From: an uncultured Pseudomonadota bacterium
GTDB taxonomy: Bacteria > Pseudomonadota > Gammaproteobacteria > Burkholderiales > SG8-39
DNA: 64,000 nucleotides
Assembly: GCA_963834845.1 (NCBI GenBank)
Contig: CAWICY010000004.1
Span: 2,649,530-2,713,529, forward strand
Direction of reading: 5' to 3'
The notes below the pieces were generated by a model. The model searched no databases and had not been told where the DNA came from. It worked only from the letters and a program-made list of their open reading frames with translations. Below are positions 1 to 64,000 of this stretch, piece by piece (within the stretch, counting starts at the first letter, position 1; each line of letters begins with the position of its first letter). A program made the position numbers and the translations under genes.

Positions 1-1
1 C

Positions 2-100
2 GGATTCTCCAGCACGCACCACGGCAACGCGCTTTCCGAGGACGAGCAGTGGCGCAAGCTCGAGCTGGTGGTCGAGGTCGCTAACGAGATATGGGGGTGA
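2..100 (+). CDS. 3' end of a CDS that starts upstream of the window; product unknown
   Basis: Frame 2 reads open from the window edge: GFSSTHHGNALSEDEQWRKLELVVEVANEIWG, ending at TGA 98-100. Family not recognised. Confidence 0.35.
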   Translation, partial: GFSSTHHGNALSEDEQWRKLELVVEVANEIWG

Positions 101-468
101 GCATGTCGCAGGAACAGGAAATTCTCGCGCTCGAAGACGTGCGCTTCAAGGCGATGGTGTCGGGGGACGTCGGGCTGCTCGACGGATTGCTGCACCAGGA
201 TCTGATCTACACGCACTCGTCGGCCGTGGTCGACACGAAGGCGAGCTATCTCGAGGCGATTAGGAGCGGGAAGACGCGCTACACGTCGCAGAAGCGCTTC
301 GAGGAGCGCGTGCGACTGTGCGGCGACTGCGCGCTGGTCACCGGACGTGCCGAGATGGAAGCGGAGGTGAATGGCGTACGCAAGACACTGCGGCTGCGCT
401 ACCTCGACGTGTGGACGAAGACGCCGCAGGGCTGGAAGTTCGTCGCCTGGCAGTCGACCGGAATCTAG
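91..468 (+). CDS. NTF2-like / SnoaL-DUF4440 family small protein
   Basis: 125-aa ORF with the typical DUF4440 layout (LEDVRFKAMVSGDVGLLDGLL...W.KTPQGWKFVAWQST). Start may be ATG 103 instead of 91. Its stop overlaps the convergent gene in CTAG (465-468). Confidence 0.7.
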   Translation: MGVSMSQEQEILALEDVRFKAMVSGDVGLLDGLLHQDLIYTHSSAVVDTKASYLEAIRSGKTRYTSQKRFEERVRLCGDCALVTGRAEMEAEVNGVRKTLRLRYLDVWTKTPQGWKFVAWQSTGI

Positions 469-1637
469 GCCTGGTGGCCTTCCTCCCACGGCGGCAACAG
501 GCTTGCCAGGATCCATAGAACGACAAACGGGCCTGTCAACAGGAGGAGGGAGGTGAGCGCTCCCTCGCGCCCCAGGAATTCGGCCTGGAACGTCAACAGT
601 CCTTTCATCGTCTTCGACAACTCCTCCCCGCCAATAACCACGTTCCACCGCATCGCCAGCACGGCGATTAGCAGCAATACGGCCGCAGCGGTGAGCCAGA
701 CAACGAGCTTCCTGCCCTGCGTTCTTAAGGCGATCAAGGCCGTCAGCACCGCGAACGCCACGACAGAACCGAGAGCCTGAATCAGCAGGCCAGGCCACAG
801 GGGCCCCTTGATTAGCTGCAGGATCGTGTCGATGCCTTCCCTCCCTCGGTAGAACATCTCGACGTACTCCAATGCCTCAACCACGATTACCACCGTCAGG
901 AACGCCCACATGACGTTGGCAAGCCCCCTCAGGCAGTCGTCTTCCAGCTCGACCCGGCGCAGCTTCCAGACGACCACGTAGAGAACCACCAGCAGCGCGA
1001 CGCCCGAGACGATGGCGGAGAGCAGAAAGATGATCGGCATCAGGTCCGACGACCACCATTCGCGCGATTTCAGCGAACCGAAGATGAACCCGACATATCC
1101 GTGCAGGCCCGCGGCGGAGGGAATGCCGATGATCGCCAGCGCGCGCGCCCATTTGTGGTCATAGGCGAGGGCGGTGGGCGATACGTCGTCCGAGCCCAGC
1201 GTCAGGGCACGGTAGAACAGGCGCAGCGGACCTCGGGCGCTCTTGGAACTGGCTACGATGTCGGGCCGGAAGGCGAACCAGACCTCGAGCACGAGGATGA
1301 CCAGATAGAAGCCTGCGACGTAGCCGAAAGCTGCCATCGCCGAGGTCCAGTGCGGGGTGATCACGGCGTTGAACGCCCGCTCCGGTCGCCCGAGGTGGAA
1401 CAGCAGCGGGGTGGGCGCAAACAGCAGGAAGCACAACGCGGTCAGTAGCGCAAAGCGGGCGATCGGCCGGAACTGGCGCATGCCGAACACGTGATAGAAG
1501 CTGGAGACGATGAAGGCGCCAGCGACCAGGCCGGTGATGTACGGGTAAATAACGATCAGCTCGCCCCAGGGGATGTCGGTCTCGTTGGGATAGACATAGC
1601 CGACGTAGGGCGCGGCATGTGCAAAGAGCCCGTCCAT
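465..1637 (-). CDS. NrfD/PsrC/DsrP-type integral membrane quinone-interacting subunit
   Basis: About 390 aa and highly hydrophobic, multi-TM, resembling the polysulfide reductase NrfD family. Real start taken at MDGLFAHAAPYVGYVYPNE (ATG 1637), which overlaps the stop of the upstream FeS gene. The longer 460-aa ORF N-terminus is Arg-rich junk. Confidence 0.85.
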   Translation of the reverse strand: MDGLFAHAAPYVGYVYPNETDIPWGELIVIYPYITGLVAGAFIVSSFYHVFGMRQFRPIARFALLTALCFLLFAPTPLLFHLGRPERAFNAVITPHWTSAMAAFGYVAGFYLVILVLEVWFAFRPDIVASSKSARGPLRLFYRALTLGSDDVSPTALAYDHKWARALAIIGIPSAAGLHGYVGFIFGSLKSREWWSSDLMPIIFLLSAIVSGVALLVVLYVVVWKLRRVELEDDCLRGLANVMWAFLTVVIVVEALEYVEMFYRGREGIDTILQLIKGPLWPGLLIQALGSVVAFAVLTALIALRTQGRKLVVWLTAAAVLLLIAVLAMRWNVVIGGEELSKTMKGLLTFQAEFLGREGALTSLLLLTGPFVVLWILASLLPPWEEGHQA

Positions 1638-2479
1638 CACGACACCTCGCGGTCGATTCCGGCGTAGAAGACGTGCGGCCCGTTTCCCGTCTCGGGCTTG
1701 AGCACCTGGACCCGATTGTCGCGGACAAACTGATTGATCTCTGATGCGGCGTCGTTCAGGTCGCCGAACACCCTGCAGTGAGTCGGGCAGACTTCGACGC
1801 AGGCAGGGTTGAGCCCCTTGGTAATGCGGTGATAGCACCAGGTGCACTTATCGGCGACCCCTTTTTGGTGGTCGATGTACCTGGCGCCATAGGGGCAGGC
1901 CTGTATGCAGTACTGGCATCCGATGCAGTAGGCCTGGTCGATCAGTACCACGCCGTCCTTCGCCTTGTAGCTCGCACCGGTTGGGCACACCTGAACGCAC
2001 GGTGGGTGCTCGCACTGGTTGCAAAGCTTCGGCACGAAGTACGCCTTGGCGACTTTCGCGTTACGGTACCGGTCGTCGAAGCGGTAGTCACCGCCCGTTC
2101 CCGAGGCGGCGATATTTTGTGGATCGGACTGACTGTCGATTCTCGGGCGCGCTTCGCCCTCCAAGTAGACGTAACGCTCCACCCAGGTGCGGAAGTGGTT
2201 GGCATCCCGTACCACGTCGTTCTCGATCTTGCAGGCTTCGTCGCAACGCAGACAGCCGATGCACCGACCGATATCGATGCCGAATGCCCAACGGTGCTTG
2301 GTCCAGTCATAGCCTGGTATGGGAGGGCTGGCTGCCGACTGGGCGCCTGCAGCCGCGGCTTCACCCAGCACCGTGTGCGCCGCGACCGCGGTGCCCGCGA
2401 ATGCGATGGCACCTCCGAGAATGCGCAGAAAGTCGCGGCGTTCCTGCTGGGGCGTCGCGGGTTTCTTTTCGTCGTCCAT
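1637..2479 (-). CDS. Tat-exported 4x[4Fe-4S] ferredoxin-like subunit (NrfC/PsrB/DsrO/HybA type)
   Basis: Starts MDDEKKPATPQQERRDFLRILGG (twin-arginine signal). Four Cys clusters: CIGCLRCDEAC, CNQCEHPPCVQVCP, CIGCQYCIQACP, CTWC...CVEVCP. The rest of the 571-aa ORF upstream is out-of-gene readthrough. Confidence 0.9.
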   Translation of the reverse strand: MDDEKKPATPQQERRDFLRILGGAIAFAGTAVAAHTVLGEAAAAGAQSAASPPIPGYDWTKHRWAFGIDIGRCIGCLRCDEACKIENDVVRDANHFRTWVERYVYLEGEARPRIDSQSDPQNIAASGTGGDYRFDDRYRNAKVAKAYFVPKLCNQCEHPPCVQVCPTGASYKAKDGVVLIDQAYCIGCQYCIQACPYGARYIDHQKGVADKCTWCYHRITKGLNPACVEVCPTHCRVFGDLNDAASEINQFVRDNRVQVLKPETGNGPHVFYAGIDREVS

Positions 2480-2517
2480 TTTCAATGCTCCTTGCCGCAC
2501 TTGCGCCGCGGTGCGTC

Positions 2518-3555
2518 TCACCTGCAACCAGCGTTGGCGAAATACTCCCCCGCGATCGCGGCATCCGCGTCGCTCAGTCCCTTCGCGATACCCGCCATGA
2601 TGGCGTTCTTGCGACCACCGCCCTTGTAAGCCCGCAATGCGTTGAGCAGGTAGTCCTTGGACTGCCCGGCGAGATTGGGCCACAGCGGGTTGACGCTGAC
2701 CCCGCTCGCGCCATGGCAGGCGGCACAGTTGGACGCCGTCGTTTGACCGGCGCTGGCCGCTTGCTTCCCGGCATCCGCGGAGCGCTTGCAGCTCAGGCCG
2801 GCGAAATATGCCGCGAGATCTTCGACATCTGAGTCGCTCAGGCCCTTCGCCAACGGGCCCATCATGGGGTTGTCGCGCGCCCCGGTCCGGTATCCCTTGA
2901 GCGCGTCGACGAGATACGCCTCCTTTTGTCCCGCGAGGTTGGGCCCGGGGAGATTCACGCTGTTGCCCTGCGCGCCATGGCACGCGGCGCAGGTCGCCGC
3001 CTTCGCTTTTCCCGCCGCAACGTCGCCCGGACGCGCATTCGGCGCGGCCGCGCCGATCAGGAGCTTGGGCGAATGCGGATTGTGGCAAGTCATGCATTGT
3101 TGCGTCCCCGCGTGGGTGGCGACCACGATCTGGCGTTGCGCCACGGGCCTCGCCGCGATCTTTTCGTGACAACGCGTGCACAGCTCCGTCGTGTCGGTCG
3201 GCACCATCAGCTTCACGTTGTCCGGGTGATCCGGGCCGGTCGCCGAACGCCGGAACATGCCCCGCATGTCCCGGCGGCCGGCCGCGCCATGGCAGACCTC
3301 GCATTTGACGACCTTGCCGATGGCCGCGCTGTTGTGCACGCCCCGCGACCATTCAGCGTAGCGCTCGGCATGGCATTGCTGGCACGACTGCGGGTTCTTG
3401 TACTTGGGCTTGTCCGAGGCGATTTCCGCTACCGAGTCACCCCGGTAGTGGCCGTAACGGTAAAACGAGGCGGGAGTGAAAAGAATCTTGGCCGCGTAGG
3501 CAGCCGTTCCAAGGGCGCCCACGAGCAGGATGAGTCGAACGATGTGTTTCGGCAT
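2518..3555 (-). CDS. Membrane-anchored hexahaem c-type cytochrome (N-terminal tetrahaem module fused to two c4-like domains)
   Basis: N-terminal TM helix ([22 protein letters not shown]). Six CXXCH motifs: CQQCH, CEVCH, CTRCH, CMTCH, CAACH, CAACH. The last two lie in repeated c4-type domains (GPNLAGQ / WPNLAGQ, with Met-containing NPMMGP / NAIMAGI). Confidence 0.9.
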
Positions 3556-3597
3556 GCTGCTCAGATGATGGCGCAGGCGCCAATTACCCGGAGGACC

Positions 3598-4203
3598 TCA
3601 CTTAGCCGGAGCGACGCTTTGATTGAACATATAGACGATGGCGCTGCGGATCTCCGGGTCGGTGAGATCGGCCATGCCGCCGCGCGGAGGCATCCCTCCA
3701 TGCCCCTTGATCGCGGAGCGAACCACCGCGTCAAGCCCTTGCTTCGCTCGCGGTATCCATGCCGAGCGATCGCCGATCCTGGGCGCTCCGTCGACCCCCG
3801 TCTCGTGGCACTTGAAGCATTGCGTGCGCACGATCTGCTCGCCGCTGCGGTCGGCGGCAGGCGGCGCGGCCTTGTCGATGGGTTCGGCCCAATGGCCCCC
3901 CGACTGATTGACCATGTAGGTAATCGCGAGCTCGAGTTCGAAATCGGTGACGCCCGGACTGCCACCATGCGCAGGCATTTGCCGGATGCCCTTGATCGCA
4001 TGCTGAGTGAGGCTGGTAAGCCCCTGCGAGGCGCGAGGTTTCCACGCGCTTTGATCGCCGATTTTCGGCGCGCCGTTTGCGCCCGTCGCGTGACACGCGG
4101 TGCAGACCGCATCGACCACTTCCTTCCCATTGCGCCCGGTGGCCTCGGCATCGGGTTGCACGGCGATCTGGGCCGCGAGAGCAAGCATGGCGCCGATTGC
4201 CAT
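3598..4203 (-). CDS. Dihaem cytochrome c5-like periplasmic cytochrome
   Basis: Two repeats of CxxCH-x3-GAPKIGD/GAPRIGD-x-SAW-x-PRA...MPxxGG (CTACH, CFKCH). Signal-like start at MAIGAMLALAAQIAV (ATG 4203); the ORF extends to 4266. Confidence 0.85.
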   Translation of the reverse strand: MAIGAMLALAAQIAVQPDAEATGRNGKEVVDAVCTACHATGANGAPKIGDQSAWKPRASQGLTSLTQHAIKGIRQMPAHGGSPGVTDFELELAITYMVNQSGGHWAEPIDKAAPPAADRSGEQIVRTQCFKCHETGVDGAPRIGDRSAWIPRAKQGLDAVVRSAIKGHGGMPPRGGMADLTDPEIRSAIVYMFNQSVAPAK

Positions 4204-4543
4204 CTTCGTCGCGGGCCGGCATGACGTCACCTGCCTCGCTGTCTCTGTTTCGCCTCCCCTCGACATTGCAATCCTCTCCGAATCCGGTTACGTAGCATCG
4301 CCAGCATCTACGCGGCTAATAGAAGACGCGATTTCGGAAGAACTTGTTTTGATGCCAGTCAATGGCACACCGAGTATTCGGTTCTTGTGTCAGAGAATTG
4401 CTCTCATTTGCTGGCTGGGCCGCGGGGCCAGGATCGACGGCTGCGACAGCGACCGTCGCCAGACGGAAATTGCGCAATAACGGGCACCCGCACGATTCCG
4501 AGGGCGGATACTTTCCCTATGAAGTGTTTGCTGCAAAAGAATA

Positions 4544-4564
4544 TGACGTCAGTCTGACGTCAGT
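4544..4564. promoter_or_regulatory. Tandem direct repeat TGACGTCAGT-c-TGACGTCAGT (each copy contains the palindrome TGACGTCA) in the divergent cytochrome intergenic region
   Basis: Read directly at 4544-4553 and 4555-4564, about 100 bp upstream of the Cyc2-like start. It is followed by an AT-rich stretch with TTGATctagCTTAA (4576-4589). Function is inferred only. Confidence 0.35.
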
Positions 4565-4662
4565 AATTATTTATCTTGATCTAGCTTAAAGCAGCGCTGG
4601 TTGCCGGCCTGCAGACTCGCCTCGGGGCACGTGGGATTCAATCCATTCCAAGGGAGATCGTT

Positions 4663-6018
4663 ATGCGGCAAGGCAAGCTGACAACTTTCATCATGGCGCT
4701 CGCGGTGGCAAGCGGTGGCCTGCTGCTCCTGCCGGGAAGCGCCCAGGCGGTGCCAAGCTTCGCCAGGCAGACGGGCATGGCCTGCGAAGCCTGCCACACG
4801 GTTTTTCCGGAGCTGACGCCTTTCGGCCGGCGCTTCAAGCTGAACGCGTACACCATCGACAACCTGCCGCAGGTGAGCGGCATGACACCGAACAAGGAGC
4901 AGACGCTGCTGCTGAACCAGCTGCCGCCGCTGTCATTCATGTTTCAGGCCTCGGTGACCAATACCAAAACAGCCGTCCCGGACTCGGCAGTGGTAGGCGA
5001 GAACGCGCAGAACGGCCAGGTGCAGTTCCCGCAGCAGGCGAGCCTGTTCTACGCCGGAAGGATCGCACCGAACCTAGGGGCGTTCGTACAGATGACCTAC
5101 GATGGCACTGAGGGCCAATTCGGCTGGGACAACACGGACATCCGCTACGCGAGCAATGCGAGCGACAAGTTCCTGTGGGGCGTGAGCTTCAACAACAACC
5201 CGACGGTGCAGGACGTGTGGAACAGCACGACCGCATGGCAGGTGCCGTTCGACCAGCGTAGCGCCACCGCGCCGACGCCCGGCGCGGTCACCATGATCGA
5301 CGGCGGCCTGGCCGATGCGGGCGTGGCCGGGTTAAGTATCTATGGTTACTGGAACAACTCGATCTACGCTGAGCTCGGCGTGTACAAGTCGGCGCCCGCT
5401 GCGGCGCAGATCGACAGCACCAGCACGAACGTCGTCAAAGGGGTCGCCCCCTACTGGCGCCTCGCCTACGAGCGCCAATGGCAGCGGAACTCGTGGATGT
5501 TCGGCGCCTACGGCGTGAACGCCAAGCTGTACCCGGGTGACGGTGCTGCGCTCTCAGGCCCGGCCAACAAGTTCAGCGACTGGGCGCTGGATACGCAATA
5601 CCAGTATATCGGCGACGATCACCTGTTCTCGGTCATGGCGACCTACATCGACGAGAAGCAGAACTGGGACGCGGGCGGCTCGGCCAATCCTTCCGATACG
5701 CTGAAGACAACCAGGATCGGCGGGCATTACTTCTACCAGCGGAAATACGGCGTGGCGCTGGGGTACTTTTCGACCACCGGCAGCGAGGATGCCGGGCTGT
5801 ACCAGCAGGTCGATCCGGTGACCGGCTTCGCCAATAACAAGCCCAACAGCAACGGCTGGGTTGGCGAGCTCGATTGGGTGCCCTACCAGAACACCAAGAT
5901 TGCGCTGCAGTACACGGTGTACAACAAGTTCAACGGCGGCGGCAGCAACTACGACGGCAACAACCGGAGCGCCTCCGACAACAACACCCTCTACCTCCTC
6001 GGCTGGCTCAACTTCTAG
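4663..6018 (+). CDS. Cyc2-like fused monoheme cytochrome c-porin (outer-membrane beta-barrel with N-terminal CXXCH)
   Basis: RBS AAGGGAG. Sec signal ...LLPGSAQA|VPSF. A single CXXCH (CEACH) sits in PSFARQTGMACEACHTVFPELTPFGRRFKLN. The remaining ~400 aa is Gly/Tyr/Asn-rich with an alternating pattern and ends YLLGWLNF (OMP C-terminal Phe signature). Confidence 0.75.
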   Translation: MRQGKLTTFIMALAVASGGLLLLPGSAQAVPSFARQTGMACEACHTVFPELTPFGRRFKLNAYTIDNLPQVSGMTPNKEQTLLLNQLPPLSFMFQASVTNTKTAVPDSAVVGENAQNGQVQFPQQASLFYAGRIAPNLGAFVQMTYDGTEGQFGWDNTDIRYASNASDKFLWGVSFNNNPTVQDVWNSTTAWQVPFDQRSATAPTPGAVTMIDGGLADAGVAGLSIYGYWNNSIYAELGVYKSAPAAAQIDSTSTNVVKGVAPYWRLAYERQWQRNSWMFGAYGVNAKLYPGDGAALSGPANKFSDWALDTQYQYIGDDHLFSVMATYIDEKQNWDAGGSANPSDTLKTTRIGGHYFYQRKYGVALGYFSTTGSEDAGLYQQVDPVTGFANNKPNSNGWVGELDWVPYQNTKIALQYTVYNKFNGGGSNYDGNNRSASDNNTLYLLGWLNF

Positions 6019-6028
6019 GCGAACGACG

Positions 6029-6637
6029 ATGAAAACGATCATTGCACTTGCAACAGGCGCCCTGCTCGCGGCCGGCATGACAGCCGCGGTGGCGCAGAGC
6101 GATCAGGATGCGTCCGCGCTCGCCAAGGGCGTGTGCTCCGCCTGCCACGGACCGGAGGGCCACAGCGTATCGCCGGTATTTCCCCACCTCGCCGGGCAGC
6201 AGGCGGCCTACATCACCCTGCAGCTCGACGCATTCCGCGGTCACCTGCGCGGCGACCCGAATGCCCAGGCGTACATGTGGGGCATGGCCTCGCAGCTGAG
6301 TGACGCCACGATCAAGGCCCTGTCGGATTACTATGCTGCGCAGAAACCGGCACCGGGCAGGGCGGGCGACCCGAAGCTCATGGCGGAAGGGGAGAAGATC
6401 TACGCCCAAGGGATTCCGGGGAAGAAGGTGCAGGCCTGTGCGACCTGCCATGGCCCGAACGCCGAGGGGGCGACCGCGTTCCCGCGGCTCGCCGGGCAGC
6501 ACGTCGAGTACCTGATCGCGCAACTCGAGGGCTTCAAGTCGGGGACCCGCGCGAACGCGCCGATCATGTTGGGGGTGGTGCGTGGCATGACCTCGGAGCA
6601 GCTGAAAGCGGCGGCGACCTACGCCGCCTCGAGATAG
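6029..6637 (+). CDS. Dihaem cytochrome c4 (Cyc1-like periplasmic cytochrome)
   Basis: MKTIIALATGALLAAGMTAAVA signal. Two haem motifs (CSACH, CATCH), each followed by FPxLAGQ...Y...QL..F, as in c4 family cytochromes. Confidence 0.9.
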   Translation: MKTIIALATGALLAAGMTAAVAQSDQDASALAKGVCSACHGPEGHSVSPVFPHLAGQQAAYITLQLDAFRGHLRGDPNAQAYMWGMASQLSDATIKALSDYYAAQKPAPGRAGDPKLMAEGEKIYAQGIPGKKVQACATCHGPNAEGATAFPRLAGQHVEYLIAQLEGFKSGTRANAPIMLGVVRGMTSEQLKAAATYAASR

Positions 6638-6735
6638 CGGCACACTTGCAACTCGCGGGGCGGAGGCGCAATCTCCCCGGGGCTCGTTCCCGTGCGCTTC
6701 CTCCTCGTCCCTTTTTCAGATCGGATAGCGAAGAA

Positions 6736-7281
6736 ATGCGGATAGCACTCCCGCTACTCGTTTCCCTTGCGCTCGCCGGCGCCCCTGCGGCGCGGGCGGC
6801 GGAGCCGGACAATGCGACGCTGCAGCAGGAAGTGAACGCGCTGAAAGCGGTGGTGCATGACCTGCAGCAGCGCATGAACGTGCTGGAAGGGCGATCGCCG
6901 GCGGCGGCGCAGACCGCGCCAGTGCCGCAGGCCGCGCCCGCGTCTCAGGCCGCGCCCGCAGTACCTCAGGCCGCGCCAATGCCACAGGCCGCGCCCGCAG
7001 CGCCTCAGCCGCAGGCCGCGCCGGTCGCGGCGGCTCCGCCCGCGGCGAGCGCCGGCTACGTGAGCCCGGAGGCGGCACTCAGGGCGAACTGGTCGAAGGT
7101 GAACGCCAAGATGGATCAGGATGATGTAACGCGGCTTCTCGGCGCGCCGTCGAAGAAGTTCATGCTCGACGGCAGGAACGTCTGGTATTACTACTATCCG
7201 GGAACCGGCGGCGGCTCGGTGTTCTTCACTGACGTCGGGCGCGTAACGAGCAGCCAGTCGCCTTTCGGCTGGAGCTGGTAG
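6736..7281 (+). CDS. Secreted protein: coiled-coil, Pro/Ala/Gln repeat, C-terminal SmpA/OmlA (BamE-like) domain
   Basis: Signal MRIALPLLVSLALAGAPAARA|AEP. Heptad-like LQQEVNALKAVVHDLQQRMNVLE. PQAAPA repeats. C-terminus is DDVTRLLGAPSKKF...VWYYYYPG....VFF. Confidence 0.6.
   Translation: MRIALPLLVSLALAGAPAARAAEPDNATLQQEVNALKAVVHDLQQRMNVLEGRSPAAAQTAPVPQAAPASQAAPAVPQAAPMPQAAPAAPQPQAAPVAAAPPAASAGYVSPEAALRANWSKVNAKMDQDDVTRLLGAPSKKFMLDGRNVWYYYYPGTGGGSVFFTDVGRVTSSQSPFGWSW
6919..7026 (+). repeat. Imperfect in-frame tandem repeat (five copies of CAGGCCGCGCC with 18-27 nt period) encoding (V/A)PQAAPA
   Basis: CAGGCCGCGCC read at 6928, 6946, 6967, 6985 and 7012. It is a coding low-complexity repeat inside CDS 6736-7281. 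Confidence 0.8.
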
Positions 7282-7290
7282 CGGCGGCGC

Positions 7291-8220
7291 TCAGGTGCGC
7301 GCGCCGAGCAGCGGGTTGAGCCCGCTGCGCGTGACGCGCCCGTTGAGTTCGCGCCCGAGCGCGCGCTCACACAATTCGGCGGTCGCGAGCAGGCCGTCGA
7401 GGTCGATGCCGGTGGCCACGCCCATCGACTCGAGCAGGTTCACCAGGTCCTCGGTGCACACGTTGCCGGTGTAGCCGGCGCCGTACTTCACTTTCGCCGG
7501 GTGCCCGCCGACCCCGCCGAACGACGCATCGAAGTGGCGCACGCCGGCTTCGAGCGCGGCGACTGCGTTGACGAGGCCGGTGCCGCGCGTGTCGTGGAAG
7601 TGGGCGATCGGGGTCAATCCCGCGATGTGCGCCAGCCGCCCGCACATGTCCTTCACCGAGCGCGGCGTGGCCATCCCCGTGGTGTCGCCGAGCGCAACGT
7701 GATCGACGCCGAGCGCGGCGAAGCGCGCTGCGTCCTCGGCGACGACGCCGGCATCGACCTGGCCCTCGAACGGGCAGCCGAAGGCCACCGACACGGTACC
7801 GACCAGGCGGAAGTGCCCGCGCGCCGCGCGCGCCATCCGCTCGACGTTGGCCCACTGCTCGGCGCGCGTGCGGTTCAGGTTCTTCCGTGTGTGCGATTCG
7901 GTCGCCGAGACCAGCAGGCTGATCTCGTTCGCGCCGTGGCCGGCCTCGAGGTCGGCGAGCGCGCGCGCGACCGCGCGCGGGTTGGCGCAGGTCGCCTTGT
8001 ACCAGGTCCCCGGGCGGCGCGAGAGCGAGGCGAGCAGCTCGCTCGCGTCGGCGAACTGCGGCACGACCTCGGGATTGGAGTAGGAGGTCGCCTCGACGCG
8101 CGCGAAGCCGAGCGCGGCGAAGCGCTCGACGAGCGCGCGCTTGACGGCGGTCGGCACGAACTGCGGCTCGTGCTGCAGACCGTCGCGCGCGAAGCATTCG
8201 CAGATGACGACTGCTGCCAT
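7291..8220 (-). CDS. Hydroxymethylglutaryl-CoA lyase family (HMGL-like) protein
   Basis: 309 aa. N-terminus ICECFARDGLQHE, ...EATSYSNPEVVPQ..., ...HFHDTRGTGLVNAVAALEAGV..FDASFGGVGG.P: canonical HMGL-like TIM-barrel motifs. Confidence 0.9.
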   Translation of the reverse strand: MAAVVICECFARDGLQHEPQFVPTAVKRALVERFAALGFARVEATSYSNPEVVPQFADASELLASLSRRPGTWYKATCANPRAVARALADLEAGHGANEISLLVSATESHTRKNLNRTRAEQWANVERMARAARGHFRLVGTVSVAFGCPFEGQVDAGVVAEDAARFAALGVDHVALGDTTGMATPRSVKDMCGRLAHIAGLTPIAHFHDTRGTGLVNAVAALEAGVRHFDASFGGVGGHPAKVKYGAGYTGNVCTEDLVNLLESMGVATGIDLDGLLATAELCERALGRELNGRVTRSGLNPLLGART

Positions 8221-8236
8221 GGGGTATAGTTGATAG

Positions 8237-8266
8237 TGTCAACGAGTCGCGCTAAGCTTGTCAACG
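8237..8266. promoter_or_regulatory. Direct repeat TGTCAACG (8237-8244 and 8259-8266, 22-bp spacing) in the 53-bp divergent HMGL / pcaH intergenic region
   Basis: Read directly. The position between two divergent starts suggests an operator. No regulator can be assigned from sequence alone. Confidence 0.3.
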
Positions 8267-8273
8267 GATCCGG

Positions 8274-9017
8274 TTGCGGAGGCACCAAGTGGCAGCGAAC
8301 CCCATCGACCTGCGGCAATTCCCCTACGTCGCCGGCGCGCCCGACGAGCCGACGCAGCCGCTGCGCGTGGTGCCCGGCTACAGGGAAACGGCCTGGCGCA
8401 ACCCGGCGCAGCCGCTCGTCAAGCGGCCGGCGACGCTCTCCGAGCTTACCGGTCCGCTCGAGCCGGCGCGGCGCCTGAGCCTGCTCGGCCACGACCTCGC
8501 CGGTCACGGAGAGCAGCGCGCCATCGGCCAGCTCATGCACCTGCGTGTGCGCGTGCTGGACGAGGACGGCAGCCCGGTGAGCGGCGCGCTGGTGGAGATC
8601 TGGCACGCGAACGGGGCCGGCCGCTACATCCATCCGAACGACGACGATCACGCGCCGGTCGATCCGAACTTCTACGGCGCGGCGCGCCTGCTGACCGACG
8701 AAAGCGGCGCCTTCGAGCTGCGCACCATCAAGCCCGGCGCCTATCCGGTGCCCAACTCGGGCGGCTGGTGGCGGCCGCCGCACATCCACTTCTCGCTGTT
8801 CGGCAAGATCTGGCTGTCGCGCCTGGTGACGCAGATGTATTTCCCGGACGACCCGCTGAACCCGCAGGACCGCATCCTCAATGCGCCGCCGAGCGCCGAG
8901 GCGCGCGCGCGGCTCATCGCGCGCATGCTGCCGCCGAGCGAGGGGCCGGCGGACGCGCTCGTCTTCGAGCACCAGATCGTGCTGCGCGGCCGCCGGGCCA
9001 CGCCGGCGCAGCCCTGA
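8274..9017 (+). CDS. pcaH: Protocatechuate 3,4-dioxygenase beta subunit-like intradiol dioxygenase
   Basis: LSELTGP..., VRVLDEDGSPVSGALVEIWHANGAGRYIHP.D, RTIKPGAYP......WRPPHIHFSLF, TQMYFPDDPLN: PcaH signature. Start (TTG 8274 vs GTG 8289) is uncertain. Confidence 0.88.
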   Translation: MRRHQVAANPIDLRQFPYVAGAPDEPTQPLRVVPGYRETAWRNPAQPLVKRPATLSELTGPLEPARRLSLLGHDLAGHGEQRAIGQLMHLRVRVLDEDGSPVSGALVEIWHANGAGRYIHPNDDDHAPVDPNFYGAARLLTDESGAFELRTIKPGAYPVPNSGGWWRPPHIHFSLFGKIWLSRLVTQMYFPDDPLNPQDRILNAPPSAEARARLIARMLPPSEGPADALVFEHQIVLRGRRATPAQP

Positions 9018-9030
9018 AAGGGGAGCCGCA

Positions 9031-9588
9031 ATGACTCTTGTCCCCACCGCATCGGCGACCACCGGGCCGTTCTTCCCGCCGCGCTACATCGACGCCGGTT
9101 GCAACGACCTCACGAGGTTCGAGGGCCGCGCGGCGCGTGGCGAGCCGATCGAGATCCACGGCCGCGTGCTGCAGGAGGACGGCAGCCCGCTTAACAACCT
9201 GATCGTCGAGATCTGGCAGACCGACGCCGGCGGCGTGTTCCGTCATCCCGGCGATCCGCGCATGCAGGAAGCAGACCCGGATTTCTTCGGCTGGGGACGC
9301 ACCACCACCGACCCCGACGGCGTGTATCGTTTTCGCAGCGTGCTGCCGGGCGCGCGCCCGCCGCGCGCGCGGCACGTCAACTTCCAGCTCATGTTTTCGG
9401 GGCTGATGCGCATGCTGCCGACGGTGATGTATTTCGAGGGCCAGGCGGACAACGACGCCGATCCGGTGCTCGCCGCGGTGCCCGCGGCGCGCCGCGCGCT
9501 GCTGGTGGCGAAGCGCGAGGCCGCCGGCCGCTATCGCTTCGACATCCGCCTGCGCGGCGAGGGCGAAACGCCGTTCTTCGATCTCTGA
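9031..9588 (+). CDS. pcaG: Protocatechuate 3,4-dioxygenase alpha subunit-like
   Basis: MTLVPTASATTGPFFPP..., IEIHGRVLQEDGSPLNNLIVEIWQTDAGGVFRHP, HVNFQLMFSGLMRMLPTVMYFEG. Lies 13 nt after pcaH. Confidence 0.88.
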   Translation: MTLVPTASATTGPFFPPRYIDAGCNDLTRFEGRAARGEPIEIHGRVLQEDGSPLNNLIVEIWQTDAGGVFRHPGDPRMQEADPDFFGWGRTTTDPDGVYRFRSVLPGARPPRARHVNFQLMFSGLMRMLPTVMYFEGQADNDADPVLAAVPAARRALLVAKREAAGRYRFDIRLRGEGETPFFDL

Positions 9589-9594
9589 GCCGCC

Positions 9595-10071
9595 TTGACC
9601 ACCATCCGCGAGCTGCTCTCCTTTCGCCTGCACGTGCTGGCGAACCTGCTGTCGCGCGGCGCCGAGATGCGCTACCGGCGCGAGTTCGGCGTCAGCCTGT
9701 GGGAGTGGCGCACCGTGGCGCTGCTCGGCGGCGCCGCGGGGCCGCTGTCGTTGAACGAATTGGCGCTTGCGGCGGGCATCGACAAGAGCCAGATGAGCCG
9801 CGTGGTGTCGGGGCTCGCCGGGCGCGGCATCGTGCTGCGCCGGGCCGACGCCGAGGACGCGCGCGGCGTGCGGCTCACGCTCACGCCGGCGGGCCGCAAG
9901 CTGTACGCCGGGCTGATGCGCGCCGCGAGCGAGCGCAACGAGGCGTTCCTCGCCGCGCTCGCGCCGCGCGAGCGCGAGGGCCTCGAGGCGGCGCTCGGCA
10001 AGCTCGCCGCGCGCGCGAAGACGTTCATCCAGCGCGAGCGCGCGCTGGGGGCGAAGCCGAGGCGCAGGTGA
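9595..10071 (+). CDS. MarR family transcriptional regulator
   Basis: 158 aa with a winged-helix pattern (WRTVALLG....LSLNELALAAGIDKSQMSRVVSGLAGRGIVLRR.D.EDARGVRLTLTPAGRKL). TTG start 6 nt after pcaG. Confidence 0.85.
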   Translation: MTTIRELLSFRLHVLANLLSRGAEMRYRREFGVSLWEWRTVALLGGAAGPLSLNELALAAGIDKSQMSRVVSGLAGRGIVLRRADAEDARGVRLTLTPAGRKLYAGLMRAASERNEAFLAALAPREREGLEAALGKLAARAKTFIQRERALGAKPRRR

Positions 10072-11012
10072 AGACGCGCATCACCGAGCTGCTCGGCATC
10101 GAGCACCCGATCATCCAGGCCGCGATGAGCTGGGCGTCGTCCAACGCGGCGCTGGTGGTCGCGGTGTCGAACGCCGGCGGCATGGGCGTCCTCGGGGCGG
10201 GGCCGATGCGGCCCGACGACTTCCGCAAGTGCCTCGCGGACATCAAGGCGGGCACGGCGAAGCCGTTCGGCGTCAACATCCCGTTGAACGGCGCGCGCGC
10301 CGCCGAGCTGCTCGACATCGCGTTCGAGGCGCGCATCCCGGTGATGGTCGCCTCGCAGGGCGGGCCGCGCGGAGCGCTGGCGCGCTTCCGCGCGATCGGC
10401 ACGAAATGGCTGCACGTGGTCGCGTCGCTCGAGCACGCGCTGAAGGCGGAAGCCGCGGGCGTCGACGCGCTGGTGGTCGACGGCGCCGAGGCCGGCGGCC
10501 ATCCGCCGCCCTCAGAGGTGACGACGCTGGTGCTGGTGCGGCGCGTGGTGAAATCGACGCGGCTGCCGGTGGTGGCGAGCGGCGGGGTGGCCGACGGCGC
10601 GGGCGTCGCCGCGCTGCTCGCGCTCGGCGCCGAGGCGGTGCAGCTCGGCACGCGCTTCATCGCCACGCCCGAGGCGAGCGTGCACCCGGCCTACAAGCAG
10701 GCAGTGCTCGATGCCGGCGTCGACGGCAGCACGCTGCTTGCGCGCGGCGCGCTGCCGATCCGCCAGCTCAAGAACGCGTTCTCGGCGAAATACGAGGCCG
10801 CCGAGCGCGCGGGCGCGTCGCCCGAGGAACTCGCCGGGATCTTCAAGGCCTCCAGCCTGAAGCAGGCGGCGCTCGAGGGCGACGTGGCCTGGGGCAAGCT
10901 CGAGGCCGGGCAGAGCGCCGGCCTGGTGGAGGACATCGTGCCGGCGGGCGAGCTGGTAAAGCGCCTGGCCGCCGAACTGGAGCAAGCGCGGCGCCGCGTG
11001 GCGTCGCTATGA
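10068..11012 (+). CDS. Nitronate monooxygenase / FabK-like FMN oxidoreductase (NMO family)
   Basis: GTG start overlaps the MarR stop (GTGA). TELLGIEHPIIQAAMSWASS..LVVAVSNAGGMGVLG, ...VVDGAEAGGH..., ASGGVADGAGVAALLALGAEAVQLGTRF. Confidence 0.88.
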   Translation: MKTRITELLGIEHPIIQAAMSWASSNAALVVAVSNAGGMGVLGAGPMRPDDFRKCLADIKAGTAKPFGVNIPLNGARAAELLDIAFEARIPVMVASQGGPRGALARFRAIGTKWLHVVASLEHALKAEAAGVDALVVDGAEAGGHPPPSEVTTLVLVRRVVKSTRLPVVASGGVADGAGVAALLALGAEAVQLGTRFIATPEASVHPAYKQAVLDAGVDGSTLLARGALPIRQLKNAFSAKYEAAERAGASPEELAGIFKASSLKQAALEGDVAWGKLEAGQSAGLVEDIVPAGELVKRLAAELEQARRRVASL

Positions 11013-12220
11013 CGAGAAAGGTGAAGGACATGACGATCGACGAACGCATTGCACGCATGCACGACGAACTGACGCAATGGCGGCGCGACATCCACGCGCA
11101 CCCCGAGCTCGGCTTCGAGGAGACGCGCACCTCCGGGCTCGTGGCCGAAAGGCTCGCGTCGTTCGGCGTCGAGGTGCACCGCGGCGTCGGCAAGACCGGC
11201 GTGGTCGGCGTGCTGCGCGCGGGCAAGGGCGGCGATGCGAAGGACGGCACGCGTGCCGTGGGCTTGCGCGCCGACATGGACGCGCTGCCGATCCAGGAGG
11301 CGAACGGCTTCGCGTACCGCTCGCGCCACGACGGCAAGATGCACGCCTGCGGCCACGACGGCCACACCACCATGCTGCTCGGTGCGGCCAGGTACCTCGC
11401 CGAGACGCGGGCCTTCGACGGCACGGTCAATTTCATCTTCCAGCCGGCCGAGGAGGGCATCGGCGGCGCCAGGGCGATGATCGACGACGGCCTGTTCGAG
11501 CGCTTCCCCTGCGAGGCGGTGTTCGGCATGCACAACCGCCCCAGTCTGCCGGTCGGCTCGTTCGCGGTGCGCGCCGGGCCGATGATGGCGGGCGGCGGCT
11601 TCTTCGACATCCGCATCACCGGCAAGGGCGCGCACGGCGCGCGCCCGGAGGCCGGCATCGACCCGGTGATCGTCGCGGCGCACATCGCCACCGCGCTGCA
11701 GACCATCGTGTCGCGCAACGTGCCGCCGGTGGAGACCGCAGTGGTATCGGTGACGAAAATCCAGGGCGGCGATGCCTACAACGTGATCCCGCAGAGCGCG
11801 CTGCTCGCCGGCACGGTGCGCGCGTTCTCGCGCCCGGTGATGGACCAGATCAGCGCCGCGGTGCAGCGCATCGCCAAGGGCGTGGCCGAGGGCTTCGGCG
11901 CCAGGGCCGAGGTCGACGTGCGCTGGAATTTCGCGCCGACCATCAACGATGCAACAGAGGCCGAATTCGCGGCCCGGATCTGCGCCGAGCTGGTGGGCAA
12001 GGAGCGCGTCGAGCGCGACCCGCCGCTCATCATGGCCTCGGAGGATTTCTCCTTCATGCTGGAGAAGGTGCCGGGCTGCTACCTCAACATCGGCAACGGC
12101 GAAGGCGAGTCCGGCTGCGAAGTGCACAACCCGGGCTACGACTTCAACGACCGCGCGCTGCCGCTCGGCGTGAGCTTCTTCGCGCGGCTGGTCGAGACGC
12201 GGCTGGGGAAGGGCGCGTGA
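11009..12220 (+). CDS. M20/M25/M40 family amidohydrolase (hippurate hydrolase / N-acyl-amino acid amidohydrolase type)
   Basis: ATGA overlap with the upstream gene. WRRDIHAHPELGFEE.RTS..V...L, RADMDALPI.E, HACGHDGHTTMLLGAA, FQPAEEG.GGA..M. Confidence 0.9.
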   Translation: MTRKVKDMTIDERIARMHDELTQWRRDIHAHPELGFEETRTSGLVAERLASFGVEVHRGVGKTGVVGVLRAGKGGDAKDGTRAVGLRADMDALPIQEANGFAYRSRHDGKMHACGHDGHTTMLLGAARYLAETRAFDGTVNFIFQPAEEGIGGARAMIDDGLFERFPCEAVFGMHNRPSLPVGSFAVRAGPMMAGGGFFDIRITGKGAHGARPEAGIDPVIVAAHIATALQTIVSRNVPPVETAVVSVTKIQGGDAYNVIPQSALLAGTVRAFSRPVMDQISAAVQRIAKGVAEGFGARAEVDVRWNFAPTINDATEAEFAARICAELVGKERVERDPPLIMASEDFSFMLEKVPGCYLNIGNGEGESGCEVHNPGYDFNDRALPLGVSFFARLVETRLGKGA

Positions 12221-12952
12221 GCGAGGTGCTGCTAAGCGAGGACCGCGGCCGGGTGCGCATCCTCACCATGAACCGGCCCGGGAAGCTGAACGCGCTTAAT
12301 ACCGCGCTCACCGAGGCGCTTCTTGCCGGGTTGGAGCAGGCCGAGCACGACGACGCGGTGTCGGTGGTGATCCTGACCGGCGCCGGGCGCGCCTTCTGCG
12401 CCGGCGCCGACGTCGGCGAATTCAGGGAGCTGACGCCGGACCAGGCGGCGCGCGTCGAGCGCCGCGCCGAGCTCACCATGCGCTCGCACCTCGTCTTTTC
12501 GCGGATGCGCAAGCCCGTGATCGCCGCGCTGCGCGGCGCGGCGATGGGCGGCGGCGCGGGGCTCGCGCTGGCTGCCGACCTGGTGGTCGCCTCGGAGAAC
12601 GCGAAGATCGGCTACCCGGAGATCAAGCACGGCATCCTGCCGGCGATCGTCATCGCCAACCTCACGCGCCAGGTGGGCAGGAAGGCCGCCTTCGAGCTGG
12701 TGAGCACCGGCGAGCCGCTCGATGCGCGGCGCGCCTTCGAGCTCGGCGCGGTCAACCGCGTGGTGCCCGACGACAAGCTGCTCGAGGCGGCGCTCGCGCT
12801 CGCCGAAACGCTCGCCGCCTTCAAGCCCGAAGCGCTGTACGCCATCAAGCGATCTGTTCCACCAGGTTGCCGACCTGCCGCTCGCCGCCGGGCTGGAGGA
12901 GGGCCGCAAGGCGAACATCGCCATGCGGGCGATTTACGCCCGGGGACGCTGA
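12217..12952 (+). pseudogene. Enoyl-CoA hydratase/isomerase (crotonase) interrupted by one +1 frameshift near 12850-12853
   Basis: The crotonase N-terminus (RILTMNRPGKLNALN...LTGAGRAFCAGADV...GAAMGGGAGLALAADL) runs in frame 1 to AIKR. The expected C-terminus (LFHQVADLPLAAGLEEGRKANIAMRA...*) continues in frame 2 (ORF 12722-12952). The apparent extra nucleotide is in cga-t-ctg. Confidence 0.75.
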
Positions 12953-12990
12953 GCCCGGCTGCCCCGAGAACCGGCAATCGCTGCGCCGCC

Positions 12991-13887
12991 ATGGGTGTCT
13001 CGCTCGCGCTGCTGTCGATGCTGTGCTTCGCGTCGAACATCATCATCTCGCGCTACGCGATGGCGCAGATGAAGATCGAGCCCGGCTTTCTCGTGGTGCT
13101 GCTGGTGAACATCCTGTTCGCGGCCCTTGTGTTCGCGATCGAGCTCGCGCTGCGCTCGACGCCGTTCGCGATCCAGTGGGGCGAGGCGGGTCTGTTCGCG
13201 CTCGCCGGCATCGTCGGCACCTACCTGGGCAGGCGTCTGCTGTTCGACACGGTGCGCCTTCTCGGGCCGGCGCGCGCGAGCGTGTTCCATTCTTCGGCCC
13301 CGGTGTTCACGCTGATCGCCGCATGGCTGCTGGTGGGCGAGCGGCTGGGCGGTTACGAGCTCGCCCTGATGGCGCTGGTGATGGCGGGCCTGTGGACCAC
13401 GCAGCCGGCGAGCGGCGGGGCCGCCGATGTCCATCGCCCGAGCGGCGACGCGCTGCGCCGCGGAATGCTGATGGGGATCCTCACGGTCGCCGGCTTCGGC
13501 GTCGGCAACGCGATCCGCGGCCTCGCGATGCGCAGCTGGAGCGAGGCGGTGTTCGGCGCGCTCGCCGGCTCGATGGCGGCGTTCGCTTGCCAGCTCGCCA
13601 CCACGCGCAACCACGCCAAGGTGTTCGGCGAGCTGCGCGCGGCGAGCCGCGCGGGGATCGCGCTCTATGCGGCGAGCGGCATCGCCACGGTGTGCGGCTC
13701 GATCTTCATCGTGTCGGCGATGCGCTACATGGAGATCGCGCTCGCGGCGCTCGTCACGCACACCACGCCGCTGGCGATCTTCCCGGTGAGCGTGATCGTG
13801 TACCGCAACCGCGAGGGCCTGTCGCCGCGCACCGTGCTCGGCGCCGCGATGGTGCTGGCCGGCATCGTGCTGCTGGCCGTGCGTTGA
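12991..13887 (+). CDS. EamA/DMT superfamily permease
   Basis: About 298 aa with ~10 hydrophobic segments. MGVSLALLSMLCFASNIIISRYA..., duplicated EamA-like halves. Confidence 0.75.
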   Translation: MGVSLALLSMLCFASNIIISRYAMAQMKIEPGFLVVLLVNILFAALVFAIELALRSTPFAIQWGEAGLFALAGIVGTYLGRRLLFDTVRLLGPARASVFHSSAPVFTLIAAWLLVGERLGGYELALMALVMAGLWTTQPASGGAADVHRPSGDALRRGMLMGILTVAGFGVGNAIRGLAMRSWSEAVFGALAGSMAAFACQLATTRNHAKVFGELRAASRAGIALYAASGIATVCGSIFIVSAMRYMEIALAALVTHTTPLAIFPVSVIVYRNREGLSPRTVLGAAMVLAGIVLLAVR

Positions 13888-13923
13888 CAGCGCCATGGAG
13901 GTAGTTGACAATGGCAACTATCT

Positions 13924-15108
13924 ATGCGGCCCCTCGAGCACGTCACCGTCGTCGACCTGTCGCGCGTGCTGGCGTGCCCGTTCGCCAGCATGGTGCTCGC
14001 CGAGCTCGGCGCGACGGTGATCAAGGTCGAGCAGCCGGGCACCGGGGACGAGACGCGCGGCTTCGAGCCGCAGCTGGCGCGCGACAGCGCCTACTATTTC
14101 GCCTGTAACCGCGCCAAGCGGTCGATTACCGTCAACCTGCGCTCGGCCGACGGGCAGCAGATCGTGCGCGAGCTGGCGCAGGGCGCCGACGTGCTTGTCG
14201 AGAACTTCCCGGTCGGCACGCTTGGCCGCTACGGCCTGGGCTTCGCTACCCTCTCGGGCCTCAACCCGCGGCTGGTCTACGTCTCGTGCACCGGCTTCGG
14301 CCAGAGCGGACCCTACGCGCACAAGAAGGGCTACGACACCGTGTTCCAGGCGATGGGCGGCATCATGAGCCTGACCGGCGAGAAAGGCGGCGGGCCCGTG
14401 AAGCCGGGCCTGCCGGTGGCCGACCTCACGTCGGGGCTGTGGGTGGCGATCGCGATCCTCGCCGCGCTCGCGGGACGCGAACGCGCCGGCCGCGGCTGCC
14501 AGGTCGACTTCTCCATGCTCGACGGCCAGGTGTCGCTCCTGACGCTGGCCGCGGCGCGCTATTTCGCCCTCGGCGAGATACCGCCGCGCCTCGGCACCGA
14601 GCATCCGGGACGCGTGCCCTCGGCGAGCTTCCGCTGCAAGGACGGGCGCTTCGCCCACATCACCGCCAGCGACCAGCACTGGCAGCCGCTGTGCCAGGCG
14701 CTGGAACTGGCGAAACTCGGATCTGACCCCGATTTCTCCGACAACGCGCAGCGCGTCGCGCGGCGCGAGGAGGTGATGGCGGCGCTGACCGCGGCGGTGG
14801 CGAGCGTGACGCGCGCCGAGCTGATCGCCAGGCTCGACGCCGCCGGGGTGCCGGTCGGGCCGGTGAACGACGTCGCCGAAGTGATCGCCGATCCGCAGGT
14901 GCGCGCGCGCCGCATGGTCGGCAGCTTCGACTATCCCGGCGTGGGCGAATTCCGCGCGCTCGCGCTGCCCTACAAGTTCCTCGGCTGGGACGATCCCGAG
15001 ATCGGCCGGCCGCCGACGCTCGGCGAGCACACCGAGGCAATCCTGAGAGAACGGCTCGGCTACAGCGACGAGCGCATCGCCGAGCTGAGGAGGTCGCGCG
15101 CCATATGA
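13924..15108 (+). CDS. Family III CoA-transferase (CaiB/BaiF type)
   Basis: PLEHVTVVDLSRVLACPFASMVLAELGATVIKVE.PG.GDETR, ...GYDTVFQAMGGIMSLTGE: the classic family III signature. Confidence 0.9.
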   Translation: MRPLEHVTVVDLSRVLACPFASMVLAELGATVIKVEQPGTGDETRGFEPQLARDSAYYFACNRAKRSITVNLRSADGQQIVRELAQGADVLVENFPVGTLGRYGLGFATLSGLNPRLVYVSCTGFGQSGPYAHKKGYDTVFQAMGGIMSLTGEKGGGPVKPGLPVADLTSGLWVAIAILAALAGRERAGRGCQVDFSMLDGQVSLLTLAAARYFALGEIPPRLGTEHPGRVPSASFRCKDGRFAHITASDQHWQPLCQALELAKLGSDPDFSDNAQRVARREEVMAALTAAVASVTRAELIARLDAAGVPVGPVNDVAEVIADPQVRARRMVGSFDYPGVGEFRALALPYKFLGWDDPEIGRPPTLGEHTEAILRERLGYSDERIAELRRSRAI

Positions 15109-15851
15109 GCGTTCTCTACGATCTCAGAAACGGCGTGGTGACGATCACGCTCGATCGCCCAGAGGCGCGCAACGCGCTCGACATGGCGCTGTGCGACGCG
15201 CTGCTCGCGGCGGCACGGCGCGCCGCCACCGACGAATCCGTCAGGCTGGTGCTGGTGCGCGCCGCGGGCCCGGTGTTCTGCGCCGGCGCCGACCTCAAGG
15301 AGCGCCAGGGCATGGACGAGACGCAGGTGCGCGCGCGCCGCATGCGCGCGTTCGAAGCCTACGCCGCGCTGGAAGCGCTGCCGATGCCGGCAATCGCGGT
15401 GATCGAGGGGCCGGCGGTCGGCTCGGGTTGCGAGATTGCCGCCGCCTGCGACTTCATCGTCGCCACGCCGCGCGCAGCGTTCCGCACGCCGGAGGCCTTG
15501 TGGGGCACGGTCGGGGCGACGCAGCGCCTGCCGCGCGTGCTCGGCAAGCGGCTCGCCAAGGACCTGATGTTCACCGGGCGCACGCTCACCGCGGAGGAAG
15601 CCGAGCGCCACGGGCTGGTAGCGCGCGTGGTGCCCGAGGACGAGCTCGAAACGGTGCTGGCGCAGATCGCCGAGACCATCGGCAAGGCCCCCGCGCGCTC
15701 GCTGGCGCTCGCCAAGCGCTCGATCGACCGCGGCATCGAGCTCGACGCGCGCGGCGCGCTCGACACCGAGATCGCGGCGATCGAGGAGCTGCTCGCCGCC
15801 AAGGGCTGGAAGGACGGCTTCGCCGCGTTCGGCAAGCGCGAGCCCGGATGA
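15105..15851 (+). CDS. Enoyl-CoA hydratase/isomerase family protein
   Basis: ITLDRPEARNALD...AAGPVFCAGADLKER...IAVIEGPAVGSGCEIAAACDF. ATGA overlap at both ends. Confidence 0.9.
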   Translation: MSVLYDLRNGVVTITLDRPEARNALDMALCDALLAAARRAATDESVRLVLVRAAGPVFCAGADLKERQGMDETQVRARRMRAFEAYAALEALPMPAIAVIEGPAVGSGCEIAAACDFIVATPRAAFRTPEALWGTVGATQRLPRVLGKRLAKDLMFTGRTLTAEEAERHGLVARVVPEDELETVLAQIAETIGKAPARSLALAKRSIDRGIELDARGALDTEIAAIEELLAAKGWKDGFAAFGKREPG

Positions 15852-17359
15852 GCTGGCAGGCGGCGACGCTCGGCGAGGTGCTCGAAGCGCAGGCACGCGC
15901 GCGCCCGCGGGCCGAGGCGCTGGTGACCGCGACGGCGCGCCTCACGTACACCGAATTGCTCGCAGCCGCGCGGCGCGCCGCCGGCGGCATGCAGGCCATG
16001 GGCCTCGCCAGGGGCGAGCACGTCGCGATCCTCATGGGCAACGACGAGAAGTGGTTGGCCCTCTTCTACGGCGCGGCGCTCGCCGGCCTCGTCACGGTGC
16101 CGGTCAACACGCGCTTCAAGGCGCCCGAGCTCGACTACTGCCTGAAGAAGGCCGACTGCAAGGCGCTCTTCTATGTCGAGCGTTTCCTCAACAACGACTA
16201 CGGCGCGATGGTGCGCGAGCTGCGCCCGCCGCGCGCGCTCGACGTCTCGCAGTCGATGCCCGAAGGCGAGTTCCGCGGCGCGCAGGTGTCGCCAGGCGAG
16301 CTGCTGCTCATCCAGTTCACCTCGGGCACCACCGCCTATCCGAAGGGCGTGATGCTGACGCACGACAACATGCTGAGGAATGCCTTCGCCGCGGGAACGC
16401 GCATCGGCGTGGGCGCCGATGACCGCTACTTCAACTGCCGGCCGCTGTTCCACGTCGGCGGCTCGACGCTCTCGGCGCTCATGTCGCTCGTGTTCGGTGC
16501 CTGCCTGGTGACGCTGCCCAGCTTCGAGGCTGGCGCGGCGCTCGCCATGATGGAGCGCGAGCGCTGCACGCTCACCTCGGGCAACGACACCATCTTCCAG
16601 ATGCTGATGGGCCACGAGGACTTCGCCAGGCGCAGGCTGTGCCTGCGCGGCGGGTGGGCGGCGGCCGGCCCGCAGACCATGAGGAGGATCATCGACGTGC
16701 TCGGCGCAAAGCACATCTGCGCCGCCTACGGCCTGTCGGAGGCGTCGCCCAACGTGGTGATGAGCGACTGGCGCGAGCCCGAGGCGCTGCGCGTCGAGGG
16801 CCTGGCGCGGCCGCACGAGGGGCTCGAATTGCGCATCTCCGCCGAAGGCGAGATCCAGGTGCGCGGCTGGAGCGTGATGCGCGGCTACTACAACGACCCC
16901 GAGCAAACCGCAAAAGCGTTCACCGCCGACGGCTGGCTGCGGACCGGCGACCTCGGCGCGCTCGACGCCGAAGGGCGCTTGCGCATGCTCGGGCGCCTGA
17001 AGGACGTGTTCCGCGTCGGCGGCGAGAACGTCGCGCCGGCGGAGGTCGAGGAAATGCTGCTCGCGCATCCCGCGGTCGCAAGCGCGCAGGTGATCGGCGT
17101 GCCAGATGCGCGCCTGGGCGAGGTGCCCTGCGCCTACGTCACGCTGAAGGCCGGCGCGCGTGCGTCCGAGGCGGAGCTGGTCGCCTGGGCGAAGGCGCGC
17201 GCGGCCAATTTCCGCGTGCCGAGATATCTCAGGATCGTGGCGGACTTCGAGGCCATCGGCATGACCGCCAGCGGCAAGGTGCAGAAGGCGAAGCTGCGCG
17301 AGCATGCGCTGCGCGAGCTGGGTTTGAAAATCGAGCCTGGCCCCTTTTCCTTTTCATGA
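15848..17359 (+). CDS. AMP-dependent synthetase/ligase (acyl-CoA synthetase)
   Basis: IQFTSGTTAYPKGVMLTH (AMP-binding motif I), ...YGLSEASP..., TGDLG.LD.EGRL....R.KD....GGENV.P.EVE, ...SGKVQK. Confidence 0.9.
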   Translation: MSWQAATLGEVLEAQARARPRAEALVTATARLTYTELLAAARRAAGGMQAMGLARGEHVAILMGNDEKWLALFYGAALAGLVTVPVNTRFKAPELDYCLKKADCKALFYVERFLNNDYGAMVRELRPPRALDVSQSMPEGEFRGAQVSPGELLLIQFTSGTTAYPKGVMLTHDNMLRNAFAAGTRIGVGADDRYFNCRPLFHVGGSTLSALMSLVFGACLVTLPSFEAGAALAMMERERCTLTSGNDTIFQMLMGHEDFARRRLCLRGGWAAAGPQTMRRIIDVLGAKHICAAYGLSEASPNVVMSDWREPEALRVEGLARPHEGLELRISAEGEIQVRGWSVMRGYYNDPEQTAKAFTADGWLRTGDLGALDAEGRLRMLGRLKDVFRVGGENVAPAEVEEMLLAHPAVASAQVIGVPDARLGEVPCAYVTLKAGARASEAELVAWAKARAANFRVPRYLRIVADFEAIGMTASGKVQKAKLREHALRELGLKIEPGPFSFS

Positions 17360-18543
17360 TCGGTCGCGCCGTCCTGTTACTGTCCCTGGCTGCGTTCGCC
17401 AGCGCCGCGAGCCTGCGCGCCACCGATCCGCTGCTACCGCTGATCGCCGGCGAATTCCGCGTGACCGCGGGCGCGGCCGCGGCGGTGATCACCGCGTTCT
17501 CGATCGCCTACGGCGTGCTGCAGCTGATCACGGGACCGCTCGGCGACCGCATCGGCAAGTACCGCATGGTCTGCATCCTGTGCGCGCTGTCGGCGATTGG
17601 CTGCCTCGCCTGTGCGGCGGCGCCCACGCTCGAGCTGCTGGTGGCGGCGCGCTTCGCCTCGGGCGCCACGGTCGGCGCCATCGTGTCGCAGGCGATGGCA
17701 TGGATCGGCGACGCCGTTCCCTACGAGCGGCGCCAGCCGGTGCTGGCGCGTTTCCTGATCGGCCACATGCTCGGCGTCGCCTTCGGCACCGCGGGTTCGG
17801 GCGCGCTCGGCGAGCTGTTCGGCTGGCGCGCGATCTTCGTTGCGCTCACGCTGCTGTACGCGGCGACCGCGGCGCTGCTGTACGTCGAGCTGCGGGGCAA
17901 CCCCCACACGCGCGACGCCGGTCCCGCGGCGGGCTCGTTCGGCGAGGCGTTCCGCCGCATGGGCGCTCTGCTCGCCGGGCGCTGGGTGCGGGTGATCCTG
18001 GCGATCGTGTTCGTCGAGGGGGCGCTGTTCACCGGCGCGCTGGCCTTCGTGCCGTTCTACCTGCACCAGCGCTTTGGCGCCTCGCTGGCGGCGAGCGGCG
18101 CGCTGGCGGCGGTATTCGCCGCGGGCGGGCTGGTGTACGCCGCGGTGGCCGGGCGCATGGTGCCGCGCCTGGGCGAGCGCGGCCTGGCGATCGGCGGCGG
18201 CTCGGTCCTCGGGCTGGGCTACCTCGGTATGATCGCGGCGCCGCACGCAGCGTTCTCGATCCCGTGCATGTTCGCCGTCGGCATGGGCCTGTACATGCTG
18301 CACAACACGCTGCAGGTGAATGCGACGCAGATGGCGCCGCAGGCGCGCGGCGCGGCGGTGGCGCTGTTCGCGTGTTCCCTGTTCACCGGGCAGTCGCTCG
18401 GCGTGTGGCTCTCGTCGCGGCTGGTGGACAGTGTCGGAGTATGGCCGGTGTTCGCGGTCGCGGGGATCGGGTTGCCGCTGCTCGCGGCCGAGTTCAGGCG
18501 GCGGCTGGCGCAGCGCGGCGCGCTTTTCAAGGGAGAGCAATGA
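17356..18543 (+). CDS. MFS transporter
   Basis: About 395 aa with 12 predicted hydrophobic segments. GPLGDRIGKYR motif (MFS loop 2-3). ATGA overlap with the ACS gene. Confidence 0.85.
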   Translation: MIGRAVLLLSLAAFASAASLRATDPLLPLIAGEFRVTAGAAAAVITAFSIAYGVLQLITGPLGDRIGKYRMVCILCALSAIGCLACAAAPTLELLVAARFASGATVGAIVSQAMAWIGDAVPYERRQPVLARFLIGHMLGVAFGTAGSGALGELFGWRAIFVALTLLYAATAALLYVELRGNPHTRDAGPAAGSFGEAFRRMGALLAGRWVRVILAIVFVEGALFTGALAFVPFYLHQRFGASLAASGALAAVFAAGGLVYAAVAGRMVPRLGERGLAIGGGSVLGLGYLGMIAAPHAAFSIPCMFAVGMGLYMLHNTLQVNATQMAPQARGAAVALFACSLFTGQSLGVWLSSRLVDSVGVWPVFAVAGIGLPLLAAEFRRRLAQRGALFKGEQ

Positions 18544-19283
18544 TGTCCGAAAAAGAGATTCTTGCGGGACGTGTGGCGCTGGTGACCGGCGCCTCGCGCG
18601 GCATCGGCAAAGCGATCGCCCTGGCGCTCGCCGCGGCGGGCGCCGACGTGGCGGTGAACTACCGCGCGCGCGCGGACGACGCGCAGGCGGTCGCCGCCGC
18701 GATCCGCGCCCTGGGGCGAAGGAGCGTCGCGCTCGGCGCCGACGTGTCGCAGGGCGCGGCGGTGGCGAAGCTCGTGCGCGCGGCGGAAGAGGCGCTCGGA
18801 CCGATCGGCGTGCTGGTCAACAACGCGGGCGTGGCGCTCAGGCGCGGCCTCGACGAGCTCGGCGAGGACGACTTCGACCGCACTATTGCCGTCAACCTGA
18901 AGTCCGCGTTCCTGTGCACCCAGGCGGTATGGCCTGGCATGCGCGCGCGCGGCTGGGGGCGCATCGTCAACATCTCCTCGGGCGCCGCGCGCGGCGCCGG
19001 CATCGTCGGCCCGCACTACAACGCCTCCAAGGCCGGCATGGAAGGCCTCACGCGCGGCTACGCCGCGCGCCTGGTCAAGGAGGGCGTCACCATCAACGCG
19101 GTGGCGCCATCGCTCATCGACAGCGACATGACCGCGGGGCACCGCGCCGAGAGCGCGGCGCGCATTCCGGTCGGACGCCTCGGCACGGGGGAGGAGGTCG
19201 CATCGGTGGTGGTGATGCTGGTGGGCAACGCCTACATGACCGGCCAGACGGTGCAGGTCAACGGCGGCCTGCACTTCAACTGA
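18540..19283 (+). CDS. Short-chain dehydrogenase/reductase (FabG-like 3-oxoacyl reductase)
   Basis: VALVTGASRGIGKAIA (TGxxxGIG), NNAG, YNASKAG (YxxxK), ...TGQTVQVNGG. Confidence 0.9.
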   Translation: MMSEKEILAGRVALVTGASRGIGKAIALALAAAGADVAVNYRARADDAQAVAAAIRALGRRSVALGADVSQGAAVAKLVRAAEEALGPIGVLVNNAGVALRRGLDELGEDDFDRTIAVNLKSAFLCTQAVWPGMRARGWGRIVNISSGAARGAGIVGPHYNASKAGMEGLTRGYAARLVKEGVTINAVAPSLIDSDMTAGHRAESAARIPVGRLGTGEEVASVVVMLVGNAYMTGQTVQVNGGLHFN

Positions 19284-19293
19284 GCGGCCGATG

Positions 19294-21387
19294 CTAGAAC
19301 GGCAGCCTGCCCTGCACGCCAAGCATGTAGCTGCGCCCGGGGGCAGGCTCGTAGAAGCGCTGGTTCGACTCGTTGACGATCACCGAGCCGACGTAGTCCT
19401 TGTCCGCGAGGTTGTCGATGCGCAGGAACTCCGACAGCTGCCAGTCGCGCGCCTGCTGCCGGAAGCCGAGCGCCAGGTTGGCGATGGTGTAGGCGTCGGC
19501 GAACTGGGTGTTGGCGTCGTCGGCCGCGATGCGCGAGCGGTACTGCACCTCGAACAGCACGTTGAAGCCGGTCGGGGCGTGCCTCCAGCGCAGCTCGCCG
19601 TAAACGCTGTTGCGCGGCACGCTGGGGAGAACGTTGCCCGCGGCGACGGCGCCGCTGCCGCCGGTGAAGCTGTCCTCGAACGTGGCGTCGAGCAGGGTCC
19701 AGGCGAGCGCTGCCTCGATGTCGTAGGGCAGCGTTGCGCTCGCGCCGAGCTCGGCGCCGCTGCGATGCGTGCGACCGGCATTCTTGTACGTCGTGCGCCC
19801 GCCGCTGCTGGTGTCGACCACGATCTCGTCGCGCGTCTGGATGTCGTACAGCGCGAAATTGACCCGCAGGTTGGAAGCGAAGAGCGCCTTGATGCCAGTC
19901 TCCCAGTGGCGGCTGGTGGCCGGCTCGAGCGCGAAATTAAGGCCGGTGCCGGTGGGGCTGTATGCCATCTCGGCGAAGGTCGGGGTCTCGAAGCCCTGGC
20001 CGTAGCTTACGTAGGCGCTGGCCGTCGGCGTGATGCGGTACAACAGTCCCGCCGTCGGCGTGGTGGCGCTGAAATCGCGGTTGCCGCTGTCGTCGAGATT
20101 GCTCGGCAGCACGATAAAGTGGTCGACCGAGTCGAACGACACCCGGCTGGCGCGCACGCCGGCGATCGCAACCCACTTCTCCGCCGGGCGCCACTCCGCC
20201 TGCGCGTAAGCGCCGGTGCTGGTGACGGTATCGTCCTCGTCGCGCTTCAGGTTGGTGAGATCGCCGAAGTTGTTGATGTAGCCGCGGCGCCGCTCGTCTT
20301 GCAGCTCGTACTCGGCGCCGACGTTCAGCGTGAGCGGCCGTCCGGCGAGCGATCCCTCGTGCGCGAAGCGCAGGCCGGCGCCGCCGAAGTTGCGACCGAG
20401 GTCCACCACGCCGCCCGAGCTGGTCGGCGCGTTCTGCGCGCCGAGCGGGATCGCCAGGTACTGGCGAATGGTGCGGTCGCCGGCGTACAGCGTCGCGCTC
20501 ACCGTGTTGTCCCCGAAGTGATGCTCTAGCGTGCCGCCGAGCTGGTTCTGCAGGACGCTCTTGCGCGTGTCGAACGCAATGGCATTGGTGCCGGCCTGGC
20601 GCCGGTCGGAGTCGAGCTGCGCGCGCGTCAGCCCGAGCGGGTCCTGCACCTCGGGGCTGTTGAAGTAGTTGGCCACCACCGTCACCGTGGTATCGCCACC
20701 CAGGCCGAAGCGCAGCTTGGTGTTCAAATTGTCGCGCCGCGCGCTGCTGTGGTCGCGGTAGCCGTCGGTCTCGAACCGCGCTCCGCTCGCGAGCCAGTCC
20801 ATGTTGCCGCTGCGCTCGCCCGCCTTGACGCCAGCGCGCCAGGTGCCGAAGGAGCCCGCCTCGGCGCCGGCATCGAATCCCGGCGCGCTCGAGCCGCTCT
20901 GCGTGAACACGTTGATCACGCCGCCCGCGGCGTTGCCGTACATCACCGAGAACGGGCCGCGCAGCACCTCGATTCTCTCGGCCGAGCCGAGGTCGATGTG
21001 CGACACCTGCCCCTGGCCGTCGGGCATGCTCGCCGGGATGCCGTCCACCAGCAGCCGCAGGCCGCGGATGCCGAAGGTCGAGCGCGCGCCGAAGCCGCGC
21101 GAGGAGATCTGCAGGTCCTGCGCGTAATTCTGGCGGTTCTGCGCCACGATACCCGGCACGCTGCCGAGCGACTCTGATAGGTTCACCTGGGGCCGCGCCG
21201 AATGGATGTCCTCGCCGTAGACGCGGTCGATGGAGGCCGGCACTTCGAGGATGGGGCGCTGGCTGCGCGTCGCGGTGACCGTCAGCGCTTCGTCGGCCGC
21301 GGGCTGCTGGGCGAGCGCCGCCGCCGGCACGCAGAGCTGCGCACAAATCGCGAGACCGCGAAAGGGGAAAGCGAGGAATTGCTGCAC
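19294..21387 (-). CDS. TonB-dependent outer-membrane receptor
   Basis: GTG start with GGGAGGG RBS and signal FLAFPFRGLAICAQLCVPAAALA. Plug motifs (LTVTATR..., IEVLRGPFSVMYGNAAGGVINVFT). C-terminal ...YMLGVQGRLPF. An in-frame ATG at 21591 with an AGGAGG RBS also exists (see findings). Confidence 0.88.
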   Translation of the reverse strand: MQQFLAFPFRGLAICAQLCVPAAALAQQPAADEALTVTATRSQRPILEVPASIDRVYGEDIHSARPQVNLSESLGSVPGIVAQNRQNYAQDLQISSRGFGARSTFGIRGLRLLVDGIPASMPDGQGQVSHIDLGSAERIEVLRGPFSVMYGNAAGGVINVFTQSGSSAPGFDAGAEAGSFGTWRAGVKAGERSGNMDWLASGARFETDGYRDHSSARRDNLNTKLRFGLGGDTTVTVVANYFNSPEVQDPLGLTRAQLDSDRRQAGTNAIAFDTRKSVLQNQLGGTLEHHFGDNTVSATLYAGDRTIRQYLAIPLGAQNAPTSSGGVVDLGRNFGGAGLRFAHEGSLAGRPLTLNVGAEYELQDERRRGYINNFGDLTNLKRDEDDTVTSTGAYAQAEWRPAEKWVAIAGVRASRVSFDSVDHFIVLPSNLDDSGNRDFSATTPTAGLLYRITPTASAYVSYGQGFETPTFAEMAYSPTGTGLNFALEPATSRHWETGIKALFASNLRVNFALYDIQTRDEIVVDTSSGGRTTYKNAGRTHRSGAELGASATLPYDIEAALAWTLLDATFEDSFTGGSGAVAAGNVLPSVPRNSVYGELRWRHAPTGFNVLFEVQYRSRIAADDANTQFADAYTIANLALGFRQQARDWQLSEFLRIDNLADKDYVGSVIVNESNQRFYEPAPGRSYMLGVQGRLPF

Positions 21388-21654
21388 GAGATATTCCCTC
21401 CCTGATCGCTTACGTTCGCGCCGCCGGTCAGGGCCGCAGCGCAGTCCTCTGCATCGCAATTCTGCCATACGGCGCGCCTCGCTATCCCGCGCCGCGCTTG
21501 CCCGGCGTGGAATTGGGCTGGTTGCCGACGGCGGCCACTCGGCGTTAAAGCCCGTAAACGCTACGGCGCTTCGGGCGGCAACCGACCGCATGCAAAACCT
21601 CCTGTCTGACTCAATGCGGTGAGGAATCGCGGGCGCTGGCGCGACGGGCCAGGA

Positions 21655-22647
21655 TCAGCGCACCACTACACCCCAGGGCTTCTCCCCGACCGATACGTCC
21701 CGCAGCCGCTCGTTCTTTTCGGTGTCGATCACCGACACCGAGTTCGAACGGCCATTCGCGACGTAGAGCTTCTTCGCGTCGGGTGTCAGCGCCATGTTCC
21801 AGGGGCGCTTCCCGACCGGGATCGTGGCAATGATCGCATTCGAAGCGGTGTCGATCACCGATACCGTAGCATCGCCGCCGTTCGATACGTACACCCATTT
21901 GCCGCTGGGGTGCACGGCGATGCCATTGCAGCGCACCCCCGCCTTGATGCGCGTGATGACCTTGAAATTCACCGCGTCGAGCACGTAGACATGGTTGGCG
22001 TTCTCGGCGGCAACGTAGGCGCGGCTGCCGTCGGGCAGGAAGCCGATGCCGCGCGGTCGCGCGCCGACAGGCACCTGGGCGATCTCCTTGCGTTGGCCGA
22101 CGTCGATGATGTCGACCGCTTCGCCTTCCTCGGCGCTGACGAACACGAGCCGCCCATTCGGGCTGAATACCGCGTGCTCGGGGTTCTTGCCGCGCACCTT
22201 GACGACGAAGGCCTTGCGGTTGTCGCGGGTATCGACGAATGCGACGTCGTTGCTTTCCTCGATCGCCGCAGCGACCCAGCGCCCATCCGGAGACATCCCC
22301 ACGCCTTCGGGCGATTCGCCCAGCGGCACGGACGCGGCTTCCCGACGGGTGCTCAAGTCGATCAGCACGAGGCGATTGTTGGGTTGGTCGCTCACGTACA
22401 GCCAGCGGGCGTCGAGGCTTACTGCGGTGCCGCGGGGCTTCTTGCCGGCGGCCAGCTCTGCGACCACCGCGTCGGTCCCGGTATCGATGATGGATACGGT
22501 GCCGGAGCCCTCGTTGGGCACATAGGCATATGGCGCCGCGAGGAGCGTATGCGGCAGCACCCACACGAGCGCGCACAGGAACCGCGCGAGCGAGATGGCG
22601 CGACGCAAGACGCGGCTAATCTCTTGCACCGGCGGCGCGCAGCGCAT
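21655..22647 (-). CDS. YVTN-family beta-propeller repeat protein (resembles the PQQ-dependent-catabolism-associated propeller family)
   Basis: Repeated ~40-aa units (YVPNEGSGTVSIIDT, LYVSDQPNNRLVLIDL, VYVSNGGDATVSVIDT, LYVANGRSNSVSVIDT). Signal-like FLCALVWVLPHTLLAA. Start ambiguous (ATG 22668/22647 or TTG 22608). Confidence 0.82.
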   Translation of the reverse strand: MRCAPPVQEISRVLRRAISLARFLCALVWVLPHTLLAAPYAYVPNEGSGTVSIIDTGTDAVVAELAAGKKPRGTAVSLDARWLYVSDQPNNRLVLIDLSTRREAASVPLGESPEGVGMSPDGRWVAAAIEESNDVAFVDTRDNRKAFVVKVRGKNPEHAVFSPNGRLVFVSAEEGEAVDIIDVGQRKEIAQVPVGARPRGIGFLPDGSRAYVAAENANHVYVLDAVNFKVITRIKAGVRCNGIAVHPSGKWVYVSNGGDATVSVIDTASNAIIATIPVGKRPWNMALTPDAKKLYVANGRSNSVSVIDTEKNERLRDVSVGEKPWGVVVR

Positions 22648-23275
22648 CGATGGTCTCGCGGTTGCCATTGTCGATCGCCATGGACAGAGCGGTCTTGCCG
22701 CGGTTGTCGCGCTTCGCCGCGTCAGCTCCCCGCAGCAGCAGCAGCTTCACAGTGGCGGCTTGGCCGTATCCGGCGGCCCACATCAGCGCGGTCAGTTCGT
22801 TGCTGTATGCAGTGTTGACATCGACGCCGGCGTCCAGCAAAGCGGCGAGGCAGTCTGCGTGGCCGGTGCCCGCGGCGTAGATGGCGGCGGTCTTCTTGAC
22901 CCGATCGGCCAGCATCGGGTCGGCCTTGCGCGCGAGCAGCATGCGCACGATCTCCGCGTGCCCGTTGTAGGCCGCGCTCATGAGCGGCGAAACGCCAGCG
23001 GCATTCTGCAAGTTAACATCCGCGCCGCGCTCGAGCATGAGCTTCACGATCTCGGCCTTGCCGTTCTTGGCGGCCGTGTTCAGCGGGGTGTCGCCGATGC
23101 GATTGCGCGAGTCGGGATTCGCGCCCTGCTCGAGCAGCGCAGTTGCGCTGGCCACGCTGCCGGAACGCACAGCCACCAGCAGTTCCGCATTGACGTTTTG
23201 GAGTCCGGCCTGGCCCCAAGAATTGCAGGCCACCAACAGCAGCCCGACGATCCCCAGCGGTCTGATTACTTGCAT
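22616..23275 (-). CDS. Ankyrin-repeat lipoprotein (exported)
   Basis: MQVIRPLGIVGLLLVAC has a lipobox (LVAC). At least five ANK repeats follow (G.TPLN.AAKNGKAEIVKLMLERGADVN, G.SPLMSAAYNGHAEIVRMLL, LTALMWAAGYGQAATVKLLLLRGAD...). Confidence 0.85.
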   Translation of the reverse strand: MQVIRPLGIVGLLLVACNSWGQAGLQNVNAELLVAVRSGSVASATALLEQGANPDSRNRIGDTPLNTAAKNGKAEIVKLMLERGADVNLQNAAGVSPLMSAAYNGHAEIVRMLLARKADPMLADRVKKTAAIYAAGTGHADCLAALLDAGVDVNTAYSNELTALMWAAGYGQAATVKLLLLRGADAAKRDNRGKTALSMAIDNGNRETIDALRAAGARD

Positions 23276-23563
23276 TTGCCTTACGCTCCGAGCACTATTC
23301 GAAGCCGAGAGGAGCGTGAACCCGCTCGATCGGCTCATTTTCGAGGTACGCTGCGACGCACGGCCCGCTTTCGCTCAAGGTCGGCATGAGCGTCGCCGGC
23401 GCGGTTCAATGCATTTTCCAATGCTTCTCATATAGAGTAACAAAAAAACAAGAGCCGTTAACGATTACTTGGTCGCTTGGCCGCGGCTGGGTCTTTGGTC
23501 AAGCGTGAGGTGTTGGCAGGATCGCAAAACAAGCGAAACAGAAACTACGCGAGGGAGACATCC

Positions 23564-25285
23564 ATGTTCAGGGAACGCAAGACGCTTCTCATTCGGGCCG
23601 GCGCGGCCGCTGCCTTGATGGCGGCAGCGGGCGTGGTCGGCGCGCAGAAGATTCAGGCTCAAAAAGCGGGGCCCGGCACCAGCGCGATCAAGAGCGTCAA
23701 TGTCAGCCAGGCGATGCTCAATGGTTCCGACAAGCAGGACAAGAACTGGCTCCAGACCAACGGTGGCTACGCCCAGACGCGCTACTACACCGGGTCGCAG
23801 ATCAATACCGGCAACGTGAAGAAGCTGAAACCGGCATTCGTTTTCCAGACCGAGGTGGTGGAATCGATGGAGACGGCGCCGATCGTCGTCGACGGCGTCA
23901 TGTACCTGACCACCTCGTTCGATCACGTGTACGCCGCCGACGCGGTGACGGGCAAGGAGCTCTGGCACTACAAGCACAAGATGGGGCCGATCACCACATT
24001 CTGCTGCGGCCCGAACAACCGCGGCGTGGCGATCTCCGGTGGAGCGCTTTACCTCGGGACGCTCGATGCGAAGCTGGTGTCGCTCGACGCCAAGACCGGC
24101 AAGGTCCTGTGGGAAACGCAGATCGCCGATCCGGAGAAGGGCTATAGCGAGACGATGGCTCCGACGGTCGTCGACGGCAAGGTGCTGATCGGCACCAACG
24201 GCGGCGAGTACGGCATCCGCGGATTCGTGAAGGCCTATGACGCGGCCGACGGCAAGCTGCTCTGGACCTTCCACACCATCCCCGAAAAGGGGCACGAGGG
24301 CGCGTGGGCGGTCAACGATGCGACGGGCCGCAACATGCACCGCGATATCGCGGCGGAAAAGGCCGCGTTCGAGAAGGACAGCTCGTTCTATCAGACCCTC
24401 GGTGGCGGCGTGTGGATGAACCCTTCGGTCGACCTCAAGACCCGCACCATCTTCTTCGTCGTCGGCAACCCGTCGCCCGACCTGTATGGCGCGATTCGTC
24501 CTGGGGATAACCTGTACACCGACTCCATCGTGGCCGTCGATCTGGACAAGGGGACCTACAAGTGGCACTCCCAGTACGTCCCGCACGACGTGTGGGATCT
24601 CGATGCCGTCAGCGCCACGATGCTGATCGACGTCAAGGACAAGTCGGGCAAGATGGTTCCGGCCGTGATTCATGGCGGCAAGACCGGCCACGTGTACATC
24701 CACAACCGCGAAAGCGGAAAGCTGATCCGGTTCTCGCAGGCGATGATCCCGCAGGAGAATATGTGGGTGCTGCCGACTCCGGAGGGTGCGCGCATGCTGC
24801 CCGGCGCCAATGGCGGCGTGGAATGGTCGCCGATGGCGTTCAGCCCGAAGACCAGGCTCGTCTATGCGCTGAACCTGCACCAGCCGATGACTTACCACGT
24901 CGAGGCCTCCCCCTACCCGGGCGGGAAGCTCTGGCTCGGCGGCGCGTTCAAGACCATACCGACCGAGAAGCAGTGGGGCCGCGTCGCGGCGGTGAGCGTC
25001 GACTCGGGCAAGGTGGTCTGGAAGCATGACACCGAGCAGCCGCTTATCGGCGGCGGATTGGCGACGGCGGGCGGATTGTTCTTCTTCGGCGAGGGCAACG
25101 GCAATTTCAACGCCCTTGACGCGAAGACCGGCAAGAAGCTCTGGAGCTTCAACTGCGGCGCCGGCGCCAACGCGATGCCCGTGTCCTACATGGTCGGGGG
25201 CAAGCAGTACATCGCCATGGGCTGCGGTGGCAATACCCAGCTCAACTTCAAGCGCGGCAACAGCGTCTTCGTTTTCGCGCTCTAA
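23564..25285 (+). CDS. PQQ-dependent alcohol dehydrogenase (methanol/ethanol family quinoprotein), D-x-D lanthanide-type signature
   Basis: GAGGGAGA RBS and a signal peptide. Propeller W-motifs. Vicinal disulfide FCCGPNNRG. Active-site region [11 protein letters not shown] (WDLD at 24593-24604). No C-terminal haem domain. Confidence 0.92.
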
Positions 25286-25305
25286 CCAAAGCGCAGCAGC
25301 ATGGC

Positions 25306-25336
25306 GAGGCCGCCTTCGGGCGGCCTCGTTCGTTTT
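25306..25336 (+). terminator. Stem-loop GAGGCCGCC-TTCG-GGCGGCCTC followed by GTTCGTTTTA (intrinsic terminator or attenuator after the PQQ-ADH gene)
   Basis: A perfect 9-bp GC stem with a TTCG tetraloop at 25306-25327, then a T-rich tail. Lies 21 nt after the ADH stop. Confidence 0.6.
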
Positions 25337-25939
25337 ATGGAAGGAGGAATTCATTTGCGGCTTCGCACTACATGGTTCTTGGTGGGAATGTCGTTCGCGC
25401 TCGTGAGCGGGCGTGCGCAGTGCCAGGATATCGATGCCGGGGCGCGCAAGGCGGAGGTATGCATCCCCTGCCATGGCGTCAACGGCAACTCGACCAACCA
25501 CCAGTTTCCGATACTTGCCGGACAGACCGCGCGCTACATCTATCTGCAGCTCAAGGATTTCAAGGAGGGGCGCCGCAGGGACCCGTCGATGGATCCGATG
25601 GCGGCCAAGCTCTCGCGCGAGGACATGTTCGACCTGGCCGCGTTCTTTTCCGCGCAGAAGCGACTACCGACCCCATTCAATTCCGACCCCGCCAAAGCAG
25701 CCAAGGGCAAGGCCAAGGCGGATGAAACGCTTTGCACCATGTGTCACCTCGGCGGCTTCATGGGGCAAAACGAGATTCCGCGGGTTGCGGGGCAGCACTA
25801 CGAGTACATCGTCAAGCAGCTCGGGAATTTCAAGGCCCGTCGACGCACGAACGACGCAGGCAACATGACGAGCGTCGCGAACACTCTGTCCGACGACGAC
25901 ATCGAGAATCTTGCGAACTATTTGGCAGGATTGCAGTAG
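25337..25939 (+). CDS. Dihaem cytochrome c4-like protein (probable electron acceptor of the PQQ dehydrogenase)
   Basis: CIPCHG...FPILAGQ.ARYIYLQLKDF and CTMCH...IPRVAGQHYEYIVKQLGNF. Best start may be TTG 25355 (AAGGAGG RBS, giving signal RLRTTWFLVGMSFALVSGRAQC). The ORF-track start 25301 would include the terminator hairpin. Confidence 0.85.
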   Translation: MEGGIHLRLRTTWFLVGMSFALVSGRAQCQDIDAGARKAEVCIPCHGVNGNSTNHQFPILAGQTARYIYLQLKDFKEGRRRDPSMDPMAAKLSREDMFDLAAFFSAQKRLPTPFNSDPAKAAKGKAKADETLCTMCHLGGFMGQNEIPRVAGQHYEYIVKQLGNFKARRRTNDAGNMTSVANTLSDDDIENLANYLAGLQ

Positions 25940-28220
25940 CAGCGTCGCGCGGCGGCCCAGCGCGCCGGCGCGCGCGTTCGTCGGCGCTCTTGCGCTGGGA
26001 CTGATCGCCATGCTGGCGCCAATGACTGCGGACGCGCAGGATCAGCAGGCATCGCCCCGGGAGCTGCCGGAGCTGGTCGTCGTCGGAAGCAGCCCGGCGG
26101 GTGGCACCGGGATCCCCGCCGGACTGTACCCCGGAAACGTGCAGACCATTTCAGGCAATGACATCCGGCCCGGCACCGCGAGCCTGGCCGAGATCCTTGA
26201 TCGGTCCTTGGGTAGCGTGAGCACCAGCGACACCCAGGGAAATCCGTTCCAGGTGGACCTGAATTACCGCGGCTACAGCGCCTCGCCGGTGCTCGGCACC
26301 CCGCAGGGGCTTTCGGTCTATGTCGACGGCATGCGCGTCAACGAGCCCTTCGGAGACGTGGTGTCGTGGGATCTCATCCCGCAGATAGCGATTGCCAACG
26401 TCACGGCGATCCCGGGCACGAATCCTGTGTACGGATTGAATACACTTGGCGGTGCGATTTCGGTCAACACCAAGAGCGGCTTTGCATTTCCCGGTGCGAG
26501 CGTCGGCCTGGGCGGAGGCTCCTTCGGACGCAAATCCCTGGATGCGCAATACGGCGGACACGGCGAGCATACCGACTATTACCTCGCTGCGAGCCTCTAT
26601 GACGAGAACGGCTGGGCGTTGTTCAATCCGAGCCGCGTGCGACAGTTCTTTGCCAAGACCGGGTTTCAGGACAGCGATACCGACTTCGATCTGTCGATCC
26701 AGTATGCGGATAACAGCCTGGCCGGCAATCAACTCGTACCCCAATCCGCGCTGGCCGATGCGGCGCAAGGCTATACCCATCCCGACGTCACTACCACGAA
26801 GAATTTCGTGCTCAATCTGAGCGGCCGGCGAGACCTCAGCGAGACCGACGGCGTCGAAGGAAACGCCTATTACCGACGCATCTCGCGGGACTTGTTGAAC
26901 TCCAACATCGATCATCCCGTGGTGCCGGGGTCGCCCGACCAGGCGGCGAGCTGCGCGGCCCTCTACGGGGAGGCGTGCGCGCAGAACATCCTTAGCCACG
27001 AGACGCAGAATGCGTACGGTCTGAATCTGCTGCTGACGAATCAGGCAAAGTTCCTCGGGCACCAGCAGTATTTTTCAGCAGGCATCAACGCCGAGTACGG
27101 CACGAGCACCCTGTCGCAGTGGTCGCAGGACGCGGTCTTCGACGCGACCCGGGCGACGATCGGCGTCACGGATTTCAGCCCGCAGTCCGCCGTCGATTCG
27201 CGGACCCGGCGCTACGGCGCGTACGTGACCGACACGTTGTCGCTCGGCAAACGTTCGAGCCTCACCGTATCGGGAAGGTTCGACCGCGCATCGGTGGGGC
27301 TCTCGGGGACATCCGTTGACCAAGCGGGCTATCCGGTGAGCGTCGATGGCAGCCACTCCTACCAGCGATTCAATCCGGCGATCGGCGGCACTTATGCGCC
27401 GTCCCCGGTGACGACCCTGTTCGCCAATTACGCCGAAGGATTCCGCACGCCTTCGGCGATCGAACTGGCATGCGCAGATCCGCTGCGTCCGTGCGCGGGC
27501 GTGCCCAACGCCTTCTCGGCGGACCCCGAGCTGAAAGCCGTGGTGGCAAAGAGCTTCGAGCTCGGGGCGCGTGGCAAGCTGCGTGGCGACGCTGCCTGGC
27601 GCATCGCAGGCTTCTACAGCATGCTGTACGACGACATATTGTTCAATCAGTCGACGGTCAGCACCGGGTTCTTCTCCAATGTCGGGAAGACCCTTCGCAA
27701 AGGCGTCGAGTCCAGCCTGAGCGGAAAGCGATCGCAATGGGACTATGCCCTGAACGCGACATGGATCAGCGCGACATATCAGAGCCCTTTCGAGGTCGCC
27801 AATCCCGCGAACAGCGGGTCCGCTTGCCCGGGTGCCGGCTGCGTCCCCGTGCAACCGGGCGACCGGATCCCGGGCATCCCAAGGCTGATCGGCAAGCTCC
27901 TTCTGGGTTATCGGATTGCGCCGCAAACCCGCGTAGAGGCCCAGATCCTGGCCCAGGACTCTCAATATGCGCGGGGCGACGAAAACAATCTCGCGACCTA
28001 CGGCAAGATCCCGGGGTTCGCGACGGTCAGGCTCGGTGCCACGCAGCAGCTTGGCAGGGCGGTCGAGCTCTACGCGACCGTGACCAACCTGTTCAATCGG
28101 CGCTACGCCAGCTTCGGGGCGCTCGCCCAGAACAACCTCGGCGCGGGAACTACGGAGAACTTCTGGGCGGTCGGCCAGCCGCGCGCCTACCTCCTCGGAC
28201 TGAGAGCCATTTTCGAGTGA
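25911..28220 (+). CDS. TonB-dependent outer-membrane receptor
   Basis: Signal ...ALALGLIAMLAPMTADA. Plug region (LPELVVVG..., FQVDLNYRGYSASPVLGTPQGLSVYVDGMRVNEPFGD.V.WDLIP). C-terminal ...YLLGLRAIFE. Overlaps the cytochrome gene by 29 nt if ATG 25911 is used. Confidence 0.88.
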   Translation: MRTIWQDCSSSVARRPSAPARAFVGALALGLIAMLAPMTADAQDQQASPRELPELVVVGSSPAGGTGIPAGLYPGNVQTISGNDIRPGTASLAEILDRSLGSVSTSDTQGNPFQVDLNYRGYSASPVLGTPQGLSVYVDGMRVNEPFGDVVSWDLIPQIAIANVTAIPGTNPVYGLNTLGGAISVNTKSGFAFPGASVGLGGGSFGRKSLDAQYGGHGEHTDYYLAASLYDENGWALFNPSRVRQFFAKTGFQDSDTDFDLSIQYADNSLAGNQLVPQSALADAAQGYTHPDVTTTKNFVLNLSGRRDLSETDGVEGNAYYRRISRDLLNSNIDHPVVPGSPDQAASCAALYGEACAQNILSHETQNAYGLNLLLTNQAKFLGHQQYFSAGINAEYGTSTLSQWSQDAVFDATRATIGVTDFSPQSAVDSRTRRYGAYVTDTLSLGKRSSLTVSGRFDRASVGLSGTSVDQAGYPVSVDGSHSYQRFNPAIGGTYAPSPVTTLFANYAEGFRTPSAIELACADPLRPCAGVPNAFSADPELKAVVAKSFELGARGKLRGDAAWRIAGFYSMLYDDILFNQSTVSTGFFSNVGKTLRKGVESSLSGKRSQWDYALNATWISATYQSPFEVANPANSGSACPGAGCVPVQPGDRIPGIPRLIGKLLLGYRIAPQTRVEAQILAQDSQYARGDENNLATYGKIPGFATVRLGATQQLGRAVELYATVTNLFNRRYASFGALAQNNLGAGTTENFWAVGQPRAYLLGLRAIFE

Positions 28221-28231
28221 GCGGCGGGGCG

Positions 28232-28249
28232 GCCGGACTGAAGTCCGGC
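28232..28249. terminator. Perfect hairpin GCCGGACT-GA-AGTCCGGC between the convergent TBDR and cytochrome b561 genes
   Basis: Read directly, 11 nt after the TBDR stop. There is no U-tract on either strand, so termination activity is uncertain. Confidence 0.4.
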
Positions 28250-28265
28250 TCGAAGGCATCGCGCC

Positions 28266-28622
28266 CTAAGGCAATCCGGGCATCCTTGAGCGCGCGCTTG
28301 GCCACATCCGCTGCAGAACCGCGTCGCGATCGACGAGTGCGTGCTTCAGCGCGGCATGCAGCCACTTCGCGGCACGTGCCTCCCACCGCGGCATGGTGCC
28401 AGGAAACGGAGGCGCCGGATGTAGGGCGCGCCACCAGAGTCTGATGAGTATGATGACTCCTGCGGTGACGCTGATCGACTTGTGCAAGTTGATGACGATA
28501 CTGCGCTCGGGCACGCCGCTTGGCACGCCACCGAGGTACCAGCCGAATGCAATCTGGAACAACACCAGGCCAGCGACGATCCAATGCAGGGCGATCGCCG
28601 TGCGGGTGTATCGATTTTCCAT
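28266..28622 (-). CDS. Cytochrome b561 family protein, apparently C-terminally truncated (possible gene remnant)
   Basis: MENRYTRTAIALHWIVAGLVLFQIAFGW...INLHKSISVTAGVIILIRLWWR....P.....P.WEARAAKWLHAAL matches the first ~2.5 helices of CybB/YceJ-type b561. The sequence then becomes non-hydrophobic and stops at 118 aa; family members are typically ~175-190 aa. Confidence 0.6.
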   Translation of the reverse strand: MENRYTRTAIALHWIVAGLVLFQIAFGWYLGGVPSGVPERSIVINLHKSISVTAGVIILIRLWWRALHPAPPFPGTMPRWEARAAKWLHAALKHALVDRDAVLQRMWPSARSRMPGLP

Positions 28623-28650
28623 GCCGCTTACGGCTTTCCGCGAGCGGCGC

Positions 28651-28971
28651 TTATTTCGGCGGCGTCACGGTCACCTTGATGCTCGAATACCACTCCGAGA
28701 CATTGTCGATGTCGGCATCGGTGAGCGGCTTCGCGATGATGCTCATCTGGTCATTCCGGCGGCTGCCGGAGCGAAAGGCCCTGAGCTGCGCCACGAGGTA
28801 TTCCTTCTGCTGGCCACTGAGGTTGGCGGCGCCGGGCAGGACCGCGACGCCGTCCGCGCCGTGGCAGTTCTGGCACAGGGTCTGCACCATCGGCGGCGCC
28901 TCGCCCCCAGCTCGTGCCTGGACCGGCGACAGGAAGGCGGCGAGTACGAACGCCGTGCAAATGATACGCAT
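28651..28971 (-). CDS. Monohaem class I cytochrome c
   Basis: Signal MRIICTAFVLAAFLSPVQA. CQNCHG....LPGAANLSGQQKEYLVAQLRAFRSG.R.ND.MS (c4-half/c553-like). Confidence 0.85.
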   Translation of the reverse strand: MRIICTAFVLAAFLSPVQARAGGEAPPMVQTLCQNCHGADGVAVLPGAANLSGQQKEYLVAQLRAFRSGSRRNDQMSIIAKPLTDADIDNVSEWYSSIKVTVTPPK

Positions 28972-28980
28972 TTGTCTTCG

Positions 28981-29017
28981 GGGAGAAAAAGATGGGCCGG
29001 GCGCCGGGCCCGGCCCA
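28981..29017 (-). terminator. Rho-independent terminator after the sorbosone-dehydrogenase-like gene
   Basis: On the minus strand: UGGGCCGGGC-ccggc-GCCCGGCCCA (10-bp stem, 28993-29017) followed by UCUUUUUCUCCCC. Confidence 0.6.
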
Positions 29018-29032
29018 GTCTAGTCTGCCCCG

Positions 29033-30325
29033 CTACTTGCCTTGGTACGAGATGCGATAGATCGCGCCGGCCTTGTCGTCGGCTACCAGGATCGAGCCGT
29101 CGACGTACTGCCTCACGTCGACCGGCCGGCCGAGGTAGACGCCTTCCTCGTTCATCCAGCCTTCGGCGAACGGCTCGGTCTTCATCGCATTGCCCTTGTC
29201 ATCCAGGTAGGTGACCATCACCCTTGCGCCCCTGGGCTTGACCGCGTTCCACGAGCCGTGCTGCGCGTCGAAGATCGCGTTGTGGTACTTGGCCGGGAAC
29301 ATCTTGCCCGTGTAGACCATCATTCCCAGGTCCGCGGCGTGCGCGATCATTTCCACCTGGGGCTTGACGTATATCGCGGCGAGTTCCTTGGGAATCTGCT
29401 TGTCCTTGTACTCGTCGGTCCTCGTGCTGCCGCCGCCGTAGTACGGGAAGCCGTACCAGCCGCCCAGATGGAGCTTGCCGTTCGGGGCGGGCACCTTGTT
29501 CAGCTCGCCCGGAGGAATTTCGTCTCCCATGCCGTCGACCTGGTTGTCGGTGAACCACAGGCTCTTGTCCTTGGAATTGAAATCGAGCCCGGACGAATTG
29601 CGCATCCCGGTCAGGACCACTTCGCGTCCCGTGCCGTCACGGTTGAAGCGCACGATGCCGCCGATGCCCCACTTGCGGTACAGATCGACCTTTTCCGGCG
29701 GGGTCACGTTGAACGGCTGGCCGAGGGTGATGTAGATCTTGTTATCGGGGCCGATTACGCAGGCGCGCGCCGTGTGGTTGTACGATTCCTCTTCCGGCGG
29801 AATCAGCTCGCCCTGCTTGACGATCGCGACCGCAACCGTGTCGGGGCTTTCCATGAAGTATTCCGCCGCCGGGAACATCATCACGCGGTTGCGCTCGGCG
29901 ATGAACAGGAACCCGTCGGGCGAATAGCAGGCGCCGGCGGGAATGTCGAACTTGACGCTCGGGCTGAACTCCTCGACCGTGTCGGCGACGTTGTCCATGT
30001 CGCGATCGGTCACCGACCAGACGGTGGACTTGCGCGTGCCGACCCAGACGGTCGCCTTGTTGCGGCTCACCGCCATCTGCCGGGCATCGGGCACGATGGC
30101 AAACAGCTCGATCTTGAAGCCGTCGGGCAGCTTGATGCGCTGTAGCACCTTCTTAAGGTTATCCGCGTACTGGCCACCTTGCGGCACGCTCTTCCCGGGA
30201 CGGGAATCGGTGCGCTTGAACGCGCCCAGCTTGTCCAGATTTGCCTCGTCGTCCTTCGCGAAACCGGTGCTCGCGGAGAACGCAAATGCCAAGCCTACGG
30301 CAAGATATAAAGCCTTCCTCTTCAT
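29033..30325 (-). CDS. PQQ-dependent sugar/sorbosone dehydrogenase family beta-propeller (exported)
   Basis: MKRKALYLAVGLAFAFSASTGFA signal. ...LPDGFKIELFA....ARQMAV..., NSSGLDFN.KDKSLWFTDNQVDGMGDEIPPGELN, ...GSILVADDKAGAIYRISY: the sorbosone/glucose dehydrogenase-like pattern. Confidence 0.8.
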   Translation of the reverse strand: MKRKALYLAVGLAFAFSASTGFAKDDEANLDKLGAFKRTDSRPGKSVPQGGQYADNLKKVLQRIKLPDGFKIELFAIVPDARQMAVSRNKATVWVGTRKSTVWSVTDRDMDNVADTVEEFSPSVKFDIPAGACYSPDGFLFIAERNRVMMFPAAEYFMESPDTVAVAIVKQGELIPPEEESYNHTARACVIGPDNKIYITLGQPFNVTPPEKVDLYRKWGIGGIVRFNRDGTGREVVLTGMRNSSGLDFNSKDKSLWFTDNQVDGMGDEIPPGELNKVPAPNGKLHLGGWYGFPYYGGGSTRTDEYKDKQIPKELAAIYVKPQVEMIAHAADLGMMVYTGKMFPAKYHNAIFDAQHGSWNAVKPRGARVMVTYLDDKGNAMKTEPFAEGWMNEEGVYLGRPVDVRQYVDGSILVADDKAGAIYRISYQGK

Positions 30326-30379
30326 GATTCCTCTCCCTTTCCTTATGTGATCCGCTGTCGCCCCTGGGGCAACTCCTGC

Positions 30380-30399
30380 CTGGATCGGTGTCGATCCAG
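30380..30399. promoter_or_regulatory. Perfect inverted repeat CTGGATCG-gtgt-CGATCCAG upstream of the sorbosone-dehydrogenase-like gene
   Basis: Read directly, 55 nt upstream of start 30325 in the divergent intergenic region shared with the acyl-CoA dehydrogenase gene. Could be an operator or a 5'-UTR hairpin. Confidence 0.3.
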
Positions 30400-30574
30400 C
30401 GCCGTTCGTTCGATTGGGGCGAGCCATGCTCCTCCCCTTGTTGCGTGCCCGTCAAGCGACGGATCGAACGTTGCCGGCCCACTGTCGTCCCACCCGCGTC
30501 CAACTCGCTTCCCACTGCAACCGTTTGCCGCAGCGCGTTAGACTGAGCGCGGTTTATCCCGGTATCCGACTACG

Positions 30575-31705
30575 ATGCGCTCGCCCTATTTCGACGACAC
30601 CCACCGGCTGCTGCGCGAGACGCTGCGGCGCTTCGTCGACAAGGAGGTGGTGCCGCAGGCCGCGGCCTGGGAGGAGCAGGGCTTCGTGCCGCGCCAAGTG
30701 CTGCGCGAAATGGGGCGCTACGGCTTCCTCGGCCTTCGCTACCCCGAGAAGTACAGCGGCGGCGCCATGAACGCGCTCGCGACCGCGCTGCTCGCCGAGG
30801 AGCTGGGGCGCTCGGGCTTCGGCGGCTTCGCCGCCACGGTGCTGGTGCACACCGACATGGCCTCGCCGCACCTGATGCACGCCGGCTCGGCGGCGCAGCT
30901 CGAGCGCTGGATGCCGGGCATCGTCGCCGGCGACCTGATCACCGCGGTGGCGGTGACCGAGCCCGACGCGGGCTCCGACGTGAAGGCGATCCGCACCAGC
31001 GCGCGCCGCGACGGGGACGCATGGTTGCTGCAGGGCAGCAAAATGTTCATCACCAACGGCGCACTCGCGGACCTGGTTTTCGTCGCCGCCAGGACCGATC
31101 CGGCCGCGGGATCGAGGGGCATTTCCATGTTCGCCGTCGAGAAGGGCGCGCGCGGGTTCTCGGTCGGGCGCAAGCTCGACAAGATGGGCTGGCGCTGCTC
31201 CGACACCGCCGAGCTGGTGTTCGAGGACGCTCCGGCCGAGCTGCTCGGCGAAGAAGGCCGCGGCTTCTACGCCATCATGCGCAATTTCCAGAACGAGCGC
31301 ATCGCGCTCGCCGCGATGGCGATGGGCGAGAGCCAGCGCGCGCTCGAGCTGACCCTCGAGTACGTGAAGACGCGCAAGGCCTTCGGCGGCGCACTGTGGG
31401 ACAAGCAGGCGCTGCGCCAGCGCCTGGCGACGCTCGCCGCGCGCGTCGAGGCCGGCCGCGAGCTCGTCTATCGCGCCGCCTGGCTCGACGCTCAGGGCGC
31501 CGAGTGCGTGAAGGAAGTATCGATGGCCAAGGCCTACTGCGGCGAGCTGACGAACGAGGTGATGTACGACTGCCTGCAGTTCCACGGCGGCTTCGGCTAC
31601 ATCCGCGAGTCCGCCATCGAGCGCATGTACCGCGACGCGCGCGTGCAGTCGATCGGCGGCGGCGCGACCGAAGTGATGCTCGAGGAAGTGGCGAAGCGCC
31701 TGTAG
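30575..31705 (+). CDS. Acyl-CoA dehydrogenase
   Basis: 376 aa. ...AVTEPDAGSDV..., GSKMFITNG..AD, ...QFHGGFGY..E..IERMYRDARV..I.GG..EVM. Confidence 0.92.
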   Translation: MRSPYFDDTHRLLRETLRRFVDKEVVPQAAAWEEQGFVPRQVLREMGRYGFLGLRYPEKYSGGAMNALATALLAEELGRSGFGGFAATVLVHTDMASPHLMHAGSAAQLERWMPGIVAGDLITAVAVTEPDAGSDVKAIRTSARRDGDAWLLQGSKMFITNGALADLVFVAARTDPAAGSRGISMFAVEKGARGFSVGRKLDKMGWRCSDTAELVFEDAPAELLGEEGRGFYAIMRNFQNERIALAAMAMGESQRALELTLEYVKTRKAFGGALWDKQALRQRLATLAARVEAGRELVYRAAWLDAQGAECVKEVSMAKAYCGELTNEVMYDCLQFHGGFGYIRESAIERMYRDARVQSIGGGATEVMLEEVAKRL

Positions 31706-31708
31706 GGC

Positions 31709-32590
31709 GTGCGATCCGTGCGCGAGGCGACGATCCGGCTGTCGCACGGCAGGCTGCTCGGCTACGCCGAGTACGGCGACCCGCGCGGCGCGCCCGTGCT
31801 GACGCTGCACGGGCTTCCGGGATCGCGTTACCAGCGCCATCCCGACGAGACGATTGCGGCGCGGCTCGGTGCGCGCCTCATCGTGTTCGAGCGGCCCGGC
31901 TTCGGCCTGTCCAGCCCCGCGCCGCGCGCTAGCCTGCTCGCGTGCGCGCAGGACGCCGCGGCGCTCGCCGACGCGCTTGGCCTGGCGCGCTTTCGCGTGC
32001 TGGCGGTGTCGGGCGGCGCACCCGCGGGCTGCGCCTGCGCTTGCGTGCTCGCGGAGCGCATCGAGCGGCTCGCGCTGGTGAGCGGCGTGGGCCCGCCCGA
32101 CTCGATGCACGCGGGCATGTCGTTCATGCCGCGTATGGGCTTCGCGCTCGCGCGGCGTGCGCCCGCGGCGCTGCATCCGCTCGTCGCGCTCGGCGCGCGG
32201 TTCGCGCTGCGCGCGCTACGCGCGCCGGCGCGCGAGATCGACCGGCTGGCGCGCCGGCTGCCGGAATCCGACCGGCGCGTGCTGGCGCGCGACGACGTGC
32301 GCGCCATGTTCGCCGAGGACTTGCGCGCCGCGTTCGCGCAGGGCGTGGCCGGCTTCGTGGACGACTTGGCGCTCTCGGCGCGGCCCTGGGACTTCGCGCC
32401 GGGGGCGATCCGCGTGCCGACCGATATCTGGCACGGCGAGGCGGACCCGATCGTGCCGCCCGCCGCGGCGCGCGCGTTCGCCGCGATCCCGGGCAGCCGC
32501 CTGCATCTGCTTCCCGGCGAAGGCCACTACCTAGTGATTGAGCGCTGGGAGGAAATCCTCGATGCGCTGCTCCATGACGGCATCCGCTAG
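31709..32590 (+). CDS. Alpha/beta-fold hydrolase
   Basis: GDPRGAPVLTLHGLPGSR, nucleophile elbow AVSGGAP (G-x-S-x-G-like), C-terminal ...GEGHY. Confidence 0.75.
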   Translation: MRSVREATIRLSHGRLLGYAEYGDPRGAPVLTLHGLPGSRYQRHPDETIAARLGARLIVFERPGFGLSSPAPRASLLACAQDAAALADALGLARFRVLAVSGGAPAGCACACVLAERIERLALVSGVGPPDSMHAGMSFMPRMGFALARRAPAALHPLVALGARFALRALRAPAREIDRLARRLPESDRRVLARDDVRAMFAEDLRAAFAQGVAGFVDDLALSARPWDFAPGAIRVPTDIWHGEADPIVPPAAARAFAAIPGSRLHLLPGEGHYLVIERWEEILDALLHDGIR

Positions 32591-32614
32591 ACTCGGCCTG
32601 ATACGGGGAAAGTC

Positions 32615-33676
32615 ATGAAGAGCTTCGTCTATACGGGGTACGCCTCGCGCGTGGTGTTCGGCGAAGGCTCGATCGCGCAGTTGCCCGCCGAGGTGGAGCG
32701 GCTCGGCGCGACGCGTGCGCTGGTGCTGTCGACGCCCGAGCAGGCGGCGAGCGTGCGGCAGGTCGCGGCGAGCCTGGGCGAGCGCGCCGCGGGCGTCTAC
32801 GACAAGGCCGCAATGCACGTGCCGCTCGAGATCGCCGAGGACGCGCGCCGCGTCGCGCGCGAGCTGGGCGCGGACTGCTGCGTCACGGTCGGCGGCGGCT
32901 CGACCACGGGCCTGGGCAAGGCCATCGCGCTTACCTCGAGCCTGCCGATCCTCGCCGTGCCGACCACCTACGCGGGCTCCGAGATGACGCCGATCTACGG
33001 CCTCACGGAGGGCGGGATGAAGAAGACCGGTCGCGACGCACGCGTGCTGCCGAAGACCGTGATCTACGATCCAGCGCTCACGCTGACGCTGCCGGCCGCG
33101 CTGTCGGCGGCGAGCGGCATGAACGCGGTCGCGCACTGCGTCGAGGCACTTTACGCGCACGACGGCAACCCGATCGTCTCGCTCATGGCGGAGGAGGGCA
33201 TCCGCGCGCTTGCCGCCGCGCTTCCCGTCATCGTCAATGATCTTTTCGACATGGAGGCGAGGAGCGAGGCCCTCTACGGTGCCTGGCTAGCGGGCGTGTC
33301 GCTCGGCTCGGCGGGCATCGCGCTGCACCACAAGCTGTGCCACACGCTAGGCGGCAGCTTCAACTTGCCGCACGCCGAGACGCACGCGATCGTGCTGCCG
33401 CACGCCGCGCGCTACAACCGCGACGCGGCGCCCGCGGCGATGGCGCGCGTGGCGCGCGCGCTCGGCGTGCAAGACGCGCCCACGGGCCTCTACGACCTGG
33501 AGACGAAGCTCGGAATGAAGATGCGACTTTCCCAGATCGGGATGAAGGAAGCGGACCTCGAGCGCGCCGCGCGCATCGCCACCGAGGCCCCGTATCCGAA
33601 CCCGCGCCCGGTGGACTACGCCGGGTTGCTGGCGCTCTTGCGCGACGCCTACGAGGGGCGCCGCCCTGAAGCCTGA
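32615..33676 (+). CDS. Maleylacetate reductase (iron-containing alcohol dehydrogenase family)
   Basis: F.YTGYASRVVFGEGSI..L..E..RLGA.RALVL, VGGGSTTGLGKAIAL...LPILAVPTTYAGSEMTP, HHKLCHTLGGSFNLPHAETHAIVLPHA. Confidence 0.88.
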   Translation: MKSFVYTGYASRVVFGEGSIAQLPAEVERLGATRALVLSTPEQAASVRQVAASLGERAAGVYDKAAMHVPLEIAEDARRVARELGADCCVTVGGGSTTGLGKAIALTSSLPILAVPTTYAGSEMTPIYGLTEGGMKKTGRDARVLPKTVIYDPALTLTLPAALSAASGMNAVAHCVEALYAHDGNPIVSLMAEEGIRALAAALPVIVNDLFDMEARSEALYGAWLAGVSLGSAGIALHHKLCHTLGGSFNLPHAETHAIVLPHAARYNRDAAPAAMARVARALGVQDAPTGLYDLETKLGMKMRLSQIGMKEADLERAARIATEAPYPNPRPVDYAGLLALLRDAYEGRRPEA

Positions 33677-33722
33677 GCGCGGCGCGGCGCTGCTGCTCGC
33701 CGGCGCGCTGCTCGCCACCGCG

Positions 33723-34787
33723 GTGGCGCAGGGCGTCGGGCGCTTCGTGCTGACGCCGCTCTTGCCCGGCATGCGCGCCGCGGCCGGCCTCGACGCGGCG
33801 CAGGCCGGGCTCATCGCCGGCACCAACTTCGCCGGCTACCTCGCGGGCAGCCTGTGGGTCGCGAGCCGCGCGCGCGAGGGGCGCATCGGCGCGGTGCCGC
33901 TCGGCCTGGCGCTGGTGCTCGGCGGCGCGGCGGCGATGGCGCTCGCGCCGGCGCTGCCGCTGTGGCTCGCGGCACGCTTCGTTTCCGGGCTGGGCGGCGC
34001 GCTGCTGTTCCTCGGCGCGCTCGACGCCTATGCGCGCGCCGCACCCTCGCCGGCGGACGTGCGGCCGCTCGCTGGCGTCGGGCTGGGCATCGCGGCGACC
34101 GGCCTCGCGGTGCTGCCCTGGCTGTCCGAGTGGCGCGCCGGCTGGCTCGCCGTGGCGCTGCTCGGCGCGCTCGCCGCGCCGGTGGTGCTGCGCCTGCCGC
34201 GCGGCGATGCGCATGGCCCGCGCGCGCACGAGCCGCCGCCCGAGCACAGCGGGCCGATGCTGCGCCTGGCGCTGTCGTACATCGGCTACGGCTTCGGTTT
34301 CGGCGCCGCTGGAACCTTCTTCGTCAACGTCGTCTCGGGCGGCGCGCTGCACGCTGCGGCGCTGGTGTGGGTGGTGGTCGGCCTGTGCGCGGCGGTGTCG
34401 ATCTGGGTCTGGGCCTGGGTGCGGCGGCGCGCGAGCGGCACGCGCGCGCTGTGCGCCGCAAACGTGCTGCATGCGTTCAGCATCTTTCTGGTGGCGCTCG
34501 ACCCGCGTCCGCTCACGGCGGCGATCGCGGGCGTGTTCTTCGGCGGCACGGTGGTCGCCATTACCGCGCTGGCGCTGCCGCTCGCGCGCGCGCTCGCGCC
34601 GCGCTCGCCGCGCCGCGCCGTGGCCTGGGTGACGGCGTTGTTCGGCGTCGGCAACATCGCGGGTCCGCCCGCGGTCGGCTGGCTCGGCGAGCGCCTCGGC
34701 TCGCTCGCGCACGGCCTGCTCGGCGCGGCGCTGGTTGCGGCGGCCGGCGCGTTGGTGCTGGTCCCCGACCTGCGCCGCGGCCGCTAA
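33723..34787 (+). CDS. YbfB/YjiJ-type MFS transporter
   Basis: GVGRFVLTPLLPGM.....LD.AQAGLIAGTNFAGYLAG is the family N-terminal motif. About 11-12 hydrophobic segments. The family normally has one more N-terminal helix, so the true start is probably upstream of GTG 33723 (see findings). Confidence 0.75.
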   Translation: MAQGVGRFVLTPLLPGMRAAAGLDAAQAGLIAGTNFAGYLAGSLWVASRAREGRIGAVPLGLALVLGGAAAMALAPALPLWLAARFVSGLGGALLFLGALDAYARAAPSPADVRPLAGVGLGIAATGLAVLPWLSEWRAGWLAVALLGALAAPVVLRLPRGDAHGPRAHEPPPEHSGPMLRLALSYIGYGFGFGAAGTFFVNVVSGGALHAAALVWVVVGLCAAVSIWVWAWVRRRASGTRALCAANVLHAFSIFLVALDPRPLTAAIAGVFFGGTVVAITALALPLARALAPRSPRRAVAWVTALFGVGNIAGPPAVGWLGERLGSLAHGLLGAALVAAAGALVLVPDLRRGR

Positions 34788-35098
34788 TCCACCTCGATCT
34801 CCATCTCCAGCAGCGCATAGCTGAGGCTCTTGCCGTGCGCGTCGAGCGCAAGCGAGGTGGTGACCCCGCCGCCGAGTGCGCCCTCGCACACGAACTGCAG
34901 CGCGCACAGGTTGGGCACTTCGTGGCGCACGACCTCGCCGCTGACGACCTGCGCAAGGTGCGCCTTGACGCGCGCCGCGGTGACCGCCTCGCGCAGCAGT
35001 GGGTAGTCCGCGTCGCGCAGCGCGATCAGCGACAGGATCGAGGTGTTGCCCTTGTCGCCGGCGCGGCAGTGCGCGAGCTCATACAAGCGTTTTTTCAC
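34784..35098 (-). CDS. Small protein resembling the DUF4387 / AtuA C-terminal module
   Basis: 104 aa (MKKRLYELAHCRAGDKGNTSILSLIAL...). Immediately downstream of, and overlapping by 20 nt, the DUF1446 gene, which is the usual partner arrangement. Confidence 0.55.
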   Translation of the reverse strand: MKKRLYELAHCRAGDKGNTSILSLIALRDADYPLLREAVTAARVKAHLAQVVSGEVVRHEVPNLCALQFVCEGALGGGVTTSLALDAHGKSLSYALLEMEIEVD

Positions 35099-36413
35099 CG
35101 CGCGTTTCCCTGATGGTGAGCTGCGGGCGCACCCGCTCGCGCTCGACGAGCGTCGAGACTACGCCGACCTGCTCGCGCACGTATTTGCGCGCGCCGCCGC
35201 CGCCGCCGGGACCGTTGGTCCACAGCGCCTCGACCTCCTCGCCAACCAGCTCGGCCTTCTCGCGCAGCGTCGCGCGAGCGGCGACGCGCAGCCGCACCTC
35301 GTAGGGCTCGCCCGCGACGCGCGAGGCCTTGCCGTGCAGCGAGTCGCAGCCGATGTAGTCGATGCGCAGCTCGCGGAACTCGCCCGCCAGACGCGCGCGC
35401 ACGGTCTCGCCGGCGAGCCGCGCGCGCGCCAGCGCGTTCGGCCCCGCGTAGCCCATCTCGCCTTCGCCGACGTAGCCCGCGTGGTAGCCGATGCTCGCCT
35501 TGAGCGTCGCGGGGCGCGCGCGGCCGCTCGCGCCGGAGACCGCGACCCGGTCGGCGCCCGCCTGCGCAATGCGCACCGTGGTGAAGTCGGCCACCACGTC
35601 GGGCGTCAGGTAGGCGCGCGGATCGGTGACCTCGTAGAGCAGCTGCTCCCTGACCGTCATCAGGTCGATGCGCCCGCCGGTGTCCTCGGGCTTGCCGAGC
35701 ACGAAGCGGCCGTCGGCGCCGATCTCCGCCCAGGGAAAGCCGAGCCGGGCGAAATCGGGCACGTCCTTCACGCCCGGGTCGGCGAAATAGCCGCCGGTGA
35801 CCTGCCCGGCGCACTCCAGCAGGTGGCCCATTGCCGTGCCGGCGGCCATGCGCCCGACGTCGGCCAGGTCCCAGCCGAGCTCGTGCGCCGCGGGCGCGAG
35901 GAACAGCGACGGATCGGCAACCCGTCCGGTGAGGATCACGTCGGCGCCGCTCGCCAGCGCCGGAAGCAGCGCGTCGGCACCGAGGTAAGCGTTGGCGGAA
36001 ACGAGCCACGGGTAGTCGCCGACCCTGCCGCCGGTCTCGAGGATGCGGTCCGCGGGGCGCAGCGCCTTCAGCACGTCGTCGCCGGTGACCGCCGCCACCT
36101 TGAGCGCGAGCCCGCGGCGCCGCGCGATGCCGAGCACCGCGTCGGCGGCGGCGACCGGATTGGCCGCGCCCATGTTGCTGATGACGCGAACGCCGCGGCG
36201 CTTGATCACCGGCAGCAGCAGCTCCATGCGCCGCGCGAGCAGCGGATCGTAGCCCTCGGCCGGGTCCTTGAGCCTGCGCAGCTGCGCCAGCGCGATGGTG
36301 CGCTCTGCGAGGCACTCGAGGCCGAGGTAGCGGATGTCGCCGCGCTCGGCGAGCACCACCGCCGGCTCGAGCCGGTCGCCCGCGAAGCCTGCGCCGGAGC
36401 CGATGCGAATCAT
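35079..36413 (-). CDS. AtuA-like acyclic-terpene-utilisation family protein (DUF1446)
   Basis: MIRIGSGAGFAGDRLEPAVVLAERGDIRYLGLECLAERTIALAQ...; ...ANAYLGA..L..AL..GADVILTGRVADPSL...HLLECAGQVTGGYFADP. The start overlaps the upstream ligase stop (ATGA-type). Confidence 0.75.
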   Translation of the reverse strand: MIRIGSGAGFAGDRLEPAVVLAERGDIRYLGLECLAERTIALAQLRRLKDPAEGYDPLLARRMELLLPVIKRRGVRVISNMGAANPVAAADAVLGIARRRGLALKVAAVTGDDVLKALRPADRILETGGRVGDYPWLVSANAYLGADALLPALASGADVILTGRVADPSLFLAPAAHELGWDLADVGRMAAGTAMGHLLECAGQVTGGYFADPGVKDVPDFARLGFPWAEIGADGRFVLGKPEDTGGRIDLMTVREQLLYEVTDPRAYLTPDVVADFTTVRIAQAGADRVAVSGASGRARPATLKASIGYHAGYVGEGEMGYAGPNALARARLAGETVRARLAGEFRELRIDYIGCDSLHGKASRVAGEPYEVRLRVAARATLREKAELVGEEVEALWTNGPGGGGGARKYVREQVGVVSTLVERERVRPQLTIRETRGEKTLV

Positions 36414-38068
36414 GTGAACTCCCTTTCCTGCAGCGCGCGCCACATCAGCTTGCCGGAGGCGGTGCGCGGCAGCGCCTCGGAGAACTCGATCAGTCGCGGC
36501 GCCTTGTAGGCCGCCATCTGGCCGCGCGCCCAGCCGAGGATATCGTCGCTCGTGACCTTGCCGGCGAACTCCTTCTTCAGCACCACCACGGCCTTCACCG
36601 TCTCGCCGCGGCGCGCATCGGGCGAGGCGATGATGCAGCACTCCTGGATCGCCGGGTGCCGGTACATCGCCGCCTCGACCTCGGCCGGCCAGACCTTGAA
36701 GCCCGCGGCGTTGATCATGCGCTTCAAGCGGTCGGAAATGTAGTAGTAGCCGTCCTCGTCCATGCGACCGAGATCGCCGGTGCGGAAGAACCGCTTGCCG
36801 CCGATCTCGGCCCAGGACTCGCGGTAGGCCTGCTCGTTGTTCCAGTAGCCGGTGAGCAGCTGCGGGCCGCGCACCACGATTTCGCCCTGCTCGCCGGGAT
36901 CGAGCACGCGCAAGGTCTCCGGATCGACGACGTGCGACTCGGTGTCGAAATAGGGAAAGCCCAGGCACTGCTTCTTCGGGCGCTCGGGCGGGTTCATGTG
37001 CGTCTGCGAGATGGTCTCGGTCATCCCGTAGCCCTCGAGGTAATGGATGCCGCAGGTGTCGTACAGCTTCTGCGCGATCGCCTCGGGCATGGCCGAGCCG
37101 CCGCCGAAGATGCAGCTGAGCGAGGAAACGTCGTGCTTGAGGGCCTGGGGATGCGACAGCAGGTCGACCACCATGGTCGGCACGTTCGCCCAGTGTGTGC
37201 AGCGGTGGCGCTCGATCAGGCGCGCCGCGAGGTGGGCGTCCCAGCGCGGCTGGATGACCGTCGTCGCGCCCGCATAGACCGACGCGTGCAGCGTGTGCAC
37301 GAAGCCCGTGACGTGGAACATCGGCGCAGTCGACAGCGCCACCGTGTCCTGGTGGATGTCTTCCCATAGCGCCGCGCCGGCGACGTTGAACATCACCGTC
37401 GCGTGCGTGTGCATGCAGCCCTTGGGCAGGCCGGTGCTGCCCGAGGTGTAGGGCATGACGCACAGCGTGCCGGGCTGCGCGCGCGAGGGCTCGGGCGCGT
37501 GGCCCATGGCGAGCGCGTGCGGCCACAACGTGACGCCGCGCGCGTCGATGCGCTCGCGCTTCGCCGCCACCGCCTCGGGAAGCGGCAGATCCGTGTCGAG
37601 CGACGCGTAGTCCGCGTACGCGGCGACCAGCACGCGCTCGAGCGGCGTGCGGCCGAGCAGGTCGCCGATTCTCGGCCAGGCTTCCTGGCCGACGATCGCG
37701 ACGCGCGCGCCGCTGTCCTCGAGGTAGTGCGCCAGCTCCCCGGCGACGCACATCGGGCTCACCGGCACCATCACCGCGTCGGCGCGCAGGATGGCGTAGC
37801 AGGCGAGCAGGAACTGCGGGCTGTTCTGCAGGTCGACCAGCACGCGCTCGCCCGGCCGCACGCCGCAGGCCTTCTGCAGGAAGCCCGCGAGCCGCAGCGT
37901 CTGCTCTTCGGCGTCGCGGTAGCGCAGCTCGGTGCCGAAGAACAGCGTCGCCGGCTTGTCGGGATAGCGCCGCGCCGAGACCTCGAGCAGCTCGTGCAGG
38001 GCCGAGCGCGGCGCCGTCAAGTGGTGACCGAAGCGCTTCGGCCAGAAGCGATAGTGGCGCGGGGTCAT
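36410..38068 (-). CDS. AMP-dependent acyl-CoA synthetase/ligase
   Basis: 552 aa. PYTSGSTGLPKGCMHTH, ...YGMTET..., TGDLGRMDEDGYYYISDRLKRMINAAGFKVWPAEVE, ...SGKLMWR. Confidence 0.92.
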   Translation of the reverse strand: MTPRHYRFWPKRFGHHLTAPRSALHELLEVSARRYPDKPATLFFGTELRYRDAEEQTLRLAGFLQKACGVRPGERVLVDLQNSPQFLLACYAILRADAVMVPVSPMCVAGELAHYLEDSGARVAIVGQEAWPRIGDLLGRTPLERVLVAAYADYASLDTDLPLPEAVAAKRERIDARGVTLWPHALAMGHAPEPSRAQPGTLCVMPYTSGSTGLPKGCMHTHATVMFNVAGAALWEDIHQDTVALSTAPMFHVTGFVHTLHASVYAGATTVIQPRWDAHLAARLIERHRCTHWANVPTMVVDLLSHPQALKHDVSSLSCIFGGGSAMPEAIAQKLYDTCGIHYLEGYGMTETISQTHMNPPERPKKQCLGFPYFDTESHVVDPETLRVLDPGEQGEIVVRGPQLLTGYWNNEQAYRESWAEIGGKRFFRTGDLGRMDEDGYYYISDRLKRMINAAGFKVWPAEVEAAMYRHPAIQECCIIASPDARRGETVKAVVVLKKEFAGKVTSDDILGWARGQMAAYKAPRLIEFSEALPRTASGKLMWRALQEREFT

Positions 38069-38106
38069 GAAGCCAGAGAGTATATTAGACGCGCCTTGGA
38101 GGAATC

Positions 38107-38451
38107 ATGATCGCGGTAATCTTCGAATTCACGCCCGCCCCGGGCCGCAAGCAGGAGTACCTCGACCTCGCCGCGGCGCTCAAGCCCGAGCTCGAGCGCG
38201 CCGACGGCTTCGTCTCGATCGAGCGCTTCGAGAGCATCACCGCGCCCGGGCACTTCGTGTCGATCTCGTACTGGCGCGACGAGCAGGCGGTGCGGCAATG
38301 GCGCAACCTCGAGCAGCACCGCGAGGCGCAGGCGAAGGGACGGAGCGGCATCTTCGCCGGTTATCGGCTGCGCGTGGCCTCGGTACTGCGCGACTACGGC
38401 CGCGGCGAGCGCGCCCAGGCGCCCGAGGACAGCGTCGCCGCGCACGGCTAG
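38107..38451 (+). CDS. Antibiotic-biosynthesis-monooxygenase (ABM) domain protein
   Basis: MIAVIFEFTPAPGRKQEYLDLAAAL.P.LE...GF.SIERFES.....HFVSISYWRDE.AV..WRN...H..AQ. Confidence 0.75.
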   Translation: MIAVIFEFTPAPGRKQEYLDLAAALKPELERADGFVSIERFESITAPGHFVSISYWRDEQAVRQWRNLEQHREAQAKGRSGIFAGYRLRVASVLRDYGRGERAQAPEDSVAAHG

Positions 38452-38804
38452 GCCGTGCGCGAGGCGAGCCAGGCGAGGGCTTCGTCCAGATTGGTGAACG
38501 CGCGCAGCCGCGCGTCCGGGCTTTCGGCGACCAGCTGGGCGAAGCGTGGGCTCGCTGTGCGTTCGTTTGCGGCGGCAAGCATTGCCGTCTTACAACGCTC
38601 GGCAAGCACCTCGCAAAGGCGATACAGATCGAGTACGTCGAGCGTCTCGTCGGCCTCGCGCAGGTCTACCAGCAGCACGCACGGCGCGGCGATGGTCGCG
38701 GCGAGGCGCGCGACCATCGCCTTGCTGGCGTCGAAGTCGAGCCGGTCTTGCGCCGTCGTCATGACGAACTCGTGGGGGCGAACGAGCTTGACGTCGACCG
38801 GCAC
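38448..38804 (-). CDS. Hypothetical protein (STAS-like feel); start uncertain
   Basis: The ORF ends ...RLRAFTNLDEALAWLASRTA. Possible starts are GTG 38804 (10 nt after the amidase stop) or ATG 38762. No RBS and no family recognised with confidence. Confidence 0.4.
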   Translation of the reverse strand: MPVDVKLVRPHEFVMTTAQDRLDFDASKAMVARLAATIAAPCVLLVDLREADETLDVLDLYRLCEVLAERCKTAMLAAANERTASPRFAQLVAESPDARLRAFTNLDEALAWLASRTA

Positions 38805-38814
38805 GGCCGCCCGA

Positions 38815-40248
38815 TCACACCATCTTGTCGGCTTCCGGCTCGCGGGCGGCGAGCGCCGCGAGGTCCGGCATCGGGATCGGCTGCTCCGACTCGAAGGCGC
38901 GCGCGGCGCGCAGCACCAGCGCATCGGCGTAGCGCGGCCCGACGATGTGCAGGCCCACCGGCAGGCCCGCGGCCGTCAGCCCGCAGGGAATCGAGGCCGC
39001 GGGCTGCTGCGTCAGGTTGAACGGGTAGGAGAAGGGCGTCCAGTCGGTCCAGCGCTTTTCCTTCATGACGTCGGCCACCTCCTTGCCCGCGTCGAAGGCG
39101 GCAAGCGGCAGGCTGGGCGTGAGCAGCAAGTCGTACTTCTCGTGGAACTGGTTCATGTGCACGCCGAGCGCGCCGCGCCGCTGCACCGCGTCGAGCAGCT
39201 CGAGCATGCCGATCTTCGCGCCCTGCTCGGCGACTTCGACCAGGCCGGGATCGACGAGCGCCTTCTGCTGCGGCGAGAAATTCTTCAGCAGGTAGGCGGC
39301 GCCCGTGAACCAGTGCGCGCGGAACACCGGCTCGGCATTTACGAAGCCCGGATCCACCGGCTCGACCAGCGCGCCAAGATCGACGAAGCGCATCGCCGCC
39401 TGCTCGACCAGCGCGGCCACTTCAGGGTCGACTTCGGCGTAGCCGAGGTTGGCCGAGTAGGCGATGCGCAGGCCGCGCACGCCCTCGTCCAGGCCGACGC
39501 GGTAATCGCGCGGCTCGTAGGGCAGGGCGAACCAGTCGCGCGTGTCGGGCCGCGACAGCACGTTTAGCAGCAGCGCGGCGTCGTGCACGCTGCGGGTCAT
39601 CGGCCCGACGTGCGCCACCGTGCCGAACGGCGACAGCGGCCAGGCGGGCACGCGACCGAACGACGGCTTGAGGCCGAACAGGCCGGTGAAGGCGCAGGGA
39701 ATGCGGATCGAGCCGCCGCCGTCGGTGCCGAGGGTCAGCGGCCCCATGCCCGCGGCGACCGCCGCCGCGGCGCCGCCCGAGGAGCCGCCGGGCGTCTTGG
39801 CGGGGTTCCACGGATTGCGCGTGATGCCGGTGAGCGAATTGTCCGTGACGCCCTTCCAGCCGAACTCCGGAGTGGTGGTCTTGCCGAGCAGCACCGCGCC
39901 CGCTTCGCGCAGCCGCGCCACGGCGGGCGCGTCGTCGTTCCACGGGCCCTTCGGATCGACGGTGCGCGAGCCGCGCAGCGTTGGCCAGCCCTTGGTGAGC
40001 AGCAGGTCCTTGATCGATGCGGGAACGCCGTCGAGCATGCCTTTCGGTTCGCCCTTCATCCAGCGCGCCTCCGATTCCTTGGCGACCGCGAGCGCGTCGG
40101 GCGCGAGGAAGCAGAAGCAGTTCAGCAGCGGGTTGAGGTCGTCGATCTGCTTGAGCACCGCGCGCGTCACCTCGACGGGCGAAATGCGCTTGCTGCGGTA
40201 CAGGTGGAGCAGCTCGACGGCGGACAGGGTGAGCAGGTCGGAGGACAT
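38815..40248 (-). CDS. Amidase (amidase-signature family)
   Basis: 477 aa. GVPASIKDL, ...GGSSGGAAAAVAAGMGPLTLGTDGGGSIRIP (AS signature). Confidence 0.92.
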   Translation of the reverse strand: MSSDLLTLSAVELLHLYRSKRISPVEVTRAVLKQIDDLNPLLNCFCFLAPDALAVAKESEARWMKGEPKGMLDGVPASIKDLLLTKGWPTLRGSRTVDPKGPWNDDAPAVARLREAGAVLLGKTTTPEFGWKGVTDNSLTGITRNPWNPAKTPGGSSGGAAAAVAAGMGPLTLGTDGGGSIRIPCAFTGLFGLKPSFGRVPAWPLSPFGTVAHVGPMTRSVHDAALLLNVLSRPDTRDWFALPYEPRDYRVGLDEGVRGLRIAYSANLGYAEVDPEVAALVEQAAMRFVDLGALVEPVDPGFVNAEPVFRAHWFTGAAYLLKNFSPQQKALVDPGLVEVAEQGAKIGMLELLDAVQRRGALGVHMNQFHEKYDLLLTPSLPLAAFDAGKEVADVMKEKRWTDWTPFSYPFNLTQQPAASIPCGLTAAGLPVGLHIVGPRYADALVLRAARAFESEQPIPMPDLAALAAREPEADKMV

Positions 40249-40260
40249 GGACTCGCGATC

Positions 40261-41154
40261 TCAGGTTCCGGAATACCGAAATCGGCTGGCCAGCGCCTCG
40301 GCGGTGCCGAACAGCCATGCTCCGCCGAGCGCCGGCGGCATGCGTGCAGAATACAGGGTCCCGCGCGGCTGCGCGACTGCGCCGGCACGCGCGCAGCGCC
40401 CGAGAAGCTCCCCGGGGTCGCGGCAGGCGAGCGCGTAGCCGGCGAGCGCGGGCGCCGCCGGGGCGCCGCCGAGCAGCGCGACGAGATCCTCCCTGCGGCC
40501 GACCAGCAGATCGCCGCGCGCGGTCGGCAGCCTCACGAACGCTCCGGCCGGGCGCGGCGCGAGCCCCGCGAAGCGCGCGTAGCGCGCCGCCACCGCCACC
40601 GGGTCGTCGGCGACGACGAACGCCGCGGCGAGCGCGCTCACGCCGTTGTCGTGCCGCAGCCAGCGCGGCTGCCACAGGCATTCGGGCGTCTTCTGCTCGA
40701 CGAACTGCACGCGTCCCTCGGGCATCGTTTCCGGCGGCACGCGCACCACGCCGAAGCGCGCGCGGCGCGTTGCGCCGTCGGGCATCTCGACATCGCGCGC
40801 GAGATCGACGCCGGGCAGCGGGGCGAAGCCGTGGCGCGCGAGGCGCTCGTGCTCGGCCGCGGCGTTAGGAGTGCCCAGGGCGAGGATGTGCACGCCCGCG
40901 TAGCGCGCCATCGCCGCGCGCGTGCGGCGCGCGTGCGGCGTGTCGGCGACCGGCGCGAGCAGCTCGATGTAGCCCGCGTCGAGCATGACGCAGCGGTTGG
41001 CGGTGCCGGTGGGGCCCTCGGCCGTCGCCTGCGCCGAGTACGGCGTCACGACGAAGCCGAGCGTCTGCAGGGCGGCGGCCGCGGCGTCCAGGTCCGGCAC
41101 GAAGTGCGCGACGTGGTCCAGGACCAGGGATCCGGCGATGGCGGTTTGCGGCAC
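40261..41154 (-). CDS. Glyoxalase-like / VOC domain protein
   Basis: LVLDHVAHFVPDLDAAAAALQTLGFVVTP... and ...GYIELL... resemble the glyoxalase-like domain family. GTG 41154 is chosen as the start; the longer ORF to 41259 would overlap the divergent NHase gene. Confidence 0.6.
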   Translation of the reverse strand: MPQTAIAGSLVLDHVAHFVPDLDAAAAALQTLGFVVTPYSAQATAEGPTGTANRCVMLDAGYIELLAPVADTPHARRTRAAMARYAGVHILALGTPNAAAEHERLARHGFAPLPGVDLARDVEMPDGATRRARFGVVRVPPETMPEGRVQFVEQKTPECLWQPRWLRHDNGVSALAAAFVVADDPVAVAARYARFAGLAPRPAGAFVRLPTARGDLLVGRREDLVALLGGAPAAPALAGYALACRDPGELLGRCARAGAVAQPRGTLYSARMPPALGGAWLFGTAEALASRFRYSGT

Positions 41155-41193
41155 GGTGTTTTTTCCGGACGTTGCGGGTGCAATAATAGCCGC

Positions 41194-41511
41194 ATGATCG
41201 AGCGCGGACACCACGACATGGGCGGATTGCCGGGCGGGCCGGTGGAGCGGAGCGAGCACGATTATGCCGATTGGGAGCGGCGCGTCGACGCGCTGATGGT
41301 CCTGCTGTCCGGCGTCAAGGGCGTGCGGAAGCTGCTCACGGTGGACGAGCTGCGCAAGAACATCGAGGCACTTGGACCCGAGGCCTACGACCGGATGAGC
41401 TACTACGAGCGCTGGGTGACCTCGATCACGCAGACCATGCTCCAGCGCGGCGTCATCACCACGGAGGAGCTGGCGCGCAAGATGCGGGAGGTCGAGCGGC
41501 GTGGCGATTGA
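41194..41511 (+). CDS. Nitrile hydratase beta subunit, N-terminal half (separate ORF)
   Basis: MIERGHHDMGGLPGGPVERSEHDYADWERRVDAL....G......VDELR..IE.L.P..Y..MSYYERWV.SI...L..GVIT.EEL matches the N-terminal half of NHase beta (HDxGG start motif). Confidence 0.85.
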   Translation: MIERGHHDMGGLPGGPVERSEHDYADWERRVDALMVLLSGVKGVRKLLTVDELRKNIEALGPEAYDRMSYYERWVTSITQTMLQRGVITTEELARKMREVERRGD

Positions 41512-41791
41512 GGCCCGCTTCAGGCCGGGCGACCGCGTGCGGGTGATGCAGGCCTACCCGCTCGGCCACGTCCGCACGCCTTACTACATCCGCGGCCACA
41601 GCGGCGTGATCGAGCGCGTGTGCGGGTCGTTCCCCAACCCCGAGGAGCTGGCGCAGATGCGCAGCGGTCTGCCCGCGCTGCCGCTGTACCGCGTGCGCTT
41701 CCGGCAAACGGAGGTGTGGCCAGACTACCGCGGCGAGCCAGACGACGTGGTCGAGATCGAGATTTTCCAGCACTGGCTGGAGACTGGATGA
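41501..41791 (+). CDS. Nitrile hydratase beta subunit, C-terminal half (separate ORF)
   Basis: The GTG start overlaps the previous ORF by 11 nt in another frame. [10 protein letters not shown]....[27 protein letters not shown].....G....PLYRVRF....VW......[12 protein letters not shown] matches the NHase beta C-terminal SH3-like half. Confidence 0.85.
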
Positions 41792-42381
41792 GCGAGCTCG
41801 GCAAGTACCAGCCGCTGACCTATTTCCAGCTCATGGAGGTCAGCCTGCGCGAGCTGCTGGTCGAGAAGGGCGTAGTGACCGAGCAGGCGATCGAGGCGGC
41901 CGTCGAGGATATGCGCTCGCGCGGGCCGGAGCGCGGCGCGAGGGTGGTGGCGCGCGCCTGGAGCGACCCGGGATACAAGCGGCGTCTGCTCGAGGACGGC
42001 ACCGCGGCCTGCGAGGAGCTGGGCCTGGACGTTCCGGCGCTGCGCCTGGTGGTGATGGAAAACACGCCCGCGGTGCACAACCTGATCGTGTGCACGCTGT
42101 GCTCGTGCTATCCGCGGATGCTCCTAGGCCTGCCGCCCGACTGGTACAAGTCGCGCAACTACCGCAGCCGCGTGGTGCGCGAGCCGCGCGCCGTGCTCGC
42201 CGAGTTCGGCACCACGATCCCGGACCATGTCGCGATCCGCGTGCACGACTCGACCGCCGACATGCGCTATATGGTGCTGCCGATGCGCCCCGCGGGCACC
42301 GAGGGCTGGGACGAGGAGCGCCTCGCGGCGCTGGTCACGCGCGACTCGATGATCGGCGTGGCGCTGCCGAAGGCGCCTTGA
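41788..42381 (+). CDS. nthA: Nitrile hydratase alpha subunit, cobalt-type (VCTLCSCY)
   Basis: ATGA overlap with beta-C. Metal-binding claw [35 protein letters not shown]; Thr and Tyr at the positions typical of Co-type enzymes. Confidence 0.92.
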
Positions 42382-43106
42382 GAGACAAGGCCCCCAAGCC
42401 GCTCGGCGTGCTGCCGCTCGGCGACGCCGCGGCGTACGTCGAATTCTCCGAGACGCTCGACCTCGCGATCAACGATGCGGTGCAGCGCCTCGCGGCCGCA
42501 GTGCGCGAGCGCGCCGTGCCGTGGATGCAGGACGTGGTCCCCGCCCTCGGCGGCCTCGCGCTGCACTTCGACGTCGATCACCCCGCGCTGCCCGATGCGC
42601 CGTTACAGGCGGCCGCCGAGCTGGTCGACGAATGCCTGAAGGCGGGCTTGCCCGCATCCGAGAAGGTAGGCCGCACGGTGGACGTGCCGGTGTGCTACGA
42701 CACCGAGCTCGCTCTCGACCTGGAGGAGATCGCCGAGCGCGTGAAGCTCGCGCCCGAGGAAGTGGCGCGCCGCCACGCCGCGCGCGAGTACCGCGTGCTG
42801 ATGATGGGGTTTTCTCCCGGGCTGCCATACCTCGGCGGCCTCGACCCGAGCATCGCGGTGCCGCGCCGCGCCACGCCGCGCGCCACGGTGCCGGCGGGGT
42901 CGATCGCCATCGCCAACCTGCAGGCGGTGGTCTACCCCTACGCCATACCGGGCGGCTGGAACGTGATCGGGCGCACGCCGCTCACGGTGTTCGACGCGCG
43001 GCGCGCGGCGCCGAGCCTGTTCGCGCCGGGCGACCGCGTGCGCTTCAGGCCGGTGACGCGCACCGAATTCGAGCGGCTGCGCGAAGCGCGGCGCGGCGCG
43101 CCATGA
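42378..43106 (+). CDS. pxpB: 5-oxoprolinase subunit B family (PxpB / KipI / allophanate hydrolase subunit 1)
   Basis: The TTG start overlaps the nthA stop (TTGA). ...[11 protein letters not shown]...; [19 protein letters not shown]....[21 protein letters not shown]...PGGWN.IGRTP. Confidence 0.85.
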
Positions 43107-44113
43107 GCGTCAAGGTCCTGCGGCCGGGCCTGCTTACCACCGTGCAGGACCGCGGGCGCTACGGGCTGCAGCACCTGGGCATCGTTCCCTGCGGTGCGAT
43201 GGACGTCACGGCGCACACGCTTGCCAATGCGCTGGTCGGCAACGAGCGCGACGAGGCGACGCTCGAGATTACTGTGCTCGGCCCCGAGCTCGAGTTCGAG
43301 CGTACCGCGCTGGTCGCGCTGTGCGGCGCCGAGTTCGACGCGCGCGCGGACGGCCGCGCGCTGCCGCCCAACCGTCCGGTGCTGCTCGAGGCGGGCGCAC
43401 GCCTCACGGCGCGGCGCGCGCTGCGCGGCGCGCGCGCCTACCTGGCGGTCGCCGGGGGCCTGGCACTCGAGGAGGTACTCGGCAGCCGCAGCACCTACCT
43501 TCCGGCGCGCTTCGGCGGGCTCGACGGCCGCGCGCTGCGCGCAGGGGACGTCGTGCCGCTGGCGCGCGACGCTTCCAGGGTCGCGGCGGCGCGCTACGCG
43601 AAGCTCGCGCGCGGCGCCGTCGTGCGCGACGGGCTGCGCACGGTGCGCTGGTCGGCGCCGTCGCTTACGCTGCCCGACCGCGAACCGATCGTCGTGCACG
43701 CCATGGAGGGCCGTCATTTCGCCAGGTTCCAGGCCACCTCGCAGCGCGTGCTGTTCGACGCCGTGTGGCGCGTCTCGCCGGATTCCAACCGCATGGGCTA
43801 CCGGCTCGCGGGGCCGACGCTCACGCTGATCGAGGCCGGTGAGATACTATCGGAGCCAACCTGCCTCGGCACGGTGCAGGTGCCCCCGAACGGCGTGCCG
43901 ATCGCGCTGCTGGCCGACCACCAGACGACCGGCGGCTATCCGAAGGTCGCCGAGATCGCCGTGGCGGACGTGCCGCGGCTGGCGCAGCTCGCGCCGGGCG
44001 GAACGTTGCATTTCGCGCGCTCGACGCTCGAGGACGCGCTGGGTTTGCGGCGTGCCGCGCGCCATCGCCTGCAGGCGGCGTTGCGCGCGGTGGCCTGGGA
44101 GTACGGGAAATGA
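43103..44113 (+). CDS. pxpC: 5-oxoprolinase subunit C family (PxpC / KipA / allophanate hydrolase subunit 2)
   Basis: [34 protein letters not shown]..., ...SNRMGYRL.GP.L......ILSEPTCLGTVQVPPNG.PI.LLADHQTTGGYPK. Confidence 0.88.
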   Translation: MSVKVLRPGLLTTVQDRGRYGLQHLGIVPCGAMDVTAHTLANALVGNERDEATLEITVLGPELEFERTALVALCGAEFDARADGRALPPNRPVLLEAGARLTARRALRGARAYLAVAGGLALEEVLGSRSTYLPARFGGLDGRALRAGDVVPLARDASRVAAARYAKLARGAVVRDGLRTVRWSAPSLTLPDREPIVVHAMEGRHFARFQATSQRVLFDAVWRVSPDSNRMGYRLAGPTLTLIEAGEILSEPTCLGTVQVPPNGVPIALLADHQTTGGYPKVAEIAVADVPRLAQLAPGGTLHFARSTLEDALGLRRAARHRLQAALRAVAWEYGK

Positions 44114-44865
44114 AACGCATCGATCTCAACTGCGACATGGGCGAAAGCTACGGCGCTTGGAAGATGGGCGCCGACGCCGACATCATGCCGCTCATCACTT
44201 CGGCCAACATCGCCTGCGGCTTTCACGCGGGCGACCCGGCGACCATCAGGAAGACTGTGCAGCTGGCCGTCGAGCACGGCGTCGCGGTCGGCGCGCACCC
44301 TTCGCTGCCCGACCTGCAGGGATTCGGCCGACGGGTCATGAAGATCACGCCGCAGGACATGTACGATCTGGTGCTGTACCAGGCCGGCGCGCTGCAGGCC
44401 TTCGCGCGCGCCGCGGGCGGCAGACTGCACCACGTCAAGTGCCACGGCGCGCTGTACAACATGTCGACCGACGACGAGGCGCTGTCCGATGCGATGGCGC
44501 GCGCCGTGCAGGACCTTGGCGGCGAGGTCATCCTGTACGCGCTGTCGAACAGCCGCATGATGGAGGCGGCTAAGGCGCGCGGCGTCCGGGTCGCCGGCGA
44601 AGCCTTCGCCGACCGCGGCTACTCGGACGATGGCACGCTCGCGCCGCGCGGCAAGCCCGGCGGCATGATCGAGCAAGAGGACAAGGCGGTGGCGCAGGCG
44701 CTCGCGATGATCGAGCAGGGCTACGTCACCAGCCTGTCGGGCAAGCGCGTGCCGGTGGCACCGGACACGCTGTGCCTGCACGGCGACCAGCCCGGAGCGG
44801 TCGCCTTCGCCAATGCATTGCGCAAGGCATTTGCCGATCGCGGCATCGCGCTCGGAGCACCCTGA
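44110..44865 (+). CDS. pxpA: 5-oxoprolinase subunit A (LamB/YcsF family)
   Basis: MKRIDLNCDMGESYGAWKMG.D..IMPLITSANIACGFHAGDP..I...V.LA..HGVAVGAHPS.PDL.GFGRR. Confidence 0.92.
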   Translation: MKRIDLNCDMGESYGAWKMGADADIMPLITSANIACGFHAGDPATIRKTVQLAVEHGVAVGAHPSLPDLQGFGRRVMKITPQDMYDLVLYQAGALQAFARAAGGRLHHVKCHGALYNMSTDDEALSDAMARAVQDLGGEVILYALSNSRMMEAAKARGVRVAGEAFADRGYSDDGTLAPRGKPGGMIEQEDKAVAQALAMIEQGYVTSLSGKRVPVAPDTLCLHGDQPGAVAFANALRKAFADRGIALGAP

Positions 44866-44882
44866 GAAAGGAACCGGAATCG

Positions 44883-46007
44883 ATGAGCAGCAAGCTATTC
44901 ACTACCATCCAGCTCGGCGGCGTCACGCTGCCCAACCGCATCGTGGTGTCGCCGATGTGCCAGTACTCCGCCGACGACGGCTCGATGACCGACTGGCACA
45001 TGATGCACCTCGGCAGCCTCGCGGCCTCGGGCGCGGGCCTGCTGATGATCGAGGCCACGGGCGTGACGCGTGAGGGCCGCATCTCGCACGGCTGCACCGG
45101 GCTTTACAGCGACAACAACGAGGCGGCGATGAAGCACGTGGTCGACGCCTGCCGGCGCGTCACCAGGAGCCCGATCGGCGTGCAGGTTGGCCACGCCGGC
45201 CGCAAGGGCTCGGCGCAGGTGCCGTGGCTGGGAGGCAAGGCGCTGTCGGCCGCCGAGTCGCCCTGGCAGACGGTCGCGCCTTCCGCGCTCGCGTTCGGCG
45301 AGGGCTGGCACACGCCGCGCGAGCTCTCCGCCGCCGACATCGCCGGCCTGGCGCAGGCTTTCGCCGCGGCCGCGCAGCGCGCGCAGCGCATCGGCCTGGA
45401 CGTGCTCGAGATGCACTCGGCGCACGGCTACCTGCTGCACGAGTTCCTGTCGCCGCTTTCGAACACCCGCAGCGATCGGTACGGCGGCAGCCTCGAGAAC
45501 CGCATGCGCGCGCCGCTCGAGATGGCGCAGGCGCTGCGCGCGGCCTGGCCGAAGGAGCGCTGCCTCGGCGCGCGCATCACGGCGAGCGACTGGACCGAGG
45601 GGGGTTTCGAAGCGGCCGACGCGGTGACCTACGCCAGGGAGCTGGCGCGCATCGGCTTCGACTACGTGTGCGTATCGAGCGGCGGGGCGGTGCCGCAGCA
45701 GCGCATCAAGGTGGTGCCCGGCTATCAGGTGGCGTTCGCCGAGAAGGTGAAGAAGGGCGCGCCCATCGCGGTGCGCGCGGTCGGCATGATCGCCGACCCA
45801 GAGCAGGCCGAGGAGATCGTCGCGAGCGGCAAGGCCGACATGGTGGCGCTGGCGCGCGGCTTCCTGGACGACCCTCGCTGGGTATGGCACGCCGCGGAGA
45901 AGTTCGGCGTCAAGATCGACTACCCCCCGCAATACGCGAGGAGCCATCCGGACCTGTGGCCGGGCGCGCGCCTGGCGCGCCCGCTGCCCGCCGCCGCAAC
46001 TGCATGA
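44883..46007 (+). CDS. NADH:flavin oxidoreductase (Old Yellow Enzyme family)
   Basis: LFTTIQLGGVTLPNRIVVSPMCQYS, ...HAGRK..., LEMHSAHGYLLHEFLSPLSN.R.D.YGGSLENR.R. Confidence 0.92.
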   Translation: MSSKLFTTIQLGGVTLPNRIVVSPMCQYSADDGSMTDWHMMHLGSLAASGAGLLMIEATGVTREGRISHGCTGLYSDNNEAAMKHVVDACRRVTRSPIGVQVGHAGRKGSAQVPWLGGKALSAAESPWQTVAPSALAFGEGWHTPRELSAADIAGLAQAFAAAAQRAQRIGLDVLEMHSAHGYLLHEFLSPLSNTRSDRYGGSLENRMRAPLEMAQALRAAWPKERCLGARITASDWTEGGFEAADAVTYARELARIGFDYVCVSSGGAVPQQRIKVVPGYQVAFAEKVKKGAPIAVRAVGMIADPEQAEEIVASGKADMVALARGFLDDPRWVWHAAEKFGVKIDYPPQYARSHPDLWPGARLARPLPAAATA

Positions 46008-46909
46008 AGCCGGCTGTCGCGCTCGTCGGCCTCGGCCGCATGGGCGCGCCGATGGCACGCCGCCTGCTCGCGGCGCGCCACCGGCTGCGCGTCTACGACG
46101 CGAGCCCGCGCGCACGCGCGGCCTTCGCCGCGGAGAAAGGCGCCACCGTGTGCGCGTCGCCGGCCGACGCCGCACGCGGCGCCCGTGTGCTGATCACCAT
46201 GCTGCCCGACGGTGCCGCGGTGCGCGCGGCGCTGCTCGGCAGGGACGGCGCGGCGCCGGCGCTGGCGCGCGGCGCGGTGGTGGTCGACATGAGCTCGTCG
46301 GACCCGGACACCACGCGGCGCCTGGGCCGCGCGCTCGCGGCGCGCGGCGTGGCGTTTCTCGACGCGCCGGTCTCGGGGCGCGTGGTCGGCGCGCGCGAGG
46401 GCACGCTCACCATCATGGTCGGAGGCGCGCCCGCGGCGCTCGCGCGCGTGCGGCCGGTGCTCAGGCACCTCGGCACGCGCATCTTTCACTGCGGCCCCGC
46501 GGGCGCCGGGCACGCGGTCAAGTCTCTCAGCAATGCGATCGCCGCGGCCGGCACGGTCGCCGCGTTCGAGGCGCTCATCGTCGGGCGCGCGCTCGGGCTC
46601 GACGCGAGGCTGATCAACGAGGTGTGGAATGCCTCGGCAGGACGCAACACCACCACCGAGCAGAAGATTCCGACACAGGTGCTGACGCGCGCCTTCGCAT
46701 CGGGCTTCGCGCTGTCGCTGATGGCGAAGGATATCGGCATCGCGGCGCGGCTCGCGCGCAGGACCGGCGTCGACGCGCCGCTGCTGCGCAGGAGCCTCGC
46801 GCTGTGGCGTGCGGCCGAGCGGCGTCTCGGGCGCGGCGCCGATCACACCGAGATGTATCTCTACCTCGCGAACAATTCAGCGAAGCGCAAGCGTCGGCGC
46901 GTAAGCTGA
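46004..46909 (+). CDS. NAD(P)-dependent 3-hydroxyisobutyrate/6-phosphogluconate dehydrogenase-like oxidoreductase
   Basis: VALVGLGRMGAPMARRL (Rossmann GxGxxG), ...FLDAPVSG......G.LTIMVGG..., ...G.G...K..NN. ATGA overlap with the OYE gene. Confidence 0.85.
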   Translation: MKPAVALVGLGRMGAPMARRLLAARHRLRVYDASPRARAAFAAEKGATVCASPADAARGARVLITMLPDGAAVRAALLGRDGAAPALARGAVVVDMSSSDPDTTRRLGRALAARGVAFLDAPVSGRVVGAREGTLTIMVGGAPAALARVRPVLRHLGTRIFHCGPAGAGHAVKSLSNAIAAAGTVAAFEALIVGRALGLDARLINEVWNASAGRNTTTEQKIPTQVLTRAFASGFALSLMAKDIGIAARLARRTGVDAPLLRRSLALWRAAERRLGRGADHTEMYLYLANNSAKRKRRRVS

Positions 46910-46929
46910 GCGACAGCTTTCTTTTTTTT
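46904..46929 (+). terminator. Weak stem (AGCTG-agcga-CAGCT) followed by TTTCTTTTTTTTG; probable intrinsic terminator of the NHase-pxp operon
   Basis: Read directly. The T-tract is the longest in the window. The stem is only 5 bp and includes the stop codon. Confidence 0.5.
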
Positions 46930-46968
46930 GTTTCACGGCGCGCGCGAACTGTCGTACGCTCTGCGGGC

Positions 46969-47154
46969 ATGAGTCTCCACGCCTCGAGCATCCTCGCGTC
47001 GGTCATCGCGTATCTCGCTGTGGCGCACGTGGTGAGGCGCGCGTGCGACGAGATGGAGATTCCCAAGGGCATGACGCGCGGCGCGCTGATCTTCGCGCTG
47101 GCGCTTGCCGCGGCCTACGGCGCTGCGGCCCTGGTCGACGTCATCGTCGCCTGA
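46969..47154 (+). CDS. Small hypothetical membrane protein (61 aa)
   Basis: Two hydrophobic stretches (ILASVIAYLAVAHVV, ALIFALALAAAYGAAALVDVIVA). No recognised family and no clear RBS. Confidence 0.3.
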   Translation: MSLHASSILASVIAYLAVAHVVRRACDEMEIPKGMTRGALIFALALAAAYGAAALVDVIVA

Positions 47155-47586
47155 CTAGGAGCCGCTCACTACCTGCAGGTTGTTCTGCACCGATTTCACG
47201 CCCGGCACCGCGCGCGCGATCGTCACGGCCCGGGCGCGCCGCTCGGCCCGCGCGACCGTTCCCCAAAGCGTCACCACGCCGCCCTTGGCGGTGACGTCGA
47301 TGCCCTGCGCGTTGACGCGCTTGTCGGCCTCGAGCGCCGCCTTGACCGCCGCGGCGAGCGCCTGGTCCACGTCGGGCTTGGGCGCTTCGGCCTGCGCGGG
47401 CGCCGGCGTGGCGGCGGGCGCCGGCATCGCCTCGGTCTTCGGGGGTGCGGGCTGCGCCTGCGGCGCGGGCGACTTCTCGGCGGCGGGCTTGGGCGGCGCC
47501 TTGTCCTCGCCGCAGGCGGCCAGGGCGAGCGCGAGGGCGCTGCAGATTGCGGCCGCGACGAGCCGCCGTGTAGTTCTGGGGTGCAT
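47155..47586 (-). CDS. BON-domain lipoprotein (OsmY-like)
   Basis: AAAGGAG RBS before MHPRTTRRLVAAAICSALALALAAC (lipobox LAAC). Pro/Ala linker. C-terminal BON domain (IDVTAKGGVVTLWGTV....R..AV.IAR.VPGVKSVQNNLQV). Confidence 0.85.
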   Translation of the reverse strand: MHPRTTRRLVAAAICSALALALAACGEDKAPPKPAAEKSPAPQAQPAPPKTEAMPAPAATPAPAQAEAPKPDVDQALAAAVKAALEADKRVNAQGIDVTAKGGVVTLWGTVARAERRARAVTIARAVPGVKSVQNNLQVVSGS

Positions 47587-47617
47587 AGCGTGCTCCTTTC
47601 TCTTTTGCATTGTAGCG

Positions 47618-48238
47618 TCAGCGCCGATGAAAAGGAGGCCGCCCGCGCCAGTACTGGATGAGCAGCCAGGCGCCGACCATGCCCCCGAGGTGCGCGAAGT
47701 GCGCGACGCCGGCCTGCGTCCCGGTCACCCCCAGGAACAGCTCCAGCGCGCCGTACAGCACCACGAACAGCCAGGCCGGCATGGGGATCGGCGGAATGAG
47801 GAGCACGATGGTGCGGTGGGGGAAGTACATGGCGAAGGCGAGCAGCACGCCGAACACCCCGCCCGAAGCGCCGATCGTGGGATACGGCTCGCCGCCGGCC
47901 ATGCCGGCGTAGAGCAGCTGCGAGATCGCGGCGGTGATGACGCTGGCCAGATAGAGGTTGAGGAAGCGCTTCGGCCCGAACAGCGTCTCGAGCTGGCCGC
48001 CGAACATGTAGAGCGCGAACATGTTGAGAAAGATGTGCGCCACGCTGCCGTGCAGGAACGCATAGGTGATCACCTGCCAGGGCTGGAAACCGGGCAGCGT
48101 CTCGTATACCGACGCCGTGCCGAACGGCCACAGCCCGAGGTAATAGATCAGCGCGTCGCCGACCGTCGCCTGCAGCAGGTACATCGCCACGCTGGCGATG
48201 ATCAGCGTGCGCGTGACCGGCGGAATCGAGAAGAACAC
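47618..48238 (-). CDS. Rhomboid family intramembrane serine protease
   Basis: ...HGS..HI..NM..L..FG..LE, catalytic GASGGVFG, and HLGG near the C-terminus. Six TM segments. Confidence 0.88.
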   Translation of the reverse strand: MFFSIPPVTRTLIIASVAMYLLQATVGDALIYYLGLWPFGTASVYETLPGFQPWQVITYAFLHGSVAHIFLNMFALYMFGGQLETLFGPKRFLNLYLASVITAAISQLLYAGMAGGEPYPTIGASGGVFGVLLAFAMYFPHRTIVLLIPPIPMPAWLFVVLYGALELFLGVTGTQAGVAHFAHLGGMVGAWLLIQYWRGRPPFHRR

Positions 48239-48351
48239 GGGGAAATGGTGGCGTCCGAGGCGAAACGAGCGCTTAGTTTAGTGGATACGGAGCGGCCCGG
48301 CATCTGCGCTATGCTTGGCGCTCGTTCCCATTCCGATCTGCAAGCGCCGAG

Positions 48352-49392
48352 ATGAAGCCGAAGATCGTCCTGCTCGTCGCGGTGGTCGCGCTGCTCGCGG
48401 CGGGCGGCGCATGGTGGTGGCGCCAGCAGCGCGCGCAGCCGCCGAGCGACGCGCTGGTGCTCCACGGCAACGTCGATATCCGCCAGGTCGAGCTCGCCTT
48501 CAACGCCTCGGGGCGCATCGAGCAGATGCTGGCCCACGAGGGCGATCGCGTGACGCCGGGACAGCTGCTCGCGGTGCTCGACATGCGCCGGCTCGAGCGC
48601 GCCGAGCAGCTGGCCGAGGCGCAGGTCGCCGCGCAGCGCCAGGTGGTGGCGCGCTTCCGGGCGGGATCGCGGCCCGAGGAGATCAGCAAGGCGAAGGCAG
48701 ACGTCGAGGCCGCGCGCGTCGACGCGAGGAACGCCGCGCACACCTATGAGCGCCTCAAGGCGCTTGCCGCGCAGCGCTTCATCGCCGAGCAGCAGGCCGA
48801 TGATGCGCGCGCCGCGGCCGAGGCCGCCAGCGCCCGGCTCAAGTCGGTGGAGGAGGCGCTGCGCCTGGTGGTGCTCGGCCCGCGCCAGGAGGACACGGCG
48901 GCCGCCGAGGCGACGCTGGCGGCCAACGAGGCGGCGCTCGCCATCGCGCGGCGCGACCTCGCCGAGGCGTCGCTCTACGCGCCGGCCGCGGGCGTGATCG
49001 AGAACCGCGTGCTCGAGCCTGGCGACATGGCCTCGCCGCAGAAGACGGTATTCACGCTGGCGCTCGGCGAGCCGCTGTGGGTGCGCGCCTACGTGCCCGG
49101 CCCCGATCTCGGCAAGATCCGCGTCGGCAGCCGCGCGGCGGTGCGCACCGACAGCTATCCCGGCAAGCGCTATCGCGCATGGGTCGGCTTCATATCGCCG
49201 ACCGCGGAGTTCACGCCGAAATCGGTCGAGACGCAGGAGGTGCGCACCCAGCTCGTCTACCAGGTGAGGGTGTTCGTGTGCGCGCCGCAGGGCGAACTGA
49301 GGCTCGGCATGCCCGCGACCGTCGACATCCCGCTCGGCGAGCCGGCGCCTGCCGCCGGCCGCGGCCCGGATCCCTGCAAAAACGGCGCATGA
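48352..49392 (+). CDS. HlyD-family membrane-fusion protein (YbhG-like)
   Basis: N-terminal anchor IVLLVAVVALLAAGGAWWW, long coiled-coil region, ...YAPAAGVI..R..EPG......Q.VF.L......WVRAYV.E..L, ...FTPK.V.T.E.R..LVY.V. Confidence 0.88.
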   Translation: MKPKIVLLVAVVALLAAGGAWWWRQQRAQPPSDALVLHGNVDIRQVELAFNASGRIEQMLAHEGDRVTPGQLLAVLDMRRLERAEQLAEAQVAAQRQVVARFRAGSRPEEISKAKADVEAARVDARNAAHTYERLKALAAQRFIAEQQADDARAAAEAASARLKSVEEALRLVVLGPRQEDTAAAEATLAANEAALAIARRDLAEASLYAPAAGVIENRVLEPGDMASPQKTVFTLALGEPLWVRAYVPGPDLGKIRVGSRAAVRTDSYPGKRYRAWVGFISPTAEFTPKSVETQEVRTQLVYQVRVFVCAPQGELRLGMPATVDIPLGEPAPAAGRGPDPCKNGA

Positions 49393-51118
49393 GCGCGCCG
49401 GAGGTCGTCCTCGAGCTCGAGGGAGTGGCCAAGCGCTTTCGCGCCGGCAAGCGCGAAGTGGCTGCGCTGCGCGGCGTGAGCCTGCGCATGCGCGCGGGGC
49501 TGGTGATGGGGCTGGTCGGGCCCGACGGCGCCGGCAAGACGACGCTCATGCGCCTGGTCGCGGGGCTGCTGGCGCCCGATGCCGGGCGCATCACGGTGCT
49601 CGGACTCGACGCCACCAGCCGGTCGCTCGACGTGCAGGCGGCGCTCGGCTACATGCCGCAGCGCTTCGGACTGTACGAGGACCTGAGCGTGCAGGAAAAC
49701 CTCGACCTGTACGCGGACCTGCAGGGCGTGCCGAGGGCGGCGCGCGCCGCGCGCTACGCCGAGCTGATGCAGATGACGGGCCTCGGCCCGTTCAGCGGCC
49801 GCCTCGCCGGGCGCCTCTCTGGCGGCATGAAGCAGAAGCTCGGCCTCGCCTGCACGCTGGTGCGCGCGCCGCCGCTGCTGCTGCTGGACGAGCCCACAGT
49901 CGGCGTCGACCCGGTGTCGCGCCGCGAGCTGTGGGCGATCGTCTACCGGCTGGTGAAGGGCGAGGGCACGAGCGTGCTGCTGTCGCACGGCGTACCTGGA
50001 CGAGGCCGAGCGCTGCGACGAGGTGGTGCTGCTGCACGAGGGAGAGGTGCTGGTGCAGGGACCGCCCGCGGAGCTCGCCGAGCGCGTGCGCGGGCACAGC
50101 TTCACGCTGCGCGCGCGCGGCGCCGACCGACGGCGGTTGCAGGAAGCGCTCGCACGCCGGCCGGGGGTGATCGACGCGCTGATCCAAGGCGAGGAGGTGC
50201 GCTTCGTCACCGAGAGCGCGGCGCCGCCGGGCGACATTGCCGGGCTGCGCGCCGAGCCCGTAGCGCCGCGCTTCGAGGACGCTTTCGTGTCCTTGCTGCA
50301 CGAGCGGCGCGGGGCCCAGGGCCGCGCGGCGCCCGCGGCCGCCGCCGAAGACGCGGATCCGCCGGCGGACGAAGTGGTGATCGACGTGCGCGGCGCGCAG
50401 CGCAAGTTCGGCGATTTCTACGCCGTCCGCGACGTGAGCTTCGAGGTGCGCCGCGGCGAGATCTTCGGCCTGCTGGGCGCCAACGGCGCGGGCAAGTCGA
50501 CCACCTTCCGCATGCTGTGCGGGCTGCTGCCGGCGAGCGCGGGGCACGCTGCGCGTGGCCGGCGTCGACCTGCGCCGCGCGGCCGCGGCGGCGCGCGCGC
50601 GCATCGGCTACATGTCGCAGAAGTTCTCCCTGTACGGCAACCTGAGCGTGCGCCAGAACCTCGAGTTCTTCGCCGGCGCCTACGGACTCGACGGGCACGC
50701 GGCGTGCCGAGCGCGAAGCCTGGGCGCTCGACGAATTCGAGCTCGGACGAGGAGCGCCGACGCCGCGAGCGCCGAGCTGCCGCTCGGCTACAAGCAGCGC
50801 CTGGCGATGGCCTGCGCCCTGATGCACGAGCCGGAGATCCTGTTCCTCGACGAGCCCACCTCCGGGGTCGATCCGCTGGCGCGGCGCGAGTTCTGGCGGC
50901 GCATCAACGCGCTCGCGCGGCGCGGCGTGACGGTGATGGTGACCACGCATTTCATGGAGGAAGCCGAGTACTGCGACCGGCTGGCGATCATGGCTGCGGG
51001 CGAGATCCTCGCGACCGGCGCGCCCGACGAGATCAAGGCGCGCGCCCGGGCGCCGGGCGCGCCCGAGCCGACCATGGAAGACGCCTTCATCCAACTGATC
51101 CAGGGCGCGGCCGCATGA
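49389..51118 (+). pseudogene. Tandem-ATPase ABC protein (YbhF-like, two NBDs) carrying about 4 frameshifts
   Basis: NBD1 is in frame 0 (GLVGPDGAGKTT, LSGGMKQKL, LLLLDEPTVGVD) up to SVLLS. TAYLDEAERCDEVVLLHEG continues in frame 1 (extra c ~49986). NBD2 (GLLGANGAGKSTT) shifts again at GGGG 50541-50544, at GGG 50693-50695 and at ~50748. It ends LPLGYKQRLAMA...LFLDEPTSGVDP...*. Confidence 0.8.
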
Positions 51119-52280
51119 GCGCGCGCGGCGGCGCCGCCGCAGGGATCGCCGTGCGCGGCGGCGCGACGATGCGGCTGCGCGGGCTGGTGCGCAAGGAGTT
51201 CCTGCAGATCGTGCGCGATCCGAGCAGCATCGCGATCGCCTTCATCATGCCGGTCGTGCTGCTGCTGCTGTTCGGCTACGGCGTGTCGCTCGACGTCGAG
51301 CACGTGCCGGTGGCGGTGGTGGTCGAGCAGCCCGAGCGCCGACACCGCGGACTTCGTCGGCTCGCTGCGGGGCTCGCGCTATTTTGCGCCCCTCGAGGTG
51401 CCGGGCATGCAGGCGGCCGAGGAGGCGCTGCTGCGCAGGCCGGGTCGACGCGATCGTCCGCCTGCGCGCCGACTTCGCCGCGCGCGAGCGGCGGCCGCAG
51501 GGCGCGCCGGTGCAGCTGATCGTCAACGGCATCGACGCCAACACCGCGCGGCTGGTCGAGGGCTACATGGACGGCGTCACCACCGTGTGGCTGGCGCGGC
51601 GCGCCGCCGAGCGCGGCCGGCGCTTCGAGACGCCGGTGGCGCTCGAGCAGCGCGTGTGGTTCAACTCCGAGGTGCGCAGCCGCAACTTCCTGGTGCCCGG
51701 CCTGGTCGTGGTGATCATGACCCTGATCGGCGCGCTGCTCACCGCGATGGTGATGGCGCGCGAGTGGGAGCGCGGCACCATGGAGGCGCTGCATGGTCAC
51801 GCCGGTCGCGGTCGGCGAGATCCTGCTCGGCAAGCTGATTCCCTACTTCATTCTCGGCATGGGCGGAATGCTGCTGTCGGTGGCGATGGCCATCTGGCTG
51901 TTCGACGTGCCGCTCGCGCGGCTCGTTCTGGCTGCTGCTGCTCACCTCGGCGCTGTTCCTGCTGGTCGCGCTGGGCATGGGTCTGCTGATCTCGAGCGTC
52001 GCCCGGGTGCCAGTTCGTCGCCGGGCAGGTCGCCATCATCACCACCTTCCTGCCGGCGTTCCTGCTCTCCGGCTTCATCTTCGACATCGGCAGCATGCCT
52101 GCGGTGGTGCAGGTGATCACGCACCTGTTCGCGGCGCGCTATTTCGTCGCCATCGTCACCACCCTGTTCCTCGCCGGCGACGTCTGGTCGGTGATCGTGC
52201 CGAACACGCTGGCGCTGGCGCTCATGGCGGCGATATTTCTCGGCCTGACGCGGCTCAAGACCCGCAAGCGGCTGGAGTGA
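51115..52280 (+). pseudogene. ABC-2 type permease (YbhS-like) carrying about 5 frameshifts
   Basis: The protein can only be assembled from four frames: MSARGG...VAVVVEQ | SADTADFVGSLRGSRYFAPLEV | VDAIVRLRADF...REWERGTMEAL | MVTPVAVGEILLGK...FDVPL | SFWLLLLTSALFLLVALGMGLLISS | QFVAGQVAIITTFLPAFLLSGFIFDIGSMPAVVQVITHLFAARYF...*. Shifts fall near 51331-51333, 51437, 51792, 51913-51922 and 52004-52010. Confidence 0.75.
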
Positions 52281-52289
52281 TCCGGACAG

Positions 52290-53399
52290 ATGTGGAGCCG
52301 CATCCTCGCGCTGGTAATCAAGGAGTTCCTCGCGCTGCTCAAGGACAGGCAGGAGCCGGGTGGTGCTGATCGTGCCGCCGCTCGTCCAGCTGCTGGTGTT
52401 CGGCTATGCCGCGACCTTCGACCTGAAGCAGGTGCCTTACGCGCTGTACAACGAGGATGCGGACCCGGCGGGCGGCGGCTGGTGGCGATGCTGCGCGGAT
52501 CAAGCAGCTTCAGCGAGGCGGCGACGGTGTCATCGATCGACGAGATGGCGCCGCTGGTCGACGCGAGGAAGGTGCTGCTGGTGATCCACGTCGATGCGCG
52601 CTTCACCCGCGACCTGCTGGCGGGCAAGCCGGCCAGGCTGCAGCTGATCGTCGACGGCCGCAACTCGAACACCGCGCTCATCGCGGTCGGCTACGTGCGC
52701 CAGATCGTCGGCCGCTTCAACCGCGAGTGGTCGGCCGAGCAGGGGCTGCCCGCGCCGCCCGCCGCGCTCGAGACGCGCGCCTGGTTCAATCCGAACCTGG
52801 AGAGCCGCTGGTTCTTCCTGCCGGGCATCGTCGGCATCCTGACGCTGCTCATCACCATGCTGGTCACCGCGCTGTCGGTGGCGCGCGAGCGCGAGCAGGG
52901 GACCTTCGACCAGCTGCTGGTGACGCCGATGCGCCCGGTGGAAATACTCATCGGCAAGGCCCTGCCGGGGTTCATCATCGGCATCCTCGAGGCGACGGCG
53001 ATCATGCTGATCGCCGTGCTGTGGTTCCGCATTCCGCTGCTCGGCAGCGTGGCGACGCTGTATGCCGGGCTCGCGCTGTTCCTGTTGTCGGCGGTCGGCA
53101 TCGGGCTGATGATCTCTTCGCTCGCGGTCACCCAGCAGCAGGGGCTGCTGGGCGCGTTCCTGTTCATGGTCCCCGCGGTCATCCTGTCGGGCTTCGCCAC
53201 GCCGATCGCCAACATGCCGACGGCGATCCGGCTCATCACCCTGGTCGATCCGCTGCGCTATTTCCTGGTGATCCTGCGCAAGCTGTTCCTCGAAGGCGCG
53301 CCGGCTTCATCGCTGGTGCACCAGCTCTGGCCGATGGCGCTGATCGGCGCGGCGAGCATGGCGCTCGCCGGCTGGCTGTTCCGCCACCGCATGTACTGA
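52290..53399 (+). pseudogene. ABC-2 type permease (YbhR-like); ORF stays open but contains a +1/-1 frameshift pair that scrambles ~40 codons
   Basis: Residues KDRQ then EPGGADRAAARPAAGVRLCRDL... are non-membrane-like. The alternative frame (ORF 52360-52584) reads the expected RVVLIVPPLVQLLVFGYAATFDLKQVPYALYNEDADPA. Extra g ~52353; missing nucleotide ~52468-52475. Confidence 0.7.
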
Positions 53400-53408
53400 G
53401 CGCGCGCC

Positions 53409-54593
53409 ATGCGGGACTACACCGAAGGCGCGCGCGAGCTGGTGGAGCGCGCCGAGCGCGAGTCGCTCGCGCTGCTGCGCGACAACCTCGGGCCGGGCGG
53501 CATTCTCGCCGCGGGGCGCGGCACGCAGGCGAGCCGGCGCGGCTACGACGTGGTGTTCGCGCGCGACGCGGCGGTGTGCGCGCTGGCGATGACGCTCGCC
53601 GGCGAGGCGCGGCTCGAGCGCGGCGCGGCCGCGGGCCTTGCCACGCTTGCCGAGCGCCAGGCGGCCAACGGGCAGATCCCGAAATTCGTCGACCGGGCTT
53701 CGGGCAGCGGCGATTTCTGGTACGTCGGCTGCATCGACGCCACGCTGTGGTGGCTGGTCGCGCTGCGCTGGCTCGAGCGGCACGGGGTGCAGCGCCGCCT
53801 GCTCGGCAGGCTCGCGCCGCACGCGGCGCGCGCGCTCGCCTGGCTCGCGGCGCAGGAGCATCCGAGGATCGGCCTGCTGCAGCAGAACGAGGCGAGCGAC
53901 TGGGCCGACATCATGCCGCGCTCGGGCTTCGTGCTCTACAGCAACGCGCTGTGGTACCGCGTCAAGCGCCTGTACGGGCTCGCCGGCGCGGAGCTCACGC
54001 AACGGCATTTCAACCAGCTGTTCATGCCGAGCGACCGCGACGTCCCGGAGTACCGGCGCTTGCGTCTGCTGGCGCACTACGCGCGCCGCAAGCGCGGCTT
54101 TCCGGATCTCTATCTGAGCTTCGTCAACCTCGCCGCGGCGGGCGACGAGGGCGACGTGTTCGGCAACCTGCTCGCCGCGCTGTTCGGCCTCGCCGACGGC
54201 GCGCGCGTCGCGGCGATGCTGCGGGCGATCGGGCGCGCCCAGGCGGGCGCGCCGCACCCGGTGCGCGTCACCTGTCGGCCGATCCCGCCGGGCGATCCGC
54301 TGTGGCGGCCGTACATGAGCCGCCACCAGCAGAACTTCGAGCACCAGTACCACAACGGCGGCATCTGGCCGATGGTCGGCGGCTTCTGGGTGAGCGCGCT
54401 CGCGGCGGCCGGCAAGCGCCAGGCGGCGCGCGACGAGCTGCTGCGCCTGGCGCGCGCCAACGCGGTCAACGGCTGGGAGTTCAACGAATGGTTCCATGGC
54501 CTCACCGGGCGGCCGAGCGGCATGCCGCGCCAGTCGTGGAACGCGGCGACCTTCCTGCTTGCGCGCCGCGCGCTCGAGAAGAAGCTCTTCTAG
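53409..54593 (+). CDS. GH100-like (alkaline/neutral invertase / amylo-alpha-1,6-glucosidase-like) six-hairpin glycosidase family protein
   Basis: 394 aa, intact. ...GYDVVFARDAAV..., QIPKFV......DFWY.GCIDATLWW, ...QNEASDWADIMPRSG.VLYSNALWY, ...YHNGGIWPMVGGFW..., ...EW.....G...G...QSWNAA. Confidence 0.7.
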   Translation: MRDYTEGARELVERAERESLALLRDNLGPGGILAAGRGTQASRRGYDVVFARDAAVCALAMTLAGEARLERGAAAGLATLAERQAANGQIPKFVDRASGSGDFWYVGCIDATLWWLVALRWLERHGVQRRLLGRLAPHAARALAWLAAQEHPRIGLLQQNEASDWADIMPRSGFVLYSNALWYRVKRLYGLAGAELTQRHFNQLFMPSDRDVPEYRRLRLLAHYARRKRGFPDLYLSFVNLAAAGDEGDVFGNLLAALFGLADGARVAAMLRAIGRAQAGAPHPVRVTCRPIPPGDPLWRPYMSRHQQNFEHQYHNGGIWPMVGGFWVSALAAAGKRQAARDELLRLARANAVNGWEFNEWFHGLTGRPSGMPRQSWNAATFLLARRALEKKLF

Positions 54594-55307
54594 AGCCCGA
54601 GGTAGGCCTGGCGCACGCGGTCGTCGTGCAGCAGCGCCTCTCCCGCGCCCGACATCACCACGGCGCCGTTCTCGAGCACGAAGGCGTGCTGCGAGATCTT
54701 GAGCGACACCGCTACGTTCTGCTCGACGAGCAGAATCGTCAGGCCTTTGTCGTGCAGCATGCGGATGGTGTGGAACACCTCCTGCACCACGGTCGGCGCC
54801 AGGCCGAGCGACGGCTCGTCGAACATGATCAGCTCGGGCTGGCCCATCAGGCAGCGGCCGATGGCGAGCATCTGCTGCTCGCCGCCGGACATGGTTCCCG
54901 CGAGCTGCCTGCGGCGCTCGGCGAGGCGCGGGAACAGCGCGTAGACCTCCTGCATCTGCTTCAGCCGCACGCCCACGCGCGCGCGGCAGCAGGCCGCCCA
55001 TCTCCAGGTTCTCCTCGACCGTGAGCGAAGGGAACACCTGGCGCCCTTCGGCCACCTGGCCGATGCCGAGGTTGCAGATCTGGTGGGATTCCAGCCCCGT
55101 GATGTCTCGCTGTTCGAACAGCACTTTTCCGGAGCGCGCCCGCTCGATTCCCGCGATCGCGCGGATCAGCGAGGACTTGCCGGCGCCGTTGGCGCCGACG
55201 ATGGCGACGATCTCGCCCTTGGGAACCTCGAGCGACACGCCGGCTAGCGCCTGCGCGTCGCCGTAATAGAGGTCCAGGTCGCGCACGGAAAGCAGCGGCG
55301 CGCTCAT
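54590..55307 (-). pseudogene. livF: Branched-chain amino acid ABC transporter ATP-binding protein LivF, one frameshift
   Basis: The N-terminal half (MSAPLLSVRDLDLYYGDAQAL.GVSLEV.KGEIVAIVGANGAGKSS...TVEENLEMGG) and the C-terminal half (VRLKQMQEVYALFPRLAERR.Q.AGTMSGGEQQMLAIGR...MFDEPSLGLAP) are in different frames. The junction is in the CGCGCGCG run at ~54975-54985. Confidence 0.8.
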
Positions 55308-56027
55308 ACGCTCGTGTCCTCGCCCAGGTAGCACTCGAGCACCGCGGGGTCGTGCACCACCTCGCCTGGCGCGCCGCGCGCGATGATCTCGCCGTGGTGC
55401 AGCACCACCACCTGCTCCGCGAGCGCCATCACGGCGCGCATGACGTGCTCGATGAGCAGGATCGTCAGGCCGCCGCGGTTCAGCTCGCGGAACACCTCGA
55501 CCATCTGGTCGCACTCGGTGGGCCGCAGGCCCGCCATCGCCTCGTCGAGCAGCAGCAGGCGAGGGCCGCGTGGCGAGCGCGCGCGCCACCTCGAGGCGCT
55601 TCCTGTCGGGCAGCGTGAGCGAGGAAGCGGGCAGGTCCTTCTTCGCGGCGAGATCGAGCCGGGCGAGGATGGCGAGCGCCCGCTCGCGCGCGCGTGGCAC
55701 GCTCGGCTCGCGTCGCAGGGCGCCGACGATCACGTTGTCGAGCACCGAGAGGCCGGCGAAGGGCTTGACGATCTGGAAGGTGCGCCCGATCCCGGCGCCA
55801 CAGATCTGGTCGGGTCGCAGGCCGTCGATCCTGCTGCCGGCAAACACGATTTCCCCTTCGTCCGGCGCGTACGCGCCGGCGGCCATGTTGAAGATGGTGG
55901 TCTTGCCGGCGCCGTTCGGTCCGATCAGTGCGACCAGGCCGCCCTCGGGCACTTCGAGCGAAGCGTTCGACACCGCGCGCAGGCCGCGGAAAGACTTGCC
56001 GAGCGAGCGGATCTCGAGCAGCGCCAC
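55304..56027 (-). pseudogene. livG: Branched-chain amino acid ABC transporter ATP-binding protein LivG, one frameshift
   Basis: GTG start. MALLEIRSLGKSFRGLRAV...LIGPNGAGKTT... up to EVARALATRP, then RLLLLDEAMAGLRPTE...LLIEHVM continues in another frame (ORF 55304-55537). The apparent extra nucleotide is at ~55562. Confidence 0.8.
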
Positions 56028-56028
56028 G

Positions 56029-57012
56029 TCAGGTCTTCCGCCTGATGCCGAGCTTGCGCGCGAGCGCCGGCCAGATGCCGTTCGGCAGGAACATCACCAC
56101 CAGCAGCAGCACCACGCCGTAGAACACCTGCTTCACGCCGGGGAACTCCAGGCCGACCGCGGCGAGCAGCTCGGTGATGCTGTCGGCGAGGATGGTGAGC
56201 ACCGCGGCGCCCAGGATCGGCCCGAACAGCGTGCCTACGCCGCCGATGATCGGCCCGAGGATGATCTCGATCGAGCGGCTGATGTGGAAGATCGTCTCCG
56301 GGAACAGGTTGTTGTAGTAGAAGGCGAAGAACACGCCGGAGAACGCGGTCATCGCGGCGCTGATCACCACCGCGAGCATCTTCCAGCGGAAGGTGTTGAT
56401 GCCGAGCGACTGCGCCGCCTCCTCGTTCTCGCGGATCGCCTGCCAGTAGTAGCCGGCGCGGCTGCGCAAGAGCCATGCGCACAGCGCGAACGCGCCCGCC
56501 GCGAGCGCCAGCATCACGTAGTAGAACATCACGGGGGGGCCGCGCAGGTTGAGCAGATCGGCGGCCTGGCGCTGACCGACCTTGAGGAACAGCCCGCCCG
56601 GCCCGCCGAGCCAGCCGATGTGGTCGAAGCCGATGCGGGTGAACTCGGCGAAGGCGATCGTCAGCAGGGCGAAGTACACGCCCGAGATGCCGAAGCGGAA
56701 GGCGAGAAAGCCGATCACCGCGCCCGCGGCGACGCACACGGCGATCGCCAGCCAGATTCCGGCCCAGGGTCCGATGCCGAAGTGGAAGAACAGCCCCGCC
56801 GCCGCGTAGGCGCCGAGTCCGACGTACAGCGAATGCCCGAGCGAGAGCTGCCCGGCGAAGCCCATCATCACGTTCCATGCCTGGCCGGTGAAGGCGAAGA
56901 ACAGGATCAGCGTCGCCACCGACAGCAGGTAGCTGCCCGCGAACAGCGGCAGCGCCAGCAGCGCGCCGGCCAGCAATGCGAGCAGCACCTCGGCGCGGCG
57001 GTTGCCGCTCAT
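56029..57012 (-). CDS. livM: Branched-chain amino acid ABC transporter permease LivM (apparently intact)
   Basis: About 327 aa. ...TGQAWNVMMGFAGQLSLGHSLYVGLGAYAAA... with hydrophobic segments throughout. The ATG overlaps the livH stop (ATGA). Confidence 0.82.
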   Translation of the reverse strand: MSGNRRAEVLLALLAGALLALPLFAGSYLLSVATLILFFAFTGQAWNVMMGFAGQLSLGHSLYVGLGAYAAAGLFFHFGIGPWAGIWLAIAVCVAAGAVIGFLAFRFGISGVYFALLTIAFAEFTRIGFDHIGWLGGPGGLFLKVGQRQAADLLNLRGPPVMFYYVMLALAAGAFALCAWLLRSRAGYYWQAIRENEEAAQSLGINTFRWKMLAVVISAAMTAFSGVFFAFYYNNLFPETIFHISRSIEIILGPIIGGVGTLFGPILGAAVLTILADSITELLAAVGLEFPGVKQVFYGVVLLLVVMFLPNGIWPALARKLGIRRKT

Positions 57013-57886
57013 GGCTTTCTCCCCAGCAGCCCCTGCGGGCGGAACAGCAGCACCAGGATCAGCAGCGCGAAGCTGAACATGCTCTTCGCCGAGGGCTGGA
57101 TGAACAGGCCCGCCAGCGCCTCCGACACGCCGATCAGCACGCCGCCGAGCAGCGCGCCCGCCCATCGAGCCGAGGCCGCCGACGATCACGATGACGAACG
57201 CGAGCAGCGTGTAGGACGGCCCGAGCGTGGGGGTGACGTCGACCAGCAGCGATCATCATGCAGCCGGCCACCGCGACGCAGGCCGCGCCCAGGCCGAAGG
57301 TGAGCGCGTAGTAGGCGCTTGACGTTCAGGCCCGACCACCTTGGCGCCGAGGTGGTTGTCGGCGCAGGCGCGGATCGCCTTGCCGGTGCGCGCGTAGCGG
57401 AAGAACGCGAACAGCGCGCTGCGGTCGCGAGCGATCGCTACGCCGGCGGCATAGACGCGCGCCTTGTCGAACAGGATCGGGCCCAGGGCCCAGGATTCGA
57501 GCTGGTAGTCGACCTGCACGTTGCGCGCGTCGGGGCCGAACGCCATCAGCAGCGCGTTCACCAGGATGATCGCGACCGCCACCAGCAGCATGAACTGCGA
57601 GTGCTCGGGCCGCGTGATGAACGGGTTGATCAGCCCGCGCTGCAGCAGCGTAGCCGAGGACGAAGAAGGCCGCAGCGACCGGGATCACGGCGAGGAAAGG
57701 GTCCAGCCGGAATGCCGTGAACAGGCCCACCGCGGCGTACATGGCGATGGTCATCATCTCGCCGTGCGCGAAGTTGACCACGCGCACCACGCCGAAGATC
57801 ACCGACAGGCCGAGCGCCATCAGCCCGTACACCAGGCCGGTGAGCACGCCCGCGAGGGCGACGTTGACGACGAGGTCTACCGCCAT
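57009..57886 (-). pseudogene. livH: Branched-chain amino acid ABC transporter permease LivH, about 5 frameshifts
   Basis: MAVDLVVNVALAGVLTGLVYGLMALGLSVIFGVVRVVNFAHGEMM... is readable. The protein then has to be followed through frame changes near 57651, 57330, 57315, 57250 and 57158 to reach ...FALLILVLLFRPQGLLGRKP*. Confidence 0.75.
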
Positions 57887-57944
57887 GGGACGAGAAAAAG
57901 GCCGGCCGACGGGGTCATCGGCCGGCCTTCGAGGGGCGGCGCTC

Positions 57945-59192
57945 CTAGGCCTTGTAGCTCGGCCAGGGGAATACCGGCTTCGCCTCGGCGGCTTCCGCGG
58001 GCAGCACCACCTTGGGCGTGCCGCCCAGGTTCTGCACGCAGGCCGAGAGGTTGCCCTCGACCTGGCCCTTGGCATTGAACTTGATCGGGCCGCCGAGCGC
58101 CACGCGGTCGGTGATGTTGGTCTGCCGGATGGCGTCGGCGAGCGCGCGCGCGTCGCTGCTGCGCGCGCGCTTGTAGCGCATCGGCAGCGATCAGGATCGC
58201 CTCGAAGGTGTAGGCAACGTTGATGGCGTGGAACACGAACTTCTCGCTCGGGTTCTGCTTCCTGAACGCCGCGTCGACGATCTTCGTCATGTTGGTCTTG
58301 GGGTTGTACCAGGGCGCGTTCGAAATGCAGTACTCGGCGTACTTGCCGAGCACCTTGGCGAACTGCTCCTCGTACATGCCGGGCGAGCCCGGGCTGATGA
58401 CGCCCATCGGATTCCAGCGCTGCTTCACCATCTCGCGGCGCAGGATGATCGAGTCGTTGCAGGCGGCACACCAGCAGCAGGAAATCGGCGTTCGCGGCCT
58501 TGGCCTTCGACACTTCGACCGTGAGGTCCTTGGCCGCCGGGTCGTAGGGCGACGCTCTCGATGATCTTGAACGGCAGGTTGGTCAGCCGCGGCAGGAAGG
58601 CGTTGATGCCCTTGGACATCGCCTGGCCGAAGGTGTCGTTGACGTGCATGAACACCGCGCTGCGCGGCGCGACGCTGGTCGCCTGGAACAGCGTCGCCGA
58701 TGATCGACGAGGCCGTTCCTCACCAGGTCGGGCGCGGTCGGGAAGTTGCGGAACACGAACTTGTAGCCCTGCTCGGTGATCTGCGGCGCGGCAGCGATGT
58801 TGACCACGTAGGGCACGCCGCGCTGCTCGGCGACCTGCGCGATGGCGGTCGGCTGCCCGGAGTCGAAGGCGCCGACCAGCACGTGCGCGCCTTCCTGGAT
58901 GAGGCGCTCTGCGCGCGTGCGCGCGGTGTCGACGTTGCGTTTCGGTGTCGGCGTTCATCAGCTCGATGTCTACGCCGAGCAGATTCTTGATCACGCCGGG
59001 CGCGAGGTCGGCGCCTTTCTGGCACGACTGGCCGATGAAGCCGAGGTAGCCCGAGCGCGGCAGCAGCACGCCGACCTTGAGCTTGGCGCCTTGCGCGCGC
59101 GCGATGCCGAATGGCGACAGCGCGGCGAGCACGCTGGTCGCGGCCGCCGCGGTATTGAACTTGCGGCGGTTCATGCCGGTGGAACGTTCCAT
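57945..59192 (-). pseudogene. livK: Periplasmic branched-chain amino acid-binding protein (LivK/LivJ family), about 5 frameshifts
   Basis: AGGAGGAGG RBS and a signal peptide. Family-like segments (KLKVGVLLPRSGYLGFIG, HVLVGAFDSGQPTAIAQVAEQRGVPYVV, SAVFMHVNDTFGQAM, NADFLLLVCRL, WNPMGVISPGSPGMYE, GPIKFNAKGQVEGN) are spread over three frames. Shifts fall near 58940, 58700, 58555, 58465 and 58178. Confidence 0.75.
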
Positions 59193-59250
59193 ATTGCCTC
59201 CTCCTGAGAGTGCCGGTTCATTCTACGCTGCCCGCTTGCTGCGGGGTAGA

Positions 59251-59269
59251 TTGTTATATACGATGACAA
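59251..59269. promoter_or_regulatory. AT-rich imperfect palindrome TTGTTATATACGATGACAA upstream of the MarR gene (candidate MarR operator, copy 1)
   Basis: Read directly, 27 nt upstream of ATG 59296. 15 of 19 positions are identical to the site at 63587-63605. Confidence 0.5.
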
Positions 59270-59295
59270 TTTCGCGGTCAACGCCGCGCCGCAAT

Positions 59296-59778
59296 ATGAG
59301 CAAGCCTCCCTCACCGCACCGGCCGCGTGCCCTGGCGCCGATCGAGCGCGTGCCGGGGGTCGACTACGGGGTGCTCGACGAGCTGCTCGGCTACTCGCTG
59401 CGCCGCGCGCAGGTGGCCATGTTCCTCGCCTTTCACCGCGCCACGCGCGGGCTCGAGATCACGCCGCCGCGCTTCAGCGCGCTGGTGATCATCGGCGCCA
59501 ACCCCGGCTTGAGCCAGTCCACTCTGGGCGCGGTGCTCGGCATCGCGCGCTCGGGGGCGATGCTGCTCGCCGACTGGATGGTCGAGCGCCGCCTGGTCGA
59601 GCGCCGCCGCCGCCCGGACGACGGCCGCGCCTGGGGCCTGCACCTCACGCGCCGCGGCGCCGAGCTGGTGGAGAAGATGAGGCGCGCGGTCGCGGCCGAA
59701 GACCGCCGCCAGGCGGCGCGCCTCAGCGCCGCCGAGCGCCGCGAGCTGCTGCGCCTGCTGGACAAGCTCGCAGGTTAG
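59296..59778 (+). CDS. MarR family transcriptional regulator
   Basis: 160 aa. ...LGYSLRRAQVAMFLAF......LEITPPRFSALVIIGANPGLSQSTLGAVLGIARSGAMLLADWMVERRLVERRR.PDDGRAWGLHLT.RG. Confidence 0.85.
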   Translation: MSKPPSPHRPRALAPIERVPGVDYGVLDELLGYSLRRAQVAMFLAFHRATRGLEITPPRFSALVIIGANPGLSQSTLGAVLGIARSGAMLLADWMVERRLVERRRRPDDGRAWGLHLTRRGAELVEKMRRAVAAEDRRQAARLSAAERRELLRLLDKLAG

Positions 59779-60536
59779 CGCGGCGCCATGCGCAGCGCAC
59801 CGTCCAGGCGGATCACCTCGCCGTTAAGCTGCACGTTGTCGATGATGTGCAGCGCGAGGCGGGCGAACTCTTCCGGCGTGCCGAGGCGCTTGGGGAAGGG
59901 AATCGACGCGGCGAGCGACTTCTGCACCTCGTCGGGCAGCGTGCCGAGCAGCGGCGTGAGGAAGATGCCGGGCGCGATGGTCATCACGCGCACGCCGAAC
60001 TGCGACAGATCCCGCGCCAGCGGCAGCGTCATCGAGACGATGCCGCCCTTGGAAGCCGAATACGCGACCTGCCCGATCTGGCCGTCGTAGGCCGCGACCG
60101 AGGACGTGTTGATCATCACGCCGCGCTCGCCGTCGGCGAGTGGGGGCATTGTAATCATGTCGGCGGCGGCGAGACGCATCATGTTGAAGCTGCCCACCAG
60201 GTTCACGTTGACTATCCTGGTGAAATGCTCGAGCGGCATCGCGCCATCCTTGCCCACCAGGCGCCGGGCCCCGCCGATGCCGGCGCAATTGACCAGAATC
60301 CGCGCCGGCCCGTGCGCGGCGCGCGCCTTGGCGACCGCGGCCTCGGCGCTCGGGCCGCTCGAGACGTCGCATTCGGCGAACACGCCGCCGATCTCCGCGG
60401 CGAGCTTGCTGCCGAGCTCGGCATTCACGTCGAGCAGCGCCACCCTGGCGCCCGCCGCGGCGAGCTTGCGCGCGGTGCCCGCGCCGAGTCCCGAGGCGCC
60501 GCCGGTGACCAGCGCAGCTTGTCCCTTGATTTCCAT
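59775..60536 (-). CDS. 3-hydroxyacyl-CoA dehydrogenase type II-like SDR
   Basis: MEIKGQAALVTGGASGLGAGTA..L, NCAGIG, YSASKGG (YxxxK), ...MTIAPGIF.TPLL...P...Q..L....PFP.RLG.P.EFA. Confidence 0.88.
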   Translation of the reverse strand: MEIKGQAALVTGGASGLGAGTARKLAAAGARVALLDVNAELGSKLAAEIGGVFAECDVSSGPSAEAAVAKARAAHGPARILVNCAGIGGARRLVGKDGAMPLEHFTRIVNVNLVGSFNMMRLAAADMITMPPLADGERGVMINTSSVAAYDGQIGQVAYSASKGGIVSMTLPLARDLSQFGVRVMTIAPGIFLTPLLGTLPDEVQKSLAASIPFPKRLGTPEEFARLALHIIDNVQLNGEVIRLDGALRMAPR

Positions 60537-60538
60537 GT

Positions 60539-61795
60539 TCAGCTCCCTTTGTTGAGGTTGGTATTCTCGAGCAGCAGCGCGATGCCCTGGCCGCCGCCGA
60601 TGCAGGCGGAGGCGATGCCGTAGCGCCCGTTGCTGCGCGCGAGCTCGCGCGCCACGGTGAGCGTGAGGCGCACGCCGGTCGCGGCGAGCGGATGGCCGAT
60701 CGCGATCGCACCGCCGTTGACGTTGACCCTGTCGCGGTCGATGCCCAGCTCGCGGATCACCGCCAGGCACTGCGCACCGAAGGCCTCGTTGATCTCGAAG
60801 CGGTCGATGTCCTGGAGCGCGAGGCCCGTGCCCTCGAGCAGCCGCCGGATCGCCGGCGCCGGTCCGATGCCCATGATCTCCGGCGGCACGCCGATCGCCA
60901 CGCCGCCGACCACGCGCGCCAGCGGCTTGCGGCCGCCCGATCTTGCGTACGCGCCCGACGACACCAGCGCCGCGGCGGCGCCGTCGACGATCGCCGAGCT
61001 GTTGCCGCCGGTTTGCACGCCGCCGAAGGCCGGCTTGATCTGCGCCAGCTGGTCCAGCGGCGAGGGCCGCGGGTGCGTGTCCTTGTCGACCTGGGCGAGC
61101 TTGGACGGGATGCGGATGCCGCGCGGATTGTAGCCCTGGAGCTCGAAGGTCTCGGTCCTCACCGGTGCGATCTCGCCGGCGAGGAAGCCGTCCTGCTGCG
61201 CAGCGAGCGCGCGCGCGAAGCTCTCGGCGGCGAACCGGTCGACTTCCTGGCGGGAGATCTTGTACTTCCTCGCCAGGTTCTCGGCGGTGTCGCCCATGGT
61301 GACGCTCGCCGCGGGGTCGAGCAGCGCCTCCCAGAGGAAGTCCTTGAATTCGATCTGTCCCATGCGAAAGCCGCCGCGGTGCGTGTAGGCGGCGACCGGG
61401 TTGCGGGTCATCGACTCCGCGCCGACGCACAGGCCGAGGTCGATCTGGCCGAGCTTGATCGCGTCGCCCGCGCGCAACACCAGCTCCATGCCGGTGCCGC
61501 ACACCCGCTGCGTGAGCGTGGCGGGCACCTCGAGCGGCACGCCCGAGTAAAGGCCGATGTGGCGCGGCAACATGTAGGCGTCGAAGCTCGCCTGCGCCAT
61601 GCTGCCGGCGAACACGTGGCCGACGTCCGCGGCGGGCACGCCGGAGCGCGCGAACGCCTCGCGCGCGGCCTTGATGCCCAGGTCGATCGGCGAGGCCTGG
61701 CCGAGCGCGTGGTTATAGTCGACAAACGGCGTGCGCACGCCGTCCAGCAGCCATACATCGTCGTATTGCGTGAACAGACCGCGTTTCCCGGCCAT
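60539..61795 (-). CDS. Thiolase (acetyl-CoA C-acyltransferase family)
   Basis: 418 aa. ...TLTQRVCGTGMEL (active-site Cys region), ...NVNGGAIAIGHPLAATG, ...ASACIGGGQGIALLLE. Confidence 0.9.
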   Translation of the reverse strand: MAGKRGLFTQYDDVWLLDGVRTPFVDYNHALGQASPIDLGIKAAREAFARSGVPAADVGHVFAGSMAQASFDAYMLPRHIGLYSGVPLEVPATLTQRVCGTGMELVLRAGDAIKLGQIDLGLCVGAESMTRNPVAAYTHRGGFRMGQIEFKDFLWEALLDPAASVTMGDTAENLARKYKISRQEVDRFAAESFARALAAQQDGFLAGEIAPVRTETFELQGYNPRGIRIPSKLAQVDKDTHPRPSPLDQLAQIKPAFGGVQTGGNSSAIVDGAAAALVSSGAYARSGGRKPLARVVGGVAIGVPPEIMGIGPAPAIRRLLEGTGLALQDIDRFEINEAFGAQCLAVIRELGIDRDRVNVNGGAIAIGHPLAATGVRLTLTVARELARSNGRYGIASACIGGGQGIALLLENTNLNKGS

Positions 61796-61804
61796 GACGG
61801 TTCC

Positions 61805-63577
61805 CTAGGTTGAAGGAAGGATGACGCGCGGCGAGGGCGCCGCGGCGTAGAGCTCCTCGACGAGCGCGGCGCGCGCCTTCAGTACCGCGCGCTGGTTGAT
61901 CGAGCCCTTGTCGGTGACTTCGCCCGCGTCGATCGACAGCGATTCGCTTAGCAGCAAGGCGCGCGCGACGCGGTTGGAGCTGGCGGTGGCCTTGAGCGCG
62001 AGCGTGTCGACCAGCCGCTGGAAGAAGCGGCGCATCTCGGGCGAGTCGGGCACGCCGGCGCGCGGCACGATCAGCGCGCCGACCTCGGCGCGGTCGTGTC
62101 CGGTGATCACCGCGTCCTGCACGTAGGGGTCGCCGGCGGCGATGATCTGCGCGCGCAGCGGCCCGACGCTCACCCAGGTGCCCGTGTCGAGCTTGAAGTC
62201 CTCGGCGATGCGGCCGTCGAAGGCGAGGCCCTTCTGCGGGTCGGCGGGGTCCATGAAGCGCGCCGCGTCGCCGCTCCTGTAGAAGCCGTCGTCGTCGAAC
62301 GCGTCGCGCGTGAGCGAGTCCTGGCGCCAGAAGCCGGGGGTCACGTTCGGGCCGCGGTAGCGCACCTCGAGCTTGTCGGCGACCGGCGCGAGGCGCAGCT
62401 CGGTGCCCGGCGCGGGGTGGCCGATGCCGCCCGAGCGGCCCGCTTCCCAGTTGGCGCAGATCGCGAACGGCGCGGTCTCGGTCATGCCGAGGCCGGTGAT
62501 CATGAGGATCCTCTCGCCCACGGTGCGCTCGGCGATCTCGTGCAGGCTGTCCCAGATCGGCTGCGACAGGCTGGCCGCGGCGTAGAACATCATCTTCAGG
62601 CGCGAGAAGAATTTTTCCGCCAACGCGCGATCGGCGTCGAGCGCGCGCGCGATCTCCTCGAAGCCGCGCGGCACGTTGAAGTACACCGTGGGCGCGATCT
62701 CGCGCAGGTTCCTGAGGGTCTCGCCGATCAGTTGCGGCGCGGGCTTGCCTTCATCGATGTACAGCGTGCCGCCGTTGTACAGCGTCAGGCCGAAGTTGTG
62801 GTTGCCGCCGAAAGTGTGGTTCCACGGCAGCCAGTCGACCAGCACCGGCGGCTCCTCGGCGAGAAACGGCATGCAGTCGACGATCATCTGCAGGTTGCTG
62901 GTGAGCATGCGCTGCGTGTGGATCACCGCCTTCGGCATGCCGGTGGAGCCCGAGGTCAGCAGGAACTTGGTGATCGAATCAGGCGTGATGGCGGCATGCG
63001 CCGCGTCGACGCGCGCCGTGGCCGGGGTCGCGGCCAGCACGGCGAAGTCGTTGCGCCAGAGCACCTCGGTGCCGGGCGGGATCGCGGCCGAAACCGCCGT
63101 CGCGTAGCGCTCGTCGGCGGCGTACACGAGGCCGGGAGTCATCAGGTCGGCGACGAAGCGCAGCTTGCCGAAGTCCTGCGAAACGAGCGAGTAGGCGGGC
63201 GACACCGGCACGAAGGGCACGCCGACGTGCAGCGCGGCGAGCGCCAGCATGGCGTGCTCGAGGTCGTTCTCCGACAGAATCATGAGCGGCCGCTCGGCCG
63301 ACAATCCCCGCGCGAGCAGCGCCTCGCCCAAGGCGCGCGCGGTGCCGAGCGCCTCGGCGTAGGATATGCGCCGCCAGGCGCCCGAGGCGTCGCGCTTGGC
63401 GACGAAGCTGCGCTCCGGCGCCTCGGCGGCCCACTTCAGCAGCCGCTCGGTGAGGCGCGCGGGATAGGCGCCTAGCGGCGCGGGCGACCTGAGCAGCCAG
63501 CGGCCGCGCGCGTCGCGCCCCGCCAGCACGCTGGCGGGGCCGAGCGAGACCTTGCGGGTTGCCGGGGCCGGGCGCAT
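61805..63577 (-). CDS. AMP-dependent acyl-CoA synthetase (feruloyl/hydroxycinnamoyl-CoA synthetase-like)
   Basis: Start MRPAPATRKV. FLLTSGSTGMPKAVIHT, ...GLGMTET..., YRSGDAARF.DP.DP.KGL.FDGRI.EDFKL.TGTWV. Confidence 0.85.
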   Translation of the reverse strand: MRPAPATRKVSLGPASVLAGRDARGRWLLRSPAPLGAYPARLTERLLKWAAEAPERSFVAKRDASGAWRRISYAEALGTARALGEALLARGLSAERPLMILSENDLEHAMLALAALHVGVPFVPVSPAYSLVSQDFGKLRFVADLMTPGLVYAADERYATAVSAAIPPGTEVLWRNDFAVLAATPATARVDAAHAAITPDSITKFLLTSGSTGMPKAVIHTQRMLTSNLQMIVDCMPFLAEEPPVLVDWLPWNHTFGGNHNFGLTLYNGGTLYIDEGKPAPQLIGETLRNLREIAPTVYFNVPRGFEEIARALDADRALAEKFFSRLKMMFYAAASLSQPIWDSLHEIAERTVGERILMITGLGMTETAPFAICANWEAGRSGGIGHPAPGTELRLAPVADKLEVRYRGPNVTPGFWRQDSLTRDAFDDDGFYRSGDAARFMDPADPQKGLAFDGRIAEDFKLDTGTWVSVGPLRAQIIAAGDPYVQDAVITGHDRAEVGALIVPRAGVPDSPEMRRFFQRLVDTLALKATASSNRVARALLLSESLSIDAGEVTDKGSINQRAVLKARAALVEELYAAAPSPRVILPST

Positions 63578-63586
63578 CGGGCAGGA

Positions 63587-63605
63587 TTGTAATATAAGAC
63601 TACAA
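63587..63605. promoter_or_regulatory. AT-rich palindrome TTGTAATATAAGACTACAA upstream of the acyl-CoA synthetase operon (candidate MarR operator, copy 2)
   Basis: Read directly, 10 nt upstream of start codon 63577 (minus strand). TTGTA/TACAA arms. 15 of 19 positions identical to 59251-59269. Confidence 0.5.
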
Positions 63606-63632
63606 AAGCACCGGGGCCGCCGCAACCGCTGG

Positions 63633-64000
63633 CTAGTAGAGCGCGCTCGCCAGCTTCCTGCGGTACTCGGAGACCAGCTCGGGCTGATCCTCGGCGAGCT
63701 GGAAGATGTTCAGCACCTGCTTGCGCGCCTCGCCGTCCCGCCAGTCCCTGTCGCGCCGTACGATCTCGAGCAGCTCGTCGAGCGCCTCGCGGTAGCGCTT
63801 CTTGCCGGCGTAGGCGCCCGCCAGCGCGAGGCGCGCGCGGTGATCCGCGGGATCCGCCGCGAGCGTTTGGCGCAGCCGCCCTTCGTCGGCGCCGGATTGG
63901 GCGAAGGCGATCGCCGCGCGCAGCGCCGCGACGCGCGCGTCCAGGTCGACGTCCGGGCGCACCGCGTCGAGCAGCGGCCCGGCCTCCGCAGGGCGCCCGA
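63633..64000 (-). CDS. C-terminal TPR part of a YbbN/CnoX-like thioredoxin-domain co-chaperone (5' end beyond the window)
   Basis: ...ADHRARLALAGAYAGKKRYREALDELLEIVRRDRDWRDGEARKQVLNIFQLAEDQPELVSEYRRKLASALY* is the typical YbbN C-terminus. The ORF runs off the window end. Confidence 0.7.
   Translation of the reverse strand, partial: GRPAEAGPLLDAVRPDVDLDARVAALRAAIAFAQSGADEGRLRQTLAADPADHRARLALAGAYAGKKRYREALDELLEIVRRDRDWRDGEARKQVLNIFQLAEDQPELVSEYRRKLASALY

Follow-up and report, generated by a model that had tools for sequence, protein, structure and literature searches.

A probable three-subunit cobalt-type nitrile hydratase with a conserved split beta subunit, coupled to pxpBCA-like genes in an uncultured Burkholderiales bacterium

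Introduction

In a 64-kb stretch of DNA from an uncultured Burkholderiales bacterium (the window, by which we mean the whole of the stretch analysed) the beta subunit of a putative nitrile hydratase (NHase) lies in two overlapping reading frames, and the question that this raises is whether the locus encodes a genuine three-subunit enzyme or an ordinary one whose beta gene has been broken, and, if it is genuine, what such an enzyme might do. NHase alpha subunits hold their metal in a claw of the form C-(T/S)-L-C-S-C, which in the cobalt enzymes reads VCTLCSCY, Thr and Tyr replacing the Ser and Thr of the iron enzymes. The beta subunit also contributes to the active site: in Pseudonocardia thermophila betaArg52, betaTyr68 and betaArg157 form hydrogen bonds with the oxidised cysteines and take part in catalysis. 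In the classical two-subunit arrangement (nthA-nthB-accessory) one chain of about 220 aa makes up the whole of beta and includes a linker of about 35 residues, and a gene for an accessory protein lies alongside.

Three-subunit NHases with a split beta are already known from ToyJKL, from ScNHase and from loci on RefSeq plasmids. Toyocamycin NHase has the composition (alpha beta gamma)2, with subunits of 21.2, 10 and 11.4 kDa. ScNHase of Streptomyces canus CGMCC 13662, encoded in the order AnhD-AnhE-AnhA (10.4, 11.4 and 21.3 kDa), has no activator, assembles as AnhD2E2A2 and uses AnhD as a swapping chaperone (PMC7329996). As enzymes of this kind have been described before, only the gene neighbourhood of the window locus is new.

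Results

Organization of the locus

The features of the locus referred to below are as follows.

36410..38068, minus strand: acyl-CoA synthetase (AMP-binding), candidate third step; NF006181, 827 bits
38815..40248, minus strand: amidase-signature amidase, candidate second step (amide to acid); PF01425, 350.6 bits; NF004815, 722.5 bits
40261..41154, minus strand: divergent Glyoxalase_3 (VOC-superfamily) gene; PF13468, 107.2 bits
41194..41511, plus strand: beta-N, the N-terminal half of NHase beta; ATG 41194, TGA 41509-41511; 105 aa, 12.2 kDa
41486..41491, plus strand: Shine-Dalgarno sequence GGGAGG, within the beta-N gene and 9 nt ahead of the beta-C start GTG
41501..41791, plus strand: beta-C, the C-terminal, SH3-like half of NHase beta; GTG 41501, TGA 41789-41791; 96 aa, 11.2 kDa
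41788..42381, plus strand: NHase alpha subunit; ATG 41788, overlapping the beta-C stop by 4 nt; 197 aa, 22.1 kDa
42378..43106, plus strand: pxpB-like gene (CT_C_D domain); TTG start overlapping the alpha stop by 4 nt; PF02682, 216 bits
43103..44113, plus strand: pxpC-like gene (CT_A_B domain); 4-nt overlap at both ends; PF02626, 294.9 bits
44110..44865, plus strand: pxpA-like gene (LamB/YcsF family); PF03746, 342.3 bits; NF003814, 351 bits (cut-off 226)
44880..46007, plus strand: OYE (Old Yellow Enzyme)-family NADH:flavin oxidoreductase; PF00724, 211.7 bits
46004..46909, plus strand: 3-hydroxyisobutyrate-dehydrogenase-like NAD(P) oxidoreductase; PF03446, 169.1 bits; PF14833, 112.8 bits
46903..46919, plus strand: terminator-like hairpin and T run where the eight-gene string ends, a consensus match only, the regional count of such matches being not above chance

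Beta-C is read in the +1 frame relative to beta-N and the two genes overlap by 11 nt (41501-41511). The positions given for both halves, for their overlap and for alpha in the first-pass annotation all hold. The dehydrogenase is the last co-directional gene, and there is a 4-nt overlap between its ATG and the OYE stop. On the other strand the Glyoxalase_3 frame can be extended at most to 41259, and its likely start, GTG 41154, which lies 39 nt from the beta-N ATG, was deduced from a 297-aa homologue in a related locus (L003) together with the sequence. The NHase would come first in an operon of eight genes coupled by overlaps (beta-N, beta-C, alpha, the pxpB-, pxpC- and pxpA-like genes, the OYE reductase and the dehydrogenase) that faces the Glyoxalase_3 gene and has the amidase and the acyl-CoA ligase behind it. 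As to the Pxp-like products, the pxpB-like protein passes TIGR00370 (167.3 bits, cut-off 145.55), the pxpC-like protein passes the family-level model TIGR00724 and at 268 is well below the PxpC equivalog cut-off of 500, and the pxpA-like protein passes subfamily models only.

The products match NHase alpha and the two halves of NHase beta

Beta-N (MIERGHHDMGG...YYERWV...RRGD) scores 76.3 bits (E 2.5e-21) against PF21006 (NHase_beta_N) and beta-C 84.6 bits (E 6.8e-24) against PF02211 (NHase_beta_C); each half thereby passes its own Pfam domain model, and both sequence matches are far beyond chance. Beta-N was aligned to residues 3-93 of 3QXE_B, the cobalt-type beta chain of Pseudomonas putida, and beta-C to residues 128-217 of 3QYG_B, a close relative of that chain. 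On TIGR03888, a curated model of the full-length beta subunit with 226 positions, beta-N accounts for positions 2-99 (68.3 bits) and beta-C for positions 135-224 (71.6 bits), and the 35 positions between them (100-134) have no counterpart in the 201 aa (105 + 96) of the two halves, which bears out the missing linker reported in the first-pass annotation. It should be noted that the equivalog cut-off of this model (152.2) is not reached by beta-N, by beta-C or by their sum (139.9 bits).

The alpha subunit scores 280.8 bits against PF02979 and passes TIGR01323, the curated equivalog model for NHase alpha (272.8 bits, cut-off 249.85). Its best PDB matches are the alpha chains of cobalt NHases, and the cobalt-type claw VCTLCSCY that had been pointed out in this 197-aa protein is present at residues 101-108 (nt 42088-42111), where it is invariant in 97 aligned sequences, those of classical NHases included, and aligns to the same motif in the P. 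thermophila alpha chain. Beta-N carries Arg54 and Tyr70/Tyr71, and beta-C carries His23 and Arg25. R54, Y70 and W74 of beta-N are invariant in 89 sequences and H23, R25 and R31 of beta-C in 93, classical NHases included in both cases. In the alignments with 3QXE_B and 3QYG_B, R54 and Y70 of beta-N and R25 of beta-C fall in the matching motifs, and we take these three residues to be the counterparts of P. thermophila betaArg52, betaTyr68 and betaArg157. The classical cobalt-type enzymes (3QXE, 1IRE, 1V29) share with the window proteins both the alpha claw and the beta Arg, Tyr and Arg. Taken with the evidence on the split given below, we consider it very probable that this is a genuine three-subunit cobalt-type NHase with its beta subunit encoded as two polypeptides.

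A reaction other than nitrile hydration

An NHase-like fold might nevertheless serve a different physiological reaction, either thiocyanate hydrolysis or, as a unit with a PxpBCA-like ATP-dependent lactamase, a reaction on a non-nitrile or cyano-lactam substrate. The parallel with thiocyanate hydrolase that the first-pass annotation drew, like that with ToyJKL, is a valid one: in ScnABC (2DD4) too the beta equivalent is found in two chains, gamma is homologous to NHase alpha, and chains A, B and C all match the window proteins. The alpha subunit reaches 234 bits on the thiocyanate hydrolase model TIGR03887, but this fails the cut-off (234.3 vs 291.45) whereas the NHase cut-off is passed (272.8 vs 249.85), and the beta halves favour NHase beta over the thiocyanate hydrolase chains (50.4 vs 37.1 and 41.4 vs 27.7 bits). 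The ScnABC chains are also larger, at 126, 157 and 243 aa. Identity with thiocyanate hydrolase was rejected on the TIGR03887 score and the PDB scores. The other form of this explanation draws on the tight coupling of alpha by overlaps to pxpB, pxpC and pxpA, on the presence of pxpB directly downstream of alpha in 27/73 related loci (all of them among the closest relatives), and on the literature searched, in which nothing relevant linking NHase with PxpABC was found; the characterised three-subunit relatives, however, all hydrate nitriles. Overall we regard a different reaction as unlikely.

The role of beta-N and the activator question

Searches with four classical accessory proteins, CbtA/B and HoxN gave no match in the 64-kb window at E <= 1, and the same queries gave none in the flanks of related loci L001-L089 at E <= 1e-5. 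The absence of a separate activator gene from the window and from the related loci searched could mean that the first reading frame is itself an NHase activator or accessory protein and not half of beta, the working enzyme being alpha and beta-C only, since the self-subunit-swapping chaperones are similar to the N-terminus of beta and the ScNHase beta-N, AnhD, is active as a chaperone. The six related loci that carry two tandem beta-N genes point the same way, in that they suggest divisible roles. This first frame is nevertheless strong on the beta N-domain model and on positions 2-99 of TIGR03888, none of the four classical accessory proteins finds a match to it or elsewhere in the window at E <= 1, and it retains an Arg and a Tyr that correspond in alignment to those of the classical beta active site, invariant as described above. 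Moreover ScNHase activity requires both AnhD and AnhE, AnhD being beta subunit and chaperone at once. That beta-N acts only as an activator is therefore quite improbable, and we treat it as a true part of beta.

The split of beta is conserved

A scan of one genome per species gave 511 relatives, of which the best 80 were examined and 76 could be scored for the split. The halves were in separate frames in all 76 scorable loci and fused in none. Counting the window with these 76, the beta-C frame is +1 relative to beta-N in 41 cases, -1 in 36 and frame 0 never. The junctions vary between loci: the overlap may be as short as 1 nt or longer than 20 nt, each of the three stop codons occurs, and in three loci 0.5-1 kb separates beta-N from beta-C. 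Among the 11 closest loci, by contrast with this wider variation, the beta-C GTG start and the beta-N TGA stop are invariant, as is the AGG core (41489-41491) of the Shine-Dalgarno sequence (11/11 aligned), the preceding G (41488) being kept in at least 90%, and the indels between GTG and TGA are of 0, 3 or 6 nt, so that both frames are preserved. Database relatives of beta-C number 2783, and the best 120 of these are all stand-alone proteins of 93-104 aa.

Some caution over frameshifts was justified, because an ABC transporter gene in the window (48804-51516) is broken across three frames, by what look like real frameshifts, where L088 has a single gene of 574 aa. The idea that the locus is an ordinary single-chain beta gene divided by a frameshift in sequencing or assembly is nonetheless effectively refuted by the 76 split loci, which are independent and come from different assemblies and assemblers, by a junction whose start, stop and ribosome-binding core do not vary and whose indels keep both frames, by the stand-alone relatives, and by the 35 missing model positions, which a 1-nt error cannot delete. 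A programmed ribosomal frameshift within the 11-nt overlap, giving a fused full-length beta, hardly deserves consideration either: the overlap does end in a zero-frame stop (GAT TGA), superficially like +1 frameshift sites, but 41 loci would need a +1 shift and 36 a -1 shift, with no single recoding signal conserved, the overlap varies in length and gives way in three loci to a gap of 0.5-1 kb, what is conserved is the ribosome-binding site and the beta-C start codon, and on Rhizobium and Microvirga plasmids alpha lies between the two halves, so that fusion is not needed. On the sequence evidence, then, the split beta is a conserved arrangement and no sequencing error, given the separate frames throughout the scorable loci, the conserved junction and the absence of TIGR03888 positions 100-134. 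The two-frame beta described in the first-pass annotation is confirmed, its suggestion that close homologues be inspected for the same split has given a uniform answer, and its view of the enzyme as naturally three-subunit gains support from the conserved split, the conserved junction signals and the stand-alone relatives.

Comparison with known systems

In phmmer comparisons the split systems score higher than the classical ones against all three window proteins: 250-283 vs 209-223 bits for alpha, 77-102 vs 40-46 for beta-N and 49-109 vs 28-46 for beta-C, the split-system sequences compared being others than AnhDEA and ToyJKL themselves. In sequence the window subunits are closer to the split systems than to classical NHases. 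A neighbour-joining tree of alpha also separates the split systems from four classical alphas, but the bootstrap value is only 53, and for that reason we use it as an indication only.

By its published description ScNHase resembles the window enzyme in having a split beta (AnhD the N-half, AnhE the C-half) and the order N-half, C-half, alpha, in being of the cobalt type, in lacking an activator gene and in subunit size, about 10, 11 and 21 kDa against 12.2, 11.2 and 22.1 kDa in the window; it differs in its actinomycete origin and has been studied on neonicotinoids. A Streptomyces plasmid locus of ScNHase architecture gives 78, 84 and 259 bits against window beta-N, beta-C and alpha respectively, and continues into aquaporin and HoxN cobalt-transporter genes, whereas the window has neither and carries the pxpBCA/OYE operon instead. 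The order beta-N, beta-C, alpha occurs on RefSeq plasmids of both Streptomyces and Planktothrix as well as in AnhD-AnhE-AnhA (PMC7329996); the implication in the first-pass annotation that the arrangement and its gene order are unusual is not supported. ToyJKL of Streptomyces rimosus is likewise a three-subunit cobalt NHase whose two small subunits correspond to the beta halves; ToyJ is alpha, which would be the first gene if the lettering reflects the gene order. It belongs to a nucleoside-antibiotic biosynthetic cluster and converts toyocamycin to sangivamycin, whereas no deazapurine genes were seen in the window. The NHases on Rhizobium and Microvirga plasmids, among them the flonicamid-degrading enzyme of Microvirga flocculans, also have a split beta and are cobalt-type, with no accessory protein annotated in the regions inspected, but differ from the window in their order (beta-C, alpha, beta-N); after these NHase loci come aquaporin and CbtA/B genes in Rhizobium and a HoxN cobalt-transporter gene in Microvirga.

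Variants among the relatives

In addition to the loci with tandem beta-N genes there are four (L027, L029, L043 and L057) in which beta-N is fused to alpha and no beta-C lies within 8 kb, and a variant with a His-rich linker also occurs. From the fusions it would appear that beta-C is perhaps not indispensable throughout the split-beta family, which makes it less safe to assume that the complex works as a classical alpha-beta enzyme does. The branch without pxp genes has cultured carriers, Albimonas pacifica among them.

Conservation of the gene neighbourhood

The pxpB-like gene occupies the same position in L001, L003 and L086-L088. In 15 of 20 related loci the OYE gene lies immediately 3' of pxpA, as it does also in L086 and L088, and a divergently oriented Glyoxalase_3 gene lies no more than 4 kb away in 18 of the 20 pxp-linked loci. 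The amidase and the acyl-CoA synthetase are both syntenic in L003 and L088, and are present in only 7/20 and 3/20 pxp-linked loci respectively. A ThDP-dependent (thiamine diphosphate) enzyme is found between Glyoxalase_3 and beta-N in 13/20 relatives. Since this is a generic acetolactate-synthase-like protein, and the MR_MLE protein of L087 a generic member of the enolase superfamily, a mandelonitrile-type pathway, which was considered, finds no support from context.

Discussion

The way in which the enzyme would be made and work can be proposed in some detail. Beta-N would be translated first, its coding sequence holding the GGGAGG ribosome-binding site of beta-C, which would start 11 nt before the beta-N stop; this internal site and overlap, followed by the ATGA overlap into alpha, suggest translational coupling and near-equal amounts of the three proteins. 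By analogy with toyocamycin NHase and ScNHase they would be expected to assemble as an (alpha/beta-N/beta-C)2 hexamer, in which alpha would bind non-corrin Co(III) through its CTLCSC claw and the second-shell residues of a single-chain beta would be supplied by Arg54 and Tyr70 of beta-N and Arg25 of beta-C. The predicted reaction is hydration of a nitrile to its amide. With no activator gene at the locus, beta-N probably doubles as a cobalt/subunit-swapping chaperone in the manner of AnhD.

The pxpBCA/OYE context of this NHase is conserved and unusual, and the operon as a whole, with the NHase coupled to pxpBCA-like, OYE and dehydrogenase genes opposite Glyoxalase_3 in uncultured Burkholderiales, looks undescribed. 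Most likely it opens a catabolic route for a natural nitrile. A reading of the wider locus as nitrile to amide to acid to CoA ester is attractive, yet the genes for the second and third of these steps are those with the low counts among pxp-linked loci. More tentatively, it is possible that in this Burkholderiales lineage the three-subunit NHase, instead of detoxifying nitriles on its own, is the entry enzyme of an undescribed, tightly coupled module (Glyoxalase_3, NHase, a PxpBCA-like ATP-dependent lactamase or amide-activating enzyme, an OYE ene-reductase and a dehydrogenase) degrading one particular natural cyano compound, such as a nitrile that is unsaturated or carries a lactam, or that the PxpBCA-like proteins process the amide that the NHase makes; the side branch with a beta-N-alpha fusion and no beta-C would, on the same tentative footing, show the C-terminal half of beta to be dispensable.

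The conserved pxpBCA-like/OYE coupling points to an undescribed nitrile catabolic route, at present only as a lead. Many split-beta NHase loci on RefSeq plasmids have their halves labelled 'SH3-like domain-containing protein', a label that hides a widespread class of three-subunit NHases, and it would be wrong to 'repair' the split beta genes of this family as if they were frameshifts. The tandem beta-N, beta-N-alpha fusion and His-rich linker variants form a comparative series for cobalt insertion and subunit swapping, and the split-beta family as a whole, as predicted activator-free cobalt NHases, is of interest for enzymology.

The beta subunit is encoded as two proteins

The nitrile hydratase (NHase) beta subunit is carried here by two overlapping genes, followed directly by the alpha gene:

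41194 (ATG) to 41509–41511 (TGA), + strand: beta-N (ORF1), N-terminal half of the beta subunit, 105 aa
41501 (GTG) to 41789–41791 (TGA), + strand: beta-C (ORF2), C-terminal half of the beta subunit, 96 aa
From ATG 41788, + strand: alpha subunit, 197 aa, with a 4-nt overlap with the ORF2 stop

Re-reading the sequence bore out the first-pass annotation of 41194–41791 as regards ORF coordinates and lengths, the 11-nt overlap of ORF1 with ORF2 (which lies in the +1 frame), the size of alpha and its motif VCTLCSCY (residues 101–108). ORF1 hits Pfam NHase_beta_N at 76.3 bits (E 2.5e-21) and aligns with residues 3–93 of 3QXE_B, the cobalt-type beta chain of Pseudomonas putida, while ORF2 matches NHase_beta_C (84.6 bits) and aligns with residues 128–217 of the closely related chain 3QYG_B. 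On TIGR03888, the curated full-length beta model of 226 positions, ORF1 covers 2–99 and ORF2 135–224, leaving about 35 linker positions unmatched by either protein, in agreement with the original claim of a missing linker.

Conservation of the split

A search with ORF2 gave 2783 relatives, the best 120 of which are all stand-alone proteins of 93–104 aa. One genome per species was scanned with alpha (511 relatives), and beta-N, beta-C and alpha were placed by six-frame phmmer in the best 80 of these and in five metagenome contigs. In every locus where beta-N and beta-C were both placed close to alpha, the two are in different frames (76/76 loci) and are never fused; the split is conserved throughout this set. 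Relative to beta-N, beta-C lies in the +1 frame 41 times and in the −1 frame 36 times, the overlap can be as short as 1 nt or exceed 20 nt, and all three stop codons are used. Three loci (L071, L082 and L084) have 0.5–1 kb between the halves and no overlap, so another ORF may sit between them. The 11 closest loci show no variation in the beta-C GTG, the beta-N TGA or the AGG core of the ribosome-binding site ahead of beta-C, and their GTG-to-TGA length differs by 0, 3 or 6 nt, which means that both frames are kept.

This pattern of junctions and frames indicates selection for two proteins and, with the 76 split loci, supports the earlier reading of a naturally three-subunit enzyme. It is not of the type that a recoding site would leave, nor of the type expected from sequencing error, although caution over frameshifts was reasonable because a double-ATPase ABC-transporter gene in the same window is broken over three frames (whole 48804–51516):

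48804–50642, + strand: ABC-transporter gene, first segment
49957–51516, + strand: ABC-transporter gene, second segment
50438–51115, + strand: ABC-transporter gene, third segment

Its homologue in a related metagenome contig (L088) is one intact 574-aa gene, and the break comes either from two genuine frameshifts, which would make the gene a pseudogene, or from errors in the window's sequence.

Enzyme class and predicted assembly

Alpha scores 272.8 bits on the curated NHase alpha equivalog, above the cut-off of 249.85, but on the thiocyanate hydrolase model it reaches 234.3 bits, short of the 291.45 required, and its best solved-structure relatives are cobalt NHase alpha chains. The classical contacts to the oxidised cysteine ligands, betaArg52, betaTyr68 and betaArg157 (P. 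thermophila numbering), correspond by alignment to beta-N R54, beta-N Y70 and beta-C R25, all invariant in 89–93 aligned sequences, classical NHases included. No homologue of four classical accessory proteins, of CbtA/B or of HoxN was found in the 64 kb of the window or in the neighbourhoods of 89 related loci.

Three-subunit NHases are already established: toyocamycin NHase (ToyJKL), an (alpha beta gamma)2 complex with subunits of 21.2, 10 and 11.4 kDa; the Streptomyces canus enzyme (ScNHase, AnhD2E2A2), which has no activator and in which AnhD doubles as a swapping chaperone; and the Microvirga flocculans plasmid enzyme, with the order beta-alpha-beta. The gene order was noted to differ from toyJKL, which does not make the locus unusual: AnhD-AnhE-AnhA has the identical order beta-N, beta-C, alpha (PMC7329996). 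Many further split loci lie on RefSeq plasmids, their halves tagged ‘SH3-like domain-containing protein’ or just ‘nitrile hydratase’. Those of Streptomyces sp. NBC_01176 (followed by aquaporin and HoxN) and Planktothrix agardhii also run beta-N, beta-C, alpha, whereas in Rhizobium and Microvirga the order is beta-C, alpha, beta-N, then aquaporin with CbtA/B, or HoxN; classical loci of Pantoea, Acinetobacter, Halalkalicoccus and Pseudoroseomonas have one nthB and an accessory protein. The window proteins score higher against split systems (alpha 250–283 bits, beta-N 77–102 bits) than against classical ones (209–223 and 40–46 bits), and in a rough neighbour-joining tree the split systems cluster together with a bootstrap of only 53.

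GGGAGG at 41486–41491, 9 nt upstream of the beta-C start, and the 4-nt ATGA- or TTGA-type overlaps at later junctions (the sole exception being a 14-nt gap before the OYE flavin reductase gene) indicate that the subunits are made by translational coupling. By analogy with toyocamycin NHase and ScNHase we infer NHase activity and an (alpha/beta-N/beta-C)2 cobalt enzyme (calculated masses: alpha 22.1, beta-N 12.2 and beta-C 11.2 kDa), in which beta-N, like AnhD, may also help cobalt loading.

Variants among related loci

Four related loci, from different metagenome-assembled genomes (MAGs), have beta-N joined in frame straight to alpha (L027:1085–1987, L029:7062–8585, L043:6213–8576 and L057:7254–8570), with no beta-C gene within ~8 kb; pxpBCA still lies 3' of the fusion in the first three. 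The L057 linker, HDHDGHDHTHDHDH, is His/Asp-rich, which suggests a built-in metal-binding segment. Six loci (L018, L030, L032, L038, L044 and L066) have a tandem pair of beta-N genes before beta-C and alpha; in L030 (7100–7432 and 7428–7724) neither copy has lost the active-site Arg motif or the YY motif. One of the two may serve purely as a chaperone, as would be consistent with the two functions reported for AnhD.

Operon context

NHase leads a co-directional string (beta-N, beta-C, alpha, pxpB-like, pxpC-like, pxpA-like, OYE flavin reductase, HIBADH-like dehydrogenase) ending at a terminator-like hairpin (46903–46919, consensus match only). A Glyoxalase_3 gene is divergent from it, with 39 nt (41155–41193) between its likely start (GTG 41154, − strand) and the beta-N ATG; the spacing is identical in the related locus L001, and both promoters must therefore fall inside adjacent coding sequences. 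One sigma-70-like match lies within beta-N (41288–41261, − strand). Behind Glyoxalase_3 come an amidase, a small ORF without family, an ABM-domain ORF, an acyl-CoA ligase and AtuA:

38448–38924, − strand: ORF without family match, between acyl-CoA ligase and amidase
38107–38451, + strand: small ABM-domain (antibiotic biosynthesis monooxygenase-like) ORF, between acyl-CoA ligase and amidase
35079–36413, − strand: AtuA-family gene, abutting the acyl-CoA ligase stop, as in L003

In L003 and L088 a protein of ~117 aa without family match occupies the same place as these small ORFs. The AtuA frame runs on upstream as a spurious 890-aa ORF that overlaps the ligase gene and could be misleading where genes are called from ORFs. 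NHase with amidase and acyl-CoA synthetase resembles the clusters that encode the aldoxime-nitrile pathway in Pseudomonas and Rhodococcus.

The layout recurs in metagenome contigs and MAGs, many of them Burkholderiales. Neighbours were counted in the 80 genome loci (best 80 of 511 relatives):

Neighbours of split NHase genes
pxpB directly 3' of alpha: 27/73 loci, all 27 among the closest relatives
OYE directly 3' of pxpA: 15/20 pxp-linked loci
Divergent Glyoxalase_3 within 4 kb: 18/20 pxp-linked loci
Thiamine diphosphate (ThDP) enzyme between Glyoxalase_3 and beta-N: 13/20 pxp-linked loci, absent from the window and its closest relatives
Amidase within the locus: 7/20 pxp-linked loci
Acyl-CoA ligase within the locus: 3/20 pxp-linked loci

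The ThDP enzyme (acetolactate-synthase-like, ~570 aa; in L010, L015, L020–L022, L025, L029, L030 and others) sits just 5' of beta-N in the same orientation and matches no curated equivalog model; the ThDP and enolase-superfamily neighbours are only generic and did not identify a substrate. Window 29000–52000 has a stretch of synteny longer than 20 kb with L088 (640-kb metagenome contig ERZ25039517 contig_28023); the genes in common are GSDH, alpha/beta hydrolase, Fe-ADH, MFS_4, acyl-CoA ligase, amidase, Glyoxalase_3, NHase, pxpBCA and OYE, with an HlyD/ABC exporter further on. The close relatives are without exception from MAGs of uncultured Burkholderiales of soil or sediment, and the top alpha identity among species-representative genomes is 88%.

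A literature search for NHase with PxpABC found no paper joining the two, and the conserved operon context around a split NHase appears to be new to the literature. As PxpC scores far under its equivalog cut-off, the Pxp-like proteins may be paralogues acting on another lactam or amide substrate.

Follow-up and report, generated by a model that had tools for sequence, protein, structure and literature searches.

A conserved operon in uncultured Burkholderiales joins a split-β nitrile hydratase to PxpBCA and an OYE-family ene-reductase

Seven genes, encoding a nitrile hydratase (NHase) with a split β subunit, the PxpBCA proteins and an ene-reductase of the OYE family, recur jointly in dozens of uncultured soil Burkholderiales represented by metagenome-assembled genomes (MAGs). 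We analysed them in a window of 64 kb (the whole stretch of DNA under study) and in related loci. That they form one conserved operon using a nitrile-bearing compound as carbon/nitrogen source, with Pxp processing the resulting amide or ring, is a reading to which we give about even chances.

Results

Reading of the ORF list and the sequence verified all eight ORFs of the locus with their families and all their junctions, as well as the single T8 tract (Table 1). All eight ORFs score far over the Pfam cut-off for their stated families, bearing out the originally predicted order of βN, βC, α, pxpB, pxpC, pxpA, OYE and HIBADH-like genes. The predicted junctions also match the coordinates: βN and βC overlap by 11 nt, ATGA joins βC/α, pxpB/pxpC, pxpC/pxpA and OYE/HIBADH-like, TTGA joins α/pxpB, and a 17-nt gap separates pxpA from OYE. 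The operon had been predicted to end at the only long T-tract, and TTTTTTTT is indeed found once in 64 kb, at 46922-46929, preceded by a weak hairpin (46903-46919; 6 pairs, 3 of them G-C). The pxpB TTG start overlapping the α stop is shared with L081, the closest related genome. Across related loci, the median estimated junction is −11 nt for βN/βC and −4 nt for βC/α, α/pxpB, pxpB/pxpC, pxpC/pxpA and pxpA/OYE. Because these medians hold across loci, the tight coupling is not an accident of one genome.

Table 1. Features of the operon and its upstream neighbourhood in the window.
Feature	Position	Strand	Description
AtuA-ferredoxin-like ORF	34784-35098	−	
AtuA	35079-36413	−	
Acyl-CoA synthetase	36410-38068	−	family assignment; coupled to AtuA
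ABM monooxygenase	38107-38451	+	
Amidase-signature amidase	38815-40248	−	477 aa; PF01425 (E 2e-104)
Two-domain VOC protein (Glyoxalase_3)	40261-41154	−	~297 aa; PF13468 (E 1e-30)
βN (NHase β, N-terminal half)	41194-41511	+	105 aa; ATG start; PF21006 (E 2.5e-21)
βC (NHase β, C-terminal SH3-like half)	41501-41791	+	96 aa; GTG start; PF02211 (E 6.8e-24)
NHase α, cobalt type	41788-42381	+	197 aa; PF02979 (E 4.6e-84)
pxpB (PxpB-like, KipI / CT_C_D)	42378-43106	+	242 aa; TTG start; PF02682 (E 5e-64)
pxpC (PxpC-like, KipA / CT_A_B)	43103-44113	+	336 aa; PF02626 (E 8e-88)
pxpA (PxpA-like, LamB/YcsF)	44110-44865	+	251 aa; PF03746 (E 2e-102)
OYE family flavoprotein, YqjM/XenA (thermophilic-like) class	44883-46007	+	374 aa; PF00724 (E 2e-62)
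HIBADH-like β-hydroxyacid dehydrogenase	46004-46909	+	301 aa; PF03446 + PF14833
Terminator-like hairpin, then sole T8 tract of the window	46903-46929	+	

The synteny that the original prediction had proposed to look for, nthA near pxpB/pxpC/pxpA, recurs elsewhere. Among Burkholderiales loci of the clade with at least 70 % α identity that have enough downstream sequence, 17 of 23 keep the order βN-βC-α-pxpB-pxpC-pxpA-OYE, ruling out that the arrangement is unique to this genome. The order persists down to 70 % α identity, where the VOC, PxpB and PxpC proteins are 44-60 % identical and the surroundings wholly different, and identities to the window genes co-vary among loci (Spearman 0.54-0.81 for α vs the Pxp and OYE genes). 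None of the 31 loci of a sister stand-alone clade has pxpBCA plus OYE; in a sister clade, OYE directly follows α without Pxp genes, and locus L014 also has hydratase and OYE without Pxp. Locus comparison shows that the pxpBCA block was gained or lost exactly between α and OYE. Since a whole clade and L014 combine hydratase and OYE without it, the core chemistry does not require Pxp. Tight coupling had been taken to argue for one pathway, and because the hydratase-PxpBCA-OYE linkage is conserved and co-inherited, it is fair to place these three in one pathway; the dehydrogenase lies outside the conserved set.

Might the operon instead be a co-transcribed grab-bag of unrelated detoxification and housekeeping functions (OYE reducing electrophiles, a glyoxalase-like protein, a 5-oxoprolinase, hydration of nitriles), joined by inheritance in one order with no common substrate? 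Shared ancestry alone does explain some of the synteny, since every Pxp-linked locus belongs to a single lineage (MAGs of Burkholderiales/Betaproteobacteria); moreover, the genes 3' of OYE differ widely between loci, and in a few loci unrelated genes (sigma factor, ferritin-like protein, cyclase) lie between pxpA and OYE. But the order kept at such divergence, the 4-nt overlaps kept family-wide, the exact placement of pxpBCA gain or loss and the hydratase operon context of the sampled PxpA relatives described below make such an assembly improbable.

Judged from its sequence, the hydratase looks functional. α scores 272.8 bits to the NHase model TIGR01323, over its cut-off of 249.85, and its metal site VCTLCSCY starts at residue 101. 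In the PDB it comes closest to 4ob1 and 3qxe, both NHases of the Co type (E 1e-72 to 1e-66). Against the β subunit of the P. putida Co-NHase (3qxe_B), βN aligns over residues 3-95 and retains the equivalents of β Arg52 (DELR) and of Tyr68/Trp72 (YYERW); it matches the β model TIGR03888 at 68 bits but the accessory-protein model TIGR03889 at just 18. βC aligns with residues 128-217 of 3qxe_B and retains the GHxRxPxYxRG motif. The split β, with βN as its own ORF in 68 of 68 scorable loci, is a family-wide trait and no local oddity. Profile matches of the window ORFs contain no activator gene. Like the Co-NHases of Pseudonocardia thermophila JCM 3095 and Pseudomonas putida NRRL-18668, of which its α is a full-length homologue, the enzyme retains the two catalytic arginines of β along with the Tyr and Trp of its pocket. 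It differs from them in its two-polypeptide β, from which the linker (about residues 96-127 of 3qxe_B) is missing, in an operon without activator gene, in an Arg where they have Trp after the CSCYP motif of α, and in Val/Leu at the equivalents of the β pocket residues Leu48/Phe51.

Two other three-subunit enzymes offer parallels to this architecture. Firstly, thiocyanate hydrolase (SCNase; β, α, γ) of Thiobacillus thioparus likewise has the NHase β equivalent split into N and C halves, with genes in the order N-half, C-half, α-homologue, as in the window, and the subunits here match 2dd4 chains A, B and C (βN matching chain B and βC chain A). These likenesses, the missing activator gene and the metal binding of PxpA-family proteins would suit an enzyme that does not act as a nitrile hydratase in vivo (but on thiocyanate, for example), or a Pxp module that is an ATP-dependent maturation factor replacing the activator. 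Either way, we regard such an explanation as very improbable: α scores 234 bits to the SCNase γ model TIGR03887, under its cut-off of 291, while passing the NHase cut-off, the PDB match to SCNase (E 3e-53) is far weaker than those to Co-NHases, and the locus has no sulfur-oxidation context. Furthermore, because Pxp-less sister clades hold the same split enzyme, its maturation cannot depend on Pxp. The two halves also differ from the SCNase subunits (157 and 126 aa) in lacking their N-terminal extensions, and no P15K-type activator accompanies them. Secondly, the toyocamycin NHase ToyJKL of Streptomyces rimosus is described as active without a dedicated activator and as combining one α-like with two β-derived subunits, all small and close in size to those encoded here. 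α is first in toyJKL, however, and last of the three here, and toyJKL belongs to a cluster for deazapurine biosynthesis, genes of which are absent here.

PxpB scores 167 bits to TIGR00370 (equivalog cut-off 145.6), PxpC 272 bits to TIGR00724 (cut-off 230) and PxpA 351 bits to NF003814 (subfamily cut-off 226). In the PDB, PxpA matches 1v6t (E 6e-81) and, with E 1e-70, E. coli YbgL (1xw8); it aligns end to end with YbgL and PH0986, and has all PH0986 motifs. With PxpB and PxpA over 5-oxoprolinase cut-offs and these motifs kept, the module could still act on 5-oxoproline. Nevertheless, the operon Pxp genes look dedicated and form their own clade: each of the four PxpA homologues sampled in the range of 78–88 % identity is linked to an NHase, in the same operon, while among 729 PxpA genes of plasmids with 5-oxoprolinase annotation (including those of Ralstonia and Cupriavidus plasmids) the highest identity is only 54 %. 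A housekeeping copy that hitch-hikes is therefore not favoured; the reservation attached to the original prediction, that Pxp may simply be a housekeeping 5-oxoprolinase, is thereby weakened, though the passed cut-offs keep part of it standing. In the fully flanked loci (n = 16; at least 5 kb upstream and 4.3 kb downstream), Pxp occurs in 12 and a homologue of the amidase-signature amidase in three, all three with Pxp. Thus, in most loci, Pxp is the only recognised amide-cleaving candidate in the cluster.

A different role for the module would be that of a genuine 5-oxoprolinase, recruited since the pathway yields 5-oxoproline; Pxp would then recover glutamate and open no new lactam, and the source could be a γ-glutamyl conjugate nitrile, or γ-cyano-α-aminobutyrate via glutamine and pyroglutamate. 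In addition to the scores and motifs just given, this fits the B-C-A gene order, the same as in E. coli ybgJKL, and a glutamate-cysteine ligase gene directly 3' of OYE in L082. However, PxpC reaches 268 bits to the PxpC equivalog NF045499, under its cut-off of 500, the clade is distant from the plasmid PxpA genes, no conserved γ-glutamyl-processing enzyme was found among the cluster genes scanned, and the OYE, ThDP and VOC proteins are left without a role. We consider this possible but rather unlikely.

The OYE protein (best PDB match 5ocs, E 1e-108) carries the motifs CQYS (residue 26) and HSAHGY (residue 178), and its gene follows pxpA, or comes directly after α, in 24 loci. The HIBADH-like protein scores 212 bits to TIGR01692, under the cut-off of 292. 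None of 85 loci has a homologue of it beside OYE, and in L081 the operon stops after OYE, with a 61-aa ORF alone at the corresponding position. The gene is a lineage-specific addition to the operon, and the dehydrogenase part of the original prediction finds no support: since it is absent beside OYE elsewhere, "alcohol/aldehyde oxidation" is not a conserved step.

On the other side of the operon, the divergent VOC gene, whose start lies 39 nt from that of βN, occurs in each of the 16 fully flanked loci and is a conserved operon partner. Its AlphaFold2 model (pLDDT 94.8) gave a two-domain VOC fold in Foldseek, with HPPD and hydroxymandelate synthase matches at E ~1e-12; H14, E64, H89 and E146 are invariant. 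An ALS-like ThDP enzyme gene opens the operon immediately 5' of βN in 21 loci (70-100 % identity to a query drawn from one of those loci), overlapping βN by 4 nt in L083. It is absent from the window operon, having been lost in this lineage. The amidase gene (NF004815, 722 bits, over the 506 cut-off) lies on the minus strand, 3' of the VOC gene and two genes upstream of the operon, and is present in L002, L004, L006, L009, L015, L030, L034, L035, L081 and L082. Farther out, the neighbours at 34784-38451 are subclade-specific, the acyl-CoA synthetase and ABM genes being conserved just in the closest loci L002, L004, L009 and L081. The original prediction had mentioned neither the VOC, amidase and ThDP genes nor the Pxp-less OYE sister clade and the family-wide β split.

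In a minority of loci (6–7), an ABC importer adjoins the VOC gene. Its binding protein matches PDB 4ey3, 4f06 and 4evs (E 4e-112 to 2e-93), which we take to be benzoate-derivative binders. With ligands so assigned, the match hints at an aromatic carboxylate as substrate class, and this sole substrate clue may point to a nitrile with a carboxylate, aromatic or otherwise.

Discussion

For the single-pathway reading, we propose the following order of reactions. The heterotrimeric, activator-less cobalt-type hydratase (α plus two-polypeptide β) would first turn the nitrile into a carboxamide. PxpBCA, as a distinct, co-inherited paralogue of ATP-dependent 5-oxoprolinase, would then process this amide. 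Most plausibly, ring closure of the amide with an adjacent carbonyl or carboxyl group would come first and give a stable five-membered lactam or imide, a type of ring that ordinary amidases are poor at opening, and its opening by PxpBCA would yield ammonium or an amino acid. The YqjM-type OYE could reduce an activated C=C in the carbon skeleton, or provide reduced flavin, and the VOC protein, presumably a metal-dependent, isomerase- or epimerase-like enzyme, may act in the same pathway. So may, in most relatives, the ALS-like ThDP enzyme, on a 2-oxo acid or acyloin; the roles given to OYE and ThDP enzymes are generic guesses. In the window's lineage, where the ThDP gene was lost, the amidase-signature amidase, acyl-CoA synthetase and β-hydroxyacid dehydrogenase may have been added as peripheral steps.

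The Pxp module consists of the same three families as PxpABC of E. coli (YbgJKL) and B. subtilis (KipI/KipA/YcsF). A prokaryotic ATP-dependent 5-oxoprolinase system of this kind is pxpTABC of C. glutamicum (PMC13274462). Here, in contrast, the module sits between nitrile hydratase and OYE, with no pxpT/NRAMP-type transporter or PxpR regulator. Aldoxime-nitrile clusters (oxd, NHase, amidase, acyl-CoA synthetase; Pseudomonas chlororaphis B23, Rhodococcus) share with the window an amidase and an acyl-CoA synthetase near the hydratase, but here both are on the opposite strand and conserved in the closest relatives only, aldoxime dehydratase was not found among the scanned window neighbours, and Pxp, OYE, VOC and ThDP genes are foreign to that pathway. 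We know of no Pxp-type enzyme yet shown to be active on a lactam besides 5-oxoproline. ATP-driven opening of a stable lactam within catabolism is performed by the caprolactamase CapAB, of HyuA/HyuB (hydantoinase/oxoprolinase) type (PMC8453981), which exemplifies the proposed logic in a protein family unrelated to Pxp. A literature search found no published description of the hydratase–Pxp–OYE gene set, which marks an undescribed pathway, probably a catabolic one.

Layout of the operon

The original prediction described eight coupled genes encoding the N- and C-terminal halves of a nitrile hydratase (NHase) β subunit (βN and βC), the α subunit, the PxpB, PxpC and PxpA proteins (together, the Pxp module), an Old Yellow Enzyme (OYE) and a HIBADH-like dehydrogenase. 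The ORF list and the sequence agree with it on all eight same-strand genes and their junctions, Pfam returns the families it named for all eight at scores far above cut-off, and the T-tract said to close the operon is indeed the sole long one in the 64 kb. Upstream, the inferred start of a divergent gene for a two-domain Glyoxalase_3 protein (VOC) is separated from that of βN by only 39 nt (41155-41193), and so both promoters must sit within neighbouring coding sequence. The sole sigma-70-like match of this region (41288-41261, minus strand) lies inside βN. No riboswitch or other RNA element naming a ligand was found in the window or in seven related loci.

Genes and other features of the window with their coordinates
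Feature	Position	Strand	Remarks
451-aa ORF	4663-6018		low-G+C segment 1-6000; no Pfam match
Intradiol dioxygenase	8274-9017		within the catabolic set at 7291-15851
β-propeller/lactonase-like protein	21655-22668		assigned to low-G+C segment 22000-30500
PQQ dehydrogenase	23477-25285		low-G+C segment 22000-30500
Cytochrome c	28651-28971		low-G+C segment 22000-30500
GSDH-like protein	29033-30427		low-G+C segment 22000-30500
AtuA-ferredoxin-like ORF	34784-35098	minus	20-nt overlap with AtuA
AtuA	35079-36413	minus	4-nt overlap with acyl-CoA synthetase
Acyl-CoA synthetase	36410-38068	minus	second coupled unit
VOC	40261-41154	minus	inferred GTG start at 41154
βN	41194-41511	plus	105 aa
βC	41501-41791	plus	96 aa; GTG start; 11-nt overlap with βN
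α	41788-42381	plus	197 aa; ATGA junction with βC
pxpB	42378-43106	plus	242 aa; TTGA junction with α
pxpC	43103-44113	plus	336 aa; ATGA junction with pxpB
pxpA	44110-44865	plus	251 aa; ATGA junction with pxpC
OYE	44883-46007	plus	374 aa; 17-nt gap after pxpA
HIBADH-like	46004-46909	plus	301 aa; ATGA junction with OYE
T8 run	46922-46929		weak hairpin just 5' of it

A predicted cobalt-type nitrile hydratase with a divided β subunit

The metal site of NHase α subunits has the form C(T/S)LCSC, Thr together with Tyr being the mark of the cobalt type. In the window's α subunit, the site reads VCTLCSCY from residue 101, with the Cys cluster CTLCSC at 102, and thus carries the cobalt-type signature. 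The protein also passes the NHase α model TIGR01323 (272.8 bits; cut-off 249.85) and its alignments with the NHases of Pseudonocardia thermophila and Pseudomonas putida have E-values of 1e-72 to 1e-66. Judged by its sequence, it is a canonical cobalt-type nitrile hydratase α subunit; an exact-sequence look-up of it returned no record.

In place of the single β subunit of about 220-230 aa expected of a cobalt NHase, there are two ORFs, which score 68 and 72 bits against TIGR03888 (cut-off 152). βN aligns to residues 3-95 and βC to residues 128-217 of the P. putida β subunit (3qxe_B). The former retains DELR, equivalent to β Arg52, and YYERW, corresponding to the Tyr68/Trp72 pocket, i.e. the arginine and pocket feature of cobalt NHases, while the latter retains, in the same alignment, the GHxRxPxYxRG motif that holds β Arg157. 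Read from this alignment, βN and βC jointly provide all β-subunit active-site contributions, the linker excepted. Val and Leu take the places of β Leu48 and Phe51, respectively, a change that would leave the pocket somewhat roomier. The predicted function of the βN/βC/α enzyme is hydration of a nitrile to an amide; it would work like a classical cobalt-type NHase, but has neither the single β subunit nor the activator of one. Its subunit architecture is like that of ToyJKL. Thiocyanate hydrolase, too, has a β subunit split in two and the gene order N-half, C-half, α-homologue, but it was ruled out since α remains below its γ model TIGR03887 (234.3 bits; cut-off 291.45).

In each of the 68 loci that allowed scoring of both halves, β is encoded in two pieces, which rules out an assembly frameshift as the cause. 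An apparent 199-aa β fusion in L082 (9405-10004), a related long-read MAG and one of five loci added to the comparison, was traced to a frameshift within βN and is a gene-caller artefact. The same locus carries an IS element (HTH_Tnp_1 and rve; 4438-5600) between the amidase and VOC genes.

Conservation of the hydratase-Pxp arrangement

The window proteins were compared with 80 loci fetched by α similarity (L001-L080) and with the five added ones. A neighbour-joining tree of α resolves three groups, which match gene context. Group 1 (L001-L039 minus the six loci of group 2) comprises Burkholderiales/Betaproteobacteria MAGs with α subunits 70-88 % identical to that of the window, and α-pxpB-pxpC-pxpA-OYE is found in 17 of the 23 loci with at least 4.3 kb of downstream sequence, so that the synteny search proposed in the original prediction came out in favour of the arrangement. 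The pxp genes have been lost in L014, which is nested in this group. In group 2 (L021, L023, L029, L032, L036 and L037), OYE directly follows α, while the hydratase genes of group 3 (L040-L080) form an isolated trio, with conserved neighbours in 0 of 31 loci. Genes in groups 1 and 2 are packed just as closely as in the window (junction medians −4 nt), and identities to the window genes co-vary from locus to locus; that these are co-transcribed genes of unrelated function seems to us unlikely. We consider it very improbable that the enzyme is not a nitrile hydratase, or that Pxp is its maturation factor, a role with which the Pxp-free sister clades are at odds. Gene content, motifs, conservation and co-inheritance are direct observations.

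Two further genes, absent from the original prediction, belong to the conserved neighbourhood. The divergent VOC gene is present in all 16 fully flanked loci, i.e. those with at least 5 kb of upstream and 4.3 kb of downstream sequence. In 21 loci, βN is directly preceded by a gene for an ALS-like enzyme (ThDP; ~564 aa), 70-100 % identical to a query taken from one of these. In L083, another added locus, it overlaps βN by 4 nt, and the operon there therefore also consists of eight coupled genes, with a different eighth member. A search for the ThDP gene elsewhere in the window found none; it has been lost in the window's subclade.

The HIBADH-like gene, which the original prediction had counted as a pathway member, has no homologue beside OYE in any compared locus, and the operon of the closest genome (L081; α 87 % identical, same chromosomal neighbourhood) stops after OYE. 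Its product fails TIGR01692 (211.8 bits; cut-off 291.6) and is equally near sulfolactaldehyde and tartronate-semialdehyde reductases, so that its sequence supports an assignment at family level only, as a β-hydroxyacid dehydrogenase. Genes acquired in the window's subclade, all on the VOC side, encode an amidase-signature amidase, an ABM protein and the acyl-CoA synthetase-AtuA unit.

The OYE-only clade (L021, L023, L029, L032, L036) is flanked by genes for a Rieske oxygenase (a weak match, to the LigXa C-terminal domain), a GMC oxidoreductase, two PhyH-type dioxygenases, a PanB-like transferase and a NitT/TauT-type ABC importer. These flanking genes may point to a related substrate.

Housekeeping or dedicated Pxp module

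We know of only a single established reaction for the PxpABC family, the ATP-dependent hydrolysis of 5-oxo-L-proline to glutamate. The module has the composition and order of known PxpABC, with the CT_C_D, CT_A_B and LamB/YcsF families (PF02682, PF02626, PF03746) in adjoining genes with 4-nt overlaps, but the context here is apparently undescribed. The three proteins are full length, PxpB (167 bits; cut-off 145.6) and PxpA (351 bits against the subfamily model NF003814; cut-off 226) pass NCBIfam 5-oxoprolinase models, and PxpA can be aligned over its whole length with E. coli YbgL and PH0986, all of which favours a true 5-oxoprolinase. Against this stands PxpC, which reaches 268 bits with the equivalog model NF045499 (cut-off 500); PxpA, too, failed its equivalog models. 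We regard a true 5-oxoprolinase serving a pyroglutamate-producing pathway as a doubtful reading, though one to be taken seriously.

All four sampled PxpA homologues of 78-88 % identity (P0197, P0165 and P0159 from database protein searches, and that of L081) belong to the same hydratase operon. In the fetched loci, every window-like PxpA detected by tblastn (73-88 % identity) sits immediately after α and pxpBC. Identity is at most 54 % for all 729 PxpA genes from plasmids or chromids, a set that includes those on the 119 Ralstonia records and on Cupriavidus plasmids. Because the sampled close relatives are all hydratase-linked and plasmid PxpA reaches 54 % at most, these identities mark the Pxp module as an old, separate and co-inherited lineage, not a recent copy of a local housekeeping gene.

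Pxp is present in 12 of the 16 fully flanked loci and a homologue of the amidase-signature amidase in three, all three of which also have Pxp. Thus, in most loci, Pxp is the only recognised amide-cleaving candidate of the cluster. Replacement of one by the other was not seen, the Pxp-less clade also being without such an amidase. In the metagenome contig of P0159, the ThDP gene and βN are separated by a gene for an FmdA/AmdA-type amidase.

Clues to the substrate

A Liv-type ABC importer follows the VOC gene on the same strand in 6-7 loci. Its binding protein matches PDB entries 4ey3/4eyg/4eyk at E 4e-112 (roughly one residue in two identical over the alignment) as well as 4f06 (E 3e-95) and 4evs (E 2e-93), all of which we take to be Rhodopseudomonas palustris binders of 4-hydroxybenzoate, vanillate and protocatechuate (Michalska et al. 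2012). In other loci, carboxylate binders of the TctC type occur. The VOC model (pLDDT 94.8) has a generic two-domain VOC fold by structure comparison; sequence searches with the protein matched neither a PDB entry nor an NCBIfam family. Its invariant residues H14, E64, H89 and E146 are confined to the N-terminal domain, in a spacing that presumably resembles that of the metal ligands of glyoxalase I and methylmalonyl-CoA epimerase; by analogy, this suggests proton transfer over dioxygenase chemistry. Among solved structures, BbmA (8x3x) is the closest relative of the ThDP enzyme, with acetolactate synthases and glyoxylate carboligase next. OYE has CQYS at residue 26 and HSAHGYLLHEF at 178, its catalytic residues being intact and its features those of YqjM/XenA (class III), which we take to be, in YqjM numbering, Cys26, the His164/His167 pair, the proton donor Tyr169 and an FMN-binding TIM barrel. 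It matches 5ocs at E 1e-108 and YqjM (1z41) at E 3e-76. Jointly, these weak clues fit a carboxylated, perhaps aromatic nitrile.

Split-β hydratases apparently without an activator

No activator gene (P14K, NhlE, TIGR03889) was found among the ORFs of 34.7-47.6 kb, the best match being βN itself at 18 bits (cut-off 46). An activator or accessory role for βN was ruled out by its 68 bits against the β model compared with 18 against the accessory model, and by its retained catalytic arginine. Tandem βN-like pairs precede βC in L013, L025, L027, L033, L039, L061 and L084 (e.g. L084 4742-5056 and 5049-5360), and P0361, from the protein searches, is a 201-aa βN-βN fusion. Both tandem copies match the β model (60-65 bits) and not the accessory-protein model; a built-in chaperone is a possible role for the additional copy. 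In the stand-alone clade (L040-L080), α has a short His-rich N-terminal extension, MSETHDHPH... (e.g. L045 9947-10573), absent from the window's α, which could be a metal-binding tail in an enzyme without an activator.

Split-β cobalt hydratases are a very large and little-studied family. At least 511 α relatives were found among 600 candidate stretches listed (pattern matches in species-representative genomes), a protein search for hydratase relatives gave at least 8000 candidates, and a βN search gave 389 clusters (50 % identity) at E ≤1e-10, of which the best 150 are mostly short stand-alone proteins. Two cultured bacteria carry such genes on plasmids: Rhizobium sp. WYJ-E13 (L086; 5643-8767), with βC, nthA and βN followed by an aquaporin and the cobalt transporters CbtB/CbtA, and Planktothrix agardhii (L087; 5341-6594). 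In both, the β halves are annotated merely as "SH3-like domain-containing protein". The apparent dispensability of an activator in split-β hydratases is of practical interest for biocatalysis.

Other genes of the window

The acyl-CoA synthetase forms a second coupled unit with the AtuA-ferredoxin-like ORF and with AtuA, a protein of acyclic terpene utilisation. Two segments, 22000-30500 and 1-6000, have a lower G+C (0.61-0.65 compared with about 0.71). A separate catabolic set at 7291-15851 includes an HMGL-like lyase, the intradiol dioxygenase, a MarR regulator, a family III CoA-transferase and an enoyl-CoA hydratase, and would fit an organism in which aromatic or acyl-CoA catabolism is abundant.

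A proposed pathway and its significance

Known nitrile pathways pair the hydratase with an ordinary amidase. Here, Pxp, the ene-reductase and the ThDP and VOC proteins are conserved around the hydratase, pointing to a substrate or intermediate outside those pathways. The aldoxime-nitrile catabolic cluster differs as well, the aldoxime dehydratase domain being absent among the ORFs scanned (28.6-49.4 kb). Within the literature library searched, no paper joins nitrile hydratase and 5-oxoprolinase, and nothing relevant turned up for NHase with OYE or for Pxp with lactams; the conserved nitrile operon is thus apparently undescribed so far.

We propose the following mechanism, for which we infer the order of reactions, a cyclic intermediate and the substrate. 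Firstly, the three-subunit cobalt enzyme would hydrate a nitrile. PxpBCA, with ATP, would then process the amide, or a lactam or imide formed by the amide and a neighbouring carbonyl or carboxyl, after which OYE would reduce an activated double bond or supply reduced flavin. The ThDP and VOC proteins would carry out accessory carbon-skeleton steps, and an amidase, a CoA-ligase and a β-hydroxyacid dehydrogenase would contribute peripheral reactions that are particular to this genome. As a whole, this mechanism seems to us evenly poised between right and wrong. More tentatively, and as something possible rather than probable, Pxp here could be the first Pxp-type enzyme to act beyond 5-oxoproline, using ATP to open a lactam or cyclic imide derived from the amide of a dedicated hydratase; with ThDP, VOC and OYE, it would form a new route of nitrile-to-ammonium assimilation in uncultured soil Burkholderiales. 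A second PxpABC substrate, if true, would broaden a family found in most bacteria. Every carrier of the complete operon is an uncultured MAG from soil or sediment, and the pathway may therefore be of importance to the soil turnover of nitriles derived from plants or cyanide.

Follow-up and report, generated by a model that had tools for sequence, protein, structure and literature searches.

Clustered extra bases in two transporter operons of an uncultured Burkholderiales bacterium: probable consensus errors at strain-variable sites

Does a dense cluster of frameshifts in two transporter operons record the recent loss of these functions, or does it reflect a defect of the assembled sequence? 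The question is raised by a stretch of 64,000 nucleotides (hereafter, the window) from an uncultured Burkholderiales bacterium, in which 24 frame-breaking events are found between positions 49986 and 58939, across seven genes coding for a YbhF-like ABC ATPase, two ABC-2 permeases, LivF, LivG, LivH and LivK. With the livH bases that cancel out in frame and a single intergenic base included, the tally rises to 28 inserted bases versus a single deleted one, 25 of the former being solitary and the remainder one adjacent pair and one further base beside that pair. The frame switches emerge at matching sites from a Viterbi segmentation based on GC3 periodicity, the HSPs of orthologues in tblastn are split at the same sites, and the frameshifts are confirmed both by frameshift-aware protein-DNA alignment against orthologues and by MAFFT nucleotide alignment against close relatives. 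By all these approaches, the positions listed in the original prediction agree within a few bases, and the count of about 23 is nearly matched; livK, in fact, carries six events, one beyond those listed, and four further bases had been missed. The remark that most events are extra bases holds as well, and turned out to be the key clue.

The distribution of the events is extremely uneven. In particular, 24 of 25 lie inside 16% of the GC3-scorable sequence (P about 3e-18, by our own binomial estimate; about 9.5 kb of lower-GC3 sequence fell outside scoring). Locally the density is 2.7 events per kb, versus about 0.02 per kb elsewhere in the window. Within the zone they are gathered in patches of 0.6-2.5 kb, with 3-7 events per kb inside the patches. 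In the rest of the window all same-strand frame switches coincide with a stop codon, bar one, just as a single event at 12.85 kb had been anticipated for the remaining ~55 kb. Specifically, an extra base at approximately 12847 (cgAT) interrupts an enoyl-CoA hydratase gene (12214-12952, plus strand), whose NCBIfam match ends at profile position about 210 of 258, that is, at the frame switch. As this event lies in an unrelated gene and one extra base of the zone is intergenic, the apparent confinement to two transporter operons is incidental.

The first group of affected genes lies on the plus strand, and is assigned at family level to a predicted YbhGFSR-like HlyD/ABC-2 exporter, since a single operon codes for an adaptor of the HlyD family, an ATPase carrying two ABC domains and a pair of ABC-2 membrane proteins. 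The gene for the HlyD/YbhG-like periplasmic adaptor (48352-49392; NCBIfam PRK03598 'secretion protein HlyD', E 1e-101) is intact, its orthologues align in one HSP, and its exact product of 346 aa has been recorded from a contig of 3.81 Mb. The following gene codes for the ABC ATPase with two nucleotide-binding domains (YbhF/RbbA-like; 49389-51118) and contains single extra bases at 49986, 50546 and 50689 and two at 50756-57, placed by frameshift-aware alignment to the orthologues of the related contigs L081 and L054, both intact at 574 aa. These insertions are specific to the window in comparison with L081, L090, L091 and L092, and the corrected protein matches ABC ATPase families. Permease 1 (51115-52280) has extra bases at 51329, 51433, 51791, 51917 and 52010, together with a window-specific in-frame insertion of 30 bases at 51123-51152; once corrected, it shares 89% identity with the L081 orthologue and 93% with P0283. 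Permease 2 (52290-53399) carries the only deletion, at 52463, which compensates an extra base at 52346, so that the reading frame stays open with 38 codons out of frame; against the L001 orthologue, correction of this pair raises the identity across residues 4-372 from 77% in the uncorrected HSP to 85%. The GH100-like glycoside hydrolase gene that follows (53409-54593, plus strand) is 94% identical to its L081 counterpart, on which Pfam PF12899 was found, and shows no frameshift against it; the exact product of the window is on record.

The second group, on the minus strand, would encode a LivKHMGF-type amino-acid uptake system: the intact L081 orthologues comprise, in one operon, a Peripla_BP_6 binding protein, two BPD_transp_2 permeases and two ABC_tran ATPases (Pfam), and the liv genes of the window align with them over their full length at 93-96% identity after frame correction. 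The ATPase genes livF (54590-55307) and livG (55304-56027) have one extra base each, at 54957 (absent in L081, L082 and L083) and at 55568 (absent in L081, L082, L083, L085, L001, L054 and L056), respectively. The permease gene livM (56029-57012) is intact, being 96% identical to L081 without frameshift and 99.1-99.5% identical, gap-free, to L088 and L089. The other permease gene, livH (57009-57886), contains extra bases at 57156, 57250, 57314, 57334 and 57649, as well as at 57423, 57424 and 57432; these last three cancel out in frame and, with a window-specific extra base at 57937 in the livK-livH spacer, seen in nucleotide alignments to relatives, are the four that had escaped the original prediction. 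The gene for the periplasmic binding protein, livK (57945-59192), shows extra bases at 58177, 58456, 58551, 58692, 58703 and 58939, and its corrected product is 94% identical to the intact 413-aa orthologue of L081. Beside livK, and divergent from it, lies an intact gene for a MarR-family regulator (59296-59778, plus strand); window positions 59055-60093 are matched at 100% identity by the Logan contig L086 (run ERR11523651). The earlier reading of HlyD, the GH100-like gene and livM as intact is thus confirmed.

Comparison with orthologous regions, the check proposed along with the original prediction, indicates that the insertions are private to the window and that the genes of the relatives are intact. 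None of nine related contigs contains the extra bases. L081, which is syntenic, 91% identical to the window and has all ten genes intact, lacks every one of the 28, and the extra bases are likewise absent from L082, L083 and L085 and from L090, L091 and L092. The closest comparison is offered by L087, in which 1914 bases show 21 mismatches and none of the eight livH insertions is present; over these 1.9 kb the 21 substitutions are accompanied by 7 indel events, every one of them private to the window. In the compared contigs, conversely, the only private indel is a 4-base deletion in L082. The exact LivM, GH100, MarR and HlyD proteins are on record together on one MAG contig of 3,809,913 bases (NCBI, ENA). 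A search of the records for the exact corrected sequences of LivF, LivG, LivH and LivK found none; therefore, no independent intact copy from the same strain is available, except for the part of livH in L087. Near-identical yet distinct strains (98.9-99.5%) occur in other public runs.

Only 2 of 22 inserted bases are identical to a flanking base, versus 11.4 expected under random insertion (0 of 20000 simulations were as low); the other 20 differ from both neighbours. Moreover, at 19 of 23 sites the insertion corresponds to the alternative allele found at the adjacent orthologous position in relatives, versus an expectation of 4.9 (SD 2.0); in this test, which used five relatives, the maximum of 5000 simulations was 12, none reached 19, and four sites have no matching allele. 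Such doublets include ctGc, as opposed to ctc or ctg in relatives, and cagc, as opposed to cag or cgc. By inspection of the alignments, the events mostly adjoin third codon positions, and at most 2-3 of 28 fit best between positions 1 and 2, about 9 being expected. Assigned to the third codon position, some doublets (tac+G, caa+C) would yield non-synonymous or nonsense alleles; these call for a variant at the first position. Taken as a whole, the pattern is that of two alleles set side by side, in that the insertion mostly reproduces the other allele of its neighbouring site, the two bases differ in most cases, and the site usually adjoins a third codon position. The classical Nanopore signature, an error in a homopolymer, was not found; since the sites lie outside runs of identical bases, the error type is atypical for that technology.

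A technology control was obtained from 378 liv genes in 80 related loci. Frameshifted liv genes number 6 of 55 in Nanopore-only Microflora Danica MAG loci versus 0 of 323 in the other 69 loci, which mostly carry short-read-assembler contig names (Fisher P = 7e-6). The six frameshifts are all +1 and look like those of the window. The Microflora Danica MAGs (MFD-LR catalogue) were assembled with Flye and one round of Medaka, without short-read polishing (PMC12313526).

These observations argue that the frameshifts are probably consensus errors of a long-read metagenome assembly, namely extra bases at strain-variable sites, rather than mutations. The window comes from the single-contig MAG of 3.81 Mb, which was most likely assembled with long reads as the only input, as Flye plus Medaka would do with Nanopore data. 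Within a few patches of 0.6-2.5 kb, two or more co-occurring strains would have contributed the reads, or the draft backbone, on which the consensus was drawn, and at some sites differing between strains the polisher would have kept both alleles side by side; keeping both would add a net base and, therefore, shift the frame. We infer the source platform, the second strain in the sample and the pipeline step that retained both alleles. In the organism itself, the affected exporter and Liv genes most likely remain intact and working. Accordingly, of the two explanations originally left open, the artefact gains support, as the insertions are private, allele-matched, unaccompanied by extra substitutions and recurrent in Nanopore-only MAG loci. 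The argument that intact genes in between speak against bad sequence fails, because the errors are patchy and tied to sites varying among relatives, instead of being uniform noise.

An alternative of modest probability is that the events are residual random long-read errors, due to locally low coverage or poor polishing, with segments of raw-read draft left uncorrected and no second strain involved. Raw-read indel rates are, by our own estimate, of the order of 3-7 per kb, the density observed in the patches; the patchiness on a scale of 0.6-2.5 kb, the restriction of the events to one assembly and the same error class in other Nanopore-only MAG loci also fit. Random errors, however, should match a neighbouring base in about half of the cases, instead of 2 of 22, and the allele of relatives in about 5 of 23, instead of 19. 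In addition, sequence of raw quality should add substitutions and deletions, and neither is seen.

Genuine recent pseudogenisation, with the exporter and Liv uptake inactivated by frameshifts fixed in the population, is very improbable. Genome reduction often proceeds through the loss of transporters, seven genes of two functional units are affected with some neighbours intact, and no read data directly contradict this explanation. Nevertheless, bacterial mutation is deletion-biased, and natural single-base indels are expected as slippage within runs of identical bases; in place of such a spectrum, deletion-biased, of mixed sizes and located in runs, the window displays insertions in a ratio of 28:1, copying a neighbour in only 2 of 22 cases. 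The match with the alleles of relatives is not predicted by mutation, the 7 indel events that accompany 21 substitutions against L087 all belong to the window, and the same signature recurs in an intergenic position and in the unrelated gene at 12.85 kb. Signs of decay were also sought directly. Although a gene may carry five to six frameshifts, no stop codon interrupts the corrected frames, and neither multi-base indels nor an excess of lineage substitutions accompany them; after correction, every protein reaches full length and is 85-94% identical to its intact orthologues. The dN/dS values on reconstructed frames, a check proposed at the outset, are 0.11-0.18 for four liv genes versus 0.12-0.16 for intact neighbours, with no relaxed selection in the liv genes; they are higher in permease 1 (0.38) and in the ATPase (0.32). 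Window-lineage substitutions in the frameshift patches are no denser than in clean stretches, and in most comparisons those unique to the window are fewer than on the L081 branch; in the patch 57157-58939, for example, there are 11-20 per kb versus 23-32 per kb. No close relative shares the extra bases, and the pseudogene explanation is hence left unsupported.

A variant of this idea accepts the extra bases as real and ascribes them to a localised, insertion-only process that recently inactivated both transporters, a candidate being faulty heteroduplex repair after recombination with a divergent strain, in which both parental bases would be left in place; we consider it extremely improbable. 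Functional recoding (programmed +1 frameshifting or transcriptional slippage) and methylation-motif basecalling error, considered since many events share their direction and favoured by nothing specific, have a practically negligible chance, given that the event sites show neither slippery runs nor homopolymers, that no 4- or 5-mer is enriched around them after correction for 92-145 tests, that the window has no Rfam matches, and that orthologues encode the corresponding proteins in a single frame.

The biological weight of the cluster is small, and its usefulness is limited to that of a quality-control signature. For this bacterium, metabolic reconstructions should treat the exporter and Liv uptake as intact, not as lost functions. 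More generally, a contig that is mostly clean can still hide kilobase patches with 3-7 spurious insertions per kb, and such errors differ from the familiar homopolymer kind. Their mark is a lone extra base, unlike both neighbours, that adjoins a third codon position and equals the allele of relatives there. As it is detectable from the sequence and its relatives, this mark could serve to flag or repair regions in long-read MAG catalogues.

With respect to known systems, the closest likeness on the side of sequencing is with published errors of Nanopore-only assemblies (PMC9262707; PMC12313526), which are also gene-splitting single-base indels private to one assembly; the related contigs that lack those of the window mostly bear short-read-assembler names. 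Nanopore consensus errors are mostly homopolymer indels (PMC9262707), whereas those of the window are not, and stand apart for the 28:1 insertion bias, the allele match and the extreme density of 2.7 per kb. Strain-mixture or collapsed-haplotype errors share with the window the patchiness, the location at sites variable among relatives and the adjacency of both alleles; here, however, the second strain is our own deduction and the mechanism is read from the sequence pattern, and no published description of the exact allele-doublet signature or mechanism was found. Frameshift pseudogenes of reductive evolution resemble the window in having several frameshifts per gene in transporter operons, but the window lacks their deletion bias, homopolymer context, stop codons, relaxed selection and excess substitutions, and L087 lacks the livH events. 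As for the transport systems themselves, the exporter resembles the ABC-2 exporter of the E. coli YbhGFSR type in combining, within a single operon, an HlyD/YbhG-like adaptor, a two-domain ATPase and a pair of ABC-2 permeases; since the NCBIfam scores for YbhG (PRK03598) and RbbA remain under the curated cut-offs, its genes are family-level relatives and not equivalogs. The importer has the same gene content as the branched-chain amino-acid ABC importer LivKHMGF of E. coli, arranged here in the order livKHMGF with the divergent MarR gene alongside.

The frameshifts that crowd the two transporter operons at 49.9-59.0 kb are confirmed in the sequence, yet they do not represent a real biological feature. 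The original prediction had left two readings open, a poor assembly segment and a recent pseudogenisation. The former is favoured, and the best-supported explanation offered by sequence comparison is that the frameshifts would have arisen as an artefact of assembly or polishing. In particular, the events are private to the window and insertion-only (28 inserted bases versus 1 deleted base), they do not copy their neighbours, they match alleles found in relatives, they are not accompanied by extra substitutions and they are tied to one technology.

According to Pfam and NCBIfam, the affected region holds a YbhGFSR-like exporter operon on the plus strand (HlyD adaptor, two-ABC-domain ATPase and two ABC-2 permeases) and a livKHMGF amino-acid importer operon on the minus strand, with a divergent MarR gene alongside; neither Rfam nor a tRNA search gave a match anywhere in the window. 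A GH100-like hydrolase gene (53409-54593) lies between the two operons, flanked by permease 2 and livF. This gene is a presence/absence polymorphism among close relatives, being found in the window and in the related loci L081, L083, L054 and L056 and missing from L090 and L091, where permease 2 abuts livF, and apparently from L001.

Because the window has a G+C content of about 70% and a very strong third-codon-position GC, reading frames can be traced without annotation, and a three-periodicity Viterbi segmentation on GC3 was used for this task. The resulting frameshift scan covers the window except for roughly 9.5 kb in which GC3 is lower, where the genes include those of cytochromes c, a PQQ dehydrogenase and a TonB-dependent receptor. 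About two dozen frame switches that do not coincide with a stop codon were found at 49.9-59.0 kb; outside this zone, within scorable sequence, all same-strand switches coincide with gene stop codons, with the single exception at about 12.85 kb that had been predicted. The latter is one extra base at ~12847 (aag cgA T ctg), which shifts the last ~35 codons of an enoyl-CoA hydratase gene (12214-12952) into another frame and has the two-allele look (cga/cgt) of the hot zone; it is the sole such event found elsewhere. In two stretches, 1588-4822 and 23139-30590, the G+C content is 62-65% and third-position GC is weak, and the frame model calls both of them non-coding. They do encode proteins, namely multihaem and cbb3-type cytochromes c, a 4Fe-4S protein, a PQQ-dependent dehydrogenase, a TonB-dependent receptor and a GSDH-like protein, whose deviant codon usage suggests that these genes were acquired or are differently expressed.

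For comparison, LivM was used to collect 80 related loci in genomes of uncultured Burkholderiales, and exact-protein matches to collect closer contigs. Events were called with a frameshift-aware dynamic programme, aligning the relatives' proteins to the window, and with MAFFT DNA alignment; tblastn without composition correction was dominated by spurious high-GC off-frame matches, and default settings were used instead. The predicted list of frameshifts was recovered almost site for site, as were the intact reading frames of HlyD, GH100 and livM. Specifically, frame-breaking events number four in the ATPase, five in permease 1, five in livH and six in livK; livF and livG have a single event each, permease 2 has a +1 and a -1 event that compensate each other, and one more extra base (57937) occupies the livK-livH spacer. 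The clustering greatly exceeds chance, 24 of the 25 frame-breaking events falling within 16% of the scorable sequence (binomial estimate, P ~3e-18). In livH, an extra GG (57423-24) and an extra C (57432), 8 bases apart, leave the net frame unchanged and convert LAS-S into ARDRS. Because these bases are missing from all relatives, the near-identical Logan contig L087 included, in-frame codon insertions in this assembly can be artefacts too. Permease 1 also carries an in-frame insertion of 30 bases at its 5′ end (51123-51152; MSARGG-AAAGIAVRGG-ATMRL). This insertion is specific to the window, L081, L090, L091 and L092 all lacking it, and resembles a short tandem duplication, either real or an assembly artefact.

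None of the extra bases is shared. The JGI metagenome contig L081 (10.8 kb, 91% nucleotide identity to the window) shares the gene order of the window over the whole MarR-to-ATPase stretch, and none of its ten genes is interrupted; six other related contigs (L082, L083, L085, L090, L091 and L092) lack every extra base of the window in the MAFFT alignments. The most telling comparison is that with L087 (run SRR28002722), in which only 21 substitutions separate the contig from window 55899-57820 over 1914 bases; it carries none of the eight extra livH bases, and its LivH reading frame is unbroken. Two more contigs, L088 and L089, align to the livM of the window without gaps at 99.1-99.5% identity. 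Among the nine closest contigs (L081-L085, L087, L090-L092) the sole private indel is a 4-base deletion in the JGI contig L082 (2431-3149, corresponding to window ~55515), which breaks livG up into a 185-residue and a 66-residue product. The Logan contig L086 (ENA run ERR11523651, for which a literature search found no paper) is 100% identical to window 59055-60093 and stops 116 bases short of the first livK insertion; a partial product postulated for a neighbouring Logan contig, as a probe of the 58939 insertion, is not on record. The exact corrected LivF, LivG, LivH and LivK sequences are not in the protein collection searched, full-length relatives of corrected LivK being all at most 94% identical, and megablast against plasmids gave distant matches only (70-76% identity), unusable as a reference.

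The plainer artefact model invokes random residual read errors at low coverage. It accounts for the patchiness of the events and leaves unexplained the absence of substitution and deletion errors. Moreover, the insertion sites are not in homopolymer runs, and the inserted base equals a neighbour in 2 of 22 cases versus 11.4 under random insertion, with 0 of 20000 simulations as low; this deficit excludes replication slippage and argues against plain random read error as well. Random errors also leave unexplained the allele matching: 19 of 23 inserted bases are an allele of at least one of five relatives at the adjacent orthologous position, where the window base differs (4.9 expected, SD 2.0; maximum of 12 in 5000 simulations). 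For example, ctGc in the window faces ctc or ctg in relatives, gtCg faces gtg or gtc, cagc (twice) faces cag or cgc, and acgc faces agc or acg; alignment inspection places nearly all events next to a third codon position. The window thus has the two alleles of a variable site in adjacent positions. From this pattern we infer that, within a small number of 0.6-2.5 kb patches, the consensus would have been built over sequence of at least two co-occurring strains and that, at some strain-differing sites, both alleles would have been kept, generating a +1 frameshift. No paralogous copy above 80% identity, able to mislead polishing, was found within the window.

Genuine pseudogenisation is very unlikely. 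Given general mutation spectra, a gene with five or six real frameshifts is expected to have accumulated several-fold more substitutions, along with some deletions and longer indels, and none of these signs of decay is seen in the frameshifted genes of the window. The seven corrected proteins are full length and stop-free, with 85-94% identity to their L081 orthologues (92-96% for intact neighbours). Relaxed selection is not apparent in dN/dS against L081, with values of 0.11-0.18 for livK, livH, livG and livF versus 0.12-0.16 for MarR, livM and GH100; permease 1 and the ATPase lie somewhat above this range, at 0.38 and 0.32 respectively. An amino-acid relative-rate test gave mixed, outgroup-dependent ratios, and nucleotide three-taxon counts were relied on instead: window-private substitutions in the frameshift patches are not above those in clean stretches, and in most comparisons are below the L081-private ones. 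On these sequence measures, the exporter and Liv genes appear free of decay. A recoding or methylation-motif origin has no support, the latter being rejected because no 4- or 5-mer around the insertion sites survives multiple-testing correction.

The exact LivM, GH100, MarR and HlyD proteins of the window are on record (NCBI, ENA), all of them from one 3,809,913-base contig, which fits a long-read MAG; the source platform, the second strain and the faulty pipeline step are likewise what we infer. The biological interest of the frameshifts is low, and their modest value is that of a quality-control signature for long-read MAGs. A description of such allele doublets was not found in the literature consulted, where homopolymer indels are the errors named. 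As a technology control, the five liv genes of the 80 related loci, 378 genes altogether, were put through the same frameshift-aware alignment. Of the 55 genes on the 11 loci named "MFD...bin... contig_N", 6 are frameshifted, versus 0 of 323 from the other 69, mostly with short-read-assembler contig names (Fisher P = 7e-6). The former loci belong to the Microflora Danica (MFD) long-read catalogue, for which Nanopore data were assembled with Flye and given a single Medaka round, without short-read polishing (PMC12313526). The six events (L023, 9021; L027, 4837 and 12200; L036, 11792; L047, 8273; L077, 1100) are all single extra bases resembling those of the window (gtc G agc, gaa G ggc, gca G atg), which suggests a catalogue-wide error class.
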